Assembly (NCBI GenBank): GCA_036390755.1
Contig: DASWBH010000020.1
Location: 1 to 59,821, forward strand
Source of the DNA: Thermoanaerobaculia bacterium
Lineage (GTDB): Bacteria > Acidobacteriota > Thermoanaerobaculia > Gp7-AA8
Direction: 5' to 3'
Length of the DNA: 59,821 bases
Shown here: one piece after another, positions 1 through 59,821 of the stretch
Numbering within the stretch: position 1 is the stretch's first letter
Layout: each line of letters starts with the position of its first letter
The notes under the pieces: generated by a model
What the model was told of the DNA's origin: nothing
Database searches by the model: none
What the model saw: the letters and a program-made list of their open reading frames with translations, nothing else
Made by a program: the position numbers and the translations under genes

Positions 1-272
1 CGCTCCTCCGGCAGATGCCGGACGTTGATCAACATGACGACGAAGAGAAACAGCACCATGATGCCGCCGGCGTAGACGAGCACCTGGACGGCCGCGACGA
101 ACTCCGCGGACTCGAGCACGAACAGGACGGCAACGCACAGAAACGTGAGCAGGAGGAACAACGCCGAGTGCACCGGGTTGCGCATCGCGATCACGAGGAT
201 CGACGAAGCCACCGCGATCGTCCCGATGACGAGGAACACCAGCAGAGGCATGTTCTGCGTTAATGCGTCCAT
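1..272 (-). CDS. nuoJ: NADH-quinone oxidoreductase subunit J, 5' part (runs off window edge)
   Basis: Manual translation MDALTQNMPLLVFLVIGTIAVASSILVIAMRNPVHSALFL...AEFVAAVQVLVYAGGIMVLFLFVVML matches the NuoJ/ND6 motif; follows nuoI. Confidence 0.93.
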   Translation of the reverse strand, partial: MDALTQNMPLLVFLVIGTIAVASSILVIAMRNPVHSALFLLLTFLCVAVLFVLESAEFVAAVQVLVYAGGIMVLFLFVVMLINVRHLPEE

Positions 273-287
273 TCCGTTCCTGTCCAA

Positions 288-377
288 AGGATGACGGATG
301 AAGGATGAAGGATGAATCCGATGCGGCGGTCGGTGCGTCGATTCATCTTTCAGCCTTCATCCTTCATCCTTCATCCT
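288..377. repeat. Inverted pair of heptamer arrays, (AGGATGA)x4 ... (TCATCCT)x5, long hairpin overlapping the nuoI stop
   Basis: Units read directly at 288-315 and 343-377. Confidence 0.9.
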
Positions 378-910
378 TCGATGAGCTTCTGCCCTTCGAT
401 CGCGCGAGGCTCCTCCCCTTCTTCCGGCGGCAGGCCCGTGTAGCGCGGCTTGTCGTCCCAGTATTCGAGCTCCTGCATATTGAAGTAGAGATCGTTGCGA
501 TCGTACGTCGCGAGCTCGTACGTCTTCGACGTCAGCCAGATCGACTTCGGCTTTGTCGGGCACGCCTCTTCGCAGAGCGCGCAGAACATGCATCGCTTGA
601 CGTCGATGTCATAGCGGTCCAGCACCTTCATCTTTTTCTGCTTGCCGTCGACGTCGCGCATCTCGTCGTGGACGTCGATGTAGATGATGTCGATCGGGCA
701 CGCCACCGCGCAGAGCTTGCACGCGATGCAGCGGTCATACGAGAAGCGGAACATTCCGCGGAAACGGTCCGCGGGTTCCATCCGCTCTTCCGGATAACGG
801 ATCGTCACCTTCGGCTTGAACAGCTCCTTGAACGTCGTCTTCAGACCTTCGAGGAGGTCGAGCAGAAGGAAGCGGTCGGTCCAGCTAGACTTCGGATACT
901 CGACTTGCAT
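371..910 (-). CDS. nuoI: NADH-quinone oxidoreductase subunit I
   Basis: TIRYPEE motif; two 4Fe-4S motifs CIACKLCAVACP and CMFCALCEEACP; start moved to MQVEYPK at 910. Confidence 0.95.
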   Translation of the reverse strand: MQVEYPKSSWTDRFLLLDLLEGLKTTFKELFKPKVTIRYPEERMEPADRFRGMFRFSYDRCIACKLCAVACPIDIIYIDVHDEMRDVDGKQKKMKVLDRYDIDVKRCMFCALCEEACPTKPKSIWLTSKTYELATYDRNDLYFNMQELEYWDDKPRYTGLPPEEGEEPRAIEGQKLIEG

Positions 911-2048
911 GAGCCACCTGGCGCGGCGCCGCTCTTGGCCCGCGCACCACGAGTGCAATGGTTGCGATGAGAACGACCGCCCCGAATACCGACAGCAGCC
1001 ACTCTGCACCGGCGAGAACGAGAATGCCCGTCACGGCGATATTGCCCAGTGCGAGCGGGATCAGCCACTTCCATCCTAGATCCATGAGTTGATCGAACCG
1101 GAAGCGCGGGAACGTCGCGCGGAACCAGATGTAGACGACCATGAAGATCATCACCTTCACGGTGAAGATCACGGTCCCGATGATGCCGCCGAGAAGGCCC
1201 CAGCTTTGGAGCACCGCCGTCGTCAATCCGATCTGATGGTGCGCGCTGCCGACGACGCCTCCGAGGGTCCAGCCGCCGAAGTAGAGGCTGACCATCAGGC
1301 ACGAGTTCACGAGCATCATCGAATACTCGGACAGCATGAAGAAGGCGAACTTCATTCCGGAGTACTCGGTGTGGAATCCGGCGACGAGCTCCGATTCCGC
1401 TTCCGGCAGATCGAATGGCGTGCGGTTGTTCTCCGCGTTCATCGCCACGAAGAAGATGAAGCAGGCCACGAGCTGCGGGAGCACGTTCCAGACGTTGCGC
1501 TCCTGATACTCGACGATCTTCACAAGGTCGAGCGACCCGCAGAGCATCAGCACCCCGATGATCGACAGTCCGAACGGCACTTCGTACGAGACCATCTGCG
1601 CCGCGGAGCGCAGGCCGCCCATCAGCGAGTATTTGTTGTTCGATGCCCAGCCGCCGAGGATGATGCCGTACACGCCCGTCGAGGTGAGGGCGAGGATCAG
1701 CAGCAGCGCGACGTTGACGCGCGCGGCGATGAACGTCGGCGGCGGACCGAACGGAATCAGACAGAACACCACGAACGCCGGCAGCAGCGGCAGCATCGGC
1801 CCGAGGAAGTACGCGACCTTCTCCGCGCTGCTCGGAAGGATGTCTTCCTTGAGCAGCAGCTTCACCGGATCGGCGATCGCCTGCAGCAACCCGTACGGCC
1901 CGACGCGGTTCGGTCCGAGGCGCGCCTGAATGAATCCGAGCATGCGGCGCTCGATCCAGGTCATCGCCATCACGATCAGCTGAACGATGACGAACGCGAT
2001 GAGGAACTTGACGAGAGGGAAGACGAGGTAGCGGAGCCAGGGGTTCAT
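885..2048 (-). CDS. nuoH: NADH-quinone oxidoreductase subunit H
   Basis: ERRMLGFIQARLGPNRVGPYGLLQAIADPVKLLLKE; NRTPFDLPEAESELVAGFHTEYSG. Confidence 0.97.
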   Translation of the reverse strand: MNPWLRYLVFPLVKFLIAFVIVQLIVMAMTWIERRMLGFIQARLGPNRVGPYGLLQAIADPVKLLLKEDILPSSAEKVAYFLGPMLPLLPAFVVFCLIPFGPPPTFIAARVNVALLLILALTSTGVYGIILGGWASNNKYSLMGGLRSAAQMVSYEVPFGLSIIGVLMLCGSLDLVKIVEYQERNVWNVLPQLVACFIFFVAMNAENNRTPFDLPEAESELVAGFHTEYSGMKFAFFMLSEYSMMLVNSCLMVSLYFGGWTLGGVVGSAHHQIGLTTAVLQSWGLLGGIIGTVIFTVKVMIFMVVYIWFRATFPRFRFDQLMDLGWKWLIPLALGNIAVTGILVLAGAEWLLSVFGAVVLIATIALVVRGPRAAPRQVAHASRVSEV

Positions 2049-3160
2049 CGGTCCACCTCGCCCAGCACAATATCAATGGTCCCGATTAGCGCGACGAGAT
2101 CCGATACGAGGTGCCCGCGCGCCATGGCCGGCAGCGCCTGCAGGTTCACAAACGACGGCGGCCGCACATGGCAGCGGTACGCGTTCTGCGATTTTCCGTC
2201 GGAGATGATGTAGTAGCCGAGCTCGCCCTTCGGCGACTCGATCGAGTGGTAAACCTCGCCTTCCGGCGGACGCACAACGCGCGAGATCTTCGCTTTGATC
2301 TCGCCTGGATTCGTCGCGCGGATCATCGGCATGCACTGCTTGAGGATCCGGTTCGACTGCCGCATTTCCTCCATGCGGACGAGGTAGCGGTCATACGTGT
2401 CGCCGTTCTTCCCGATGGGGATGTCGAATTCGATGTCGGGATAGCACTCGTACGGCTGCGCGCGGCGGAGGTCCCACTCGACCCCGGATCCGCGCAGCGG
2501 CGGTCCCGTGATGCCCCAGTCGATTGCCTCTTCCGGCGAGAGCACGCCGATGCCGACCGTGCGGCGCTTCCAGATGCGATTGTTGGTCAGCAGCGACTCG
2601 TATTCGTCGACCGCCGCATCGAACTTCGCGCAGAACTTCTCGAGGTCCTCGAGCCAGCCCGGCGGAAGATCGTCCGGCATGCCGCCGATGCGCATGCAGT
2701 TGAGCGTCAGGCGCGCGCCGCAGTAGCTCTCGAAAAGATCGAGCACCTCTTCGCGCTCGCGGAAGCAGTAGAAGAACGGCGTCATCGCGCCGATGTCGAT
2801 CGCGTGCGTGGCCAGCCAGAGCAGATGCGATGAGATCCGCTGCAACTCCGAAAGCATGACGCGCATGAGCTGGGCGCGCTTCGGAATCTGCGCGGTGACG
2901 CCCATCAGCTTCTCGACCGCTTCGACGAACCCGAGGTTGTTGGTGGCGGAGGCGACGTAGTCCATGCGGTCCGTGTGCGGTATGCACTGCGGATACGCCA
3001 TGTGCTCGAAGAGTTTTTCGGTTCCGCGATGGAGATAGCCGATGATCGGCTTCGCTTCGATGATGCGCTCGCCGTCGACTTTGAGCAGCACCCGCAGCAC
3101 GCCGTGCGTGGACGGGTGCTGGGGACCGAAGTTGACCTCCATCTCGTGTACGTCGAACAT
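2045..3160 (-). CDS. nuoD: NADH-quinone oxidoreductase subunit D
   Basis: NFGPQHPSTHGVLR, GYLHRGTEK, DRMDY, C-terminal IDIVLGEVDR; no NiFe-binding CxxC. Confidence 0.97.
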   Translation of the reverse strand: MFDVHEMEVNFGPQHPSTHGVLRVLLKVDGERIIEAKPIIGYLHRGTEKLFEHMAYPQCIPHTDRMDYVASATNNLGFVEAVEKLMGVTAQIPKRAQLMRVMLSELQRISSHLLWLATHAIDIGAMTPFFYCFREREEVLDLFESYCGARLTLNCMRIGGMPDDLPPGWLEDLEKFCAKFDAAVDEYESLLTNNRIWKRRTVGIGVLSPEEAIDWGITGPPLRGSGVEWDLRRAQPYECYPDIEFDIPIGKNGDTYDRYLVRMEEMRQSNRILKQCMPMIRATNPGEIKAKISRVVRPPEGEVYHSIESPKGELGYYIISDGKSQNAYRCHVRPPSFVNLQALPAMARGHLVSDLVALIGTIDIVLGEVDR

Positions 3161-3169
3161 AGGTACCGG

Positions 3170-4174
3170 TTACCCTTTGCCCTCCGCGACCAGCTTCTTC
3201 AACATGCTCTCCGTTTCCTCCTCACCGGGAACACACAACGTGAGGTCCTTCGTCTCTCCTGTCGCAATCGCGGCAGCGTAGCCTTCGCAGTCCCAGCCGC
3301 AGGCGGTGCAGTCGGTCTGCGCCATCGCGGCGAACAGCTTGTCTTTGAGCGATCCCTTCTCCGCCATTTTCATCCGGTCGGGCATCGGCAGATCGGGGTT
3401 GTGCCACGGCGCTTCTTCGCTCGGCTTCGCAGTTTCGGCGACGACCGCGGCGAGCTCCGGCGAGGGCGGCTGCTGGGTCTTCGCAGCGGCGCGCTGACCG
3501 GCGATCTCCGCGATCGGCCACGTGCCGTACCGGTTCCAGTCACCTTTATAGATGTTGACGTCTTTGACGTCCTTCCCCGTCGATCCCGCTTTCGGTCCGC
3601 CGCCGGCGGGAAAGACTTCGGGATAGATCCGGGCGCCGGTGTCGATGCCGCGGACGGGGAAGTCTTTGCGCAGCGGATGTCCGTTGAATCCTTCCCACAT
3701 CAGGATGCGCTCGAGATTCGGATGCCCGTCGAACTGGATGCCGAACATGTCGAACGTCTCGCGCTCGTGCCAGTTCGCCGTCTTCCAGACCGAGGAGACT
3801 GAGGGGACCGGAGTGGCTTCGTCGGTGAAGACGCGCAGTCTCACGCGCTTGTTCTTCTCGAACGAATAGAGCGTGTAGGTCACGCCGAAGCGCGGGCCGG
3901 CGTACGCGGGATATTTCGAGTAGTCGACCCCGCAGAGATCGACGAGATATGTGAAGCTTTCCTCTTTGAAGATGCGGCAGACCTCCGCGAGTCGCTCGCG
4001 TTTCACGACCAGCGTGATCTCGCCGGCGAACTCCTTCGCGTCCGAAACCGCATCCCACGCGCGCGACACCGGGATCACGACGAGCGGATCGCGCTTGATC
4101 TCGCTCGGATCGCGCTTCGGCGGTCCGGCCGGCGCGGCCGGCTTCGGTGCCGGAGTGTGCGGCGCGTCCGTCAT
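3170..4174 (-). CDS. nuoC: NuoC with C-terminal 4-Cys putative Fe-S domain
   Basis: [48 protein letters not shown]; tail [36 protein letters not shown]. Confidence 0.95.
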
Positions 4175-5208
4175 GAGCCGCCTTCGAACTCCTTCCCGGC
4201 TTCGGTCATGAGCTTCTTCAGCATGTCGAGCGTTTCAGTTTCGCCCGGGGTGCAGAGCGAGATGTCCTTCGTCTCGCCCGAGGCGAGTGCCTTCGCGTAA
4301 CCCTCGCAATCCCAACCGCACGCGGCGCAGTCGGTCTGAGCCATCGCGGCGAACAGCTTCGTCTCCAGCTTGCCGCCCATCTCGTCGGCCATCTGCATGC
4401 GCTCGTCGAGCGTGAGCGTGTCCTTGTGGAACGGAACGGCGGGCGATGCGACATCCTTCGCTTCGCCGGGAACGACTTCGGGCGCGGCCGCTTCCAACAC
4501 CGCCGTCGCAGTGCCAGCGCTCTCCGCTTGTGCAGCGGACGCGGCCGCAGCTGCCGCCGCTGGTGGTGCAGGCTTCGGCGCCGGCTTCGGCGTCGCATCG
4601 CGCTTCACGCCGGAAATCGGCGCCGGGCGCAGTTGCGCCTGCGCTTGTTCGACGCGAAGTGCCGGACCTTCGTGCACCGGCCGGATCGAGTCGCGGACCG
4701 CAGCGCGTGCGAAGTCGTATGCTTCGCCGCCTTTCCGCAGGATGTGCATCTTCTCGATCTTTTTCTGCAGCTCCATCAGTCCCCAGATCAACGCTTCCGG
4801 TCGCGGCGGACAACCGGGGATGTAGACGTCGACAGGAATCAGGCGATCGACTCCCTGCGTCACCGCGTAGGTGTCGTAAGGTCCGCCGCAGGTCGCGCAG
4901 GAGCCCATGGCGATGACCCACTTCGGCTCCGGCATCTGGTCCCAAAGGCGGCGGACGATCGGCGCCATCTTCTCGGTCACCGTTCCGGAGACGATCATCA
5001 GATCGGCCTGCCGCGGAGTGGCGCGGAACACTTCTGCGCCGAAGCGCGCCATGTCATGCCGCGGGTCGAGAACGGCCATCATCTCGATGGCGCAGCACGC
5101 CAGGCCGAACTGCATCGGCCACAGCGACGACTTACGGGCCCAGTTGAAGAATTTATCGACGGTGGTGGTGAGGACGTTCGAGTCGAAGCGATTCTCGATC
5201 AGACCCAT
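4171..5208 (-). CDS. nuoB: NuoB with Ala/Pro linker and C-terminal 4-Cys putative Fe-S domain
   Basis: [39 protein letters not shown]; tail [36 protein letters not shown]; start MGLIENRF at 5208. Confidence 0.95.
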
Positions 5209-5558
5209 GTGAGGACCTTCCTCTTCCAGGCGTAGAAGTAACCGATCAGGAGAATCGCAAGAAAGATTGCCATCTCGACAGCTCCGAACCAGCCGAGCTG
5301 CCTGAACCGGATCGCCCACGGGAAGAGGAACACCGTCTCCACATCGAACACGATGAACAGAACCGCGATGAGGAAGTACCGCACGGAGAAACGATGGTCG
5401 AACGCCAGCGACGTCGCCGGCACACCGCATTCGTACGGCTCGAGCTTGACCTTGTTCGCGCGCGAGGCGCGAATCAGAGGAGTGATGATGAAAAGCGTGA
5501 GAACCGGTACGGAAATGACGATGAGGAAAGCAATTGGAATGACTGAATAGTTCGCCAT
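5199..5558 (-). CDS. nuoA: NADH-quinone oxidoreductase subunit A
   Basis: [34 protein letters not shown]. Confidence 0.96.
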
Positions 5559-5588
5559 GCAAAGGGCCGTGGGGCCGAGACCGCCGGT

Positions 5589-5616
5589 ATTGTAAACGCG
5601 AGGGCTCCGGAGTCAA
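5589..5616 (-). promoter_or_regulatory. sigma70-type promoter of the nuo operon, TTGACT-N16-TACAAT
   Basis: Read on the minus strand 31 nt upstream of the nuoA start. Confidence 0.7.
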
Positions 5617-5621
5617 TTGCG

Positions 5622-6707
5622 TCAGTAGAGTTTCCGCTGGAACGTCCACCCGTCCCGCGGAACGGCGCGGGCCTGCACGAGGACCCGGATGTCCTCTCCG
5701 ATCCCATCGGGCAAAATCAGCCGGCGAGCGTTTTCCTTCTGATGCAAACCTTCGACGGAGTCGGGCTGACCCTGAATCAGCCGATGTTCGGCTGCGCCGA
5801 GCGCGAGGAGAAACTTCGCCTGGCGGTCGAAGAAGAGAGTGTGAAACGCCGCTTGCTCGCCCGCCCGGATCAGATCGGTGAAGTTGATATGCGCAGTGAT
5901 GTCCTGCTCGCCCGGTGACGCGAGCAGGTCCCGCGTCACCCGCTGCGCGTGGTACGACGCCGCCGTTCCGAACCTTCGAATGCGGCTGCTGAAGAGCTGC
6001 TCCTGCGGAAAACCGTAGTCGAACGTGACGATCAGCCCACGGCGCACGAAGGCGCAGAGGTCGCGGTAGTACGCCTCCCATTCGAGCGAGATATCGGCGA
6101 ATTGACCGTCGCTCAACGCGATTCGGCGCGCCGAGAAGTAATCCTCGTACGCACCGGGCGCCTCATGCTCGGTCCAGTCGAGCTCGCCGTCTCGATCGGT
6201 GACCCACAGCTCGTGCAGGTGCTCGTCGCGCTGAACGAGTCGCGCGAACGGCAGCGCGTCAAACAGCTCGTTCGCCAGGACGAGATGCGCGCCATCCCGG
6301 GGCACCTCCTCAATCGTTCGCACAAAGTGAAGCGCCGCATTCGATTGCGCTTCAGGCGAGAGTCGCTCGAGCGAACGGTCAACGCCATAGAACCGAACCG
6401 AGGACCGAGGACCGAGGACCGAGGACAATGAGAGGAGGAGCGAACCGTCGCCGCAGCCGACGTCCACGACCGTGGACACCACGTCGCCTGCGCGGCTCGA
6501 AAGATCGCGGATGAGGACGCTCAGACTATCGGCGAATAGCGGGCTGAGGCGCGGGGAGGTGACGTAATCAGCTTCAGGCCGCGCCCGCTTCGCGTAATAG
6601 CCGAAATCGGGATGATAGAGGGCCAGCTCGACGAAGTCGCGGAACGGTAAGTCATTGTCGCGGAGCAGGTTGTGAATGACAGCGGCCAGCGGTCCCGACC
6701 CGGGCAT
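5622..6707 (-). CDS. SAM-dependent methyltransferase, MidA/NDUFAF7 (DUF185) family
   Basis: [62 protein letters not shown]. Confidence 0.9.
6397..6424. repeat. (ACCGAGG)x4 heptamer array inside the methyltransferase CDS
   Basis: Four perfect tandem units; encode [10 protein letters not shown] on the minus strand. Confidence 0.9.
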
Positions 6708-6780
6708 CGCTGCATCTTACACGCGCTGTGACCCCGGCCGTCCCGGCTGAGGCGGCTTGCGCGACAGTTATTTCGAACCG

Positions 6781-6795
6781 TGGCATTTCTGTTGC
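6781..6795 (+). promoter_or_regulatory. Putative sigma54 promoter TGGCATTTCTGTTGC
   Basis: GG-N10-GC spacing correct; 60 nt upstream of the OmpA gene start; overlaps inverted repeat CTGTTGC-GAT-GCAACAG. Confidence 0.6.
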
Positions 6796-6854
6796 GATGC
6801 AACAGGTAGTCGAGCGGGCGCAAAGGGGCTTCCGCTACGGTTCAGGGAGGAAAC

Positions 6855-7505
6855 ATGAAGCAGTTCATCGCAGCAATTCTCGCCATCATGCTCGTCGCTC
6901 CGGCGGCGTTCGCACAGACGGTCGACGACCACGCCAAAGCGAAGCGCGGCGCGGCAATCGGCGGAGTCGCCGGCGCCATCGTCGGCGGCGTTCTCGGCAA
7001 CAACCGCGGAAAGGGCAACGGAACGCGCGGTGCCGTCATCGGCGGCGCCGTTGGCGTAGCGACCGGCGCGATCGTCGGCGCGATGATGGACAAGCAGGAG
7101 CGCGAGCTCCGGCAGATCGAAGGCGTCAACGTGCAGCGCGTCGGCAACGACGAGCTGAAGGTCACGGTCAAGAACGAAGTGCTCTTCGACTTCAACTCCG
7201 CTGCTCTGCGCAGTGCGTCGCGTGACTCGCTCACCCAGATGGCCGATGTGTTCCAGAAATATCCCGACACGACGATCAACGTTGAGGGTCACACGGACTC
7301 GATCGGCTCCGCGTCGTACAACCAGCGCCTCTCCGAGCGTCGCGCCGAATCGGTCGCCCGCTACCTCGAGAACCTCGGCGTCCGCAGTTCGCGCATCAAC
7401 GCGATCGGCTACGGTAAGTCGCAGCCGCGCGCGTCCAACAGCACGGCCAACGGCCGCCAGCTCAACCGGCGCGTGGAGATTCACGTCAAGGCCAACGCCG
7501 CGTAA
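6855..7505 (+). CDS. OmpA-family protein with glycine zipper (YiaD-like), SPI-type signal
   Basis: GAAIGGVAGAIVGG zipper; EGHTDSIGSASYNQRLSERRA and GRQLNRRVEI motifs; RBS GGAGG. Confidence 0.93.
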   Translation: MKQFIAAILAIMLVAPAAFAQTVDDHAKAKRGAAIGGVAGAIVGGVLGNNRGKGNGTRGAVIGGAVGVATGAIVGAMMDKQERELRQIEGVNVQRVGNDELKVTVKNEVLFDFNSAALRSASRDSLTQMADVFQKYPDTTINVEGHTDSIGSASYNQRLSERRAESVARYLENLGVRSSRINAIGYGKSQPRASNSTANGRQLNRRVEIHVKANAA

Positions 7506-7531
7506 TGCGATAGGTACTGATCGTGAATGAG

Positions 7532-7566
7532 AAAGGGACGCTCGGCGACGAGCGTCTTTTTCTTTT
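7532..7566 (+). terminator. Rho-independent terminator between the two OmpA genes
   Basis: GACGCTCG-GCGA-CGAGCGTC followed by TTTTTCTTTT. Confidence 0.8.
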
Positions 7567-7578
7567 CTGGAGGACGTG

Positions 7579-8229
7579 ATGATCCGTAAAGCATCTGTCG
7601 TACTCGTGGCAACCTTGCTCGTGATGGCCTGCTCCAGCACCAAGGACGATCCGAACGAGAAGGCCAAGCGCGGAGCCGGCATCGGGGCGGCCGCCGGTGC
7701 CGTGGCCGGAGCGGTGATCGGCAATCAATCGGGAAACAACCGGACCGGCGCAGTGGCCGGCGCGGCGGTGGGTGCCGCCGTCGGTGCGGCGATCGGCCAT
7801 CGCATGGACAAGCAGGAGCAGGAGCTCCGCCAGATTCAGGGCGTCGAAGTGACGCGTCCGTCCCAGGGTGAGATCGACGTACGCCTCACGAGCGACATCC
7901 TTTTCGATGTCGACTCGGCGGCGTTGCGTCCCGAATCGCGAACGACGCTTCGCGAGCTCGCGACCAACTTCCAGCGATATCCGGACGAATTGGTCGACGT
8001 CGAGGGACACACCGACTCGACCGGCACGACCGAGCACAATCAGGGCCTGTCGGAGCGCCGCGCCGGCTCCGTTCGCGACTATCTGGTCGATCAGGGGGTC
8101 GCCGCGCGGGACATCACCGCTGTCGGGTACGGTGAAACCCGGCCGAAGGCGTCGAACTCGACGCCGGAAGGGCGGCAGCTCAACCGCCGCGTGGAGATTC
8201 ACATTCGCGCGAATCCAACTGCAAGTTAG
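7579..8229 (+). CDS. OmpA-family lipoprotein with glycine zipper (YiaD-like)
   Basis: Lipobox LVMA-C; EGHTDSTG...NQGLSERRA; GRQLNRRVEI. Confidence 0.93.
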   Translation: MIRKASVVLVATLLVMACSSTKDDPNEKAKRGAGIGAAAGAVAGAVIGNQSGNNRTGAVAGAAVGAAVGAAIGHRMDKQEQELRQIQGVEVTRPSQGEIDVRLTSDILFDVDSAALRPESRTTLRELATNFQRYPDELVDVEGHTDSTGTTEHNQGLSERRAGSVRDYLVDQGVAARDITAVGYGETRPKASNSTPEGRQLNRRVEIHIRANPTAS

Positions 8230-8268
8230 CGTGTAACGATCACGGCGCGCGCCGCGTCATACTCTCGC

Positions 8269-9507
8269 ATGATGCGGCGCGCGCTGGCCTTGGTCCTTCT
8301 CCTCCCGGCCTGTGTCTCGTCGCCGCCGGCGGATCCGCGCGTCGACGATCAGGCCCGCATCACCATCGAGAGCCTGCGCAATACCATCGCTGCGAATCCG
8401 GACGACGGCGCCCGCATCTACGTCCTGGCGCAATATCTCGATCAGACCGGCGACACCACCGAAGCAATGCAGTGGCTGCGCGAGCTCGAGCGTCTTCACT
8501 GGCGGCACGGCGTCAACGATCACGACTTTCGCCACAGCGTCCCGCTTCACGAATACCGGACGATTCGCAATAGGCTGAACGCAGCCGAGCCGCACGTCGT
8601 CGCGAGCACGAAAGCGTTCACGATCCCGCAGCCGGATCTCGTCCCGGAAGGCATCGCCTGGGATGCGGCGACGGGAGACTTCTACGTGAGCAGCATCCAT
8701 CTGCGAAAGATCGTTCGCGTGTCGCGCGACGGAAAGTCGGCCGACTTCGTGCGTCAGGCGGAGGACGGAATCTTCGCGACGCTGGGCATGAAGGTCGACG
8801 CGCAGCGCCGGCTGCTGTGGGTCGCATCGAACGCGACTGAAGAGATGGCCGGCTACTCCCCGGCCGTCGACGGCCAATCGGCTCTGCTCGCGTACGATCT
8901 GCGCACGGGTCGCCTGGCGACGAAAGTCACGTTCGGCAGCGCGACCGAGCCGTCACTGCTCAACGATCTGGTCGTGCTCGACGACGGGTCGGTACTGATC
9001 ACCGACAGCGACGGCGGCGGCATCATGCGCGTGCGCCTCGGATCCGAGTCGATCGAACCGTGGATCCCGCCGCGCACGTTCCTGTTCCCGAACGGCATCG
9101 CGCGCACCGAGGGAGAGCCGTTCGTCTATGTTGCGGACTTCAACGGAGTATCGCGCGTCGACGTTCGCAGCCGCACGGTGACACCGGTCCGCGTGCCGGA
9201 GCCCGAGACACTCAGCGGCATCGACGGCCTGTACTGGTATCGCGGTGCGCTCATCGGAATTCAGAACGGCGTCGGCCGCGCGCGGGTGATCCGCATGAGT
9301 CTGGACGAGCCGCGCGAGTCGATCACGTCGATCGATGTCCTCGAGGAAGGCAACCCGCAATTCGACGAGCCGACGACCGGTGCGATCGCGGACGGCGCCT
9401 TTTTCTTTCTGGCGAACCCGCAACTGCGCTCGTTCGATGCGGACCACCGCATCTGGCCGCAGTCGCGTCTCCATGACGTCATCGTGCTGCGGTTGCAGCT
9501 CGACTGA
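8269..9507 (+). CDS. Lipoprotein with TPR-like N-terminus and SMP-30/gluconolactonase-like beta-propeller
   Basis: LLPA-C lipobox; PEGIAWD, LNDLVV, PNGIA, GIDGLYW, PTTGAI propeller motifs. Confidence 0.75.
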   Translation: MMRRALALVLLLPACVSSPPADPRVDDQARITIESLRNTIAANPDDGARIYVLAQYLDQTGDTTEAMQWLRELERLHWRHGVNDHDFRHSVPLHEYRTIRNRLNAAEPHVVASTKAFTIPQPDLVPEGIAWDAATGDFYVSSIHLRKIVRVSRDGKSADFVRQAEDGIFATLGMKVDAQRRLLWVASNATEEMAGYSPAVDGQSALLAYDLRTGRLATKVTFGSATEPSLLNDLVVLDDGSVLITDSDGGGIMRVRLGSESIEPWIPPRTFLFPNGIARTEGEPFVYVADFNGVSRVDVRSRTVTPVRVPEPETLSGIDGLYWYRGALIGIQNGVGRARVIRMSLDEPRESITSIDVLEEGNPQFDEPTTGAIADGAFFFLANPQLRSFDADHRIWPQSRLHDVIVLRLQLD

Positions 9508-9597
9508 CAAAGCCGGCTGAATCGGCTAGAATCCGCCCGCCCTTTCGGGTGCCGGGATGCGATTCGGCGCCCTTTCAGCACAATCAACGGAGGCACC

Positions 9598-12117
9598 ATG
9601 AAGCCCTGGATCATGCGCGCGCTGCTGCTCGCGATCGTTACGGTTCTCGCGACCGGCACCGTCGCGATGGCGCAGGAGTCTCACCCCGCGGCGAACCCCG
9701 CTGTCGCTCCGAACGAGTCCCAGCCGGCAGCGCATCCGACCGAAGCACGGAGCGAAGCGAGCCTGGTGCTGCCGGATTTGCGGAGCGTGTCGTTTCTCGG
9801 CATCAGCGGCCAGGCCCTCCTCACGGCCGGTCTCTTCATCTGCTTCCTCGGACTCGTGTTCGGTCTCGTCATCTACACCCAGCTCAAGAACCTCGCCGTG
9901 CATCGCTCGATGCTCGAGATCTCCGAGCTGATTTACGAGACCTGCAAGACGTACCTGATCACTCAGGGCAAGTTCATCCTGCTGCTGGAAGTCTTCATCG
10001 GCACGATCATGGTCGTTTACTTCGGCTTCCTGCGGCACTTCGAGCCGCTGCGCGTCGTCATCATCCTTCTCTTCAGCCTCATCGGCATCGGCGGCAGCTA
10101 CGGCGTGGCGTGGTTCGGCATCCGGATCAACACCTTCGCAAACTCGCGCACCGCCTTCGCGTCGCTGCGCGGCAAACCGTATCCGACCTACTCGATCCCG
10201 CTGAAAGCCGGCATGTCCATCGGCATGCTCCTGATCTCGACCGAGCTCGTGATCATGCTCTGCATCCTGCTGTGGGTGCCGCGCGATTACGCCGGACCGT
10301 GCTTCATCGGCTTCGCCATCGGCGAGTCGCTCGGCGCGGCCGCGCTGCGCATCGCCGGCGGCATCTTCACGAAGATCGCCGACATCGGCTCCGACCTCAT
10401 GAAGATCGTCTTCAACATCAAGGAAGACGACGCGCGCAACCCCGGCGTCATCGCCGATTGCACGGGTGACAATGCCGGCGACTCGGTCGGACCGACCGCC
10501 GACGGTTTCGAAACCTATGGCGTGACCGGCGTCGCGCTCATCACGTTCATCCTCCTCGCGGTGACCTCGCCGGGGGTGCAGACGCAGCTCCTCGTCTGGA
10601 TCTTCGCCATGCGCGTCATCATGATCATCACCGCCGGGCTGTCGTACTTCATCAACCAGGCCTTCGCCGGCGCGCGCTACGGCAACGCCGACTCGTTCAA
10701 CTTCGAAGCGCCGCTGACCACGCTGGTGTGGCTGACGTCGATGATCTCGATCGCCCTCACGTACGCGATCTCGTACGTGCTGATTCCGATCGTCGGCGGC
10801 GATCCGACGATGTGGTGGAAGCTGTCGACGATCATCACCTGCGGCACGCTGGCAGGCGCGATCATCCCCGAGCTCGTGAAGGTCTTCACCTCGACCGAGT
10901 CGCGTCACGTTCAGGAAGTCGTGACGGCGTCGCGTGAAGGCGGCGCATCGCTGAACATCCTGGCGGGCTTCATCGCCGGAAACTTCAGCGCCTATTGGAT
11001 GGGCCTCACCATCACCGTTCTGATGGGCGTTGCGGCGTGGATCAGCAGCCAATTCCCGACCGGCGCAGGAGCGCTGATGATCGCTCCGGCCGTCTTCTCC
11101 TTCGGTCTCGTCGCGTTCGGATTCCTCGGCATGGGGCCGGTGACGATCGCAGTCGACTCGTATGGTCCGGTCACCGACAACGCGCAGTCGGTCTTCGAGC
11201 TTTCCACCATCGAGACGCTCCCCGGAATCGAGGAGGAGATCCAGCGCGACTTCGGTTTTCGCCCGCAGTTCGAGCGCGGCAAGCAGTTCCTCGAGGAGAA
11301 CGACGGCGCCGGCAACACGTTCAAGGCCACGGCCAAGCCCGTGCTCATCGGCACAGCCGTCGTCGGCGCAACGACGATGATCTTCTCCATCATCGTCATC
11401 CTGACCAAGGGCCTCACGGTCGACATGGACAAGCTCTCGATCCTCCACCCGCAATTCCTCCTCGGACTCATCATGGGTGGTGCGGTGATCTACTGGTTCA
11501 CCGGCGCGGCCACGCAGGCCGTATCGACGGGCGCCTATCGCGCGGTCGAGTTCATCAAAGCGAATATCCATCTCGAATCCGGCGCGACGAAAGCTTCGGT
11601 CGAAGATTCGAAGAAAGTCGTCGAGATCTGTACGCAGTACGCGCAGAAGGGCATGCTCAACATCTTCCTGACCATATTCTTCTCGACGCTCGCCTTCGCC
11701 TGTTTCGAGCCATTCTTCTTCATCGGCTACCTGATCTCGATCGCGCTGTTCGGCCTCTACCAGGCGATTTTCATGGCCAACGCCGGCGGCGCGTGGGACA
11801 ACGCCAAGAAGATCGTCGAGGTCGAGCTGAAGGAGAAGGGTTCCGCGCTTCACGCTGCGACGATCGTCGGCGACACGGTCGGCGATCCGTTCAAAGACAC
11901 GTCGTCGGTGGCGATGAACCCGGTCATCAAGTTCACAACGCTGTTCGGACTGCTCGCCGTCGAGTTGGCGGTCGAGATGACGAAAGCCGGACAAGAAGGG
12001 CTTACTCGCATTCTGTCGGCGATTTTCCTGGCAATCGCGCTCGTGTTCGTCTATCGGTCGTTCTACGCAATGCGCATTCAAAGCGAGGAGCCCCAGCGCA
12101 AACCAGTCGTCGCTTAG
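9598..12117 (+). CDS. hppA: Membrane-bound pyrophosphatase, K+-independent type, probably H+-pumping
   Basis: GGIFTKIADIGSDLMK, EDDARNPGVIAD, GNTFKA (Lys at the Ala/Lys determinant), NAGGAWDNAKK, GDTVGDPFKDT. Confidence 0.95.
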   Translation: MKPWIMRALLLAIVTVLATGTVAMAQESHPAANPAVAPNESQPAAHPTEARSEASLVLPDLRSVSFLGISGQALLTAGLFICFLGLVFGLVIYTQLKNLAVHRSMLEISELIYETCKTYLITQGKFILLLEVFIGTIMVVYFGFLRHFEPLRVVIILLFSLIGIGGSYGVAWFGIRINTFANSRTAFASLRGKPYPTYSIPLKAGMSIGMLLISTELVIMLCILLWVPRDYAGPCFIGFAIGESLGAAALRIAGGIFTKIADIGSDLMKIVFNIKEDDARNPGVIADCTGDNAGDSVGPTADGFETYGVTGVALITFILLAVTSPGVQTQLLVWIFAMRVIMIITAGLSYFINQAFAGARYGNADSFNFEAPLTTLVWLTSMISIALTYAISYVLIPIVGGDPTMWWKLSTIITCGTLAGAIIPELVKVFTSTESRHVQEVVTASREGGASLNILAGFIAGNFSAYWMGLTITVLMGVAAWISSQFPTGAGALMIAPAVFSFGLVAFGFLGMGPVTIAVDSYGPVTDNAQSVFELSTIETLPGIEEEIQRDFGFRPQFERGKQFLEENDGAGNTFKATAKPVLIGTAVVGATTMIFSIIVILTKGLTVDMDKLSILHPQFLLGLIMGGAVIYWFTGAATQAVSTGAYRAVEFIKANIHLESGATKASVEDSKKVVEICTQYAQKGMLNIFLTIFFSTLAFACFEPFFFIGYLISIALFGLYQAIFMANAGGAWDNAKKIVEVELKEKGSALHAATIVGDTVGDPFKDTSSVAMNPVIKFTTLFGLLAVELAVEMTKAGQEGLTRILSAIFLAIALVFVYRSFYAMRIQSEEPQRKPVVA

Positions 12118-12126
12118 GAGGTTCAC

Positions 12127-12579
12127 ATGAGGCGTCTCACCGTTCTTTTCATCGTTCTTCTTGCAGCATCTGTTGTTCTCGCTTCCGACGTCGTGAAGCG
12201 GGGCGCAGCGATCGCGCCGGATTCGAAACTCGTTCCGCTTGCGGACGTGATCGCGAAACCGGCTGACTACGCGAAGGCGCCGGTCGTCGTCGAAGGCGTC
12301 GTCGCGAAAAATTGCGAGCATCGCGGCTGCTGGATGGAGCTCGCGCCTGCCGAGAAGACGGCCGGCATCCACGTCGAGTTCAAAGACGAAGGATTTTTCA
12401 TCCCGCTGAATTCGAAAGGAATGAAGGCGCGCGCCCAGGGAGTGGCCGAGGTGAAGGTGATTTCGAAGGAAGAGGCGGACGAGCTCGAGCACGACGGCGC
12501 GAAGATCGCGCGCAATGCCGACGGCACGGCGCAGCAGATCACGTTCGTCGCAACGGGCGTCGAGCTTCGGCGCGAGTAA
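12127..12579 (+). CDS. Secreted DUF4920-like protein
   Basis: Signal peptide; C-x4-C-W motif (NCEHRGCWMEL), FKDEGFFIP, FVATGVEL. Confidence 0.7.
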   Translation: MRRLTVLFIVLLAASVVLASDVVKRGAAIAPDSKLVPLADVIAKPADYAKAPVVVEGVVAKNCEHRGCWMELAPAEKTAGIHVEFKDEGFFIPLNSKGMKARAQGVAEVKVISKEEADELEHDGAKIARNADGTAQQITFVATGVELRRE

Positions 12580-12582
12580 CGA

Positions 12583-12951
12583 TTACCCGCCGTTGCGGAC
12601 TTCTTCGAAGAACGCGACGAGCTTCGGCGAAAAGGCGTTCCGGTTCAGCCGGAGCGCCTTTTTCATTTTGAGCGCAGCGCGGAAATCGTTCTTCGCCGCG
12701 CCGAGCATCGGATCCGGGTCCCTCGACAGCATCGCGCGCGTGTAGCGCACGGCCCCGCGCAGCAGATACGCCTCGGCTGAAGGACGCGAGCGGAGCATCG
12801 ACGTAAGCGCGCGATCCGACGCGTCGACATTCCCCGCTGCAAACGCCTGATACGCCGACTGCAGTTGCGCGTGCGCCGGATCGACATGCGGCTGTGCGAT
12901 CGCCACCGCGCCGAACACGACCAGAAACGCCATCACGATCACGCGTTTCAC
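12583..12951 (-). CDS. Secreted helical (TPR-like) hypothetical protein
   Basis: Signal peptide MKRVIVMAFLVVFGAVAIA; AYLLRGAVRY helix pattern; FSPKL tail. Confidence 0.6.
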   Translation of the reverse strand: MKRVIVMAFLVVFGAVAIAQPHVDPAHAQLQSAYQAFAAGNVDASDRALTSMLRSRPSAEAYLLRGAVRYTRAMLSRDPDPMLGAAKNDFRAALKMKKALRLNRNAFSPKLVAFFEEVRNGG

Positions 12952-13391
12952 CGAGACTCACCTTCGAGATCCGGCAACGGAGCGCGCGCGCCGTCTTCGA
13001 ACTGAACGTTGATCGATGCTTCCTTCCCCGGTGCGACGTCGATGACCCGCTGGACGGGCTCGCCGTATTCGGCATTCGCGAGCATCACCTGATAGCGCCC
13101 GGGCGCGAGGTCGACTGCGGACGGTGTCACGAACGACGTGTCGATCTCGACGGCGATTCCCGTCGACACGTTGCGGATGCTGGTCACGTTCGCCCACGGA
13201 TAGGCGTTGATGACGAGCCGGCCCGAGGTGGTCATGACGCTGGCCTGGACCGCGCGTGCTCTGTGGCGGACCCGATGCGCTCGCGTGAGCATGGCTGTGC
13301 CGCCGGCCCCGATTGCCAGGACGAGAACCACCGCGGCGGCCACGCCCGACATCGATCGGCTCCTTACACCGGCGAGCATCCCGTTGACCAT
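12948..13391 (-). CDS. Membrane-anchored PEGA-like hypothetical protein (start uncertain)
   Basis: TM segment then GRLVINAYPWANV...TPSAVDLAPGRYQV; 4-nt overlap with the next gene. Confidence 0.55.
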   Translation of the reverse strand: MVNGMLAGVRSRSMSGVAAAVVLVLAIGAGGTAMLTRAHRVRHRARAVQASVMTTSGRLVINAYPWANVTSIRNVSTGIAVEIDTSFVTPSAVDLAPGRYQVMLANAEYGEPVQRVIDVAPGKEASINVQFEDGARAPLPDLEGESR

Positions 13392-13485
13392 GCGGATAGT
13401 TCCTTGCCGCGCTACGCCCGACATTACATCGTGGCTTTCAACTGCGTTCCCAGCTGGATTTGTGCAGCAATTATATCCTCCGCGG

Positions 13486-13881
13486 ATGAACGAGAGGACC
13501 TTTTCCGTCCGAACGGCGCAGCGCGAGCAGATCCTCATCATCACGGATCACGTGCAGCGCGCTCTCGGCGAGCTCACCAGTAGCGACGGCGTGTGCACGA
13601 TCGTGACGCCGCACACGACGTGCGCGATCTCGGTCAACGAGAACGCCGATCCCGATGTGCCGGCCGATCTGACGAAAGCGCTGCGCGCGATGGTGCCGGA
13701 CATCTCGTTCCGGCACGGCGAAGGAAACTCCGACGCTCACCTGCTCTCGATGATCATCGGCACGTCGCTATCGTGGCCTTACCGGCGCGGAGAACTGGTC
13801 CTCGGAACGTGGCAGGGCATCTACTTCATCGAGCTCGACGGACCTCGGGAGCGAAAGGTGACCGTCTACGTGAATGACTGA
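13486..13881 (+). CDS. yjbQ: YjbQ/UPF0047 family protein
   Basis: PHTTCAISVNENADPDV, EGNSDAH, LGTWQGIYFIELDGPRER. Confidence 0.92.
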   Translation: MNERTFSVRTAQREQILIITDHVQRALGELTSSDGVCTIVTPHTTCAISVNENADPDVPADLTKALRAMVPDISFRHGEGNSDAHLLSMIIGTSLSWPYRRGELVLGTWQGIYFIELDGPRERKVTVYVND

Positions 13882-13899
13882 GGCCGGTTACCATGAGTC

Positions 13900-15450
13900 A
13901 TGCGTTCAATCTTGTTTGGCGTGGCCGTCGCGCTCTGCGCGACGTTGAGCGCGTCCGCACAAACCGAAACCGCGATCGGGAAGCTGTTGACCGCCGTCTC
14001 GCAAGGTGATGCGAAGAGCGCCGAAACCGCCGTCAGCATCGCCCTGAAATCGGACGATCCGCGCCTGCGCGCCGTGGCCGCGCGCGTCGCGAACGTCCGG
14101 CGCATGACTCCGCTCGCCGGCGCGATCAGCGCACTTGCCGATCGGGAGCCTGACGTCAACGCCGCACGCGAAGAGCTGCGCGCGATGGTCATGCTCGGCG
14201 GCTTGCGGCAGGTCGACCGCGCGTTCTACATCAGCGATCGTTTCAGCAAACGCCTCGACCCGGAAGTCGCGACCGCCGCGGCGCACGTCGGCGGGGCGGC
14301 AGCGGTTGACGCGTATTTCGCCGCGATGCTGAAGCGGAACATCGATCGCTACGACTTCTTCCTCGCCGCGCTCTGGAATCGCCCCGAGGCTGTTCCGGCT
14401 GTCGCGTCGCGCCTGCTGGCGAACGACGCCGACGGATTCGAGACGCTCCTGTACATGAACCGCTTCGAGCCGCGACTCCTCATCGACACGAACACACTGA
14501 AAGCTGCGCTCGTCAGCACGAATCTCGAACTGCGCGGCGATACGGTCTGGTATCTCCTCCATCAGGCGCTGAAGCCGAACGCGAACCTCGATCCGCAGCT
14601 GAAGGACGCCGTTGCGGCGATGCGCGTCCCGCGCGACGACGCCAGCCTCATCGCCTCGGTCGAGCTGCTCCGCCGCGCGATCGGTCTGCCCCATCGCGAG
14701 TTCAACGAATTCCGTTTCGCGCTGGCCAACGACACCACGCAGGTGCGCATTTATCTCGCGCCGAAAAACATCCTGAACCTGATGAGCGAGGGCGAGCGCC
14801 GCGCCGCGACGGCGCTGATCGGAGAAGACAAAGAAGGACAGAGCATCAATCTCCCGCCATTCGTCCTGCCCTCCCCGCTGCCGGAAGGAATGGCGGCTGC
14901 CATCATGAGCATCACCGGATGCCGCGAGGGATGGCTCGGCAACGCGAAAGTGAAGATCGACGAATCGGGCTACGTGACCTCGCGTGATCTGTCGAGCGTC
15001 AGCACGAGCGACGCCTGCAGGCGCGCGCTCGACATGCTGATGCAGTATTCGATCGTCGAGAACAGCCTGATCACGGCGCCGCGGCAGAGCGATTCGGTGT
15101 CGCTCGTTCGGGCGGCGAGCGGACCGATGTGCTTCGATGAAGCGCGCGTCGCATCGATTCCGATCGCTTACGTTTACGGCTCCCCGTCCATGCGGCTGCC
15201 GCGCGTCAGCCGTCGCGCGAATGTCGTCTGGCCGGCCGGCGTACCGAAGAGCTCCATCGACGTCGTCGTCGAGACGATGGTTACGGCGCAGGGCTGCGTG
15301 CGCGCGGCGAGGCTCATCAAGCCTGCTGCGAATGCGGCCGTCAACGCCGCGGCGCTCGTCGCGGCGCAGCAGTGGCAGTTCGAGCCGGCCATGATCAACA
15401 CGTTCCCGATCGATATGCTGTATGACGTGACGGTCGAGTTCCGGCCGTGA
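13900..15450 (+). CDS. Secreted protein with HEAT-like repeats and C-terminal TonB-C domain
   Basis: Signal peptide; helical repeats; C-terminal AALVAAQQWQFEPAMIN...V...VTVEF typical of TonB-C. Confidence 0.6.
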   Translation: MRSILFGVAVALCATLSASAQTETAIGKLLTAVSQGDAKSAETAVSIALKSDDPRLRAVAARVANVRRMTPLAGAISALADREPDVNAAREELRAMVMLGGLRQVDRAFYISDRFSKRLDPEVATAAAHVGGAAAVDAYFAAMLKRNIDRYDFFLAALWNRPEAVPAVASRLLANDADGFETLLYMNRFEPRLLIDTNTLKAALVSTNLELRGDTVWYLLHQALKPNANLDPQLKDAVAAMRVPRDDASLIASVELLRRAIGLPHREFNEFRFALANDTTQVRIYLAPKNILNLMSEGERRAATALIGEDKEGQSINLPPFVLPSPLPEGMAAAIMSITGCREGWLGNAKVKIDESGYVTSRDLSSVSTSDACRRALDMLMQYSIVENSLITAPRQSDSVSLVRAASGPMCFDEARVASIPIAYVYGSPSMRLPRVSRRANVVWPAGVPKSSIDVVVETMVTAQGCVRAARLIKPAANAAVNAAALVAAQQWQFEPAMINTFPIDMLYDVTVEFRP

Positions 15451-15469
15451 CGATCCACTCAGCCTGGTC

Positions 15470-16900
15470 ATGGCCGATCGATTCGATGTCGTAGTCGTCG
15501 GCGGCGGCACAGCCGGCCTCGTCACCGCATCCGGCTGCGCGCGCCTCGGCCGGGCGGTCGCGCTGATCGAGAAAGAAGAGCTGGGCGGCGACTGCCTCTG
15601 GACCGGCTGCGTGCCGACGAAAGCGCTCGTCGCAAGCGCCAGGCTCGCTCACCAGATGCGCAACGCCAGCGCGTACGGACTCGAAACTCACGAGCCGAAG
15701 ATCGCGCCGGCGGCGATCATGGACTCGATGCGCGAAGCGCGTCTCGTTGCTTCGAAGAACGACGATCCAGAGAAGTTCCGCAAGCTCGGCGTCGAAGTCA
15801 TCAAAGGAAAGGCCCGGCTAGTCTCGCGCAGCCAGGTCGATGTCGACGGACGGCGATTGACCGGGAAGGACATCGTGATCGCCACCGGCTCGCGCACCTC
15901 CGTGCCGCCGATCCAGGGGCTCGCCGAGACCGGATTCATCGATCACGTCTCCTTCCTGCAGCGCAACGACTTCCCTTCTTCGCTCCTGATCCTCGGCGGC
16001 GGCTACATCGGAGTCGAATTCGCGCAGATCTTCCGCCGCTTCGGCTGCGACGTGACGGTCATCGAAATGGCCAGCGAGATCGTGAACAAGGAGGACCGCG
16101 AAGTCATCGCGCGCGTCCACGAGATCCTCACAAGCGAAGGCATCGAGATCCGTACCGGCTGGGCAGTGAAGTCGGTCCGGCGGGACGGCGGCAGGAAAGT
16201 CGCGGTCATCGAGAACAAGAACGGCGAGAGCCGCGAAGTCGCAGCAGCCGAGGTATTCGTCGCGTCAGGACGACGCGGAAACATTGAGAACCTCGGGCTG
16301 GAAGAAGCCGGAGTGAAGACGGACCGCACGTATGTCGTCGTCGACAAATATCTTCAGACCTCCGTTCCGCGCATCTGGGCGTGTGGCGACGTTCATGGCG
16401 CGCTGCAATTCACGCATGTCGCGGCATACGAAGCGGTGAAACTCGTGCGCAACATGCTCTTCCCGGGCCGCTCAGCCGTCGATTACAACGACGTGCCCTG
16501 GGCGCTGTTCACGGATCCTGAAGTCGGCCACATCGGGATGACCGAACAGCAGGCGATCGACGCGCTCGGAGCAGAGGGCGTCCGCGCGTACTGCGTCGAG
16601 ATGGAGGATGTCGATCGCGCCGTCGTCGATCGCGCGACCGCCGGCTTCGTCAAGATCGTTTGCGACCGCAAAGGCGCCATCCTCGGCGCGCATGTGATGG
16701 CATCGAACGCGTCGACGCTGATCGAAGAGATCGTGCTGGCGCGCAGAAAGGGCATTCGCGTCCAGACGCTCGCCCAGCTCGTCTCGCCGTATCCGTCGAT
16801 GGCCGACGCGATCCAGAAAGCGGCTGCGATGCACTACCAGCAGCTCGGCGAAAGCTGGATCGGAAGAGTGGGAAAGCGCATTGCTGCGCTTTCCCAGTAG
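15470..16900 (+). CDS. Pyridine nucleotide-disulfide oxidoreductase, class I (DLD/MerA-like, no C-terminal Cys pair)
   Basis: GGGTAG, GGDCLWTGCVPTK, GGGYIGVE, WACGDV, FTDPEVGHIG. Confidence 0.9.
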   Translation: MADRFDVVVVGGGTAGLVTASGCARLGRAVALIEKEELGGDCLWTGCVPTKALVASARLAHQMRNASAYGLETHEPKIAPAAIMDSMREARLVASKNDDPEKFRKLGVEVIKGKARLVSRSQVDVDGRRLTGKDIVIATGSRTSVPPIQGLAETGFIDHVSFLQRNDFPSSLLILGGGYIGVEFAQIFRRFGCDVTVIEMASEIVNKEDREVIARVHEILTSEGIEIRTGWAVKSVRRDGGRKVAVIENKNGESREVAAAEVFVASGRRGNIENLGLEEAGVKTDRTYVVVDKYLQTSVPRIWACGDVHGALQFTHVAAYEAVKLVRNMLFPGRSAVDYNDVPWALFTDPEVGHIGMTEQQAIDALGAEGVRAYCVEMEDVDRAVVDRATAGFVKIVCDRKGAILGAHVMASNASTLIEEIVLARRKGIRVQTLAQLVSPYPSMADAIQKAAAMHYQQLGESWIGRVGKRIAALSQ

Positions 16901-16904
16901 CGAA

Positions 16905-19229
16905 TTACCAGCGATACGTTCCCGTGATATAGAACGCGCCGCCGTTGTACCCGAGGTCGTTCGGAGCGAGGAAGAATCCGCCGGGGAGGTACTGCTGTGT
17001 GCCGGTGTTGAGCAGATCCTTCAGCGTGTACTTCTCGTACCAGGCTCCGACGGTGACGTTCCAGGTCGTCGTGAGCGTGTAGGTCGCCTCGGCGAGCAGA
17101 CTGCCGAGGCGCGTGTCGTCGACGTTCGGGATCGAGAACGCGCCTTTCGTGATGCCGTTGGGATCGGCGCTGAGAGCGGCGAAACCGTGCACGCGCTGCG
17201 TTCTGCCGGTGACCCGGAAATCGAGCTTGTCGGGGATGATGCCGACCGTGAAGCCGAGTCCGACCGCATCGGCTTTGTCGCTGTTGTCGGCCGTCCAGTT
17301 GTCGCGCGGATCGGTCGAAGGCGTCGCGCCGCTCTGCCGCCCGACCTGCAGACCGTCCCAGAGCTCATGGCTGTAGAACGCGAACGTGCTCCAGCGCTGC
17401 GCCGGCGAATAGTCCGCCTCGGCGGTGAACGTCTGATTGCGCCACTTCTGCAGACCGAGGTCGGAATGGTTGTAGTTGTCGAAGTAGCGCGTGTAGTTCA
17501 ACGTGACGTCGAACGGGCCATTGAACGGATTCATGTTCAGGATGCTGATGATCCGGTTCGACTTGCGCTCGGCGACATCGAAACGGCGCAGGCCCTCCGG
17601 CAACACCGTCGGCTGCGGCTGCTGGAACGTCGCATCCTCGGCGCGCTCGACGTCGTAACCGTCGATGGAGCGATTGCCGAATTCGAAGCTGTTGCGCCAG
17701 GTGAGCCACGTCGAAGGCCGTGCGTCGAGCGCGATGTGGGCGATGTTCTCGGTCGTGCGATTCACTTCGCGGAAATTCCGGTTCATCCGCTCGTTGCGCA
17801 GTCCCCCTTCGACGGAGAACTTCGTCCCGATGTCGTAGTTCGCGAGGACCTCCGCGCGGTTGTTCTTGTAGCTGTATGGAACGGTGATGCGCGGGATCGG
17901 CTCCCAGACGGCGTCGAAACGGACGTACCCGGGGAAGTCGATGCGCGGTGAGCGGTTGTCGTTGTCGTAGAAACGGTAACGTGCCGTCAGGCTGAAATTC
18001 TTGACGGGCCGGCTCGTGAAGTTCACGAATGCTGACGTCGTGTTGATCCTGCCGTCGAAGCTGTTCACCGGCAGATGATTCGTGTCCGGCACCGTCGCGA
18101 GGATCGCGGTGTTCGTCGTGTACGGCATCAGGTCGTTGCTCGACCGAAGCTGGCCGAAGCTGAGATCCGCGGTGAGACGCGAATTCATCGGCAGCTTGTA
18201 GATGCCGCCGATCGCGGCGCTCAACCGGCTGTTATCCGGCGGCAGAGCGAGCCGGCCGGTCGCCGCGCCGCCGACCGATCCTGTTCCGGGCCCGGTGTAC
18301 GCGTTCGGGTCCGTCGAGTCGGTCACGCGGAACGGGTTGTCGAACGTGTAGCTCTCGAAGTGGTTGTTGAACTGATTGATCGAGAGCGTTCCGCGCAACA
18401 TCAGATTCGTCGCGACGGGCACTTCCATGCGCGCGCCCACTTCGCGCGTGCGGAAGTCGATGGGCTCAGGCGTTTCGACGACGTTGCCGAACCCGAACGA
18501 TGTTCCGGCGCTTCGCGTGCCGCTGCGGTTCTCCTGAAAGTAGCTGATGGTCGTGTTGACCGGTGCGTCCGGAAAGAGCTGCAGAGAGAGGAAGGCGCGG
18601 TTCCGCTGGAAGCCGAGGTCGAACACTTCGGGCGTGTTGATGAGAGGCTCGACGAGGCTTCTCAGAAGTGGAAATCCGAGCGAGCGCTGGTTGGCCGTGA
18701 CCGCGTTCTGCAGCGAAGCCTGAATGAAGTCGGAAATGCCGAGTGCGTCGCGGCCGACGACTTTCTCAGGCGACTTGGCGTTGTCGCCGAGGCGGTGCGG
18801 GATCTGGTCGTAAAGAGCATCGATCCGCAGCGTGCCGGTGTCGGTCCAGACGGAGAAGCGGCGATCGCGCGAAGTGATGTTCTCACCGGAGACGAGGAAC
18901 GGACTTCCCTTCGTGTCGCTGAAGACGCGGAAGGCCGGTCCGCTGATGCCGCTCGGCACGTCGCGGTATTCGATGAATTTCGATGAGCGGCCGGAGTCCT
19001 GATTCGCGTCCTGCAGTCCGGCGTTGATGAAGTTGCCGAAGAGATTGGGAACGTAGGCCGGCGCGGGCGGCGCGACTTCGGTCTTTTCAGAGCCCTGGCC
19101 GGCGGGAGGCTGCGTCGTTGGCGGCGGCGTCTGGGAAGTTCCGGTCGATGCAGGTTGTGAGGACGACTGCGCGAGCAGCGGCAAGGCGAGCATCAAGGCG
19201 ACGATCGTGATCGTAGTCTGTCGTTTCAT
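16905..19229 (-). CDS. mtrB: MtrB/PioB-family outer-membrane porin
   Basis: 774 aa; SSKFIEYRD, YDQIPH, EPIDF, ALPPDNS, RRFDVAER; directly downstream of the decaheme cytochrome. Confidence 0.88.
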   Translation of the reverse strand: MKRQTTITIVALMLALPLLAQSSSQPASTGTSQTPPPTTQPPAGQGSEKTEVAPPAPAYVPNLFGNFINAGLQDANQDSGRSSKFIEYRDVPSGISGPAFRVFSDTKGSPFLVSGENITSRDRRFSVWTDTGTLRIDALYDQIPHRLGDNAKSPEKVVGRDALGISDFIQASLQNAVTANQRSLGFPLLRSLVEPLINTPEVFDLGFQRNRAFLSLQLFPDAPVNTTISYFQENRSGTRSAGTSFGFGNVVETPEPIDFRTREVGARMEVPVATNLMLRGTLSINQFNNHFESYTFDNPFRVTDSTDPNAYTGPGTGSVGGAATGRLALPPDNSRLSAAIGGIYKLPMNSRLTADLSFGQLRSSNDLMPYTTNTAILATVPDTNHLPVNSFDGRINTTSAFVNFTSRPVKNFSLTARYRFYDNDNRSPRIDFPGYVRFDAVWEPIPRITVPYSYKNNRAEVLANYDIGTKFSVEGGLRNERMNRNFREVNRTTENIAHIALDARPSTWLTWRNSFEFGNRSIDGYDVERAEDATFQQPQPTVLPEGLRRFDVAERKSNRIISILNMNPFNGPFDVTLNYTRYFDNYNHSDLGLQKWRNQTFTAEADYSPAQRWSTFAFYSHELWDGLQVGRQSGATPSTDPRDNWTADNSDKADAVGLGFTVGIIPDKLDFRVTGRTQRVHGFAALSADPNGITKGAFSIPNVDDTRLGSLLAEATYTLTTTWNVTVGAWYEKYTLKDLLNTGTQQYLPGGFFLAPNDLGYNGGAFYITGTYRW

Positions 19230-19244
19230 GTTCGTCCTCCTTCC

Positions 19245-20207
19245 TCACCGCCCGAAGTACGGGCCTGACGGCGCATTCGTGCCGTGAACGTTGTTGTGGC
19301 AGTTGCGGCAGCCGTGCTCGATCGCGCGGTTGCTCGTATTCGAGCCGACTGTCGTGTTGCGCAGGTCGTACAGCGATCCGGGATGTCGCGTGCTGAGATG
19401 GCAGCGCTGGCAGAGCCACGGCAGTTTCGCCACGAGAAGGCGCTCGTGATTCGAGCCGTGCGGGGTATGGCAGTTCGTGCAGTTTTCGCGGACCGGCGAA
19501 TGCTCCCAGAGGAACGGTCCGCGCTTGTCGGTGTGGCAGGTGTAGCAAAGGTCGTTGATCGACTCGGCCTTCAACAGACCGCGCTGGGCGTTCGAATGCG
19601 GATCGTGGCAGCTCCCGCAATCGAGCTTCCCTTCGCGCACGGGATGGTGGCTCTGACGCATTCCCTGCGCGCGAACCTGCGGATGGCAGTTGTAGCAGGT
19701 CTCGGCGGCACGCGGAGTCTTGAGCTGCGCACGCTGTGACTGGAAGGCGTGAATGCTGTGGCAGGTGGTGCAGGAGAGGCCGCGCCGCTCGTGCACGCCG
19801 CCGTGGAAGTTCGCCTGGCGGCCGCGATCGTGACAGCTCATGCACTTCGCGTTGACCTGATCCGCCGCCATCGTCTTCATCGAGATGACGGGACCTCGTC
19901 CCTCGCCGGCGAGCTCCATCCGCGCGTGCGTCGCGACATCGCCGTGACACTCGGCGCAACTGCGCGCGATCTTCCTGGCGTGATACGTGTGCTGGAAATT
20001 CGTGAACAGCGTGTCCGCATGACAGGCCTGACACTCGGCGATGTCGAATCCCGGTCCGGATGCCGCGGGCGCTTCCGCTGTCGTTTTCGCACCGGGAGGA
20101 GGTGCGGGTGGTGATGCAGTCGATGTTGCAGGGGGAGTCTGCGCGCCGGCACTGAAGGTCAGGGCCACGAACGCGAGGGCAACGAACCACGGGAACGACT
20201 TGGTCAT
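19245..20207 (-). CDS. mtrA: Decaheme cytochrome c, MtrA/DmsE/PioA family
   Basis: Ten CxxCH counted (CQACH, CAECH, CMSCH, CTTCH, CYNCH, CGSCH, CYTCH, CTNCH, CQRCH, CRNCH); GPFLWEH, HGSNH, HGTN; signal peptide from MTKSFPW. Confidence 0.93.
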   Translation of the reverse strand: MTKSFPWFVALAFVALTFSAGAQTPPATSTASPPAPPPGAKTTAEAPAASGPGFDIAECQACHADTLFTNFQHTYHARKIARSCAECHGDVATHARMELAGEGRGPVISMKTMAADQVNAKCMSCHDRGRQANFHGGVHERRGLSCTTCHSIHAFQSQRAQLKTPRAAETCYNCHPQVRAQGMRQSHHPVREGKLDCGSCHDPHSNAQRGLLKAESINDLCYTCHTDKRGPFLWEHSPVRENCTNCHTPHGSNHERLLVAKLPWLCQRCHLSTRHPGSLYDLRNTTVGSNTSNRAIEHGCRNCHNNVHGTNAPSGPYFGR

Positions 20208-20314
20208 ACGCGCTCCTTTGCTCGACGAGGGACGTTCCGTTGCGGTGATATGGTAACTGGCGAAGCGAACTTGAGTCAGCAAAGACGTATAGCGTTCTTG
20301 AGAGGAGATTCGAG

Positions 20315-20845
20315 ATGAAGCGAATGTTCACAATGCTGCCGGCGCTCGTCTTCGCGCTCGCGTGCGCACACACGAAGAGCGGCCCGATGGCGATGGCGAT
20401 GCTCACGCCGATCAGCGGATCGACTGCAAAAGGAATGGTGCACTTCCAGGAGCTTGCCGACGGAAGCGTCGACGTGACCGCCGACCTGCAGCGCGTTCCG
20501 CCCGGCGTTCACGGCTTCCACGTGCACGACAAAGGTGATTGCAGCGACAACGGCAACGCCGCCGGCGGCCACTTCAACCCGATGAACATGCAGCACGCCG
20601 GACCAGACGCGCAGTCACACCACGCCGGTGATTTCGGCAACGTGACCGCCGACGCGAACGGCGAAGTTCACGCGCAGTTCAACACGCGTGCGATCACGGT
20701 GGGACCCGGACCGCTGTCGGTCGTCGGCCGCTCGATCGTGCTGCACGCGAACCCGGACGACCTGACGACGCAGCCGAGCGGAAACTCCGGACCACGGATC
20801 TCCTGCGGGATCATCACGGCGATGGCAGGTGAGATGCACCACTAG
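20315..20845 (+). CDS. sodC: Cu/Zn superoxide dismutase, lipoprotein
   Basis: HGFHVH, AGGHFNP, HAGDFGN, VLHANPDD, GPRISCG; lipobox ALA-C. Confidence 0.95.
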   Translation: MKRMFTMLPALVFALACAHTKSGPMAMAMLTPISGSTAKGMVHFQELADGSVDVTADLQRVPPGVHGFHVHDKGDCSDNGNAAGGHFNPMNMQHAGPDAQSHHAGDFGNVTADANGEVHAQFNTRAITVGPGPLSVVGRSIVLHANPDDLTTQPSGNSGPRISCGIITAMAGEMHH

Positions 20846-20850
20846 CGCGC

Positions 20851-21321
20851 ATGCGCGCCAGGTTTCTTCTTCTCGCCCTCATCGTCACAGCATGCGCCGG
20901 AGGCCGCGGCAGCGTCGGGAACACGGCGCTGCCCGGTCACGGCGCGATCACGATCGCGATCAATCCGAATCCCGTCGTCGCAACGCGCGTCAGCGGAAGC
21001 ACGTACGACTTCCCCTTCGAAGTCGTCGTGCGCGAAACGGGCGGACACCCTGTCGAGGTCACCTCTGTCTCCGCCACCGTCTTCGCCCTCGGCGGCATTC
21101 AGATCGCGTCGGAGAGCTACGACGCCGCGAGGATCGCGCAGCTCGGCTACTCGACGCATCTGCCGGCGAACGGCGAGGTGCGGTACCGCTTCAATCCGCG
21201 GCGCGACGTCACGGACGAACGGCTGTTCAGCGGCGTGTCGGCCGACGTTCGCGTCGACGGACACGACGACAGCGGCGCGCCGACGACGGCCGGCACGCGG
21301 GTGACCGTGACTCGCGGTTGA
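20851..21321 (+). CDS. Hypothetical lipoprotein, beta-rich
   Basis: Lipobox VTA-C; normal codon pattern; same strand as sodC with 5-nt gap. Confidence 0.65.
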   Translation: MRARFLLLALIVTACAGGRGSVGNTALPGHGAITIAINPNPVVATRVSGSTYDFPFEVVVRETGGHPVEVTSVSATVFALGGIQIASESYDAARIAQLGYSTHLPANGEVRYRFNPRRDVTDERLFSGVSADVRVDGHDDSGAPTTAGTRVTVTRG

Positions 21322-21329
21322 TTCTTGAT

Positions 21330-21791
21330 TTACAGCAGGCCGTAGTCGCGCATGCGGCGCCAGAGCGTGGCGCGGCTGATGCCGAGCGAGCGCGCGGCTG
21401 CGCTGCGGCGCCAGCGGTGCTCTTCGAGCGCGTGACGGATCCGCTCGAAGTCGTCGCTGTCGCCGTTCCGGCTGCCGTTCTCACGGAGCTGCACGGTGAG
21501 CGCGTATCGCACCGGCGCCTCGAAGACGCCTTCCGGCAAACGAGCGGCGGTAATGTCGACTGCGGCTGCGGAGCTGACCACTTCGCAGTGGCCGCCGCAG
21601 CGTTCGCCGGCGCGCAACTTGTCGGCGATCGGTGTCAGGTCGATGAAGTCGGACATGTGGTGCTGGTCGACGTCCGCCGTTCCGACGAGACCCCTGAATG
21701 CGGGCGACGCTTCGACAATTTGTAAATCGTCATCGAGGAGAGCGACGGCGTGGCCGAGGGACTCGAATGTTGCACTGACGGCTGAGAACAT
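21330..21791 (-). CDS. PAS-like domain plus Fis-type HTH protein, no AAA+ domain
   Basis: VALLDDDLQIVEAS PAS-like N-terminus; RIRHALEEHRWRRSAAARSLGISRATLWRRM HTH. Confidence 0.75.
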   Translation of the reverse strand: MFSAVSATFESLGHAVALLDDDLQIVEASPAFRGLVGTADVDQHHMSDFIDLTPIADKLRAGERCGGHCEVVSSAAAVDITAARLPEGVFEAPVRYALTVQLRENGSRNGDSDDFERIRHALEEHRWRRSAAARSLGISRATLWRRMRDYGLL

Positions 21792-21837
21792 AGCGCGCCT
21801 CACAGGTGCGACACTGCCGTGCAAGGTGTCGCTGGGC

Positions 21838-21853
21838 AGTGACTGCGGTCACC
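21838..21853. promoter_or_regulatory. CRP-like box AGTGA-CTGCGG-TCACC
   Basis: 8/10 match with GTGA-N6-TCAC core intact; upstream of the PAS-Fis gene. Confidence 0.45.
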
Positions 21854-21862
21854 CGTCGACGT

Positions 21863-22546
21863 TCACGCCGCCAGAATCCTGCGAAGCCCGGCTGGGTCCG
21901 GGATGCGAAATCCACTCTTTTCGGTGAGTACGATCGCGTCTTTCTGCCACCGGCTCATGAGGCGGATCGCGGTCTCCAGCGTGGTTCCGATCAGGTCCGC
22001 GATCTCCTGCCTCGAGAGCGGGAGCGGGATGATGACCTCGCTCCCCTTGGACAATCCGACGCGATCGGCGAGCGTCATGAACAGCCGCGCCGCGCGCTGC
22101 TCGGCCGATCCGGTCATGTCGGCGAGGCGCTTGTTCACCATCATCAAGCGGTAGGTCAGGCCCGCGAGCAGGGGCCGCATCATCTCCGGCCGGCGCTCCA
22201 GAAGCGCAAAGAACTCGCGCTCCGGGATCGAGACGATGCTGCTCGGCTCGAGCGTGATCGCGCTCGCCGGGAACGGGCGCTGCTCGAAAACGGCCACCGC
22301 GCCGACCGGCTCGCCGGGTCCCAGGAGCTCGATGATGACGTCGCGGTCGCCGGCGGACTTCACGACTTTGACGCGGCCGAGGTAAACGAAATAGATCCGG
22401 TCGGCCGGCTCGCCTTCGCGAAAGATTGCGTCGCCTTTGTCGTAGCCGTGGATCCGGCACAGCGGCGCGACGGCGTCGCGATCACTCTTCCGTAGCGACG
22501 CAAGCAGCGGAATCGAGTCGAACGGAATCGTCGCTTCGATCGCCAT
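21863..22546 (-). CDS. Crp/Fnr-family regulator (DNR/NnrR-like)
   Basis: cNMP-like domain (IFREGEPA...GRVKV...GEPVG); HTH LSRQEIADLIGTTLETAIRLMS. Confidence 0.9.
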   Translation of the reverse strand: MAIEATIPFDSIPLLASLRKSDRDAVAPLCRIHGYDKGDAIFREGEPADRIYFVYLGRVKVVKSAGDRDVIIELLGPGEPVGAVAVFEQRPFPASAITLEPSSIVSIPEREFFALLERRPEMMRPLLAGLTYRLMMVNKRLADMTGSAEQRAARLFMTLADRVGLSKGSEVIIPLPLSRQEIADLIGTTLETAIRLMSRWQKDAIVLTEKSGFRIPDPAGLRRILAA

Positions 22547-22562
22547 CCAGGTGACAGATCCT

Positions 22563-22576
22563 ATGACAAAAGTCAT
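22563..22576. promoter_or_regulatory. FNR/DNR-like palindrome ATGAC-AAAA-GTCAT between the divergent regulator and ric
   Basis: Perfect 5-4-5 palindrome in the 79-nt intergenic region. Confidence 0.65.
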
Positions 22577-22625
22577 GTTCGCGCCGGTGCCCGCTCCGCA
22601 GAATGAATCTCGGAGGAACACAGCA

Positions 22626-23393
22626 ATGGAAGCGAACGTGAAGAACACGACGGTCGGAAAGCTCGCTCTCGATCAGCCGACGGCGATTGCAGTTTTCGAG
22701 AAGTGGCATATCGATTACTGCTGCCGCGGCAACCGCACCCTGGCGCAGGCTTGCGACGAGGCGGGCATCGCGATCGACGAGGTCGTCGCCGCGATCGGAC
22801 CGTCGCGCACGAACGCCCCAACTTCGGAGCTGCGGCGAAAGAACCTCACCGAGCTGCAGAAGTACATCGTCGCGACGCATCACCTCTTCACGCGCGAGGC
22901 ACTCGAGACGGTCGGCATGCTCTCCGAGAAAGTCGCCACGCGTCACGGCGCAAACCACGCCGAGACGACGGAAGTGCGCACGATCGTGGCGCAGCTCGTG
23001 GCGGATCTCCTCCCGCACATGCTGAAGGAAGAGCAGGTCATCTTCCCCTACGTCGAAGCGCTCGAAAAAGCATCGCGGAACGGCCAGTCCGCGCCGGTAC
23101 CATTCTTCGGGACGGTGAAGAATCCGATTCGCATGATGATGATGGAGCACGACGCGGTCGGCGTTCTTCTCGCCGATCTGCGCGTCGTAACGTCCAACTA
23201 CACGCTTCCCTCCGATGCGTGCCTCAGCTTCCGCGCGCTGTACGAGCGGCTGGCCGAGCTCGAAGAAGACCTGCACCGGCACATTCACCTCGAGAACAAC
23301 CTCCTTTTCCCGCGCGCCGCGGAGCTGGAGGAAACAGCCGGGTCGTCTCCCGCTTTCGAGGTCAAAGGTGAGCACTGCTCCTGCACAGGATAG
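22626..23393 (+). CDS. ric: Iron-sulfur cluster repair di-iron protein (Ric/YtfE/ScdA)
   Basis: IDYCCRG, HHLFTRE, HMLKEEQVIFP, PIRMMMMEHD, HIHLENNLLFP. Confidence 0.95.
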   Translation: MEANVKNTTVGKLALDQPTAIAVFEKWHIDYCCRGNRTLAQACDEAGIAIDEVVAAIGPSRTNAPTSELRRKNLTELQKYIVATHHLFTREALETVGMLSEKVATRHGANHAETTEVRTIVAQLVADLLPHMLKEEQVIFPYVEALEKASRNGQSAPVPFFGTVKNPIRMMMMEHDAVGVLLADLRVVTSNYTLPSDACLSFRALYERLAELEEDLHRHIHLENNLLFPRAAELEETAGSSPAFEVKGEHCSCTG

Positions 23394-24168
23394 GATCGTC
23401 GCGGCGCCGCGGCCGGCACTCCGGCCGCTGGCGCTGCCGAACGAGCACGGCGGCTGGGGTTTTCTGCTCGAGCCGCTCCTGCTGGGACTCCTGGTCGCGC
23501 CGTCGATCGGCGGTGCGTTCATCGGCATCGCGGCCCTCTTCGGATTCCTCACACGCCAGCCGCTGAAGTACGCGCTTCAGGACGCGTTGCGCGGCAAGTC
23601 GTATGCGCGGACGCCGTGGTGCTGGATGTTCGCGGCGACATACGCGACCGTTGCCGCCGCGGCGTTTGCGGGTGCGATCCTCGTCAGCCGGATCGCGTTC
23701 GTGATTCCGTTCGGCCTCGTCGCGCCGCTCGCTGTCACGGTTGTTCTCTATGACGCGTACAACCGCAGCCGCTCGCTCTTTCCCGAGCTCATCGGCGCCG
23801 CGGCGATGTCGTCGACTGCCACGGCGATCGCAATCGCCGGCGGAATGCGGATGCTCCCGGCGTTCGCGCTATCCGGCATCATCCTCGCGCGTTCTCTTCC
23901 GTCGATCCTGTACGTTCGCACGCTGCTGCGCCGCGCACACCGACAGACCGCCGCGTCATGGCCGGCGCTCGTCGCCCAGGTCGCCGCGGCGATCGCCGTC
24001 GCTGCATTCGCGCCGCTGCTGGCTGTCGTGGCGATGGTGATTCTCATCGCGCGCGCGGCGTGGGGTCTCGCGCACGAGCCGCCGCGCGCGAAAACGATCG
24101 GCTGGTCGGAAGTCGCGATCGGAACGATCACGATCGTACTCGCCGCCGCCGGCTATCGATTCTTCTAG
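23368..24168 (+). CDS. YwiC-like membrane protein
   Basis: LPNEHGGWG motif, multiple TM helices, KTIGWSE; GTG start overlapping the ric 3' end. Confidence 0.8.
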   Translation: MSTAPAQDRIVAAPRPALRPLALPNEHGGWGFLLEPLLLGLLVAPSIGGAFIGIAALFGFLTRQPLKYALQDALRGKSYARTPWCWMFAATYATVAAAAFAGAILVSRIAFVIPFGLVAPLAVTVVLYDAYNRSRSLFPELIGAAAMSSTATAIAIAGGMRMLPAFALSGIILARSLPSILYVRTLLRRAHRQTAASWPALVAQVAAAIAVAAFAPLLAVVAMVILIARAAWGLAHEPPRAKTIGWSEVAIGTITIVLAAAGYRFF

Positions 24169-26990
24169 TCGACCCAGCGGGCGATGAAGAGATTCGTGAT
24201 GTAGCCGCCCTCGCTCGCGCGGTTTGACGCGAACACCAGCCACTGCCCGTCCGGGCTGAATACCGGGAATCCGTCGAATCCGGGCGAGAACGTGATGCGC
24301 TCCGGCGTGCCGCCGTTCTTCGCGATCACGAACAGATCGAACTCGCGTCCCTGTGAATCGCCGAGGTTCGAAGAGAAGATGATGCGCTTGCCGTCGGGCG
24401 TGAAGTACGGGCAGAAATTCGCCGCTCCGTTCGACGTGATCTGCCGCGCGTTCGAACCGTCGGCATTCGCGACGAACAACTCCATCACGGTCGGCTTGAC
24501 GAGATTGCGCTTCAGCAGATCGCGGTACTCGTCGAGCGCTGCACCGGTCGGGTGATTCGCGCGCCAGACGATCTCCTTGCAATCGGCGCTGTAGAACGCG
24601 CCGCCATCGTAGCCCGGCGTGTTGGTCAGCCGTCGCGTGACGTTGCCGCTCTCGTCCATCTCGTACAGATCGAGATCGCCGTCGCGCATCGACGTGAAGA
24701 TGATCTTCCCGCCCTGATGGCACCACGTCGCCTCGGCGTCGTAGCCGTTGGCCGTGACGATGCGGTGCGCGTTCGAGCCGTCAGGATTCGCAGCATAGAT
24801 GTCGTACGAGGGATACACCGGCCAGACGTATCCATGAGATTTATCCGCGGGCGGCGGACAATCGGGCGATGCCGCCTCGGTCGATGAATAGATGATGCGA
24901 TCGCCTTTGGGATACGAGAAGTAGCCGCAGGTCGTCCGCCCTTTGCCGCTCGACACGAGCCTGGACTCGCCGGTCGTGAGATCGAGAACGTACTGCTGAT
25001 CGCAGCCGCCGCTCGCGCCGTGCGCCTGGTAAATCAGCTTCGTTCCGTCGGGGCTGAAGTAGCCCTCCGCGTTTTCACCGCCGAACGTCAGCTGACGGAT
25101 GTCCTTCAGGTGCTTTTCGCCTTCGAACGTCTTCTCGAACGGCTTGCCCGCGCTGATCGGCTTCGGCGCTGCGGGCTTCGGCTGCTCCGCGGTCGCGCCG
25201 CGCGTGCCGAGCGTCGCGCGCAGATTCACGCGCTCGCCTTTGCGCAGCACCGCGACGTCGACCGTCTCCCCAGGCCTGTGGTCCTGCAGCGCGTACGTCA
25301 TGTCGTAGAGGTTCTCGATCTTCGTTCCGGCCATCGACACGATCGTGTCGCCGCCGCGAATGCCGGCCTTTTCAGCCGGACTTCCCGGACGAACGTCGGC
25401 GAGCTTCACGCCGCCGGTCTCCGCTTCCATCGCGCCGTAATCCGGAACCGTGCCGAGGTATGCGCCGTAGCCGCGGCTGTCGCCTTCCTGCGCTGGAGCA
25501 GCGGACGCGCGCGCGTACTGCGGCGACGTCGTCGCGAGCGCCACGTCGCGCATCACATCCGTCCCGAAATCGACGACGCGGTCGATTCCGGCGTAGTTCA
25601 AGGTATCCGCCTTGTCTTCCGGCGTGTGATAGCGCTCGTGCGCACCGGTGAACAGATGCAGCACCGGGATCCGTGCCGCGTAGAAGCTGGTCTGATCCGA
25701 CGGACCGTAGCCGTCGCCTTTGGACGTGATGTTGAGCTTCGTCGCGACCGTGGCATGCGAGATGACGTTGGGCCATTCCGGCGCCGAGTCGGTGCCGAAG
25801 ACGATCAGCTTGTCATCGCGCATCTGCCCGACCATGTCGAGGTTCACCATCGACACCATGTGCGACACCGGCACCGGCGAATGCGACACGAAATACGCCG
25901 ACCCGCCCAGTCCCACCTCCTCGGCCGAGAAGAGCATGACGAGCACCGTGCGGCGGTCCGGCGCATCGCGCAGCTCGTTCTGCAGCCGCTGCGCGATCGC
26001 GAGCACGGCCGCGGAACCCGACGCGTTGTCGTCCGCTCCGTTGTGTATAGCGTGCACGTTGGGCTTCATCGAGCCGGCGCCGCCATAGCCGAGGTGATCG
26101 TAATGCGCGCCGAGGACGACGATTTCGTCCGCGTGAGAACCACGACCGGGGATGATGCCGGCGAGGTTCTCCGCATGCGCGAAGCTCGCTTCGACGTCGA
26201 CGCTGCCTTCGAGGCGAACTCCGGCCGGCTTCGAGCGCGGCTTCAAATCGGCGTCGACATCCTTCTGAAATTGGGCGAGGTCGATTCCGGCTGACGAAAG
26301 CCACTTCTGCGCGACCGAGGTCTTCACCTGCAGCACCGGAATTCCGGCCGGACTTTCAGGGCCGTCGTTTTTCAGAACGGGAACGCGATCCTTTTCATCC
26401 GCCTGCAGCGGCCCGGTCGTAAAGATCACCGCCGCCGCGCCGCGCTCGCGCGCCTGCAGAACCTTGTAACGCATCGCCGACCAGCGGCTCGGCTTCCGTC
26501 CGTCGAAGATCGACTTCTCGTCTTTCTCCTGCGGTTCGTACCGAAGCATCAGCGCGACTTTGCCTTTCAGGTCGACGCCATCGAGCTCGCGGTAGTTCAG
26601 CGGCGGTGCTTCGATGCCGTAGCCGGTGAAGACGATCTCGCCGGCGAACTTGCCCGGACTGGAGAATCCGAGCGGCGTCCAATCTTCTCTGCTCACGCCC
26701 TGCAGCGAGTTGCTCGGGCCGAGCGACACGCCCGTTTTCACCGGAAACTGCTGACGAAACGACTTGCCGAACGCCGGCTGCAGTCCGATCGCCCGCATGC
26801 GTTTCTCGAGATACGACGCCGAGCGCGCGAGACCTTCAGTTCCGAGGCCGCGGCCTTCCTGTGCGTCGGCGGCGAGGAATTCGACATCGTGTTTGAGTTG
26901 CTGGTTGTCGGTTGCTGGTCGCGGAGGCGCGGCTGCAGCGACGAGCAACAGCAAGAGCGACCAGCGACCAGCAACTAGCAACTTTTTCAT
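24165..26990 (-). CDS. Secreted M28 peptidase with PA and PDZ domains fused to a TolB/PD40 beta-propeller
   Basis: GAHYDHLG, HNGADDNASG, FSAEEVGLGGS, YHTPED; GAYLGTVPDY PDZ; GENAEGYFSPDG, GYDGGAFYS, FDGFPVFSPDG. Confidence 0.88.
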   Translation of the reverse strand: MKKLLVAGRWSLLLLLVAAAAPPRPATDNQQLKHDVEFLAADAQEGRGLGTEGLARSASYLEKRMRAIGLQPAFGKSFRQQFPVKTGVSLGPSNSLQGVSREDWTPLGFSSPGKFAGEIVFTGYGIEAPPLNYRELDGVDLKGKVALMLRYEPQEKDEKSIFDGRKPSRWSAMRYKVLQARERGAAAVIFTTGPLQADEKDRVPVLKNDGPESPAGIPVLQVKTSVAQKWLSSAGIDLAQFQKDVDADLKPRSKPAGVRLEGSVDVEASFAHAENLAGIIPGRGSHADEIVVLGAHYDHLGYGGAGSMKPNVHAIHNGADDNASGSAAVLAIAQRLQNELRDAPDRRTVLVMLFSAEEVGLGGSAYFVSHSPVPVSHMVSMVNLDMVGQMRDDKLIVFGTDSAPEWPNVISHATVATKLNITSKGDGYGPSDQTSFYAARIPVLHLFTGAHERYHTPEDKADTLNYAGIDRVVDFGTDVMRDVALATTSPQYARASAAPAQEGDSRGYGAYLGTVPDYGAMEAETGGVKLADVRPGSPAEKAGIRGGDTIVSMAGTKIENLYDMTYALQDHRPGETVDVAVLRKGERVNLRATLGTRGATAEQPKPAAPKPISAGKPFEKTFEGEKHLKDIRQLTFGGENAEGYFSPDGTKLIYQAHGASGGCDQQYVLDLTTGESRLVSSGKGRTTCGYFSYPKGDRIIYSSTEAASPDCPPPADKSHGYVWPVYPSYDIYAANPDGSNAHRIVTANGYDAEATWCHQGGKIIFTSMRDGDLDLYEMDESGNVTRRLTNTPGYDGGAFYSADCKEIVWRANHPTGAALDEYRDLLKRNLVKPTVMELFVANADGSNARQITSNGAANFCPYFTPDGKRIIFSSNLGDSQGREFDLFVIAKNGGTPERITFSPGFDGFPVFSPDGQWLVFASNRASEGGYITNLFIARWVD
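26896..26983. repeat. Inverted pair of 4-unit heptamer arrays (AGTTGCT-type / AGCAACT-type) within the signal-peptide coding region
   Basis: Units at 26896-26923 and 26956-26983 are approximate reverse complements. Confidence 0.8.
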
Positions 26991-26992
26991 GT

Positions 26993-27967
26993 TCACCATC
27001 CCAGGATGTACGCGAAGATGAGCGGCGCGACGATGGCCGCGTCCGATTCGATGACATGACTCGGCGTGTCGACACCGAGCTTGCCCCACGTGATCTTTTC
27101 GTTCGGCACAGCACCCGAGTACGAGCCGAAACTCGTCGTCGAGTCGCTGATCTGACAGAAGTAGCCCCACAGCGGCACGCTCGTGCGGCGGAGGTCCTGG
27201 TGCAGCATCGGCACGACGCAGATCGGGAAGTCGCCGGCGATGCCGCCGCCGATCTGGAAGAAGCCGATCGACGATTCGCCGGAAATCTTCGTGTACCACT
27301 CGGCGAGCTCGATCATGTACTCGATGCCCGTGCGCACGGTGTGGACGTTCTTCACATCGCCGGAGATGCAGTGGCCCGCGTACATGTTGCCGAGTGTGGA
27401 GTCTTCCCAACCCGGGACGAACATCGGGAGGTTCTTCTCCGCGGCTGCGACCATCCAGCTGTCTTTCGGATCGATCTGGTAGAACTCCTTGATCGATCCG
27501 TCGCGCAGGATCTCGTACATGAATTCGTGCGGGAACAGCCGCTTGCGCTCTCCGTCCTTCTTCTCCCAGTGCCGCAGGACCGCCGTCTCGATCCTGCGCA
27601 TCGCCTCCGCTTCCGGGATGCAGGTGTCGGTGACGCGGTTCATGTGGCGGTCGAGCAGCGCCTTCTCGTCGACCGCGCTCAGATAGCGGTAGTGCGGGAC
27701 GCGCTCGTAGCAGTCGTGAGCGACGAGGTTGAAGATGTCTTCCTCGAGATTCGCGCCGGTGCAGCTGATCGCGTGGACCTTGCCGCGGCGGATCATCTCG
27801 GCCAGTGAGATGCCGAGCTCGGCTGTGGACATCGCGCCGGCCAGCGTCACGAGCATCTTCCCGTTGCGCTCGAGGTGCCGGTTGTAGTCGTCCGCGGCCA
27901 CACGCAACGCGGCGGCGTTGAAGTGACGATAGTGGTGCTGAACGAACTGCGTGATTGGACCGGACAT
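26993..27967 (-). CDS. Deoxyhypusine synthase-like protein
   Basis: LAGAMSTAELG, CTGANLEED, DSTLGN, IGGGIAGDF, SYSGA, ITWGK. Confidence 0.9.
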   Translation of the reverse strand: MSGPITQFVQHHYRHFNAAALRVAADDYNRHLERNGKMLVTLAGAMSTAELGISLAEMIRRGKVHAISCTGANLEEDIFNLVAHDCYERVPHYRYLSAVDEKALLDRHMNRVTDTCIPEAEAMRRIETAVLRHWEKKDGERKRLFPHEFMYEILRDGSIKEFYQIDPKDSWMVAAAEKNLPMFVPGWEDSTLGNMYAGHCISGDVKNVHTVRTGIEYMIELAEWYTKISGESSIGFFQIGGGIAGDFPICVVPMLHQDLRRTSVPLWGYFCQISDSTTSFGSYSGAVPNEKITWGKLGVDTPSHVIESDAAIVAPLIFAYILGW

Positions 27968-28035
27968 GCTCGCTCCTGCAACCGAAGTGGCCGAAGCATC
28001 GTACATGAGGCAGATGTCACATTTCTGTAGAGCGG

Positions 28036-28064
28036 TTGACAGAGCGGCCCGCGCCAGCTATTTT
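28036..28064 (+). promoter_or_regulatory. sigma70 promoter TTGACA-N17-TATTTT for blaI
   Basis: Exact -35 and correct spacing. Confidence 0.7.
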
Positions 28065-28072
28065 TCCAGCAC

Positions 28073-28090
28073 ATGCTAAAAATTTAGCAT
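28073..28090. promoter_or_regulatory. Candidate BlaI operator ATGCTAAA-AA-TTTAGCAT
   Basis: Perfect 8-2-8 palindrome just downstream of the predicted TSS; AT-rich in a high-GC genome. Confidence 0.7.
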
Positions 28091-28109
28091 CAAAGCAGAG
28101 GTCGCCTGA

Positions 28110-28493
28110 ATGCCCAAAGCCGCCGAAGCACTGAGCCGCCGCGAACGCGAAATGATGAACATCATCTTTCGCCACGGCCGGGCCACAGCCACCGAAGTCA
28201 TGGAGCAGATGAACGACGCTCCGAGCTACTCCGCCGTTCGCGCAACGTTGCGCGTTCTCGAGCAGAAGGGACACGTCCGGCATCAGCATGACGGAACGCG
28301 CTACGTCTACATTCCGACGCTGGCGCGGGAGAAAGCGCGCGCGAATGCGCTCGATCAACTCCTCAACACGTTTTTCGACGGATCGGCCGCGAATGTCGTG
28401 GCGACACTCCTGGAAAGAAGAGAACGGCTAACTTCAGAAGAGCTCGAGCGTCTATCGGGCATGATCGACGCCGCACGGCGAGAGGGACGCTGA
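28110..28493 (+). CDS. BlaI/MecI/CopY-family repressor
   Basis: LSRREREMM, SYSAVRATLRVLEQKGHV, FFDGSAANVV. Confidence 0.92.
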   Translation: MPKAAEALSRREREMMNIIFRHGRATATEVMEQMNDAPSYSAVRATLRVLEQKGHVRHQHDGTRYVYIPTLAREKARANALDQLLNTFFDGSAANVVATLLERRERLTSEELERLSGMIDAARREGR

Positions 28494-28494
28494 C

Positions 28495-30840
28495 ATGTCC
28501 ATGATCGAATTTGCTACCCGCGTACAATCCCTCGGCCTCATTCTTCCAGCGCTCCTCGTGCTGCTGAAGGTGACGCTGATCCTCGTGGTCGCGCGCCTTC
28601 TGCTCCTCGCGGTGCCGCACACCTCCGCAGCCGCCAAGCACCTCGGAATCACGCTCGCGCTCTGCAGCGTCATCGCCATTCCGGTCATCGGCATCGCCGT
28701 GCCGGCCTGGCGTCTGGCCGTGTTCCCGGCTCGCTCCGCTACGGCGGCGGCCGAGCAGGCGAAAGTGATCGGCGCGACGGGCGACGAAGACGAAATGCCG
28801 GGCACCGTGGCCACAGCGATCACGGTTGCGAAAGCGGCGCACGTCGTGCCCGCAGAGAAACTCGACGCGCTCTCGCGTGCGGTGGACGCGGTGAAGAGCA
28901 GCTGGCAGGGCTTCCTGCTGATCGCGGTCTCGTCTGTGTCGCTGCTGCTTCTGCTGCGCATGATCGCCGGCGTGGTCGGCGTCGGAGCCGTGGCCCGGCG
29001 CAGCGTCGAGATCACCGATGAAGAATCGCTGCGCGAGCTCGATCGTGCATGCGATTACCTCCGGCTGCCGCGCGAAGTCCACCTGCTCCGCTCCGAGACG
29101 GTGAGCGTGCCTGTCGTGTGGGGCTTCTTCAAACCGATTCTGCTTCTGCCCGGCGGCTCTGTCGAATGGCCTGCCGAACGTCTCCGCGTCGTGCTTCTGC
29201 ACGAGCTCGCGCATGTGAAGCGCTGCGACGGGGTCACGCTCCTCATCACGAAGGCGGCGGTGGCGATGTTCTGGTTCCATCCGCTCGCGTGGTCGCTCGA
29301 GCGGATCGCACGCGCTGAATGCGAGCGCGCGTGCGACGACCTCGTGCTCGACAGCGGGACGAAGCCGTCGGACTACGCCGAGCACCTTCTGTCGATCGCG
29401 AAGACGCTCCCGCGCGTCGACCCGTTCCGAAACGTCACGCTGGCGATGTCGCGCCGCTCGCAGCTCGAAGGCCGCCTCCTCTCGATCCTGCAGCCGCACG
29501 TCCGCCGCGGGAACTTCACTCTGAAGTCGGTGGCGACCGTGGCGGTGCTCTCGATCCTGATGCTGGTCCCGTTCGCGTCGATCCGCCTGGTCGCGGCGCC
29601 GCAGCCGTCTTCCTCGACGGTCACGGTGGTCGCTGACAAGAGCGAGAAGCCGGCCACGTTCGACCTCGAGAAGCTCGTCGATACCTCCAACGTGCTGCTC
29701 GCGAAGTACGACCACCTCGTCAACCGGCGCGCGCCGCAGAGCGGAAAAGAGTGGTACCAGCACGGATACGAGCTGCACAACCACGATCACTTCCGCGAGG
29801 CGATCGAGTCGTTCAAACAGGCAATCGCTCACGGTTATCGCGTCGAAGACTCGATGTACAACATCGCCTGCGGCTACGCGCAGCTCGACGATCCCGTCAA
29901 CGCCGTGACGTGGCTGCGCCAGGCCATCAACGCCGGCTACGACAACTACAGCCACATCGCGTCAGACTCCGACTTCGATCCGATTCGCTCGAACGAAGCG
30001 TTCAAGCAGGTGATGACCGAGGCGCCGGAGCACGAGCGGCACGCGAGCGAGGACCGCCTCGACTCCGCCACGCGCGAGTACCAGGAGCTGCGCAGTCTTC
30101 CTGCCGCCGACGGCGAGGCATGGTTCAGCCTCGGAATGAAGATGCTGCCGCTCCGTCAGTTCGACACGAGCATCGAAGCGTTCAAACAGGCGCTGGCGAA
30201 AGGGTTCAAGCCGGCGACGTCGATGTACAACATCGCCTGCGGTTACGCGCGCAAAGGCGATGTCGCCAGCGGCCTGCAATGGCTGCAGAAGTCGGTCGAA
30301 GAAGGATTCGACTCGGTCGACCACTTCGACGACGACTCGGACCTCGACAACCTTCGCAGCAATCCGCGCTTCGCAGAGATCCGGCGCCTCGCCGAAGATC
30401 TCCGGCTGCAGCCGTCCGACGGCCTGCTCGGCAACATCGCGAACGCAATGTTCAAGAACAACGAGGGATGGGTCGACGCGCTCCCCCGCTTCCGCGCCGC
30501 CACGCAGCAGCACCCGAACCTCGGCCGCCCCTGGTTCAACCTCGGATTCGCGGCGCTGCAGGCCGGCAACAACACCGAGAGCATCAACGCGTTCAAGCGC
30601 GCTCTCGATCTGAACTATCGCGCGCCTACGACGATGTACAACATCGCCTGCGGCTACGCGCGTTCGAATCAGGCCGATGCGGCGATCCAGTGGCTGCAGA
30701 AATCCCGGGCCGCGGGGTTCCAGCTCTCGAACTACATCGATCATGACAACGATCTGGACAACCTGCGTTCGGACGCGCGCTTCCGCGACCTGCGCCGTCA
30801 GGTGAGGGCCGACAAAGAAGCGGAGAAGGACGACAACTAG
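28495..30840 (+). CDS. M56 (BlaR1-like) metallopeptidase with C-terminal TPR repeats
   Basis: VLLHELAHVKRCD, WFHPLAW, ECERACDD; three YNIACGYA...D-D-D-LR modules. Confidence 0.9.
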   Translation: MSMIEFATRVQSLGLILPALLVLLKVTLILVVARLLLLAVPHTSAAAKHLGITLALCSVIAIPVIGIAVPAWRLAVFPARSATAAAEQAKVIGATGDEDEMPGTVATAITVAKAAHVVPAEKLDALSRAVDAVKSSWQGFLLIAVSSVSLLLLLRMIAGVVGVGAVARRSVEITDEESLRELDRACDYLRLPREVHLLRSETVSVPVVWGFFKPILLLPGGSVEWPAERLRVVLLHELAHVKRCDGVTLLITKAAVAMFWFHPLAWSLERIARAECERACDDLVLDSGTKPSDYAEHLLSIAKTLPRVDPFRNVTLAMSRRSQLEGRLLSILQPHVRRGNFTLKSVATVAVLSILMLVPFASIRLVAAPQPSSSTVTVVADKSEKPATFDLEKLVDTSNVLLAKYDHLVNRRAPQSGKEWYQHGYELHNHDHFREAIESFKQAIAHGYRVEDSMYNIACGYAQLDDPVNAVTWLRQAINAGYDNYSHIASDSDFDPIRSNEAFKQVMTEAPEHERHASEDRLDSATREYQELRSLPAADGEAWFSLGMKMLPLRQFDTSIEAFKQALAKGFKPATSMYNIACGYARKGDVASGLQWLQKSVEEGFDSVDHFDDDSDLDNLRSNPRFAEIRRLAEDLRLQPSDGLLGNIANAMFKNNEGWVDALPRFRAATQQHPNLGRPWFNLGFAALQAGNNTESINAFKRALDLNYRAPTTMYNIACGYARSNQADAAIQWLQKSRAAGFQLSNYIDHDNDLDNLRSDARFRDLRRQVRADKEAEKDDN

Positions 30841-31478
30841 GGAACGTAGCTGCGCAGCATCCCGTGCCTGAGGATGCGCGAGATTTCGTGGACCACTTCG
30901 TCAGTTCCTTTGCCGAAGTGGTCCTTCACGCCGAAGAGGATCTCGATCGAGAAGTAGTTGTAGAAAATTCTCGTCGCCAGCATGACCGCTGAGATCGGCG
31001 ACAGTCCTTCCTGCAATCTGCTCTTCAACGGCTCTTCCATCCCGTGCTCTTTTAGGAACGCGTCGAAGCGGTCGGCCATCTCTGCGTAGAACTTCCGGAC
31101 GTGCGAGCCGTCGAACTCGACGACGTCGACGTAAATCAACGCGACGTATTCCCGGTAGTCGCGCACGGTGTCACGCGCCGCGCGTCCGAGAGCTTCGAGA
31201 TTGTCGGGAAACGTGCCTGACGCGAGAGCGCGATTGAACGGGAACTCGGGCGTCGACATCGCCTGGAAATAGCGGTCGAGCAGCGCGCGGAAGATCGTCT
31301 CCTTGTCCGGGAAATGGTGGTAGACGTTTCCCTTCGACAACCCGGCTTCTTCAGCGATGTCCCGGACGCTCGTCGCGCCATACCCGCGATGCGAGAACCA
31401 TTTCAGCGCGGCGTCGAGGATCTGCTGGCGGCTGCGCTCCGAACGCTCGCCCTGCGTCTGCGGAGGTCGTTTCACCAT
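30837..31478 (-). CDS. TetR/AcrR-family regulator
   Basis: ILDAALKWFSHRGYGATSVRDIAEEAGLSKGNVYHHFPDKE. Confidence 0.93.
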   Translation of the reverse strand: MVKRPPQTQGERSERSRQQILDAALKWFSHRGYGATSVRDIAEEAGLSKGNVYHHFPDKETIFRALLDRYFQAMSTPEFPFNRALASGTFPDNLEALGRAARDTVRDYREYVALIYVDVVEFDGSHVRKFYAEMADRFDAFLKEHGMEEPLKSRLQEGLSPISAVMLATRIFYNYFSIEILFGVKDHFGKGTDEVVHEISRILRHGMLRSYVP

Positions 31479-31488
31479 CACTCGCGGT

Positions 31489-32949
31489 TCAGAATAGCTG
31501 GTCACGAAGTTTTCCCTTCTCGACTTTTCCGTACGGCGTGCGAGGCAGCACGTCGACGAACACGAACTGCTTCGGCACCTTGTATTTCGAAATGCGCAAC
31601 GTGAGATAGGAGCCCAGGTCGGCCGGGGAGACGTCGTGCGCGACGACGAAGGCGACGCCGACTTCGCCCCACGTCTCGTCCGGAATGGCAACGACGGCAG
31701 CATCGCTGACGGCCGGATGCTGCACGAGCTCCGCTTCGATCTCGGCCGGATAGACGTTCACTCCACCCGTGATGAACATCTCTTTCCGCCTGCCTGCGAT
31801 GTAGAAGAAGCCGTCCTCATCCCGGCGCGCCAGGTCGCCCGTCCGGAACCAGCCATCGTGGCTGTACGCATCGTTCGTCGCGGCCTCGTTCTGCCAATAG
31901 CCGAGGCTGACGTGAGGGCCGCGGATGTACATCTCGCCGATCTCGTCGGTCTTCACTTCGCGACCTTCGCTGTCGAGCAAGCGGACATCGGTGAACATCA
32001 TCGGCCTGCCGATCGAGCCCGGCTTCCGATACGAGTCGCCGACGCTCATCGTGAAGCAGTTCACGCCGACCTCGGTCATGCCGTAGCCCTGTTTGAACAC
32101 GACGCCGCGCTCCTGATACGCGTCGATGATGTACGCGGGAAGCGGCGCGCCGCCGCTGATGAACCAGCGCACGTGATCGAGCCGCGCAGTTGCGAACTCC
32201 GGCGCGTCCATCAACATCTTCCAGATCGTCGGAACGCCCAGGACGACCGTGCATCGCTCGCGCTCGATCGTCCGCCAGATCTCGGTGACATCGAAGCTCT
32301 TGTGCAGGACGACGGTGCCGCCCGCGCAGAAGATCGGAATCAGGAACGCGGCAAGTCCGCCGGCGTGGTACATCGGCGTGAAGACCGGGCTGACGTCGTC
32401 GTCGCGCAGCCCCCAGTTCATCACCGTGTTGTAGCCGTTCCAGAGCAACTGCCGGCGCGGAATCATCACACCTTTCGGCTTGCCCGTCGTACCGCTCGTG
32501 TAGAGCAGGCAGTGAACGTTTTCCCCCTCTCCCGCGCGCGGGAGAGGGTGGCGCGAAGCGCCGGGTGAGGGCACGGTTAACGGTTGACGGTTAACGGTTA
32601 ACGAAGCGGAGATGGCGGCGAACTCCGGCCCATACCAGAGTGCTTTCATGGCGCAGTCTTCGACAACGTGCTCCAGCTCGTGCGCCGTCGCGCGCGTCGA
32701 GAGCGGAACGACGATCGCCCCTGTGCGTGCCGCGGCGAAGAAGAACGCCAAGTAGTCGGCGCAGTTGTGCGCCAGAATTCCGTAGCGATCGCCCGCGCCG
32801 ACTCCGGCAGCGCGAATCGCCGCTGCGGCGCGTTCGGTGCGCTCGTGGAGGTGCGCGTAGGTCAGGCGCTCGCCGGTTGCGATCTCGATGATCGCGATTT
32901 TTTCCGGCGTGATGCGCGCCCGCTCCGCTATGAGGTCGCCATCAAACAT
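31489..32949 (-). CDS. Acyl-CoA synthetase / AMP-binding enzyme
   Basis: YTSGTTGKPKG, QGYGMTE, TGDLA, GRRKEM; start MFDGDLIAERA at 32949. Confidence 0.92.
   Translation of the reverse strand: MFDGDLIAERARITPEKIAIIEIATGERLTYAHLHERTERAAAAIRAAGVGAGDRYGILAHNCADYLAFFFAAARTGAIVVPLSTRATAHELEHVVEDCAMKALWYGPEFAAISASLTVNRQPLTVPSPGASRHPLPRAGEGENVHCLLYTSGTTGKPKGVMIPRRQLLWNGYNTVMNWGLRDDDVSPVFTPMYHAGGLAAFLIPIFCAGGTVVLHKSFDVTEIWRTIERERCTVVLGVPTIWKMLMDAPEFATARLDHVRWFISGGAPLPAYIIDAYQERGVVFKQGYGMTEVGVNCFTMSVGDSYRKPGSIGRPMMFTDVRLLDSEGREVKTDEIGEMYIRGPHVSLGYWQNEAATNDAYSHDGWFRTGDLARRDEDGFFYIAGRRKEMFITGGVNVYPAEIEAELVQHPAVSDAAVVAIPDETWGEVGVAFVVAHDVSPADLGSYLTLRISKYKVPKQFVFVDVLPRTPYGKVEKGKLRDQLF
32525..32600. repeat. 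REP-like palindrome plus (ACGGTTA)x4 array, in frame in the acyl-CoA synthetase
   Basis: CCCTCTCCC-GCGCGC-GGGAGAGGG, GGCGC-GAA-GCGCC, GGGTGAGGG at 32525-32571; heptamers at 32573-32600. Confidence 0.85.
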
Positions 32950-33725
32950 TCGACGAATCGCTCCGGCTGCTGCAGATGCGGAACGTGCGCGGCCGCGTTG
33001 ATGACGCTCAGCTTCGCTCCGGCGATCCCCTTCTGCAGCGCTTCCGCATACGCGAGCGGCAGAACGCCGTCGTCCGCGCCCCATACCAGCGTCGTCGGCG
33101 CGCTGATCAGCGACAGCCGCGAGTCGACGAAGCTCTGCATCGCGCCAGTGAGACGAAGCATCGGCGAATCGCTCGATCGCAGCAGCAGCGAGTCGATCAC
33201 CCAATCCTGCGGCACGTAATTCGGACCGTGCACGGCGCGAAGAATCGTCATCGCCGTGGCGCGGTCGCCGGCGGTCAGCGGAACGGCGAGCGGTCTGGCC
33301 AGCCCTCCACCCGATTCCAGCACGAGTCGTTTGACGCGGCCGGGATGCGCGAGCGTGTACAGGATCGCGATCCACGCACCAAACGAGTTGCCGGCCAGCA
33401 CGATGTTGTCGGCGTGCTCGCGATCGAGGACGCGATGCAACTGGTCGACGACGAGCGAGAACGGAATCGGGCCGCTCTTCGGATCGCTGTCGCCGTGGCC
33501 AGCGAGATCGGGAATGATCAGTCGGTACTTTCCTGCCAGCAGCGGCGCGACGCGCGCCCACGTGCCTGCCTGATCGTTCGTGCCGTGCAGGAGCACGAGC
33601 GCCTCCGTTCCCTTGCCTCCCACCCAGTACACCGAGCCGGAAAACTGTTCGCGCGCGAGGCCCGACGCATTGAGCATCGCCCGCATCGTGCGAATCAGTT
33701 CCACTGCGGGATCAGTTGCGCTCAT
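32928..33725 (-). CDS. Alpha/beta hydrolase
   Basis: LLHGT, PDLAGHGDS, GNSFG nucleophile elbow, WGADD, AAHVPH. Confidence 0.9.
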   Translation of the reverse strand: MSATDPAVELIRTMRAMLNASGLAREQFSGSVYWVGGKGTEALVLLHGTNDQAGTWARVAPLLAGKYRLIIPDLAGHGDSDPKSGPIPFSLVVDQLHRVLDREHADNIVLAGNSFGAWIAILYTLAHPGRVKRLVLESGGGLARPLAVPLTAGDRATAMTILRAVHGPNYVPQDWVIDSLLLRSSDSPMLRLTGAMQSFVDSRLSLISAPTTLVWGADDGVLPLAYAEALQKGIAGAKLSVINAAAHVPHLQQPERFVECLMATS

Positions 33726-34734
33726 AAAGCCGCTTCTCCTTGACGGGCATACGGAACGCCGCTGCGGCCTGGTTGTATCCGACGCCCGAGCCGACCATCA
33801 CCACCAGGTCGCCGGGCTTGATTTTCCTCTGATTCAGCGCGTCGTCGAGCGCCATCGGAATGCACGCGGAGCCGGTGTAGCCCTGCTGCTCCATGATCGT
33901 GTGCGTCTTCTCCATCGGCAGCCCGAGGTCGTTCATGACGAGCTCGATGGTCGGCTTGCGCACCTGCGTGAAGATCGCAAAATCGATGTCCTTCACCTCG
34001 AAACCGCCGTTCTTCGCGACCTGACGCACCAGCTTCGGCCAGCCTGCGTTGTTGATCTCTGCCGGATAGCGTTCGATCATCTTCACTCTCGTGCGGCCGC
34101 CGCGGATCGCTTCCTCGCTGGCCGGTTCCACGGTGCCGCCGGCCGGAATGAGCCAGTTCTTGTGATACGAGCCGTCCGCTGCGAATGCTGATGCGATAAA
34201 GCCCGGCTCGTCGCTGCGCTCGAGAATCGCGGCTCCGGCGCCGTCGCCGTAAAAAAAGATCATCGGGTCGTCACACGTCGCCAGCTTGTGCATCATGTAG
34301 ACGCCCACGACGAGCACGGTTTTCAGCCCGGCATTCGACGACATCAGACCGGATGCCGTCGAGATCGCCGTCGGGAATGACGCGCACGCGCAGCCGACGT
34401 CGAACGTGCCGGCGTTCTTCGCGCCCAGCTTGCTCTGCAGCACGACCGACGTTGCCGGCGTAATGTAATCGGGCGAGTCCGTTCCGAGGATGATGAGATC
34501 GAGATCGTCGGGAGTCTTGCCGGCGCGTTCGAGCGTCTGACGCGCCGCCCGCAGCGCCAGATCCGACGCCGCCCAATCCTCCGGCGCGTACCAGCGTCGC
34601 GTGATACCGCTCGACGCCTCCATCTTGTCGACGAAATCCGGCACCTCCGCGTCGAACCGCGCGCGGAGCATGTCGTTGGTCACTTCGATCTCCGGCAGAT
34701 AGGCGCCGGTGCTCACAATGTTTGCGTAGGCCAT
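33712..34734 (-). CDS. 3-oxoacyl-ACP synthase III (FabH)-like enzyme with altered His/Asn residues
   Basis: DVGCACASF Cys; YGDGAGA; IFTQV replaces PHQAN; GYTGSA replaces GNTS; GSGVG. Confidence 0.88.
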   Translation of the reverse strand: MAYANIVSTGAYLPEIEVTNDMLRARFDAEVPDFVDKMEASSGITRRWYAPEDWAASDLALRAARQTLERAGKTPDDLDLIILGTDSPDYITPATSVVLQSKLGAKNAGTFDVGCACASFPTAISTASGLMSSNAGLKTVLVVGVYMMHKLATCDDPMIFFYGDGAGAAILERSDEPGFIASAFAADGSYHKNWLIPAGGTVEPASEEAIRGGRTRVKMIERYPAEINNAGWPKLVRQVAKNGGFEVKDIDFAIFTQVRKPTIELVMNDLGLPMEKTHTIMEQQGYTGSACIPMALDDALNQRKIKPGDLVVMVGSGVGYNQAAAAFRMPVKEKRLYERN

Positions 34735-35459
34735 CACGTCCCCAGGACCAATCCTCCGTCGACAGACAGAACTGCGCCAGATACGAACTTCGCCGCGTCA
34801 CTGGCGAGCCACGCGTAGGCGTTCGCGATGTCTTCCGGCTCGCCCATCTTCCCGAGCGGAGTCTTCGCCGTCATCGAGTCGAGCACCTTCGGCGGCATCG
34901 ACTTCACCATCTCCGTGGCGATGAATCCCGGCGCGACGGCGTTCACTCGGATGTTGTACTTGCCGAGCTCGCGCGACCACGTCTTCGTGAAGCTGATCAC
35001 GCCGGCTTTCGTTGCCGCGTAGTTGGTCTGTCCGAAATTTCCGTACAACCCGACGATCGACGACGCGTTGAGGATCACGCCGCGCCCCGCTTTGATCATG
35101 TGCGGCACGACTGCGCGCGTGCAGAGGAACACGCCCTTGAGGTTCACGCCGATGACCTCGTCGAACGCTGCGTCGCTCATCGTCGCGACCACAGCACCGT
35201 CCTTCCAGCGCACGAGTTGTGAATCGCGAAGAATGCCGGCGTTGTTCACGAGCACGTCGATGCGGCCGTGTTTCGATACGACGTCAGCGGTCGAGGCTTC
35301 GACCGATTCGCGCTTCGTCACGTCGATCCTCGGATCACTCGTCACGTCCCACACGACGACGCGCGCCCCTTCCGCTGCGAACCGCTCCGCGGTGGCGCGA
35401 CCGATGCCGGCCGCGCCACCGGTGATCACAACAACTTTGTCGCGGAGCCCAAGCTCCAC
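34734..35459 (-). CDS. FabG-like short-chain dehydrogenase
   Basis: TGGAAGIG, NNAGI, GQTNYAATKAG, NAVAPGFI. Confidence 0.93.
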   Translation of the reverse strand: MELGLRDKVVVITGGAAGIGRATAERFAAEGARVVVWDVTSDPRIDVTKRESVEASTADVVSKHGRIDVLVNNAGILRDSQLVRWKDGAVVATMSDAAFDEVIGVNLKGVFLCTRAVVPHMIKAGRGVILNASSIVGLYGNFGQTNYAATKAGVISFTKTWSRELGKYNIRVNAVAPGFIATEMVKSMPPKVLDSMTAKTPLGKMGEPEDIANAYAWLASDAAKFVSGAVLSVDGGLVLGT

Positions 35460-35460
35460 G

Positions 35461-38211
35461 CTAGAACACCCACCGCAATCCGAGCTGGAACTCGCGCCCG
35501 GGCAGCGTCGCGCTGAACAGTCCGAACCGCGGATTCTTCACCGGCTGTGTATTCGGGTTTGCCGCAGTCGGACCGCTGAGGAACTCGCCGCTGTTGATCG
35601 ACTGCACATCGAAATTCGTCACGTTCGTAATGTTGAACGCTTCGGCGATGGCTTCGAGCTGGCCGAATCCGCCAACCGCGAATCCCTTCGTCAGACGCAG
35701 CGAGAGCTGGCGGAACGGAGGACCGTCCATCGTGTTGCGGCCGATGCCGGGCGCGCGGTCGGAATTGAACGAATCACCGTTGAAGTCATAGCCGAGGCGA
35801 TGCGTCCACGGCTGGCCCGAGCCGTACTCGTAGATGGGAGCGATCATGAAGCCCGCCGGCAGATGGAAGACACCGCTGACCACGACGCGGTAACGCTCGT
35901 CGCCACGCCCACGGCCGTACTCCGCCGCCATGTTCGCCGGGTCGTTCGGATATCCGGACGTGAAGTCCGGACTGAAGTCATCGCTGATGTTTTTCTTGTT
36001 CGCCAACGTCACGGAAGCCGTGAGCAGATCGTTCGAGCGCACGTTTCCGTTCAGCGAGAAGACGAACGCCGCGTACTTCGAGTGCCCGCTGTTGTCGTAC
36101 ATGTTCACGACGTTGTACTGCGGGTAAATCGGCTTGCGCGTGTCGTTGCCGGTCCAGTTGATGTTGTGAATGGTGATTTCCTTCTCACCCTTCGCGTACA
36201 CCGCCTCGGTGTCGAGGAAGACCCGCGACTGGCCGAGCTTCATCGTGTAGCCGACGGAAGCCTGCGTCGCCTCCGGGTTCACGAGATTCGGCGAGAGAAG
36301 CACGATCGACGGCTTCGAGACGATGCCCGTCGTCGTCGGATTGTTCGGGTCGAGCGCCAACTGCGGAAGGCCGAACAGCGCGCCGTTGAGACGCGAGAAG
36401 GTCACGCGGCCAGTCACGCCGTTCTGCTGCAGCTCGCTCAGCGCCGGCACGAGGAGGAACCGTCCGGTGAACCGGCCGACGCCGCCGCGGACGACATTCG
36501 TTCCGTTCCCGGCGATGTCGTAGCTGAACGAGACACGCGGCTGGTAGTTGTTGGTGTCGCGTTTGCGCGGATTCGGAATCAGAGGATGCGTGAATCCGGC
36601 GTTGTTGCCGTTGGTGTCGAGGTCATAACGGAGTCCGGCATTGATGAGGAGCTTCATCGTCGGATGCCACGAGTCTTCGAGGAACGCGCCCCAGAGGTTC
36701 GTGTTCGTGCTGACATCCGAAGAACCGACGCCGTAGAAGTACGCGAGCGGCAGGGCGCGCGTGTCGGTCAGGTAAAGGAAGAGGCCGTACTGGTAGGTGT
36801 CGAGGCGGAAGCGCTCGTGAACGTGCTGCACTGACAGACCGGCCTTCAGATCCTGAGCGGCGAAGTGCTGGTGCCATGCGTCGCGAAGCTCGACGGTGTT
36901 TCCGTCGCCGAGAAGGTTGCCGAGGATGTTGCCGCCGGTCTGGAGCGTGTTGCCGCTCGAGAACCACTCCGCGACGCTCTGCGAGTTCGTCGGTTCGAAG
37001 AAGCGGCGCGTGCCGTATTGCAGGCGCGCCTCGTTGAACGCGTCGTTCGACACCGACCAGTTGTGCTCGAACGTGCCGTTCCAGTTGCGGCGCTCGAGCG
37101 TCTGTCCGTACGACGGATCCGACACGCCGCCGACGCGGAAGTTGTCTTCGTTGTAGTTCTCGTAGACGCCCTTGAAGCCGCCGGTCATCTGCGAGTTGAA
37201 GTTCATGTCGAGGCTGCCGAAGAGCAGCGTCTGATCGAATGGATGCGAGACGTCGGCGGCGCGGCCTGCATAGGCACCACCCGGGCGGAACAGAACGATG
37301 TTCTTCTCGTTGATCTGCTCGACTGAGCCGAAGTAGAAGAGTTTGTCGCGAACCAGCGGACCGCCGAGCGTGAAGCCGAGCTGGTGGCGCGAGTAGTCGT
37401 TGTTCTTCTCGAGATCGAGCGCGCCTTTCGAGCGCAGCGCCGCATCGCGGAAGAATCCGAACACGTTGCCGTGCATGTTGTTCGTGCCCGACTTGGTCAC
37501 GATCGACATCGCACCGCCGGCCGACCCGCCGATCTCGCTGTCGAACCGGTTGTTGATGACGCGGAACTCGCGCACCGCGTCCTGCGAGAAGCGGGCGCGC
37601 GCGAGACCGTTCACGTCGTCCGTCATGTCGACACCGTTGACGAAGATCGTCGCCTGCGAGGCGTTGCCTCCCGAGCCGATCACCGGACCGCCGTTGATGA
37701 AGCGGAAACCTCCGCGCTCACGTTCGACGCCCGGCGCGATGAAGGCCAGGCGCTCGAACTGACGATCGGCAACGGGGAGTGCCTCGATCTGTTCGGGGAC
37801 GATGTTCGTCGACGAGTCCGTCTTGTGAACGTCGACGACCGGCACGTCGGCGCTGACCGTGATCGTCTCGCTCGACGACGCTTTCATCGTCACGGCGAGC
37901 TTTGCGTTCTCGCCGACGCGCAGCACGAGCTTCTGCTCCTTGATCGGAGCGAAACCTTCGAGCGCGAACTGCACCTGGTAGCCGCCGGGCGCAAGCGCGG
38001 TAAAGCGCGCAAAGCCGGCCGAGTCGGTCACGGCGGTCGTTTCGAAGCCGGTCTCAGGCCGCCCCACTGTGACCGTGACGCCGGGCAGCGGCGCCTTCGA
38101 CTGGTCGAGTGCGACGGCTTCGATCGACGCCTTGTCGACCTGAGCGATTAACGGAACTGCAAGAAAGCAGAGGAGTAATACACCGAGGAGTGCCAGCGGA
38201 CGACGGACCAT
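35461..38211 (-). CDS. TonB-dependent receptor, Oar-like, with carboxypeptidase-regulatory N-terminus
   Basis: Signal peptide; LPGVTVT, KSGTN, GGPLVRDKLFYF, FQLGLRWVF C-terminus. Confidence 0.9.
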   Translation of the reverse strand: MVRRPLALLGVLLLCFLAVPLIAQVDKASIEAVALDQSKAPLPGVTVTVGRPETGFETTAVTDSAGFARFTALAPGGYQVQFALEGFAPIKEQKLVLRVGENAKLAVTMKASSSETITVSADVPVVDVHKTDSSTNIVPEQIEALPVADRQFERLAFIAPGVERERGGFRFINGGPVIGSGGNASQATIFVNGVDMTDDVNGLARARFSQDAVREFRVINNRFDSEIGGSAGGAMSIVTKSGTNNMHGNVFGFFRDAALRSKGALDLEKNNDYSRHQLGFTLGGPLVRDKLFYFGSVEQINEKNIVLFRPGGAYAGRAADVSHPFDQTLLFGSLDMNFNSQMTGGFKGVYENYNEDNFRVGGVSDPSYGQTLERRNWNGTFEHNWSVSNDAFNEARLQYGTRRFFEPTNSQSVAEWFSSGNTLQTGGNILGNLLGDGNTVELRDAWHQHFAAQDLKAGLSVQHVHERFRLDTYQYGLFLYLTDTRALPLAYFYGVGSSDVSTNTNLWGAFLEDSWHPTMKLLINAGLRYDLDTNGNNAGFTHPLIPNPRKRDTNNYQPRVSFSYDIAGNGTNVVRGGVGRFTGRFLLVPALSELQQNGVTGRVTFSRLNGALFGLPQLALDPNNPTTTGIVSKPSIVLLSPNLVNPEATQASVGYTMKLGQSRVFLDTEAVYAKGEKEITIHNINWTGNDTRKPIYPQYNVVNMYDNSGHSKYAAFVFSLNGNVRSNDLLTASVTLANKKNISDDFSPDFTSGYPNDPANMAAEYGRGRGDERYRVVVSGVFHLPAGFMIAPIYEYGSGQPWTHRLGYDFNGDSFNSDRAPGIGRNTMDGPPFRQLSLRLTKGFAVGGFGQLEAIAEAFNITNVTNFDVQSINSGEFLSGPTAANPNTQPVKNPRFGLFSATLPGREFQLGLRWVF

Positions 38212-38231
38212 CGTTCCCTCCGATTTACCGG

Positions 38232-38243
38232 CCGACCGGTCGG
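38232..38243. promoter_or_regulatory. Candidate TetR operator CCGACCGGTCGG
   Basis: Perfect 12-bp palindrome between the promoter and receptor start; resembles common TetR-family operators. Confidence 0.65.
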
Positions 38244-38261
38244 TTTGTTGGTTTGAACCGC

Positions 38262-38290
38262 AATATATGAATATGGATGAGCCATGTCAA
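38262..38290 (-). promoter_or_regulatory. sigma70 promoter TTGACA-N17-TATATT for the receptor operon
   Basis: Near-consensus, read on the minus strand. Confidence 0.8.
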
Positions 38291-38300
38291 TGGCTCCGTC

Positions 38301-38336
38301 GGAGTTCAGAGTTCGCGGTTCGGGATTCGGGGTTTC
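38301..38336. repeat. Degenerate heptamer array (GGAGTTC, AGAGTTC, GCGGTTC, GGGATTC, GGGTTTC)
   Basis: Five related 7-mers in the intergenic region. Confidence 0.6.
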
Positions 38337-38339
38337 GCG

Positions 38340-39083
38340 ATGGATAATGGCGGCGTGTTCCAGCGCCTTCGCTACCTGCTCCGAGGCTTTCTGAGTCTCT
38401 TCATCGGCGGGCTCGAGCGTCGTAACCCCGAAGCGCTCCTCGAAGCGGAGAAGGAGAATTTCCGTAAGCAGATCTCGAACTACAACGGCGGCCTGGCCGC
38501 GCACGCGGGCCTTTGCGAGCGGCTGATGGCGCAGGTGCGGAAGCTCGAGAACGACGACCGCGACCTGCGCGCCAAGACGACTGCGAACCTGCGCGCCGGC
38601 AATCGCGAGGCCGCGGCGCAGTACGCATTGCGATTGCAGACCGTGCAGCGCGAGCTGACCGAAAACCGCGTGCAGCTCGAGCAGGCCGAGAAGACCTACC
38701 GCGAGCTGCTGAAGGCGCGCGACGTGTCGATCCGCGCGGCGCAGGCGAAACTCGAGTCGCTCAAGCAATCGATCGACGACCTGAAGATCAAACGCGCGAC
38801 CGCCGAGCTGACCGAGATGGCAGCGTCGATGATCGGCAACATCGGCGGATCCGGCGACACACTCAATCGGCTGGAAACGATGGTCGAGGACGAGCGCACC
38901 AAGGCGGCCGGCCGGGCGCGTCTCGCACGTGACACGCTCAACACCTCCGAGATCGCCATGAAGGAAGGCGAGCAGCGCGCGCTCGCCGATCAGGCGCTCG
39001 CCGACTTCGAGCATCGTGAAGGCCTCGCTGTGTCCGGCGACGATCTCGATCGCGTCAAACTACTCGGACCTTCGCAGGAGTAG
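38340..39083 (+). CDS. PspA/IM30-family coiled-coil protein (start may be GTG 38355)
   Basis: LERRNPEALLE, long coiled coil, LNRLETMVEDE, ALADFE. Confidence 0.8.
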   Translation: MDNGGVFQRLRYLLRGFLSLFIGGLERRNPEALLEAEKENFRKQISNYNGGLAAHAGLCERLMAQVRKLENDDRDLRAKTTANLRAGNREAAAQYALRLQTVQRELTENRVQLEQAEKTYRELLKARDVSIRAAQAKLESLKQSIDDLKIKRATAELTEMAASMIGNIGGSGDTLNRLETMVEDERTKAAGRARLARDTLNTSEIAMKEGEQRALADQALADFEHREGLAVSGDDLDRVKLLGPSQE

Positions 39084-39085
39084 TC

Positions 39086-40441
39086 ATGGACTTTCACCAG
39101 TTCTATCTCGGCTGCCTCGCGCACGCCTCGTACCTGGTCGGGTCCGACGGCGAAGCGGCGATCGTCGATCCGCAGCGCGATGTGGAGCAGTACATTGCCG
39201 AAGCGGAGAAGCGCGGGCTGCGCATTCGCTATGTCATCGAGACACATCTGCACGCCGACTTCGTCAGCGGTCATCGCGAGCTCGCCGAGCGCACCGGAGC
39301 GGAGATCGTCCTCGGCGCGAACGCCGAGGCGCAGTTCCCGCACATGCCGGTGAGGCAAGGCGACGTCCTTCGGCTCGGCTCCGTCGAGTTGCGCGCGATC
39401 GAGACGCCCGGCCACACGCCGGAGAGCATCTCCTGGCTCGTCGTGGAGAACGGACGCGCGGTGAAAGTGCTGACAGGAGACACGCTGTTCATCGGCGACG
39501 TCGGCCGCCCGGACCTTGCCGGCGCGAAAGGCTACACGCCCCGCACGATGGCGGGAATGCTGTACGACTCGCTGCACAACAAGCTGATGAAGCTCGGCGA
39601 CGACATCGAAGTCTGGCCGGCACACGGCGCAGGCTCGGCGTGCGGCCGCAACATCTCCACCGAGACGTGGTCGACGATCGGCGTGCAGCGGCGAACGAAT
39701 TACGCGCTGGGGCCGATGTCGCGCGACGATTTCATCACGATCATGACGACGGACCTGCCGGATGTACCGCCGTACTTCATGCGCGACGCGGAGATCAATC
39801 GCATCGGCGCACGTGCGCTCTCCGAGATCACGGCGAAACCGCTCACGACGCGCGATGTGAAGTCGGCGCTGCACCGCGGCGCGATCGCACTCGACGTCCG
39901 CGACAGCGATGCGTTCGGCGCAGGCCACATCGGCGGCGCCATCAATATCGGTCTGGCCGGGCAATACGCGTCGTGGTGCGGAACGCTTCTGAACGCGACC
40001 GACGATGTCGTCGTTGTCGCTGACGGTGCCGAAGCATCGCGCGAGGCCGTGATACGCCTCGCCCGTGTCGGCATGGAGAACGTCATCGGATACCTCGACG
40101 GTGGCGTGCTCGCGTGGTCGAACGCAGGCTACGCGACCGCGCAACTGCCGCAGATCACCGCGCGCGCGCTCAGCGAGTCGCGCCTCCCCGTGATCGACGT
40201 CCGCCGAAAAGCGGAGTACGCGACCGGCCACGTGCCGGGCGCGCGGAACATTCCGCTGAACGAGCTCGCACAGCGCGAAGACGAGATAAGGACCGACGAG
40301 CCGCTGGCAGTCATCTGCGCTGGTGGTTATCGCTCGTCCATCGCGGCGAGCATCCTCGCGCGGAGCGGCGTCGCCGATCTCACGAATGTGGCCGGCGGCA
40401 CGTCAGCCTGGATCGCGGAGAAGTTGCCGCTCGAAGTGTGA
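39086..40441 (+). CDS. MBL-fold persulfide dioxygenase-like protein with two rhodanese domains
   Basis: ETHLHADFVSG, TPGHTPES, TGDTLFIGDVGRPDL, PAHGAGSACG; VICAGGYRS. Confidence 0.9.
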   Translation: MDFHQFYLGCLAHASYLVGSDGEAAIVDPQRDVEQYIAEAEKRGLRIRYVIETHLHADFVSGHRELAERTGAEIVLGANAEAQFPHMPVRQGDVLRLGSVELRAIETPGHTPESISWLVVENGRAVKVLTGDTLFIGDVGRPDLAGAKGYTPRTMAGMLYDSLHNKLMKLGDDIEVWPAHGAGSACGRNISTETWSTIGVQRRTNYALGPMSRDDFITIMTTDLPDVPPYFMRDAEINRIGARALSEITAKPLTTRDVKSALHRGAIALDVRDSDAFGAGHIGGAINIGLAGQYASWCGTLLNATDDVVVVADGAEASREAVIRLARVGMENVIGYLDGGVLAWSNAGYATAQLPQITARALSESRLPVIDVRRKAEYATGHVPGARNIPLNELAQREDEIRTDEPLAVICAGGYRSSIAASILARSGVADLTNVAGGTSAWIAEKLPLEV

Positions 40442-40468
40442 TCTGGAGAGCGACGGCTCGCCGCCGCC

Positions 40469-41386
40469 TCAAGTCCTCGAGTTCGTCGGCGGGGCCTCGG
40501 TCACGCTCAATTCCCGCGGTACTCGCGTGTCTCCTGATTCCGTCACGCGCCTGGTCATCATCCGCTCGACCATGGCCAATCGTGCCAGCAGTTCGGCCTG
40601 GCCGCGCATCAGCGCGCCGATCTCCATCTCCGCTTTGCGGTTCACCTGATAGTCGTTCTCGGCGAGCAACTTGTCCTTCGCAGCCTGCCGGTTCTGACTC
40701 ATCATGATGATCGGCGCCTGGATCGCGGCGATCGTCGACAGCGCGAGGTTGAGAAGAATGAACGGATAGGGATCGAAGTGCGCGACGTGGATGATGTTGA
40801 TCCCCATCCAGACGAACATCACCGCGCCGAAGAGGCCGATGAACGGCCACGAGCCGCCGAATGTCGCCACTCGATCGGCGATGCGCTGACCGAACGTCAG
40901 CCGCTCCTCCTCCTCTTCGAGGACGTTGCGCGAGACCTGGCGCGACATCAGCTCGTTGGTCTGCCGCAGGCGCTCGCTCATTTCCGCGATGATGCGCAGC
41001 GCGGCTGAAGGGTTCTTGTTCACGAAGTCGACGAGGTCGTCGCGATCGAGACGCACGAGGCGCGACTGACGCGTCGCCGTCGCCGTTGCCGATCGTGGCG
41101 CGCCGTCGAACACCGACAACTCGCCGAAGTACTGTCCGGGAAAGAGGTGCGCGAGCAGGACCTTCGCCTTTCCGTCGCCGTACGAGATTTCCACCGCGCC
41201 GTCTTCGATGAGGAAGAGCGACGATCCGACGTCGCCCTGCCGGAAGATCACGCCGCCTTCGGTGAAGTCCTCCATCTCCAGCCGCCGCGCCAGCGAGCGC
41301 AAATCGTCGGGCGTCAACGACTCGAAAAGAGGGATGGTGCCGAGGAGCTCTTCGCGCCGGCGGGTACGGACGGTGTCGTCCTGCAT
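40469..41386 (-). CDS. cNMP-binding domain plus DUF1003 membrane protein
   Basis: IFRQGDVG, GELSVFDGAPRSATA; TFGQRIADRVATFGGSW, FDPYPFILLNL, IIMMSQNRQ. Confidence 0.9.
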   Translation of the reverse strand: MQDDTVRTRRREELLGTIPLFESLTPDDLRSLARRLEMEDFTEGGVIFRQGDVGSSLFLIEDGAVEISYGDGKAKVLLAHLFPGQYFGELSVFDGAPRSATATATRQSRLVRLDRDDLVDFVNKNPSAALRIIAEMSERLRQTNELMSRQVSRNVLEEEEERLTFGQRIADRVATFGGSWPFIGLFGAVMFVWMGINIIHVAHFDPYPFILLNLALSTIAAIQAPIIMMSQNRQAAKDKLLAENDYQVNRKAEMEIGALMRGQAELLARLAMVERMMTRRVTESGDTRVPRELSVTEAPPTNSRT

Positions 41387-41452
41387 CCGGTAAGAATGCA
41401 ACAGGCTGGCGCATCCCGCAATGCTAGAATCGCAACACGCCTGAGGACTCGA

Positions 41453-41668
41453 ATGGCCCGGTATCTCCAAAAAATCTCCCTCCGTCCTTACGCCGATACC
41501 GAGATCTGGACGGGCTGGGAGCTCGAGGGCCGGAGCGGCGAAATCGAGGGACTCGTTCTCGCCGAGCACATGACCGACGACGAGCTTGCGCGGCTCGGCG
41601 TGACCGAGTTCCACAAGATCCCCGCCGAGTACATCGACTCGGGTGAGTTCATCCCGAAACGGAACTAG
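41453..41668 (+). CDS. Small acidic hypothetical protein (71 aa)
   Basis: GAGGA RBS, good codon bias, fills the gap before the methyltransferase. Confidence 0.6.
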   Translation: MARYLQKISLRPYADTEIWTGWELEGRSGEIEGLVLAEHMTDDELARLGVTEFHKIPAEYIDSGEFIPKRN

Positions 41669-41670
41669 CG

Positions 41671-42264
41671 CTGATCAAACGCTACGACCGCGCTTACTTC
41701 GACAAGTGGTACCGAAGCCGCTCGCATCGGGTGCACGAGCAGGGCGATGTTCGCCGGAAAGTCGCGCTTGCCGTCTCAACCGCCGAGTACTTTCTCCGCC
41801 GGCCGATCGAAGACGTTCTTGACATCGGGTGTGGCGAAGGTGCGTGGCTGAAGCATCTGCGCGCGCTGAGACCGCGCGCGATGTACGCCGGGATCGACTC
41901 GAGCGATTACGTTGTTGAACGATTCGGCGCCGAGCGCAACATCAGGAAAGGTTCGTTCTCCGATCTGCGAAAGTTCCACGGCTCGTTCGATCTCGTCGTC
42001 TGCGCAGACGTGCTGCACTACATTGGCGATCGCGAGCTGCAGCGCGGCATCTCGCATCTCGAGCGACTCACCGACGGAATCGCGTTCATCGAGATTCTGA
42101 CGACCGGGGACGATATCGTCGGAGACACGGAAGAACTGATCCGCCGTCCGGCGGAGTGGTACCGGCAACTGTTCGAGCGAGCGGGATTCGTGCAGGCGGG
42201 CCCGTATTGCTGGTTGCCGGAGTCGATGCACGACGTGGCGGCGGAGCTCGAGATCGTCCGCTAA
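41671..42264 (+). CDS. Class I SAM-dependent methyltransferase (probable CTG start)
   Basis: VLDIGCGEG, FDLVVCADVLHY; frame open back to 41647 and encodes YDRAYFDKWY upstream of the tracked start. Confidence 0.8.
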   Translation: MIKRYDRAYFDKWYRSRSHRVHEQGDVRRKVALAVSTAEYFLRRPIEDVLDIGCGEGAWLKHLRALRPRAMYAGIDSSDYVVERFGAERNIRKGSFSDLRKFHGSFDLVVCADVLHYIGDRELQRGISHLERLTDGIAFIEILTTGDDIVGDTEELIRRPAEWYRQLFERAGFVQAGPYCWLPESMHDVAAELEIVR

Positions 42265-44945
42265 TACGCGATGCGTCGCGTCGGCGGCCGCGGCACCACG
42301 GCCTCGATTTTCACGCGCGCGTCGACGATCATCGCGCCGTGCTCGAGCACCTTCAGCGGGTTGATGTCGAGCTCGCGGATCTCCGGACAGACTTCGAGAA
42401 GCATGGAGACCCGCAGGATGACGTCTTTCAGCGCTTCCTTGTCCGACTTCGGAGAGCCGCGGTAGCCGTCGAGCAGACGCGAGAATCGAACTTCGCGGAC
42501 CATGTCATCGGTGTCGGCATCGCTCAGCGGATGGATGCGGAACGAGATGTCGCCGAGAAGCTCGACGAGAGTGCCGCCGGCGCCGTAGACGACGACATGG
42601 CCGAACGTCGGGTCCTCGGTCGCGCCGATCATCACTTCCACTCCGCCCGGAATCATCTGCTGCACGATCGCGCCGGTCATGCTCTCGCTGAGGCGGCCCT
42701 GCATCTCGAGGTAAGCCTCGCGGACTTCTCGTTCGTCCTGCAGCGAGAGCTTCACACCGCCCGCTTCGGTTTTGTGCAGCAGAGTCGGACCTTGCGCCTT
42801 GAGCACGACGGGGAAACCCATGCGCATGGCGGCCTCCACCGCCTCGTACACGCTGCCGACTCGTTCGACCAGCGCACTCGGAATGTTGGCGGCCAGTAAC
42901 AGCGCATGGACATCGAGCGCGTCGAGCCAGCCACCACCCGCCGTGAGCTTGCGATCGACGATCGTGCGCATCTGATCGCGGTCGATATCGTCATAGAGGA
43001 TTCGGGAGCCGACCGGACGCCGCCGCCACTCCGCGTAATTCGTCGCCCGCGCCAGCGCTTTCACGGCGCGTTCGGGGAACGGGAACGAAGGCACGGGGTT
43101 CAGCGCGGCGGGCATGCGCTGCGCGGCGCTCATGAACGTCGCCATCATCGTCTTGCCGTTGGAGTCGGCCGCGCATCGCCGCACGGCCTGCGCAACGGCA
43201 AGCGCCTCGGTCGCGAACACCGGGATGTAGATGATCATCAGCGAGTCGACGTTCGGATCGTCGAGCAGAAGCCGCATCGCGCGGCCGTATTGTTCCGCCG
43301 AAGCGCTCGCGATCATGTCGACGGGATTGCCGACGCTGGCCGCAGCCGGCAGAAACGATCGCAACTCCGCGGTCGTCGCTTCGGAGACTTGCGCGAGCGT
43401 GAGTCCGTTGGCCTCGCACGCATCGGCGGCGAGGATGCCCGGCCCGCCCGCGTTCGTCAGAAGTGCCACGCGGGGGCCGCGCGGCTGCGGCTGATTCGCG
43501 AGCAAGGCAGCAACATCGAACAGCTCCTCGAGCGTGTCCGTGCGGATGATGCCGGCCTGCCGGAACAGATCGCCGACGATCGCATCGCTCGTCGCGAGCG
43601 CGCCGGTGTGCGACGACGCGGCGCGAGCGCCACCCGTCGAACGGCCGGCTTTCACCGCGATGATCGGTTTGCGCTTGGCGACCCGCCGAGCGATCTCGCC
43701 GAACTTCCGAGGATTTCCGAAGCTCTCCAGATACAGCAGCATCACGTCCGTCTTCGGATCCTCGGCCCAGTACTGGATGAGGTCATTGCCCGAAACATCG
43801 GCCTTGTTGCCGACGGAGATGAATGTCGAGAAGCCGATGTTCAGCGTGCGTGCGTAATCGAGAATCGCCAGTCCGAGAGCACCGCTCTGGCTCGACATGG
43901 CGACGTTGCCGCGCGGCGGAAAGATCGAGGAGAACGTCGCGTGCATGTTCACGGCCGGATCGGTGTTGATCACACCCATGCAGTTCGGACCGACCATGCG
44001 GATGCCCGCGGCGCGCACTTTGTCGACGAGGCGGCCCTCGGCTTCGCGGCCGGCTTCACCCGTTTCGCCGAAGCCGGCGGTGATGACGACGACGGCGCCG
44101 ACACCCTTCGTGACGCACTCATCGATGATGTTCTCGACATTCTCTGCGGGGACGACGATGACGCCCAGGTCGATCGGTCCGGGAACGTGACTCACCGACG
44201 CGAACGCCGGGATGCCGTCGATCTCGACCGCCTTCGGATTGATCGGGTAGAGCGCGCCGTGGAAACCGGTCGTGCGCAGGTTGCGCAGAATCTCGTAACC
44301 GATCGTGCCGGGACGGCGGCTCGCACCGACGACCGCGATGGAGCGCGGCTCGAAAATCGACTTCATCGACGCGTACGCCGCCTTTTGCGATCGCTCCGCA
44401 GCTTTGTCCTGGAATTCTTCCGTCGCCGCGATCGGGAAGGAGACGTGGACCGCGCCGTCGGAGGAGCGGCTCTTCACGTCGAAACCGGAGAGCAGAAAGA
44501 CGTCGAGCATCTTCTGGTTCTCCGGCAGCGTCTCGGCGCGGAACTCATCGATGCCGTGTGTGCGCGCGATGTCGGCAAGCTTCTGCATCAGATGCGTGCC
44601 GATGCCGAAGCCCTGTGCCCGGTCCGCAATCGCGAACGCCACCTCGGCGATGCGCGGATCGCGCCGCGAGCGGAAGTAGTGCGCGATTCCGGCCAGCGAG
44701 CCGCCGAGCTCACCGACCACGCCGAACTCGCCGACGTAATCGACGGTGGTCGGGGAATCGTGAACCGCCGACTCCGGCGTGCGCACGTCGAAGAAGCGCA
44801 TGTAGAGGCTGTCCTTCGACATGCCGCGATAAAAGTCGAGCAAAGCGGCGCTGTCCTCCGGCCTCACCGGACGGATGTGCAGCGTGCGCCCGTTGCGCAG
44901 AACGACGTCGGATTCGAAGTGGGCCGGATAAGCGGCTGCGGTCAC
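42261..44945 (-). CDS. N-terminal GNAT fused to ADP-forming acyl-CoA synthetase domains (Pat/PatA-like)
   Basis: AEVAFAIADRAQGFGIGT; GPNCMG, SQSGALG, SVGNKAD, AASSHTGAL, NAGGPG, ELDINPL. Confidence 0.9.
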   Translation of the reverse strand: MTAAAYPAHFESDVVLRNGRTLHIRPVRPEDSAALLDFYRGMSKDSLYMRFFDVRTPESAVHDSPTTVDYVGEFGVVGELGGSLAGIAHYFRSRRDPRIAEVAFAIADRAQGFGIGTHLMQKLADIARTHGIDEFRAETLPENQKMLDVFLLSGFDVKSRSSDGAVHVSFPIAATEEFQDKAAERSQKAAYASMKSIFEPRSIAVVGASRRPGTIGYEILRNLRTTGFHGALYPINPKAVEIDGIPAFASVSHVPGPIDLGVIVVPAENVENIIDECVTKGVGAVVVITAGFGETGEAGREAEGRLVDKVRAAGIRMVGPNCMGVINTDPAVNMHATFSSIFPPRGNVAMSSQSGALGLAILDYARTLNIGFSTFISVGNKADVSGNDLIQYWAEDPKTDVMLLYLESFGNPRKFGEIARRVAKRKPIIAVKAGRSTGGARAASSHTGALATSDAIVGDLFRQAGIIRTDTLEELFDVAALLANQPQPRGPRVALLTNAGGPGILAADACEANGLTLAQVSEATTAELRSFLPAAASVGNPVDMIASASAEQYGRAMRLLLDDPNVDSLMIIYIPVFATEALAVAQAVRRCAADSNGKTMMATFMSAAQRMPAALNPVPSFPFPERAVKALARATNYAEWRRRPVGSRILYDDIDRDQMRTIVDRKLTAGGGWLDALDVHALLLAANIPSALVERVGSVYEAVEAAMRMGFPVVLKAQGPTLLHKTEAGGVKLSLQDEREVREAYLEMQGRLSESMTGAIVQQMIPGGVEVMIGATEDPTFGHVVVYGAGGTLVELLGDISFRIHPLSDADTDDMVREVRFSRLLDGYRGSPKSDKEALKDVILRVSMLLEVCPEIRELDINPLKVLEHGAMIVDARVKIEAVVPRPPTRRIAY

Positions 44946-44966
44946 AACCGCGACATTATCGCGGAA

Positions 44967-45380
44967 TCAGGCGATCGCGACTTCCTGGCCTGTCACCTGG
45001 AAGTAGAATTTCGCGAGCTGTTCGTTCGTGAAGTCACTCCAGCCGCGGCACGTGTCGCGCACGGTCTGCTGGACGTCGCACGCGATCGGAAGCTCATAGA
45101 CCTCCTGCTGCGCGAGCTGCCAGTCGTTGGCGATCACTTCGAGCTGCTCGCGGTTCAGGTCCGGACGTTTCTTCACGATCCAGTCGTAGCGCCGGCGCAG
45201 ATCTTCGTCGCCGTACTGATTGAAGCCATTGCAGAAAATGCCGCGTTCCGCTGCGACTTTGCAGATCGAGTTTTCGATGTCGGTGAACTTCGCCAGCGCG
45301 TTGCGAAGTCTGATGACGAGCTCGGTCCGCGTGATCGTCTCGAGCTTCGGTGCCGACTGTTTCTTGAGAGGTTTGGGCAT
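44967..45380 (-). CDS. Hypothetical protein with two C-x9-C-x-G-[FW] repeats
   Basis: GGAGG RBS; CKVAAERGIFCNGF and CDVQQTVRDTCRGW. Confidence 0.7.
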   Translation of the reverse strand: MPKPLKKQSAPKLETITRTELVIRLRNALAKFTDIENSICKVAAERGIFCNGFNQYGDEDLRRRYDWIVKKRPDLNREQLEVIANDWQLAQQEVYELPIACDVQQTVRDTCRGWSDFTNEQLAKFYFQVTGQEVAIA

Positions 45381-45449
45381 AGCGCCTCCGTCTTCCTCGG
45401 ATGATGCTACCGAGGCAAACCGGGAGCGGTATGACGGCTCACATGCCGG

Positions 45450-45465
45450 TGTGATGAACAACACA
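45450..45465. promoter_or_regulatory. CRP-like box TGTGA-TGAACA-ACACA
   Basis: 9/10 consensus in a divergent intergenic region. Confidence 0.7.
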
Positions 45466-45500
45466 CCACCCTGTGGGTCGCGGAGAGTTCACTAGCCGCC

Positions 45501-46727
45501 ATGTTGAAACCGGTGGAGCTCGAGATCGAACTCTTCTGCCGCGGCATGCGCATCGGCGAGTCATGCCACGCCGGTGAAGTCGGCCGCAGGATCACCCGCA
45601 CGCGGGCCGGCCTCGGTTCGGGTCTCGAGATCGTCATCCCCGGCCCGAAGGACATCTGGGTCAACGTTCCGGTGATCGAGCGGTTCGCGCAGCACTCGGC
45701 TTTCACGCTTCACGAGACGAGCGACGGCTTCTTCGTCGCCGACGTGCGAAACGGCATCGAATACCCGGTTTCGATTCCGGCTGAACCGGCGTGGTATTCG
45801 CGGAACACCTCCTCCGACGTTCCGATGAGCCGCATCGGCGTCCTGCAAGGGAACTACCTCGGCATCTACGTTTCGGCGCGATGTCTGTACTGGAGCTCGA
45901 CGATCGACGCGGCGTGCAAATTCTGTACGACGGGAAAGAACGTCGGGACCGCTGAGGAGTCGCGCAAGCGGGTCGAAGACGTCGTCGAGGTCGCGCGCGC
46001 GGCGCGCGATGAGTCAGGCGCGATCTTCACGCATTTCAACACCGGCTATCACTACGAGGATCGTGACGAACGCGAGAACATGCACGGCCTGCACATGTGC
46101 GAACCGTACGTGCGCGCCGTTCGCGAACACGTCGGCGGATTCATCGGCGTGCAGGCTGTTCCCGTGCCGCGGCGGAAGTTCTACGAATATGACTCGCTCA
46201 TCGAAGCGGGCACCGACCACTTCTCGTTCTGCTATGAGTTCGAGGATCCGGAAGTCTTCGCACGCATCTGCCCGGGCAAAGCGCAGACGCTCGGGCAGAG
46301 CGCGTTTTTCGAGGCGATGGAGTACACCGCGAAAAAACTCGGACGCGGCCGCGTATCGGGCGAGATCATCGCCGGAGTGGAATCGATCGAGGCGACGAAG
46401 CGCGGGATCGACCGGATCGTCGACGCCGGAGCGTTCCCGACCGTGTGCATCTTCCGTCCGACGATCGGCAGCGAGATGGAAAACGATCCGCCTCCCGATC
46501 CCGAACCGATGCGCGAAGTCTTCGCCTACCTTCACGAAAGCTGCCGTCGCGCCGGTCTGCCGGTCGGCATCCTTCCCATCGAAGTGTCGCTCGTCGTTCA
46601 GCCGGAAGAGACCGCAGCGCTCGTCGAGCCGACGTTCGCCGGCCACGCGTACCACTTCAAGAACTGGACACTGCGCCAGCTCGCGAAGCCGTACGTCGCC
46701 TGGAAGAAACGGCCCCAGGCCGCGTAA
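45501..46727 (+). CDS. Radical SAM protein with expanded C-x10-C-x2-C motif (MSMEG_0568-like)
   Basis: CLYWSSTIDAACKFC; CPGK; GEIIAGVE; PTVCIFRPTIGS. Confidence 0.75.
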   Translation: MLKPVELEIELFCRGMRIGESCHAGEVGRRITRTRAGLGSGLEIVIPGPKDIWVNVPVIERFAQHSAFTLHETSDGFFVADVRNGIEYPVSIPAEPAWYSRNTSSDVPMSRIGVLQGNYLGIYVSARCLYWSSTIDAACKFCTTGKNVGTAEESRKRVEDVVEVARAARDESGAIFTHFNTGYHYEDRDERENMHGLHMCEPYVRAVREHVGGFIGVQAVPVPRRKFYEYDSLIEAGTDHFSFCYEFEDPEVFARICPGKAQTLGQSAFFEAMEYTAKKLGRGRVSGEIIAGVESIEATKRGIDRIVDAGAFPTVCIFRPTIGSEMENDPPPDPEPMREVFAYLHESCRRAGLPVGILPIEVSLVVQPEETAALVEPTFAGHAYHFKNWTLRQLAKPYVAWKKRPQAA

Positions 46728-46748
46728 GCGATTACCATTCCGCGCAGT

Positions 46749-47201
46749 TTGATCAACGCAAGGTTCGGCCACACGAATCTCGTCGCGCAGGACTGGCGTG
46801 TCCTCGCCGGCTTCTATCAGCGCGTGTTCGGCTGCACTCCGGTCCCGCCGGAGCGGGACTTCCGCGGCGCCGATCTCGACGCCGGCACGGGACTGACCGG
46901 CGCGCATCTCACCGGCGCACACCTCAGGCTGCCCGGCCACGGCGCGAACGGCCCGACGCTCGAGATTTTTCACTACGACGAGCTCGAGCCGCGTTCGCCG
47001 TCGGCCGTGAACCGGCCGGGGTTCGCGCATATCGCGTTCGCGGTCGACGACGTCGCTGCGGCGCGCAAGGAAGTGCTCGCGTCCGGCGGCCGCGCGATCG
47101 GCGAGATCGTCACGCTGCGCGTCGCGACCGGCGCACGCGTGACGTGGTGCTACGTCACCGATCCGGAAGACAACATCGTCGAATTGCAGAGCTGGAGCTA
47201 G
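46749..47201 (+). CDS. VOC/glyoxalase family protein
   Basis: HTNLV, LEIFHY, GFAHIAFAVDD, YVTDPEDNIVEL. Confidence 0.88.
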   Translation: MINARFGHTNLVAQDWRVLAGFYQRVFGCTPVPPERDFRGADLDAGTGLTGAHLTGAHLRLPGHGANGPTLEIFHYDELEPRSPSAVNRPGFAHIAFAVDDVAAARKEVLASGGRAIGEIVTLRVATGARVTWCYVTDPEDNIVELQSWS

Positions 47202-47210
47202 GAGGACGCA

Positions 47211-47705
47211 ATGGCCATTGCCGATTCGCTGCTTCCGGAGTTCGATCGTGAGATGAGCGTCACGCGCAAACTTCTCGATCGCGTACCCGAGGACAAGATT
47301 GCCTGGAAGCCCCATCCGAAGTCGTACTCGCTCGGCGATCTCGCGATCCACGTCGCGAACATCCCGACGTGGATCAGGTTCATCGTGAACGACGACTTGT
47401 TCGACACAGCGGCACCATTTCAGCGGCCGGCGCCGTTTTCGACGCGCAGTGCAGCGCTCGAATTTTTCGACAACAACGTACTCACCGCGCGCGCCGCTCT
47501 GGCGTCGGCCTCGGACGCTCGGCTAATGGGCCCGTGGTCGCTCAAGCACGGCGAGCAGACGCTCTTCACGATGCCGCGCGTCGCGGTGCTCCGCTCGTTC
47601 GCAATGAACCACCACATCCATCATCGCGGACAGCTCACCGTTTACCTGCGCATGCACGACGTTCCGCTGCCGAACATGTATGGCCCGACAGCCGACGAGC
47701 GTTAG
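47211..47705 (+). CDS. DinB family protein
   Basis: WKPHPKS, LAIHVA, NHHIHHRGQL. Confidence 0.9.
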   Translation: MAIADSLLPEFDREMSVTRKLLDRVPEDKIAWKPHPKSYSLGDLAIHVANIPTWIRFIVNDDLFDTAAPFQRPAPFSTRSAALEFFDNNVLTARAALASASDARLMGPWSLKHGEQTLFTMPRVAVLRSFAMNHHIHHRGQLTVYLRMHDVPLPNMYGPTADER

Positions 47706-47709
47706 GCAC

Positions 47710-48171
47710 CTAGTGATCGCGCTTCACCAGCGCTGACGAGAGCCGCGACACGCGCCCGCCCGCGATCGACGTGAATCGCGCCAGCGCGCCGAACTCGCGG
47801 TTCGTCATGCGGCGTCCGAGGTCGGATTGAGCAAGGATGCCGACGAGGGTGCCGTCGGCGAGGATCACCGGCAGGTGATGGATCGCGTTCTCCTCCATCA
47901 GCTCGATCGCTTTCTCGATCGGCTCGTCGGCCTCGACGGCGATCACCGGTCTGGTCATGCAGGCATCCGCACTCAAACCGGACGCGTCGAGCCGCGGCGC
48001 CACACCGCGCAGCGCGATGTCGCGATCCGTGATGATTCCGATGAGCTTTCCCGACTCGGTCACCGGAATCGCGGCGCAGCCGTGGTCGGTCATGAGCTGC
48101 GCGACCAGACGAAGGCTGGTCTTCCGGTCGCAGGCAGCGGGGTTGGGCGTCATAGCATCGCGAACTCTCAT
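47710..48171 (-). CDS. CBS-pair protein
   Basis: VRDAMT, GIITDRDI, CMT, HHLPVI, GILAQSDL. Confidence 0.9.
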   Translation of the reverse strand: MRVRDAMTPNPAACDRKTSLRLVAQLMTDHGCAAIPVTESGKLIGIITDRDIALRGVAPRLDASGLSADACMTRPVIAVEADEPIEKAIELMEENAIHHLPVILADGTLVGILAQSDLGRRMTNREFGALARFTSIAGGRVSRLSSALVKRDH

Positions 48172-48238
48172 GGGAGCCTCCACCCGGCAGTCTTGTTCCG
48201 GGCACAGCGCTACGCAGCGGCGGCCGGTGCGAGGCTGG

Positions 48239-48254
48239 TGTGACCGGCGACACA
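48239..48254. promoter_or_regulatory. CRP-like box TGTGA-CCGGCG-ACACA
   Basis: 9/10 consensus, centred about 76 nt from both divergent starts (CBS, hypC). Confidence 0.7.
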
Positions 48255-48323
48255 GGGTCTGGTGAGCACAGTCATTAGGGCAATTCCGGAGCAGACGTAG
48301 CCTGCGATCTACGGAGGTAGCGT

Positions 48324-48617
48324 ATGTGTCTCGGCGTGCCCGGCCAGATTGTCTCGATTCAAAAGAACGTTGCGTCTGTTGAATTCTGGGGAACGCGGAA
48401 GAGCGTCAGGCTCGTGGGTTTGACCGACCACGTGCTCCCCGGCGACTACATCATCGAACACGCAGGCTACGCGGTGCGGCGCATTCCCACCGCGGACGTG
48501 GCCGATACTCTCGCGCTCTACGAAGTGCTCCTCACTGAAGCGGGAGAGGATCCCATCGCGCGCGACATCATCGACGAGCTTTCAGAGGAGCGCGAGCTCG
48601 ACGAAGTGCTCGTCTGA
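48324..48617 (+). CDS. hypC: HypC/HupF-family chaperone with acidic C-terminal extension
   Basis: MCLGVPGQI N-terminus, GDYIIEHAGYA; GGAGG RBS. Confidence 0.85.
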   Translation: MCLGVPGQIVSIQKNVASVEFWGTRKSVRLVGLTDHVLPGDYIIEHAGYAVRRIPTADVADTLALYEVLLTEAGEDPIARDIIDELSEERELDEVLV

Positions 48618-48623
48618 TTTGAA

Positions 48624-49454
48624 ATGCGCGACTACGAGTTCCGCCCGACACGGATTGCTGTCCTCACGTCTTTTTCAGCGCCCGGTATTACCGATCTTCT
48701 GGCAAGCTCCTCACGCGGAACGGCGTTCGAGATCGCTGGCGTGATCTCGTCCGAGACTTCGCTACAGGCGCAGGACGTGATCGAAGCGGCGGGTGTTCCC
48801 GTCGTCATGCATCCAATCCGCCGATTTCATTCGGACAATCGCCTGCCGCTGCGCAACCTGCACGCGCGCGTGGAGTACGACTATAAAACCGCCGAGATTC
48901 TTCAAGGCCTGAAGGCGGAGTACGTCATTGCGGCGGGCTACCGGTTCATCATGACCGCGCCGCTGCTTTCCGAGTTCCCGCGGCGCATCATCGCGATCCA
49001 GGACGCTGATCTGACGGGAGTCGATGTGCATGGCGGACGTCCGCACGCCGGCCTCGACGCCGTCCGCGATGCGATTCTCGGCGGTGCGGAGTCGACCCGC
49101 TCCACCGCGTATTTCGTGACCGAGGACGTCGGCCGCGGGCCGTTGTTCATGGTCAGCGCGCGCTATCCGGTCGCGCCGCTCGCGCGCGAAGCGCTGGCGC
49201 GCGGCGCGTACCAGGAGCTAGACACATACGCGGCGCTGCACCGCTGGTGGATGCGCGTGTCCGCGTTCGGCGAGATGATGCCGCGCATCGCGGAGATCGT
49301 AGCCGCCGGTACGATGCAGATCGTCGGCGACGTCGTCTGGATCGACGGCGTTCCCGGTCCCTGCCGCATGGGCGAAGCCGCTTCGATCTGCGCCGATCGA
49401 CAGGCGCCCCTCGGTCCGGGCGTTCCTGAGAGCTGCCCCTACATCAAGCGATAA
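48624..49454 (+). CDS. PurN-like formyltransferase-fold protein with substituted catalytic residues and Cys-containing tail
   Basis: RIAVLTS, AAGYRFIM, IAIQDADL (vs NIHPSLL), YFVTEDVGRGP (vs HFV..LDxGP). Confidence 0.75.
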   Translation: MRDYEFRPTRIAVLTSFSAPGITDLLASSSRGTAFEIAGVISSETSLQAQDVIEAAGVPVVMHPIRRFHSDNRLPLRNLHARVEYDYKTAEILQGLKAEYVIAAGYRFIMTAPLLSEFPRRIIAIQDADLTGVDVHGGRPHAGLDAVRDAILGGAESTRSTAYFVTEDVGRGPLFMVSARYPVAPLAREALARGAYQELDTYAALHRWWMRVSAFGEMMPRIAEIVAAGTMQIVGDVVWIDGVPGPCRMGEAASICADRQAPLGPGVPESCPYIKR

Positions 49455-49674
49455 CGCGCCGGCACGGGCAGAAATCGCCACTCGCTGGTCGGCACATCCG
49501 CACGTTCACGTGTTTCGATCGCGCGTGCCCGCACTGCCCGCACATCGCCGCGGATTCGCCTGCCGTGAATCCGGTGCAGACGCACGGGTAGTCTTCCGAC
49601 GGGTAATGAATCATCACCTCGCAGATGTTGGCGATGTGGTGCTCGACCTCGGTGTGCGGACAGGGATCGGTCAT
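49444..49674 (-). CDS. Small Cys/His-rich protein (76 aa, 9 Cys, 6 His)
   Basis: Two C-x-H-x4-H-x5-C...C-x-C repeats; GAGG upstream; fills the gap. Confidence 0.65.
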   Translation of the reverse strand: MTDPCPHTEVEHHIANICEVMIHYPSEDYPCVCTGFTAGESAAMCGQCGHARSKHVNVRMCRPASGDFCPCRRVIA

Positions 49675-49690
49675 GCGGCGAACACCCTCA

Positions 49691-49706
49691 TGTGCGCGAA
49701 GTCACA
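49691..49706. promoter_or_regulatory. CRP-like box TGTGC-GCGAAG-TCACA
   Basis: 9/10 consensus between divergent genes. Confidence 0.65.
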
Positions 49707-49785
49707 GGGCCGTGTGCGTGCAGTCATCGGCCCGCCGCCGCTGCGGTGTTGTGATCGGCGAGAAAGAAAAGGACGGATACCGCCG

Positions 49786-50787
49786 ATGGAAACGAACCGT
49801 GCCCATATCGTGGTGTGGGAGTTGACCCGCGCATGTAAGTTGTCCTGCACCAATTGCGCGATCGGAGCCCTGCCCCGGCGCGCGCCGATGGAGCTTTCAA
49901 CATACGAAGCATACAAAACCATCGACCAGGTCGTCGCGCTCAGGCCGGAAGAACTGATCCTGACCGGCGGCGATCCGCTCGAGCGGGCAGACATTTACCA
50001 GTTGATCGATTACGCGCGGCGCCGCGGCCTGCGGCCCTCGATGATGGTCAGTCCGACCGCGCTTCTGACCGGCGCCTCTGTCGGAAAGCTGAAGAGAAAC
50101 GGCCTGGCGCGCCTCATCGTCAGTGTCGATTCGTCCACGCCCGACCGCCACGATTCGATCCGCGGCGCCCACGGACAGTTCGCGGCCACGCTGCTGGCGA
50201 TCCGCTGGGCGCGCACGGCCGCGCTGCCGGTCGAGGTGAACACTCTCGTCTCGCATCGCAACATGGGCGACCTCGACTCCCTCGCCTCCCTTCTTGGTGA
50301 TCTCGGCGTCGAGCGCTGGAGCGTTTACTTCGTCGTTCCTATCGGCGGATCCAAGCATCTCGAAACGCTGTCGCCGGAGGAATCGGAACGGGTCCTCGAG
50401 AGGCTGCAGACCATGCGCACAAAGGTGCCGTTCACGATCCGGACGTTTGAAGCGCCGCAATACCGTCAGATCGAGCGCATGGACACGCTCTTCATCTCGC
50501 ATACCGGCGAAGTCAGCATCAGCCCGTTCCTGCCGGTGACGGCGGGCAACATCCGCTATCAGCCGCTGTCGTCGCTCGATCGCTCGAGCGATCTGCTGAT
50601 CGCTCTGCGCGATGATTCGAACCTCAAGGGAAAATGCGGCCGGTGCGAGTACCGCCGCACGTGCGGCGGGTCCCGGGCACGCGCGTACGCGATGACCGGC
50701 GACGTATTTGCCGCCGACCCGCTCTGCAGCTATCAGCCCGGAACGGCCACCGGTACGCCGCTGGTCGATCGCGGAGGAGCGGCGTGA
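49786..50787 (+). CDS. Radical SAM/SPASM protein, Ahb/NirJ-like (BA_1875-type)
   Basis: VWELTRACKLSCTNC, LTGGDPL, CGRCEYRRTCGGSRARAYA...DPLC. Confidence 0.85.
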   Translation: METNRAHIVVWELTRACKLSCTNCAIGALPRRAPMELSTYEAYKTIDQVVALRPEELILTGGDPLERADIYQLIDYARRRGLRPSMMVSPTALLTGASVGKLKRNGLARLIVSVDSSTPDRHDSIRGAHGQFAATLLAIRWARTAALPVEVNTLVSHRNMGDLDSLASLLGDLGVERWSVYFVVPIGGSKHLETLSPEESERVLERLQTMRTKVPFTIRTFEAPQYRQIERMDTLFISHTGEVSISPFLPVTAGNIRYQPLSSLDRSSDLLIALRDDSNLKGKCGRCEYRRTCGGSRARAYAMTGDVFAADPLCSYQPGTATGTPLVDRGGAA

Positions 50788-51818
50788 CGGTTTACGATCC
50801 TCGAGCGACGCCGTGGCAGATCGATGAGAGCGAGTTCTATGAGCTCGACGATCGCCGGGCGCAGCTCGAGTTTCTGGTCCGCTACGCGATCCTCGCGCCG
50901 TCGGGCCACAACACCCAGCCGTGGTCGTTCAACATCGTCGGCGACGGAATCGAGATCTTCGCCGACTTTACGCGCAGGCTGCCGGTCGCCGATCGTGGGA
51001 ATCGCGAGCTCCTGATGAGCATCGGCGCCGCGATCACGAACCTTCGCGTCGCAGCGGCTCACTTCGGATACGAGACGACGGCTCTCTATCACCGCGGCGT
51101 GGATGACGATCCGGCCGTCGCGCGGGTCGCACTGCGGGAAACCTGCTCGGCTGATTCGTCGCTGCGGAAGCTGTTTCCGGCGATCGTCGCACGTCGCACG
51201 AACCGGCAGCCGTTCGATGGTCGTCCGATTGACGAATCGGTGCTCGCGGCGGTGTGCGACCTCATCGAGGAGCAGCCGGAAATGATGCGCTTCGTCCAGC
51301 CGCACGATCGCGCGCGAGCCGCGGATCTCGTTGCCGAGGGCGATCGCCAGCTCATGACGAATCCCGCGTTCCGGCAAGAAGTCGCGGCATGGATGCGGCC
51401 GAACGAAACGTTCGCCGGCGACGGCGTCTGCGGCGACGCGTTCGGAATCCTCGGCCCGGTCTCCGCGCTGGGCTCGTGGCTCGTGCGCAGCGTCGACCTC
51501 GGTCCGGCGCAGGCGAAGCACGATCGCGATCTGGCTGCGAACGCATCCGGTCTGATCGTGATCACTGGCGATGACGACCGTCGGTCCCTGATCCGCTCCG
51601 GCGAAGCGCTGGAGCGGCTCCTGCTGCTCCTCACGACCCTCGGAATCCAGTACTCGTTCCTCAACCAGCCGGTCGAAGTCGAGCAGTTGCGCAACGAGCT
51701 CTGGTCGATGATCCGCTCGCCGAAGCCGCCGCAGTTGATGGTCCGTATCGGCTACTCGACGCCTGTGCGCCGCCCGATGCCGCGCCGGCCGATCGAGACC
51801 GTTCTGGCGTCATCCTGA
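50784..51818 (+). CDS. Acg-family FMN-binding nitroreductase-like protein
   Basis: AILAPSGHNTQPW, SIGAAITNL, RRTNR, YSFLNQPVE, PQLMVRIGY, PRRP. Confidence 0.88.
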   Translation: MTVYDPRATPWQIDESEFYELDDRRAQLEFLVRYAILAPSGHNTQPWSFNIVGDGIEIFADFTRRLPVADRGNRELLMSIGAAITNLRVAAAHFGYETTALYHRGVDDDPAVARVALRETCSADSSLRKLFPAIVARRTNRQPFDGRPIDESVLAAVCDLIEEQPEMMRFVQPHDRARAADLVAEGDRQLMTNPAFRQEVAAWMRPNETFAGDGVCGDAFGILGPVSALGSWLVRSVDLGPAQAKHDRDLAANASGLIVITGDDDRRSLIRSGEALERLLLLLTTLGIQYSFLNQPVEVEQLRNELWSMIRSPKPPQLMVRIGYSTPVRRPMPRRPIETVLASS

Positions 51819-51846
51819 GCCGCGAAGACGGCGCTCAGGATGACGC
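51807..51846. repeat. REP-like 14-bp-stem hairpin GCGTCATCCTGAGC...GCTCAGGATGACGC between convergent genes
   Basis: Perfect stem, 12-nt loop; includes the nitroreductase stop codon. Confidence 0.85.
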
Positions 51847-51852
51847 TTCGCG

Positions 51853-54800
51853 TCACTTCAGTGCCGCGAGGTAGCTGTACATCTTCCACCGCGCGTCCAC
51901 ATCGTGCTGCGCCGCGGCGATGAGCTCCTGCGCCTCTTCCGCATCGCCTTTCAGCAACTGGTTGAACCGGTTCTCGGTCTTGAGGAACTGCTCGACCGGC
52001 ATCTTGATGCCGCGCGAATCGAGCTGCAGCGGGTTCTCGCCGGTCGCGTTGCGATCGGGGTTGTAGCGGTACAGGAGCCACTGACCGGCGTCGACCATCG
52101 CCTTCTGATGCTGCAGGCCCGACGCAATGTCGATTCCATGCGCGATGCAGTGGCTGTACGCGATGATCAGCGACGGTCCGTCGTACGCCTCAGCCTCGAT
52201 GAAGGACTTGAGCGTGTGCTCATCTTTCGCGCCGAGAGCAACGCTGGCGACATAGACGCTGCCGTACGTCATCGCGATCAGTCCCAAGTCTTTCTTGCCG
52301 GCAGGCTTGCCGCCCGCCGCGAATTTCGCGACCGCGCCGCGCGGTGTTGCCTTGGACGCCTGCCCTCCGGTGTTCGAGTAGACCTCGGTGTCGAGGACCA
52401 GGATGTTCACGTTCCTGCCGCTGGCGAGGACGTGGTCGAGTCCACCGAATCCGATGTCGTATGCCCATCCGTCCCCGCCGACAATCCAGACGCTCTTCTT
52501 CACGAGGTAGTCCGCCAGCATGAGCAGCTGCTGCTCATCGGTCGGGTCATCCTTGTGCATCCGCGTGGCGAGCTCGGTGCGGCGCAGGCGCGACTTCAGA
52601 AGCTCGACGCGCTCGCGCTGCTCGGCGATTTCCGCTTCGTCCTTCTGCTCGCACTCGACGATCGCCTCGACCAGGCTCTCCCCGAGTTGCGGAGCGAGCT
52701 TCTTCGCGAGGTCGGTCGCAAAGTCGCGCTGCTTGTCGATCGAGACGCGGAAGCCCAGCCCGAATTCGGCGTTGTCTTCGAACAGTGAGTTGCACCACGC
52801 CGGCCCGCGGCCGTCGGCGTTCGTGGTCCAAGGAGTCGTCGGCAGATTGCCGCCGTAGATCGACGAGCACCCGGTCGCGTTGGCAACGACCACGCGATCG
52901 CCGAAGAGCTGCGTCATCAGCTTCAGGTACGGCGTTTCGCCGCAGCCGGTGCACGCGCCGGAGAACTCGAACAGTGGTTGCGCGACCTGCACGCTGCGGA
53001 TCAGGTTCGGAATGATCGTGCGGCGATCGAGCTCCGGGATGCCCAGGAAGTAATCCCAGTTCTTCGCCTCAGGTTCGCGGAGCGGCGCCTGCGGCTGCAT
53101 GTACAGCGACTTGCGCGTGGGAGCGGCCTTGCTCTTCGCCGGGCAGACATCGACGCACAGCGTGCAGCCGGTGCAGTCCTCCGGTGCAACCTGGATCGTG
53201 TAGGCGAAACCTTTCCACTCTTTGTGAATCGGCTGCAGCGACTTGAACGTCGGCGGCGCCGTATGCGTCAGCGCTTCGTCGTAGACCTTGATGCGGATCG
53301 CGGCGTGCGGACACACCATGGCGCACTTGCCGCACTGAATGCAGCCTGACGTATCCCACACCGGGATTTCCTGCGCGAGATTGCGCTTCTCGAATTTCGT
53401 CGTGCCCGGAAGGAATGTGCCGTCGCACGGGAGAGCGCTGACTGGCAGATCGTCGCCGCGGCCGGCGAGCATCACACCGAGCGGAGTCCCGTCGATCACG
53501 CTCGCTGCGTGGAACGGCTCGACCGCGACCGTGGCCGGCAGGGCAACTTCGTGCAACGCGGCCAGCGCGTTGTCGACAGCCTTGAGGTTCTTCTCGACGA
53601 TCGCGTCACCCTTCGAGCCGTATGTCTTGCGAATCGATTTGCGGATCGCTTCGAGGGCTTCGTCGGCAGGCATGACGTTCGCCAGCTTGAAGAAGCAGAC
53701 CTGCATGATCGTGTTGATGCGCGAGCCCATGCCGCTTTCGCGCGCGACTTTGGTCGCGTCGATGACATAGAGGTGCGCCTTCTTCTCGATCAGCTCGCGC
53801 ATCACGCGCGGAGGAATGGCCTCCTCGCTCCCGTTGAACAGGAACGTGCCGCCCGGAACGAGCTCCTTGACAACGGCGTAACGCTCGATCAGCGACGGCT
53901 GATGACAGGCGACGAAGTTCGCTTCGCCGATCAGATACGGCGCGTGAATCGGCCGCGGACCGAAGCGGAGGTGCGACACGGTCGCCGCGCCGGACTTCTT
54001 CGAGTCGTACACGAAGTAGCCCTGCGCGAAGTGTCCGGCGTCGCCGAGAATCTTGCAGGAGTTCTTGTTCGCACCAACGGTCCCGTCAGCGCCAAGGCCG
54101 TAGAACATCGCCCGGACGACGTCGTTCGCTTCGATCGAGAACGAAGGATCGTAGTCGATGCTGTTGTTCGTGATGTCGTCGTGGATGCCGACGACGAAGT
54201 GATTTCGCGGAGTGTCCTTCTTGATCTCGTCGAAGACACCCTTGACCATCGCCGGCGTGAATTCCTTCGACGACAGTCCGTACCGCCCGCCGACGACTCT
54301 CATCAGCCGTTGCGCTTCGAACAGCGCGGTGACGACGTCGAGATACAGCGGCTCGCCGTTGCTGCCCGGCTCTTTTGTGCGGTCGAGGACCGCCAGCGTC
54401 CTGGTCGTCGCCGGAATCGCGTTGACGAAGCCGGAGATATCGAACGGCCGATACAACCGGACCTTCAACACGCCGACCTTCTCGCCTCGCGCGGTGAGCG
54501 CGTCGACTGTTTCCTGCACCGTCTCGCAGCCGGAGCCCATCAGCACGATCACGCGATCTGCGTTCGGCGAGCCGTAGTACTCGTACGGCTTGTAGGTGCG
54601 GCCGGTGACGGCGGCGAATTTCTCCATCGCCACGCCGACGTGCTTCGCGCATTCGGCGTAGAACGGGTTCGATCTCTCTCGCGCCTGGAAGAAGACATCG
54701 GGATTCTGCGCGGTGCCGCGGACGACGGGGTGATCCGGCGACAGTGCGCGCGAGCGGTGCTCGAAAACGAGGCGGAGATCGATCATGGCGTGCATCTGCT

Positions 54801-55368
54801 CATCTGTGAGCACCACGATCTTCGAGACCTCATGCGACGTGCGGAAGCCGTCGAAGAAGTGGACGAACGGGATGCGCGATTCGAGCGTCGCCGAGTGCGC
54901 GATCAGAGCGAGATCGTGCGCCTCCTGGACGCTCGCGGAAGCCAGCATCGCCCAGCCGGTGGAGCGCACGGCCATGACGTCGGTGTGGTCGCCGAAGATC
55001 GACAGCGCGTGCGTTGCGATCGTTCGCGCCGCGACGTGCAGCACGGCAGGCGTCAGCTCGCCGGCGATCTTGAACATGTTCGGGACCATCAATAGCAGTC
55101 CCTGGGAGGACGTGAAGGTGGTGGCGAGGGCACCCGTCTGCAGGGCTCCGTGGATGGCGCCGGCGGCGCCCCCTTCGCTCTGCATCTCGATGACCGAAGG
55201 GATCGTGCCCCAGAGGTTCGGGCGCTTCTCGGCGGCCCAAGCGTCCGACCACTCGCCCATCGGCGACGAGGGGGTGATCGGGTAGATGGCGATGACTTCG
55301 TTCAGGGCATACGCGACGCGCGCGACGGCTTCGTTGCCGTCGAGCATGGCGTATTTTTCTGCAGACAT
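51853..55368 (-). CDS. nifJ: Pyruvate:ferredoxin (flavodoxin) oxidoreductase, single chain
   Basis: IYPITPSS, EMQSEGGAAG, CIQCGKC/CTGCTLC ferredoxin motifs, FSGACTGCGE, GGDGWAYDIG. Confidence 0.97.
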   Translation of the reverse strand: MSAEKYAMLDGNEAVARVAYALNEVIAIYPITPSSPMGEWSDAWAAEKRPNLWGTIPSVIEMQSEGGAAGAIHGALQTGALATTFTSSQGLLLMVPNMFKIAGELTPAVLHVAARTIATHALSIFGDHTDVMAVRSTGWAMLASASVQEAHDLALIAHSATLESRIPFVHFFDGFRTSHEVSKIVVLTDEQMHAMIDLRLVFEHRSRALSPDHPVVRGTAQNPDVFFQARERSNPFYAECAKHVGVAMEKFAAVTGRTYKPYEYYGSPNADRVIVLMGSGCETVQETVDALTARGEKVGVLKVRLYRPFDISGFVNAIPATTRTLAVLDRTKEPGSNGEPLYLDVVTALFEAQRLMRVVGGRYGLSSKEFTPAMVKGVFDEIKKDTPRNHFVVGIHDDITNNSIDYDPSFSIEANDVVRAMFYGLGADGTVGANKNSCKILGDAGHFAQGYFVYDSKKSGAATVSHLRFGPRPIHAPYLIGEANFVACHQPSLIERYAVVKELVPGGTFLFNGSEEAIPPRVMRELIEKKAHLYVIDATKVARESGMGSRINTIMQVCFFKLANVMPADEALEAIRKSIRKTYGSKGDAIVEKNLKAVDNALAALHEVALPATVAVEPFHAASVIDGTPLGVMLAGRGDDLPVSALPCDGTFLPGTTKFEKRNLAQEIPVWDTSGCIQCGKCAMVCPHAAIRIKVYDEALTHTAPPTFKSLQPIHKEWKGFAYTIQVAPEDCTGCTLCVDVCPAKSKAAPTRKSLYMQPQAPLREPEAKNWDYFLGIPELDRRTIIPNLIRSVQVAQPLFEFSGACTGCGETPYLKLMTQLFGDRVVVANATGCSSIYGGNLPTTPWTTNADGRGPAWCNSLFEDNAEFGLGFRVSIDKQRDFATDLAKKLAPQLGESLVEAIVECEQKDEAEIAEQRERVELLKSRLRRTELATRMHKDDPTDEQQLLMLADYLVKKSVWIVGGDGWAYDIGFGGLDHVLASGRNVNILVLDTEVYSNTGGQASKATPRGAVAKFAAGGKPAGKKDLGLIAMTYGSVYVASVALGAKDEHTLKSFIEAEAYDGPSLIIAYSHCIAHGIDIASGLQHQKAMVDAGQWLLYRYNPDRNATGENPLQLDSRGIKMPVEQFLKTENRFNQLLKGDAEEAQELIAAAQHDVDARWKMYSYLAALK

Positions 55369-55439
55369 GGGCGGGCTTCCTCCGCCCAGAACGTTAAATC
55401 GGCCGCGAACAACGGGTCATGCGGCTGATCATACGTCGG

Positions 55440-55455
55440 TGTGACGAACGTCACT
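55440..55455. promoter_or_regulatory. CRP-like box TGTGA-CGAACG-TCACT upstream of PFOR
   Basis: 9/10 consensus, centre about 80 nt upstream of the start. Confidence 0.75.
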
Positions 55456-55889
55456 CAGCGGGCGCCGCTGATCGCGCGCATGCAGTCCCAGCAGGCGTTC
55501 ACTTCTTCGCTGATGTAGTGCAGAACCTGCAGCCACAGAGCGGGTTGCTCGTCGAGCAGGGTCTCGAGCGTCTCGCGATCGACGAAGCCGATGGTGCACG
55601 GCGTACGGGTCGTGGCGGTGCAGTCGTTCGGGCAGCGCGAGACGATGCAGCTGAGGCCGAGGATCTGTCCCGGCTCGGCGACGCGAAGCGCTTTTGCTTC
55701 GCCGCTCTTCGCGGCAAACACGAGATCGACTTCGCCGGCGCGAAGGAAGTAGACACCGGCCGGCTCTCCCCCTTCACGGTAAAGCACATGCCCCTTAGGC
55801 ACATTCTGAACGCGCTCGTGCGGAATGAATGCATCCGTTACGACTGAACTCGATGCAGACTGCGGCTGTACATCGATGTCTGTCCTCAC
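55455..55889 (-). CDS. Stand-alone Crp-type effector domain protein, no HTH, Cys-rich
   Basis: LYREGGEPAGVYFLRAGEV, PGQILGL; ends ACWDCMRAISGAR. Confidence 0.85.
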   Translation of the reverse strand: MRTDIDVQPQSASSSVVTDAFIPHERVQNVPKGHVLYREGGEPAGVYFLRAGEVDLVFAAKSGEAKALRVAEPGQILGLSCIVSRCPNDCTATTRTPCTIGFVDRETLETLLDEQPALWLQVLHYISEEVNACWDCMRAISGAR

Positions 55890-55953
55890 TCGGTCACCTC
55901 AACGATATGCGACTTCCAGTGTCAGACGGTAGCGGCTGGGCAAGTCGACCTGC

Positions 55954-55969
55954 TGTGATATTCAGCACA
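55954..55969. promoter_or_regulatory. CRP-like box TGTGA-TATTCA-GCACA
   Basis: 9/10 consensus upstream of the HTH-less Crp gene. Confidence 0.65.
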
Positions 55970-56066
55970 CGCAAACGTGAGTCAGTGACGTGATCTGCAC
56001 GATCTTGTCACCAACAAAAACGGCGAGGTCGAAGCCTCGCCGTTTTTGATCACAAATCGATGTGCA

Positions 56067-56786
56067 CTAAACGCTGACCATGCTCTCGAGCTGCGGCTTG
56101 TTCGTAACGAACATGCTCGAGCCCTTCACGTCGATGATCTTCTTGCGCTTGAAATCGCTGAGCAGGCGCGTCACCGTCTCACGCGTGGTGCCGATCATCT
56201 GCGCGATCTCTTCGTGCGTCAGAAGCACCTTCAGGCGGACGCCCTTCGTGGTCTGCTCGCCGCCGCGGTCGCACCAGTCGAGGAGCAGGCGGGCCAGCTT
56301 CTCGGAGGTCGTCGCCGACAGGCCGAGCGAACGGATCTCGCGCTGCGCGGAGTGATACTTCTCACTCAGCTGCTGCGCCGTATGCATGCATGCCTCGGCA
56401 TGACCGCCCAGAAACTTCAGGAAGTCCTCGCGTTTGATGAAGTTCAGCTGCGATGGCTCGATCGTCTCGGCAGAAACTTCGTACGGCTTGCCGAGGATCG
56501 TGGCGCTCGCGCCGAGAACCTCACCCGGCTCGGCGATCTTCACGATGAGCGTCTTGCCTTCTGTGGAAGAAGTCGTGAGCTTTGCCCGACCACTGCACAG
56601 AATGAACACCCCGCGCGGCTCCTCGCCTTCGACGAACAGCAGCGATCCTTTCGGATAGAGACCGGTGAACTTCACCGAGTCCAGGGCATTGACGGTTCCA
56701 TCGGACATGTTGCAGAACAAGCGCTCGGCTCGGACCCGGCACTCACTGCAGTTGTATTCGACTTCGAGGTTGTAGGGCGACGGCAT
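56067..56786 (-). CDS. Crp/Fnr regulator with N-terminal Cys cluster and CRP-type recognition helix
   Basis: CSECRVRAERLFC; LFVEGEEPRG; LTHEEIAQMIGTTRETVTR. Confidence 0.92.
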   Translation of the reverse strand: MPSPYNLEVEYNCSECRVRAERLFCNMSDGTVNALDSVKFTGLYPKGSLLFVEGEEPRGVFILCSGRAKLTTSSTEGKTLIVKIAEPGEVLGASATILGKPYEVSAETIEPSQLNFIKREDFLKFLGGHAEACMHTAQQLSEKYHSAQREIRSLGLSATTSEKLARLLLDWCDRGGEQTTKGVRLKVLLTHEEIAQMIGTTRETVTRLLSDFKRKKIIDVKGSSMFVTNKPQLESMVSV

Positions 56787-56866
56787 AACTGCCTCCGATT
56801 TCTTCTAACGTCACATAATCTAGAAGCTGGGATCGCAATTCCGCATGGATGCAGGTCACGTGTTCG

Positions 56867-56882
56867 TGTGACAGTCATCACA
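56867..56882. promoter_or_regulatory. Perfect CRP box TGTGA-CAGTCA-TCACA
   Basis: 10/10 consensus upstream of the Crp/Fnr gene. Confidence 0.8.
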
Positions 56883-57507
56883 TCGTCGCCGCAACATCGT
56901 GCTCGCGCGTGGGAAAGCGGACCGTGAACTCCGCACCGCCGCCGGCACCGTTCTCCAGCGCGAACGGAAACCCGTGATTCCGCAGGACTTCCTGCACAAC
57001 AGTCAAGCCGATTCCGCGTCCCTCGCGTTTCGTCGTGAAGAACGGAGTAAACAGGTGCGGCCGATCGGAATCCGCAATTCCGGGTCCGCTGTCGGCGATC
57101 GTGAGCGTGCCGTCATGCAACGCGATGCGCACGGTCCCGTCCTCCCCCGCCGCATCCATTGCATTGCGGAGAACGTTCAGGACGACTTGCTCGAGCTGCA
57201 GCGCGTCAGCGTTGACGGTCTCATTGCCGTTGATGTCGATCTCCAGTTGAATTCGCCTCGCCTCGGCTTCCGGTGTGATCAACGCGATGAGGCCGCGGAG
57301 CGTGTCGGTGAAGTTCATCGTCGCGCGATGTGGCGAAGGAATGCGCACGACATCCGCGAAGCCGCTGACGAATCGTCCGAGCGCGTCGATGCGCCGCGAC
57401 GCCACTTCGAGCGCGGTCACGAAATCTTCGCGATCCTCGCTGCGCACGTCGCCCGTGTACCGCAACAACGACTCGAGCAGCGAGCGCACGGCGGCGACGC
57501 TGTTGGC
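56878..57507 (-). pseudogene. 5'-truncated sensor histidine kinase (HATPase_c intact, H-box lost)
   Basis: LEQVVLNVLRNA, IADSGPGI, FTPFFTTKREGRGIGL present; sequence before NSVAAVRSLL has no phospho-His and no sensor domain. Confidence 0.7.
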
Positions 57508-57627
57508 TCGAATCCGGACGCGACTGTCCGATAGCGGACACCCGATCACAAACACATGTGATGCGCTTGCTCGCCGCCTTCGCTTTCGCGACATACGTAA
57601 CGACTGGAGTCAACAAAGGAGGTACGT

Positions 57628-58104
57628 ATGAACAACCTGATGACTCGCTTTGACCGCGTTGATCCGTTTGATGAGCTGACCACGCTGCGCAATCGCTTCG
57701 ACCGGATCCTGAACCGCTTCACCGGAGAGAACGTCGAAGAGCCGATGATGACCGCGAAGTGGGCTCCCGCGGCTGACGTGCTCGAGACCAAAGACGCCTA
57801 TGTCGTCAAGGCCGAGCTGCCCGGAGTCGAGGAGAAGAACATCAACGTCGAAATCGAGAACGGCGTTCTGACCCTCAAGGGTGACAAGATGTTCGAGAAG
57901 GAGACGGAAGAAAAGGGCTATCGCCGCATCGAGCGGGCGTATGGCAACTTCCTCCGCACGTTCACCTTGCCGCAGAACGTCTACACCGACAAGATCACGG
58001 CGACGTTCTTCAACGGCGTCCTCGAAGTGACCGTTCCGAAGAAGGAAGAAGCGAAGCCGCGCAAGATCACGCTCGACATCAAGAAGAAACTTGCTGCGGC
58101 GTAA
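57628..58104 (+). CDS. Small heat-shock protein Hsp20
   Basis: PAADVLE, AELPGV, ERAYGNFLRTFTLP, NGVLEVTVPK; GGAGG RBS. Confidence 0.95.
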   Translation: MNNLMTRFDRVDPFDELTTLRNRFDRILNRFTGENVEEPMMTAKWAPAADVLETKDAYVVKAELPGVEEKNINVEIENGVLTLKGDKMFEKETEEKGYRRIERAYGNFLRTFTLPQNVYTDKITATFFNGVLEVTVPKKEEAKPRKITLDIKKKLAAA

Positions 58105-58129
58105 GAACCGCGTGAGTCACGCTCATCGG

Positions 58130-58157
58130 AGGCGGCCTGAAGAAGGCCGCCTTTTTC
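58130..58157 (+). terminator. Rho-independent terminator after hsp20
   Basis: AGGCGGCCT-GAAGA-AGGCCGCCT-TTTT. Confidence 0.85.
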
Positions 58158-59751
58158 ATTTGCGGTCGCGCACGTCCGCCTCGGGCAGTTGCTGCTCGGG
58201 GTTGAATTCGGGTGGCGACGGAGCGCCCGCGGCGCCGTGAGGACGTCGCAGCCGGCTGTGCCGGTAGCCGTACGTCACGTAGATGACGAGTCCCGCGCCG
58301 AGCCAGTACACGAACCGCCACCACGACTTCGGCGGCAGATAAACCGCGAGAACCAGACACGAGATCACGCCGAGGATCGGCAGCAGGAACGGACCGCCGG
58401 GAACTTTGAATGAGCGCTCGCGGTGCGGGTCGCGCACGCGAAGAATCATGATGCCCAGACAGACGAGGATGAACGCGAAGAGCGTCCCGATGTTCGTCAG
58501 GTCGACCATTGCGTCGAGCGACGTGAACATCGCCGTGACGCCGACAAGAACGCCGGTGATGATCGTGCCGACGTGCGGCGTGCGGAACCGTCGATGCACT
58601 TTCGAGAAGAACGGCGGCAGAAGACCGTCGCGCGACATCGCGAAGAAGATGCGCGGCTGGCCCAGTTGAAACACGAGCAGCACGGCTGTGTGCGCGACCA
58701 CGGATCCGAACGCGACCACGCCGACCATCCAGTTCGGCATGGACACGTACTTCATCGCCATCGTCAGCGGCTCGGCCTGCTCGCTCGACAGCGTCTTCAC
58801 GAGATCGCTGTACGGGACCATGCCGGTGAAGACTGCCGCGATCAGCGCATAGATGATCGTGCAGATGATCAGCGAGCCGATGATGCCGATCGGCATGTCC
58901 CGCTTCGGATTGCGCGCTTCCTCCGCGGTCGTCGAGACTGCGTCGAAGCCGATGTAAGCAAAGAAGACGATCGCCGCGCCGGTGATCACGCCGTGGACTC
59001 CGTTCGGTGCGAACGGATGCCAGTGCGCCGGCTTCACGTATTTGAAGCAGACCAGCACGAAGAAGCCGAGGACGACGAGCTTGATGGCGACCATGCCGAA
59101 GTTGAAGTTGGCCGACTCGCGGATGCCCCACACGAGCACAATCGTGATCACGGCGACGATCGCCACGGCCAGGATGTTGAATACGATCGGGATGCCGAGG
59201 ACATGCGGCGCGTGCGCGACGAGGTCCGGCATCTTCTGCGAAGCCGTGTCGTAGTCGATCGTCAGCCACGGCGGGAGCTTGATCCCGAAGCCCTCCAGAA
59301 GCGTGTTCATATAGTTCGCCCAGGAGATGGCCACGGCGACGTTGCCGATCGCGTACTCGAGGGTAAGGTCCCAGCCGATGATCCACGCCACGAGCTCGCC
59401 CAGGGTCGCGTAGGAGTACGTGTACGCGGAGCCGGCGACGGGAACCATCGACGCGAACTCGGCGTAGCAGAGCGCGCTGAATCCGCAGACGACCGCGGTC
59501 AGCACGAACGACAGCATGAGCGCGGGTCCGGCGCCGGGGCGCGACGGATCACCCGCGGCAGCGGTGCCGATCGTCGCGAAAATGCCGGCGCCGATGATGG
59601 CGCCGACGCCGAGGGCGATGAGGTTCCAGGGACCGAGGACTTTCTTGAGCTGGTGGCCCTCTTCCTGCGTCTCCGCGACGAGGTCGTCGAGCGATTTCGT
59701 GCGGAAGAGTTCGCGGAAAACCGCCATCGGTTCGCGAATCATGCGTGCCAC
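58156..59751 (-). CDS. APC-family amino acid permease
   Basis: LGVGAIIGAGIF, CYAEFASMVPVAGSAYTY, FFAYIGFDAVST, QPRIFFAMSRDGLLP. Confidence 0.95.
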   Translation of the reverse strand: MARMIREPMAVFRELFRTKSLDDLVAETQEEGHQLKKVLGPWNLIALGVGAIIGAGIFATIGTAAAGDPSRPGAGPALMLSFVLTAVVCGFSALCYAEFASMVPVAGSAYTYSYATLGELVAWIIGWDLTLEYAIGNVAVAISWANYMNTLLEGFGIKLPPWLTIDYDTASQKMPDLVAHAPHVLGIPIVFNILAVAIVAVITIVLVWGIRESANFNFGMVAIKLVVLGFFVLVCFKYVKPAHWHPFAPNGVHGVITGAAIVFFAYIGFDAVSTTAEEARNPKRDMPIGIIGSLIICTIIYALIAAVFTGMVPYSDLVKTLSSEQAEPLTMAMKYVSMPNWMVGVVAFGSVVAHTAVLLVFQLGQPRIFFAMSRDGLLPPFFSKVHRRFRTPHVGTIITGVLVGVTAMFTSLDAMVDLTNIGTLFAFILVCLGIMILRVRDPHRERSFKVPGGPFLLPILGVISCLVLAVYLPPKSWWRFVYWLGAGLVIYVTYGYRHSRLRRPHGAAGAPSPPEFNPEQQLPEADVRDRK

Positions 59752-59821
59752 CGCTGCGGCAGGTCAAGTAATGATCGCGGGATTGAGCGCGCGGAGCGCG
59801 GTCACGAACCGGGCCTTGTCG

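Follow-up and report, generated by a model that had tools for sequence, protein, structure and literature searches.

The DNA analysed here (the window, that is, the whole 59.8-kb stretch) carries a gene for a HypC-family protein followed by a gene for a formyltransferase-fold protein, which appears to have lost its enzymatic chemistry and to have gained a C-terminal tail with three cysteine residues. We call the two products HypC* and FT*. The pair is kept in a family of 65 non-redundant loci with the Cys tail, mostly from soil Acidobacteriota and chiefly from Thermoanaerobaculia, and it is nearly always accompanied by a radical-SAM gene. We tentatively propose, at somewhat less than an even chance, that these proteins form an iron-centre scaffold or carrier that was co-opted from hydrogenase maturation and is switched on under anoxia. 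The features of the locus are listed in Table 1.

Table 1. Predicted genes, protein segments and regulatory boxes of the window
Feature	Position	Strand	Remarks
GNAT domain fused to ADP-forming acetyl-CoA synthetase	42261..44945	-	TIGR02717 528 bits, plus Pfam domains
Conserved protein, ~137 aa	44967..45380	-	divergent from variant radical-SAM gene; recurrent in 22 loci; no family match
Box	45450-45465		upstream of variant radical-SAM gene
Variant radical-SAM protein (NF045502)	45501..46727	+	178 bits vs cut-off 125; in 23/30 long loci
CBS-pair protein	47710..48183	-	divergent from hypC; PF00571 100.8 bits; recurrent neighbour
CRP/FNR-type box TGTGACCGGCGACACA	48239..48254		divergent CBS/hypC promoter region, ~78 bp upstream of hypC ATG
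HypC-family chaperone (HypC*)	48324..48617	+	97 aa; N-terminal Met-Cys, conserved His, extended C-terminal helix ADTLALYEVLLTEAGEDPIA, acidic tail
FT*, PurN-fold pseudo-formyltransferase (predicted)	48624..49454	+	276 aa; Ala124/Gln126/Gly170 replace Asn106/His108/Asp144; invariant His206, Trp209
FT* C-terminal tri-cysteine tail	49362..49451	+	C247-x8-C256-x14-C271; WIDGVPGPCRxG...C...SCP[FY]; candidate metal/Fe-S site
smallCys, conserved small Cys/His-rich protein	49444..49674	-	~70 aa; convergent with FT*, divergent from radical-SAM gene
CRP/FNR-type box	49691..49706		divergent smallCys/radical-SAM promoter region
Radical SAM/SPASM enzyme, NirJ/AhbD clade	49786..50787	+	333 aa from Met at 49786
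Acg-family (Rv3131-like) FMN oxidoreductase	50784..51818	+	NF047509 294 bits vs cut-off 199
Pyruvate:ferredoxin oxidoreductase (PFOR)	51853..55368	-	1171 aa; Pfam architecture of orthologues
Box	55440-55455		upstream of PFOR gene
Crp/Fnr-family regulator	56067..56786	-	FNR-like cysteines C13-x2-C16-x8-C25, C133; candidate reader of boxes
Box	56867-56882		own box of Crp/Fnr-family regulator gene

The HypC-family protein

HypC carries Fe together with CO2 or Fe(CN)2CO, and we know of HypC-family proteins solely from the [NiFe]-hydrogenase maturation machinery. HypC* matched the Pfam model HupF_HypC (PF01455) with 67.5 bits (cut-off 28.5), and its score of 57.7 bits with TIGR00074 was also above the curated threshold of 48. 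In a search of the PDB, the closest solved structure was T. kodakarensis HypC (2z1c). The protein starts with MCLGVPG, and the conserved His lies within IIEHAGYAV. In the related loci, the tail past EAGEDP comprises 18 residues and carries a net charge of -6 (medians). The N-terminal Cys, the HAGY His and the acidic tail described in the sequence-only reading were therefore all recovered. The C-terminal extension is shared with HypCs from true hyp operons (Vicinamibacteria, Gemmatimonadales).

The relatives of HypC* fall into over 120 clusters with identities of 60-83%. Their N-terminus is Met-Cys in 66 loci and Met-Ser in two, the latter being two independent assemblies of one lineage (L017 and L103), and the motif GDY..xHxG was found in 67 of 68 HypC sequences. 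Judged by these family hallmarks, HypC* is a true HypC-family protein.

The formyltransferase-fold protein and its cysteine tail

FT* was matched by Formyl_trans_N of Pfam with 41.8 bits. With the PurN model TIGR00639 it reached 45.8 bits where 150.1 are required, which is below equivalog level. The AlphaFold2 model of FT* (pLDDT 86.6) resembled PurN structures in Foldseek (3auf, E 5e-16; 1cde, TM 0.85 normalised to target), and all top matches were PurN with TM values of 0.8-0.85 in the same normalisation. By sequence and by structure the best matches were PurN and PurU; ArnA and FMT ranked 43rd and lower, and no HypX entry was present among the top 50 structural matches. Pfam found no crotonase domain in the protein itself.

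HMMER alignments with PurN chains placed riiaiqdadl of FT* opposite rilnihpsll, giving Asn to Ala and His to Gln, and vgrgp opposite vdegp, giving Asp to Gly. The affected positions correspond to Asn106, His108 and Asp144, the catalytic residues of PurN. A PurN fold with Ala, Gln and Gly at these positions, and a tail reading PCRMG...ICA...SCPY, had been seen in the letters beforehand; the alignments, the AlphaFold2/Foldseek result and the presence of C247, C256 and C271 confirmed both.

Among the 65 non-redundant members of the family, the Asn position is never Asn, and the Asp position is Gly in 37, Ala in nine and Asp in one. In 15-19 members (about 30%), a deletion has removed the catalytic loop. 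The His is kept by 41 of the 46 members that have the loop, and its change to Gln is particular to the lineage of the window. Much of the Rossmann half is often missing; what is conserved is the C-terminal half with His206, Trp209 and the Cys tail, and the three tail Cys, His206 and Trp209 are each invariant (65/65). Since Asn and Asp are lost, often along with the loop and a large portion of the Rossmann half, FT* is by all appearances a pseudo-enzyme without formyltransferase chemistry. The erosion of the half that would hold the folate site argues against any C1 or folate chemistry.

In the isolated model, the tail has pLDDT values below 50, which would be compatible with metal- or partner-dependent folding. 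A HypC*-FT* fusion model, whose alignment rows came from FT only, gave pLDDT values of 28-42 for the HypC part and 44-50 for the tail.

Conservation of the gene pair

The hypC* and ft* genes lie on the same strand in the same frame, and the open reading frames confirmed the 6-nt gap noted earlier. Spacings of 2, 0, -4 and 6 nt were found across the loci compared; in most gene-called loci the two genes are 0-6 nt apart or overlap, and in L070 they are separated by 142 nt. By script, HypC was found directly upstream of FT* in 54 of the 65 loci. The other 11 comprise one locus missed by the script filter (L005), nine contigs that end too early, and one locus (L086) where HypC may be lost at the contig end, 484 nt upstream. 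The co-occurrence of HypC with the formyltransferase, which the sequence-only reading proposed to examine, is well kept.

The dN/dS values were 0.08-0.40 for HypC*, 0.13-0.39 for FT*, 0.07-0.23 for the radical-SAM gene and 0.04-0.24 for smallCys. That reading had also considered that the pairing might not be conserved or that both genes might be decaying. The 65 loci and the dN/dS values speak for the opposite on both points, and these sequence comparisons indicate that the pair is kept by purifying selection and is not decaying. In a soil metatranscriptome, contigs covered smallCys, the 5' end of the radical-SAM gene and PFOR; none covered hypC*-ft*.

Absence of hyp genes at the locus and origin of FT*

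phmmer searches with queries from a related hyp cluster detected no HypD, HypE, HypF, HypB, HypA, maturation protease or NiFe large or small subunit in the 59.8-kb window, and the only match was NuoD with 14.3 bits. The Complex1_49kDa/30kDa/20kDa genes at 885-6081 were considered as a group-4 hydrogenase; this was rejected, since NuoD, with its GPQHPSTHG motif, is devoid of the NiFe cysteines. The window also gave no crotonase match. HypD, HypE, HypF, HypB, crotonase and the NiFe large subunit were found within 10 kb in none of the 65 loci. The earlier statements that the window holds no hypABDEF or hydrogenase gene and that this is not a standard hydrogenase-maturation locus are in agreement with these results. 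Among the recurrent neighbours, clustering revealed neither a conserved ferredoxin or hydrogenase nor any other evident client. When a HypD of Vicinamibacteria was compared with 5.8 billion proteins, the best 120 matches were all at least 79% identical and of Vicinamibacteria type. What looks like an extra gene past FT* in the short-form loci is a shadow reading frame, caused by a cold-shock protein gene that lies on the opposite strand.

Relatives of FT* that have no tail and keep Asn, His and Asp sit in hypC-hypD-hypE-FT-crotonase operons at nine loci. This type was found in MAGs of Vicinamibacteria, Gemmatimonadales and Actinomycetes, always inside hyp operons, and FT* matched these proteins with 121-210 bits (138 bits for that of L018), compared with 46 bits for the PurN model TIGR00639. 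In a neighbour-joining tree the tail clade was monophyletic (46/46), and the tail, hyp-operon and GxQ types grouped together (58/58) against other PurN-like proteins. Adjacent crotonase genes or a hyp-operon location were found in none of the 65 tail-clade loci, the window included. The tree and the scores indicate that FT* descends from a PurN-type formyltransferase that is located in hyp operons in sister lineages.

HypX makes CO aerobically from formyl-THF by way of formyl-CoA, using a formyltransferase domain. From its gene content, the hyp-operon pair of formyltransferase and crotonase looks like a two-gene analogue of HypX, which suggests that a two-protein form of HypX-like CO synthesis may exist in soil bacteria. 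The comparison with HypX in the sequence-only reading held in part: the intact sister group does sit with a crotonase in hyp operons, but the relative is PurN-like and not of the FDH/FMT-like type of HypX. The N-domain of HypX is FDH/FMT/ArnA-like, with perfectly conserved His74 and Asp109 (PMC6802093).

The radical-SAM gene and the small Cys/His-rich protein

In 56 of the 57 loci that could be assessed (eight could not), FT* is directly followed by a radical-SAM gene of the NirJ/AhbD clade, and a conserved Cys/His-rich protein of about 70 aa is often present. The earlier term two-component was therefore too narrow. The enzyme has a CxxxCxxC motif and the C-terminal motif KGKCxRCEYRxxCGGSRARAYAxTGDxFAxDPLC. 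It scored 342 bits with TIGR04053 (cut-off 395) and 252 bits with the model of AhbD, its best characterised match (TIGR04545, cut-off 500). AhbD, NirJ and TIGR04053 models thus gave 250-340 bits, whereas peptide-maturase models gave less than 100. A PDB sequence search returned only PqqE and BlsE, with 49 bits.

FT* and the radical-SAM gene overlap by 4 nt in L003 and are 3-4 nt apart in L014 and L015. As these lineages share 40% identity, the two genes appear to form one operon rather than a loose cluster. In the lineage of L003, the enzyme is a 256-aa version without the SPASM part, and the trio is kept. In L008 and L070, the pair stands without the radical-SAM gene. The smallCys protein matched no Pfam or NCBIfam family; in the alignment of 12 loci its pattern is CCxH..EH..C.EV.HYPSEDYPC.C.G..C..C.H....H...R.C.P..G..C.C, and many loci are without it. 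In the literature searched, we found no description of the pairing of HypC* with FT* or of the radical-SAM family.

Gene neighbourhood and predicted low-oxygen regulon

The palindrome TGTGA-N6-TCACA, with at most one mismatch, occurs six times in the window against 0.79 expected; all six matches are intergenic and lie at 45.4-56.9 kb. A box upstream of hypC was also present in eight related loci, and the density was 2.8 boxes per 20 kb in core loci versus 0.33 in unrelated loci. A sigma-70 promoter scan of the region gave no match. The box is common to the hypC*-ft* operon, PFOR, the ADP-forming acetyl-CoA synthetase, the second radical-SAM gene, the Acg-type oxidoreductase and the CBS protein. 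The variant radical-SAM protein gave no match in a PDB sequence search. The GTG start of the Acg-family gene overlaps the stop codon of the radical-SAM gene (GTGA), and from this start the protein has 344 aa, the length of two orthologues (L001, L002). Hsp20 is also encoded in the neighbourhood, and the organism encodes many multihaem cytochromes. The neighbourhood regulon appears to respond to low oxygen.

Discussion

In the scaffold or carrier function that we tentatively favour, either iron or an Fe-S cluster would be bound by the Cys3 tail of FT*, and a further ligand might come from His206, from the N-terminal Cys of HypC* or from both. HypC*-FT* would act in the manner of the HypC-HypD scaffold, in which a chaperone and a Cys-rich partner hold the iron centre during building and handover. 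The part of the radical-SAM enzyme would be to produce or alter a ligand or cofactor, and the set, induced at low oxygen, would serve an anaerobic metalloenzyme. This client might be a [NiFe]-hydrogenase whose genes lie elsewhere, or it might be a target yet to be recognised. The Ser2 lineage is hard to fit with Cys2 as an obligatory ligand. In addition, the radical-SAM enzyme, being closest to the tetrapyrrole-modifying AhbD and NirJ, may do no more than take part in haem synthesis without oxygen, as another member of the regulon.

Several other explanations should be weighed. HypC* might be the cell's ordinary hydrogenase chaperone, or one of several, with FT* as an accessory, the hypABDEF and hydrogenase genes being scattered elsewhere in the genome. 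The retention of all HypC hallmarks above curated cut-offs, the C-terminal extension shared with true hyp-operon HypCs and the derivation of FT* from a hyp-operon gene are in its favour, and [NiFe]-hydrogenases are encoded by published marine MAGs that were assigned to Thermoanaerobaculia at the time (PMC8528874). However, the sister FT always occurs in hyp operons whereas none of the 65 loci has hyp or hydrogenase genes within 10 kb; the module is fixed beside the radical-SAM gene inside the PFOR/acetyl-CoA synthetase regulon, the CO-making chemistry is lost from FT*, and hydrogenases are reported to be fewer in those classes of Acidobacteriota that prefer soil (PMC11245096). We consider this explanation doubtful, though to be taken seriously. 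Somewhat less probable still is a purely regulatory co-location, in which the radical-SAM protein would be a coprohaem decarboxylase-type enzyme and HypC*-FT* would have an unrelated role, for example redox, O2, CO or NO sensing (sensing had also been suggested in the sequence-only reading) or iron buffering in anoxia. The match to AhbD, the multihaem cytochromes, the ability of the pair to stand alone and the hypoxia-regulon look of the neighbourhood (Acg, CBS pair, Hsp20, FNR-like regulator, PFOR) would fit such a situation, but FT* overlaps or closely adjoins the radical-SAM gene in distant lineages, and neither HypC* nor FT* has a signalling output domain.

SPASM-domain enzymes commonly modify Cys-rich peptides encoded beside them. 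The radical-SAM/SPASM enzyme could accordingly introduce thioether or other cross-links, or a protein-derived cofactor, into the FT* tail or smallCys, with HypC* as the chaperone. The tail is disordered, terminal and invariant, as such a substrate might be, and smallCys and the radical-SAM gene diverge from one shared box. The low scores with peptide-maturase models, the SPASM-less enzyme of the L003 lineage and the many loci without smallCys nevertheless make this improbable. As for a decaying remnant of a broken hyp locus, the lost catalytic residues and the deletions in the N-terminal half of FT* could be read in that way. The reading frames are intact in 65 loci, however, dN/dS is well below 1, five non-catalytic residues including the newly gained Cys3 tail are invariant, and HypC is more conserved than FT*. 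The tests refute decay, which is almost certainly not the explanation.

A more specific possibility, which we regard as a long shot, is that the Fe-CO unit of the [NiFe]-hydrogenase cofactor is built or delivered by the module in a route that needs no oxygen. In this case the iron would be held by HypC* together with FT* as a Cys3 scaffold, and the diatomic ligand would come from the radical-SAM enzyme, as it does from HydG for [FeFe]-hydrogenase. The anaerobically induced operon would replace the formyl-THF/crotonase (HypX-like) route of the sister hyp operons. Alternatively, an organometallic or Fe-S cofactor might be assembled for an enzyme that is yet unrecognised. The source of the CO ligand under anoxic conditions is an open question in a 2025 review (PMC12134894). 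A module feeding hydrogenase maturation would bear on this question, and the Fe-CO route, if true, would provide a concrete candidate for the anaerobic source. If the scaffold function that we favour holds, it would be a new use of the HypC chaperone and a clear case in which the fold of an enzyme was put to new use for carrying a metal site. Within soil Acidobacteriota, a widespread group carries a HypC paralogue that has moved out of the hydrogenase context and has been joined to a Cys-tailed pseudo-enzyme, as predicted for FT*.

Comparison with known systems

HypC* resembles HypC, HybG and HupF in its PF01455 and TIGR00074 matches, its OB-fold relatives (2z1c, 3vyr, 2ot2) and its Met-Cys and His. 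It differs in having no adjoining hypD, hypE, hypF or hydrogenase gene (65 loci, 10 kb scanned), in its longer C-terminal helix and acidic tail, in its pairing with FT*, and in the Ser N-terminus of one lineage. FT* has the fold of PurN and PurU (E 5e-16) and detectable sequence similarity to them, but its score is 45.8 against 150, Asn106 is lost, Asp144 is kept in 1/65, and a 30-residue Cys3 tail is added. Its nearest relatives, in a common clade, are the hyp-operon PurN-type formyltransferases, whose HypCs share the C-terminal extension. Those proteins, unlike FT*, have intact Asn, His and Asp, no Cys tail and a crotonase gene next to them, and they are embedded in hypC-hypD-hypE..hypF/B clusters with NiFe subunits. 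Like HypX, FT* is a formyltransferase-type protein tied by evolution to hyp genes; it is, however, PurN-like, has lost the Asp equivalent (in the window also the His), is neither fused to nor partnered with a crotonase and is encoded away from hyp clusters.

The downstream enzyme shares CxxxCxxC and the SPASM cysteines with AhbD, NirJ and TIGR04053 and scores best with these models. It stays below all curated cut-offs, adjoins no tetrapyrrole pathway genes, is coupled to HypC*-FT*, and has a SPASM-less version in one lineage. The HypC-HypD complex, the scaffold for Fe(CN)2CO assembly, is our hypothetical and purely functional working analogy for the pair. FT* is no homologue of HypD: HypD has a CX14CX6CX16C cluster and the motifs CGXH and GPGCPVC, whereas FT* has a PurN fold, no PF01924 match and three Cys, with HypE and HypF absent nearby. 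In both systems, a small HypC is co-encoded with a larger alpha/beta protein that bears a cluster of Cys at its C-terminus.

Results

Conservation of the HypC-FT* pair

The sequence-only reading had described a hypC gene followed by ft*, whose product FT* has a PurN fold, Ala/Gln/Gly at the catalytic positions and a Cys tail; domain models, HMMER alignments and AlphaFold2/Foldseek showed this description to be accurate. Judged by its sequence, the upstream product is a genuine HypC-family protein. It scored 67.5 bits with PF01455 (cut-off 28.5) and 57.7 bits with TIGR00074 (cut-off 48), and its nearest solved structures were HypC proteins (2z1c, 3vyr, 3d3r and 2ot2). It begins with MCLGVPG and carries the conserved His in EHAGYAV, followed by a longer helix, shared with the HypCs of the FT-containing hyp operons described below, and an acidic tail. 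In one lineage, represented by two independent assemblies (loci L017 and L103), MSLGLPG replaces MCLGVPG. To our knowledge, the N-terminal Cys, here Ser, is regarded as essential throughout the HypC family.

Searching 5.8 billion proteins gave about 100 clusters related to FT*, nearly all metagenomic, the named ones being Thermoanaerobaculia. The first three contexts viewed (51%, 48% and 40% identity) all had the order HypC-FT*-radical SAM. Scanning of GTDB species genomes and JGI metagenomes, with all ORFs scored by phmmer, yielded 65 non-redundant loci whose FT* ends in a C-x8-C-x14-C tail (hereafter the tail clade). When 1.84 billion representatives were searched with a profile, only 67 matches fell below 1e-30, of which roughly 15-20 have the Cys tail; the tail clade is therefore small.

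HypC was detected by script directly upstream of FT* in 54 of the 65 loci, and nine contigs end too early to judge. In L005 it lies within a long stop-to-stop ORF and was hence missed by the script filter; in L086, with only 484 nt upstream, it was not detected and may be cut by the contig end. A radical-SAM gene follows FT* in 56 loci, is missing from one (L008/L070) and was not assessable in eight. The hypC-ft* gaps in gene-called examples were 2, 0, -4 and 6 nt, and 142 nt in L070; in L003 the FT* and radical-SAM genes share 4 nt, and in L014 and L015 they abut. No HypD/E/F/B, crotonase or NiFe large subunit was found by phmmer in the flanks of the 65 loci. Nei-Gojobori dN/dS over seven locus pairs was 0.08-0.40 for HypC, 0.13-0.39 for FT*, 0.07-0.23 for the radical-SAM protein and 0.04-0.24 for smallCys, a Cys/His-rich neighbour. 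Two outcomes had been named beforehand as fatal to the proposed module: a pairing that is not conserved, and two genes decaying as remnants of a hyp locus. The pairing is conserved, and these ratios refute decay of both genes.

Fold, catalytic residues and tail of FT*

FT* scored 41.8 bits with Formyl_trans_N and only 45.8 bits with the PurN equivalog model (cut-off 150). Its AlphaFold2 model, built with 20 homologues, had a pLDDT of 86.6 and a pTM of 0.85. Foldseek placed PurN first (3auf, E 5e-16; 1cde, target-normalised TM 0.85) and PurU next, with ArnA and FMT much lower; HypX was absent from the top 50 matches. In the HMMER alignments with PurN chains, 'riiaiqdadl' faces 'rilnihpsll' and 'vgrgp' faces 'vdegp'. 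The only poorly predicted part (pLDDT <50) was the last 30 residues, which contain C247, C256 and C271.

All loci were aligned to the FT* family profile. The loss of Asn holds throughout the tail clade and that of Asp in all but one member, whereas only the window's lineage and two others show the His-to-Gln change. His206, Trp209, Cys247, Cys256 and Cys271 each occur in 65/65 tail-clade members, and Thr158 in 63. Much of the Rossmann half, together with the catalytic loop, is gone from many members (170-250 aa), which nevertheless retain the C-terminal half and tail. The former active site is therefore free of constraint and FT* is a pseudo-enzyme; selection is directed at the C-terminal half and the tail.

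Residues at the PurN catalytic positions
Position	Window FT*	Tail clade (n=65)	No-tail relatives (n=33)
Asn106	Ala	N 0; A 28, V 8, K 3, S 2, T 2, G 2, I 1, deleted 19	N 27
His108	Gln	H 41, Q 3, C 1, V 1, deleted 19	H 30
Asp144	Gly	G 37, A 9, E 2, S 1, D 1, deleted 15	D 30

A box-defined regulon

The motif TGTGA-N6-TCACA, a CRP/FNR-type box, occurs six times in the window (at most one mismatch) against 0.79 expected, and no shuffle reached six. All six boxes are intergenic and lie at promoters of one 12-kb gene set (45.4-56.9 kb). The same promoters carry them in 20 related loci, where the density is 2.8 per 20 kb versus 0.33 in unrelated loci. The neighbourhood of hypC-ft* is thus a predicted regulon. 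The co-regulated set comprises pyruvate:ferredoxin oxidoreductase (PFOR), a GNAT/ADP-forming acetyl-CoA synthetase, two radical-SAM proteins, a CBS-pair protein, and an FMN oxidoreductase of the Acg type encoded from a GTG start that overlaps the stop codon of the radical-SAM gene. An Hsp20 gene adjoins the set but lacks a box; in L001 and L002, genes for a GAF histidine kinase and a GerE response regulator are nearby as well. This neighbourhood resembles both the DosR dormancy set of mycobacteria (acr, acg, hrp1) and a pyruvate-to-acetate fermentation branch. Because of the FNR-like regulator, the boxes and this gene content, we infer that the regulon is switched on under oxygen limitation. 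In a soil metatranscriptome, smallCys, PFOR and the 5' part of the radical-SAM gene were covered by contigs and hypC-ft* by none, which is weak evidence either way.

About half of the loci have smallCys, which sits between the FT* and radical-SAM genes; the conserved protein (pattern CCxH..EH..C.EV.HYPSEDYPC.C.G..C..C.H....H...R.C.P..G..C.C) belongs to no assigned family. The variant radical-SAM gene (NF045502, a MSMEG_0568-family relative) forms a divergent pair with the gene for a conserved 137-aa protein in more than 20 loci, and this pair adjoins the GNAT/ADP-forming acetyl-CoA synthetase fusion. In L003, the most divergent lineage, the radical-SAM gene encodes only 256 aa, lacks the SPASM part and has a toxin-antitoxin pair of the DarT/macrodomain type (DarTG-like) after it; directly upstream of hypC lies the gene for a 635-aa protein without a family match.

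Coordinates of features in the window and in related loci
Feature	Position	Strand	Remarks
NuoH/D/C/B	885-6081		complex-I-like
NuoC-like and NuoB-like genes	3170-6081	-	PF04060 extensions
Porin and multihaem cytochrome	16905-20282	-	MtrB/PioB type
137-aa gene and variant radical-SAM gene	44967-46727		NF045502
Box	45450		between 137-aa gene and variant radical-SAM gene
Box	48239		between CBS gene and hypC
hypC	48324-48617		97 aa; same strand and frame as ft*
ft*	48624-49454		276 aa; 6 nt after hypC
smallCys	49444-49674	-	about 70 aa; strand opposite to ft*
Box	49691		between smallCys and radical-SAM gene
Box	55440		upstream of PFOR
Box	55954		upstream of cNMP-binding protein gene
Crp/Fnr regulator	56067-56786	-	C13-x2-C16-x8-C25 and C133, FNR-like arrangement
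Box	56867		upstream of Crp/Fnr regulator gene
Hsp20	57628-58104
L003 module	10738-13301
L017 HypC	9555-9896		MSLGLPG
L103 HypC	1200-1541		MSLGLPG
L018 hyp cluster	5520-18950		Gemmatimonadales chromosome
L112 FT relative	9986-10816		'GxQ' type

Hyp and hydrogenase genes

All window ORFs were searched with proteins of the hyp cluster in L018 (HypD/E/F/B/A, maturation protease, crotonase, formate-THF ligase and NiFe large and small subunits). Matches were found only to HypC, the FT* gene and NuoD (14.3 bits, NiFe large subunit), bearing out the earlier statement that the window has no further hyp or hydrogenase gene. The complex-I-like genes were considered as a hydrogenase and rejected: NuoD lacks the NiFe cysteines, reading GPQHPSTHG with the C-terminus IDIVLGEVDR. 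Both the NuoC-like and NuoB-like subunits carry a C-terminal PF04060 ('putative Fe-S cluster') extension whose motif begins DC[AT], an unusual addition for complex I subunits; the start of the very long NuoB ORF (636 aa) was probably called too far upstream. The remaining window genes encode an H+-pyrophosphatase, a Cu/Zn superoxide dismutase, peptidases, fatty-acid proteins, regulators, and an MtrB/PioB outer-membrane porin adjoining a multihaem cytochrome, which suggests a capacity for extracellular electron transfer in this acidobacterium.

The no-tail relatives scoring best against FT* are located within hyp operons. In L018, formate-THF ligase is followed by hypC-hypD-hypE-FT-crotonase, with hypF, hypB, hypA, a protease and NiFe large and small subunits alongside. 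The same theme recurs in L016 and L088 (both Vicinamibacteria-type), L102, L118, L125, L116, L134 and L024 (Actinomycetes), the gene order being hypC-hypD-hypE-FT-crotonase or hypC-hypD-FT-crotonase-hypE. These FTs retain N/H/D and are PurN-like by sequence, and their crotonase neighbour is a common type of enoyl-CoA hydratase; they are distinct from HypX itself. The arrangement looks like a two-protein HypX analogue from a different formyltransferase subfamily; we found no description of it in the literature.

In a neighbour-joining tree the tail clade (46/46) and the hyp-operon type (9/9) were each monophyletic, and together with a small 'GxQ' type they formed one group (58/58) separate from other PurN-like proteins. 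The 'GxQ' type (L110, L112 and L113) has Gly-x-Gln at the Asn-x-His site and neither Cys tail nor HypC; in L112, FeoB, an AhbD-like radical-SAM gene and a CoA-binding protein are nearby. The simplest history would be that a hypC-formyltransferase pair left a hyp operon, after which the FT gave up its chemistry, parted from the crotonase and acquired the Cys tail.

Discussion

The analysis revealed a closely linked pair of HypC and a pseudo-formyltransferase with three invariant Cys residues (plus His/Trp), located outside hyp clusters in a box-defined regulon, with a radical-SAM gene nearly always next. We found no paper describing such a pair. We tentatively favour, at somewhat less than even odds, a scaffold reading in which the pair would carry an iron centre or hold it in place. 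The FT* tail would bind iron or an Fe-S cluster, with the N-terminal Cys of HypC perhaps as a further ligand; the pair would act as HypC-HypD does, and the NirJ/AhbD-clade radical-SAM enzyme would make or alter a ligand or cofactor. The module would then be a chaperone system built on HypC with a new partner. Counting against the scaffold reading, the N-terminal Cys of HypC is Ser in a real lineage that was assembled twice, the pair once occurs without the radical-SAM gene, and the radical-SAM enzyme may be nothing more than a haem enzyme that works without oxygen.

Ordinary hydrogenase maturation with scattered genes would suit a genuine HypC; the flanks of the tail-clade loci contain none of the hyp partners searched for, and we consider it rather unlikely. 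Marine MAGs formerly classed in Thermoanaerobaculia carry [NiFe]-hydrogenases (PMC8528874), and fewer hydrogenases are reported for soil-preferring Acidobacteriota classes (PMC11245096). It is unlikely, too, that the co-location is purely regulatory, with the radical-SAM gene serving haem synthesis and HypC-FT* serving sensing or iron buffering; the shared boxes agree with this, and the abutting or overlapping genes point to closer linkage. That the radical-SAM enzyme modifies the FT* tail or smallCys is improbable; the invariance of the tail cysteines speaks for it, and the lack of smallCys in about half of the loci speaks against it. An anaerobic radical-SAM-dependent route to an Fe-CO unit, or the building of some cofactor as yet unrecognised, is an improbable extension of the scaffold reading; the anaerobic source of the CO ligand is stated to be unresolved (PMC12134894).

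In HypX the equivalent His74 and Asp109 are perfectly conserved and required for formyl transfer to CoA (PMC6802093). FT* cannot act as HypX does. It departs from HypX in fold subtype and in context, it lacks the Asp and any crotonase part, and it is unrelated to HypD. It has its fold in common with PurN but falls outside that family by score and catalytic residues. Sequence and motifs place the window HypC, for its part, in the HypC family; its context does not.
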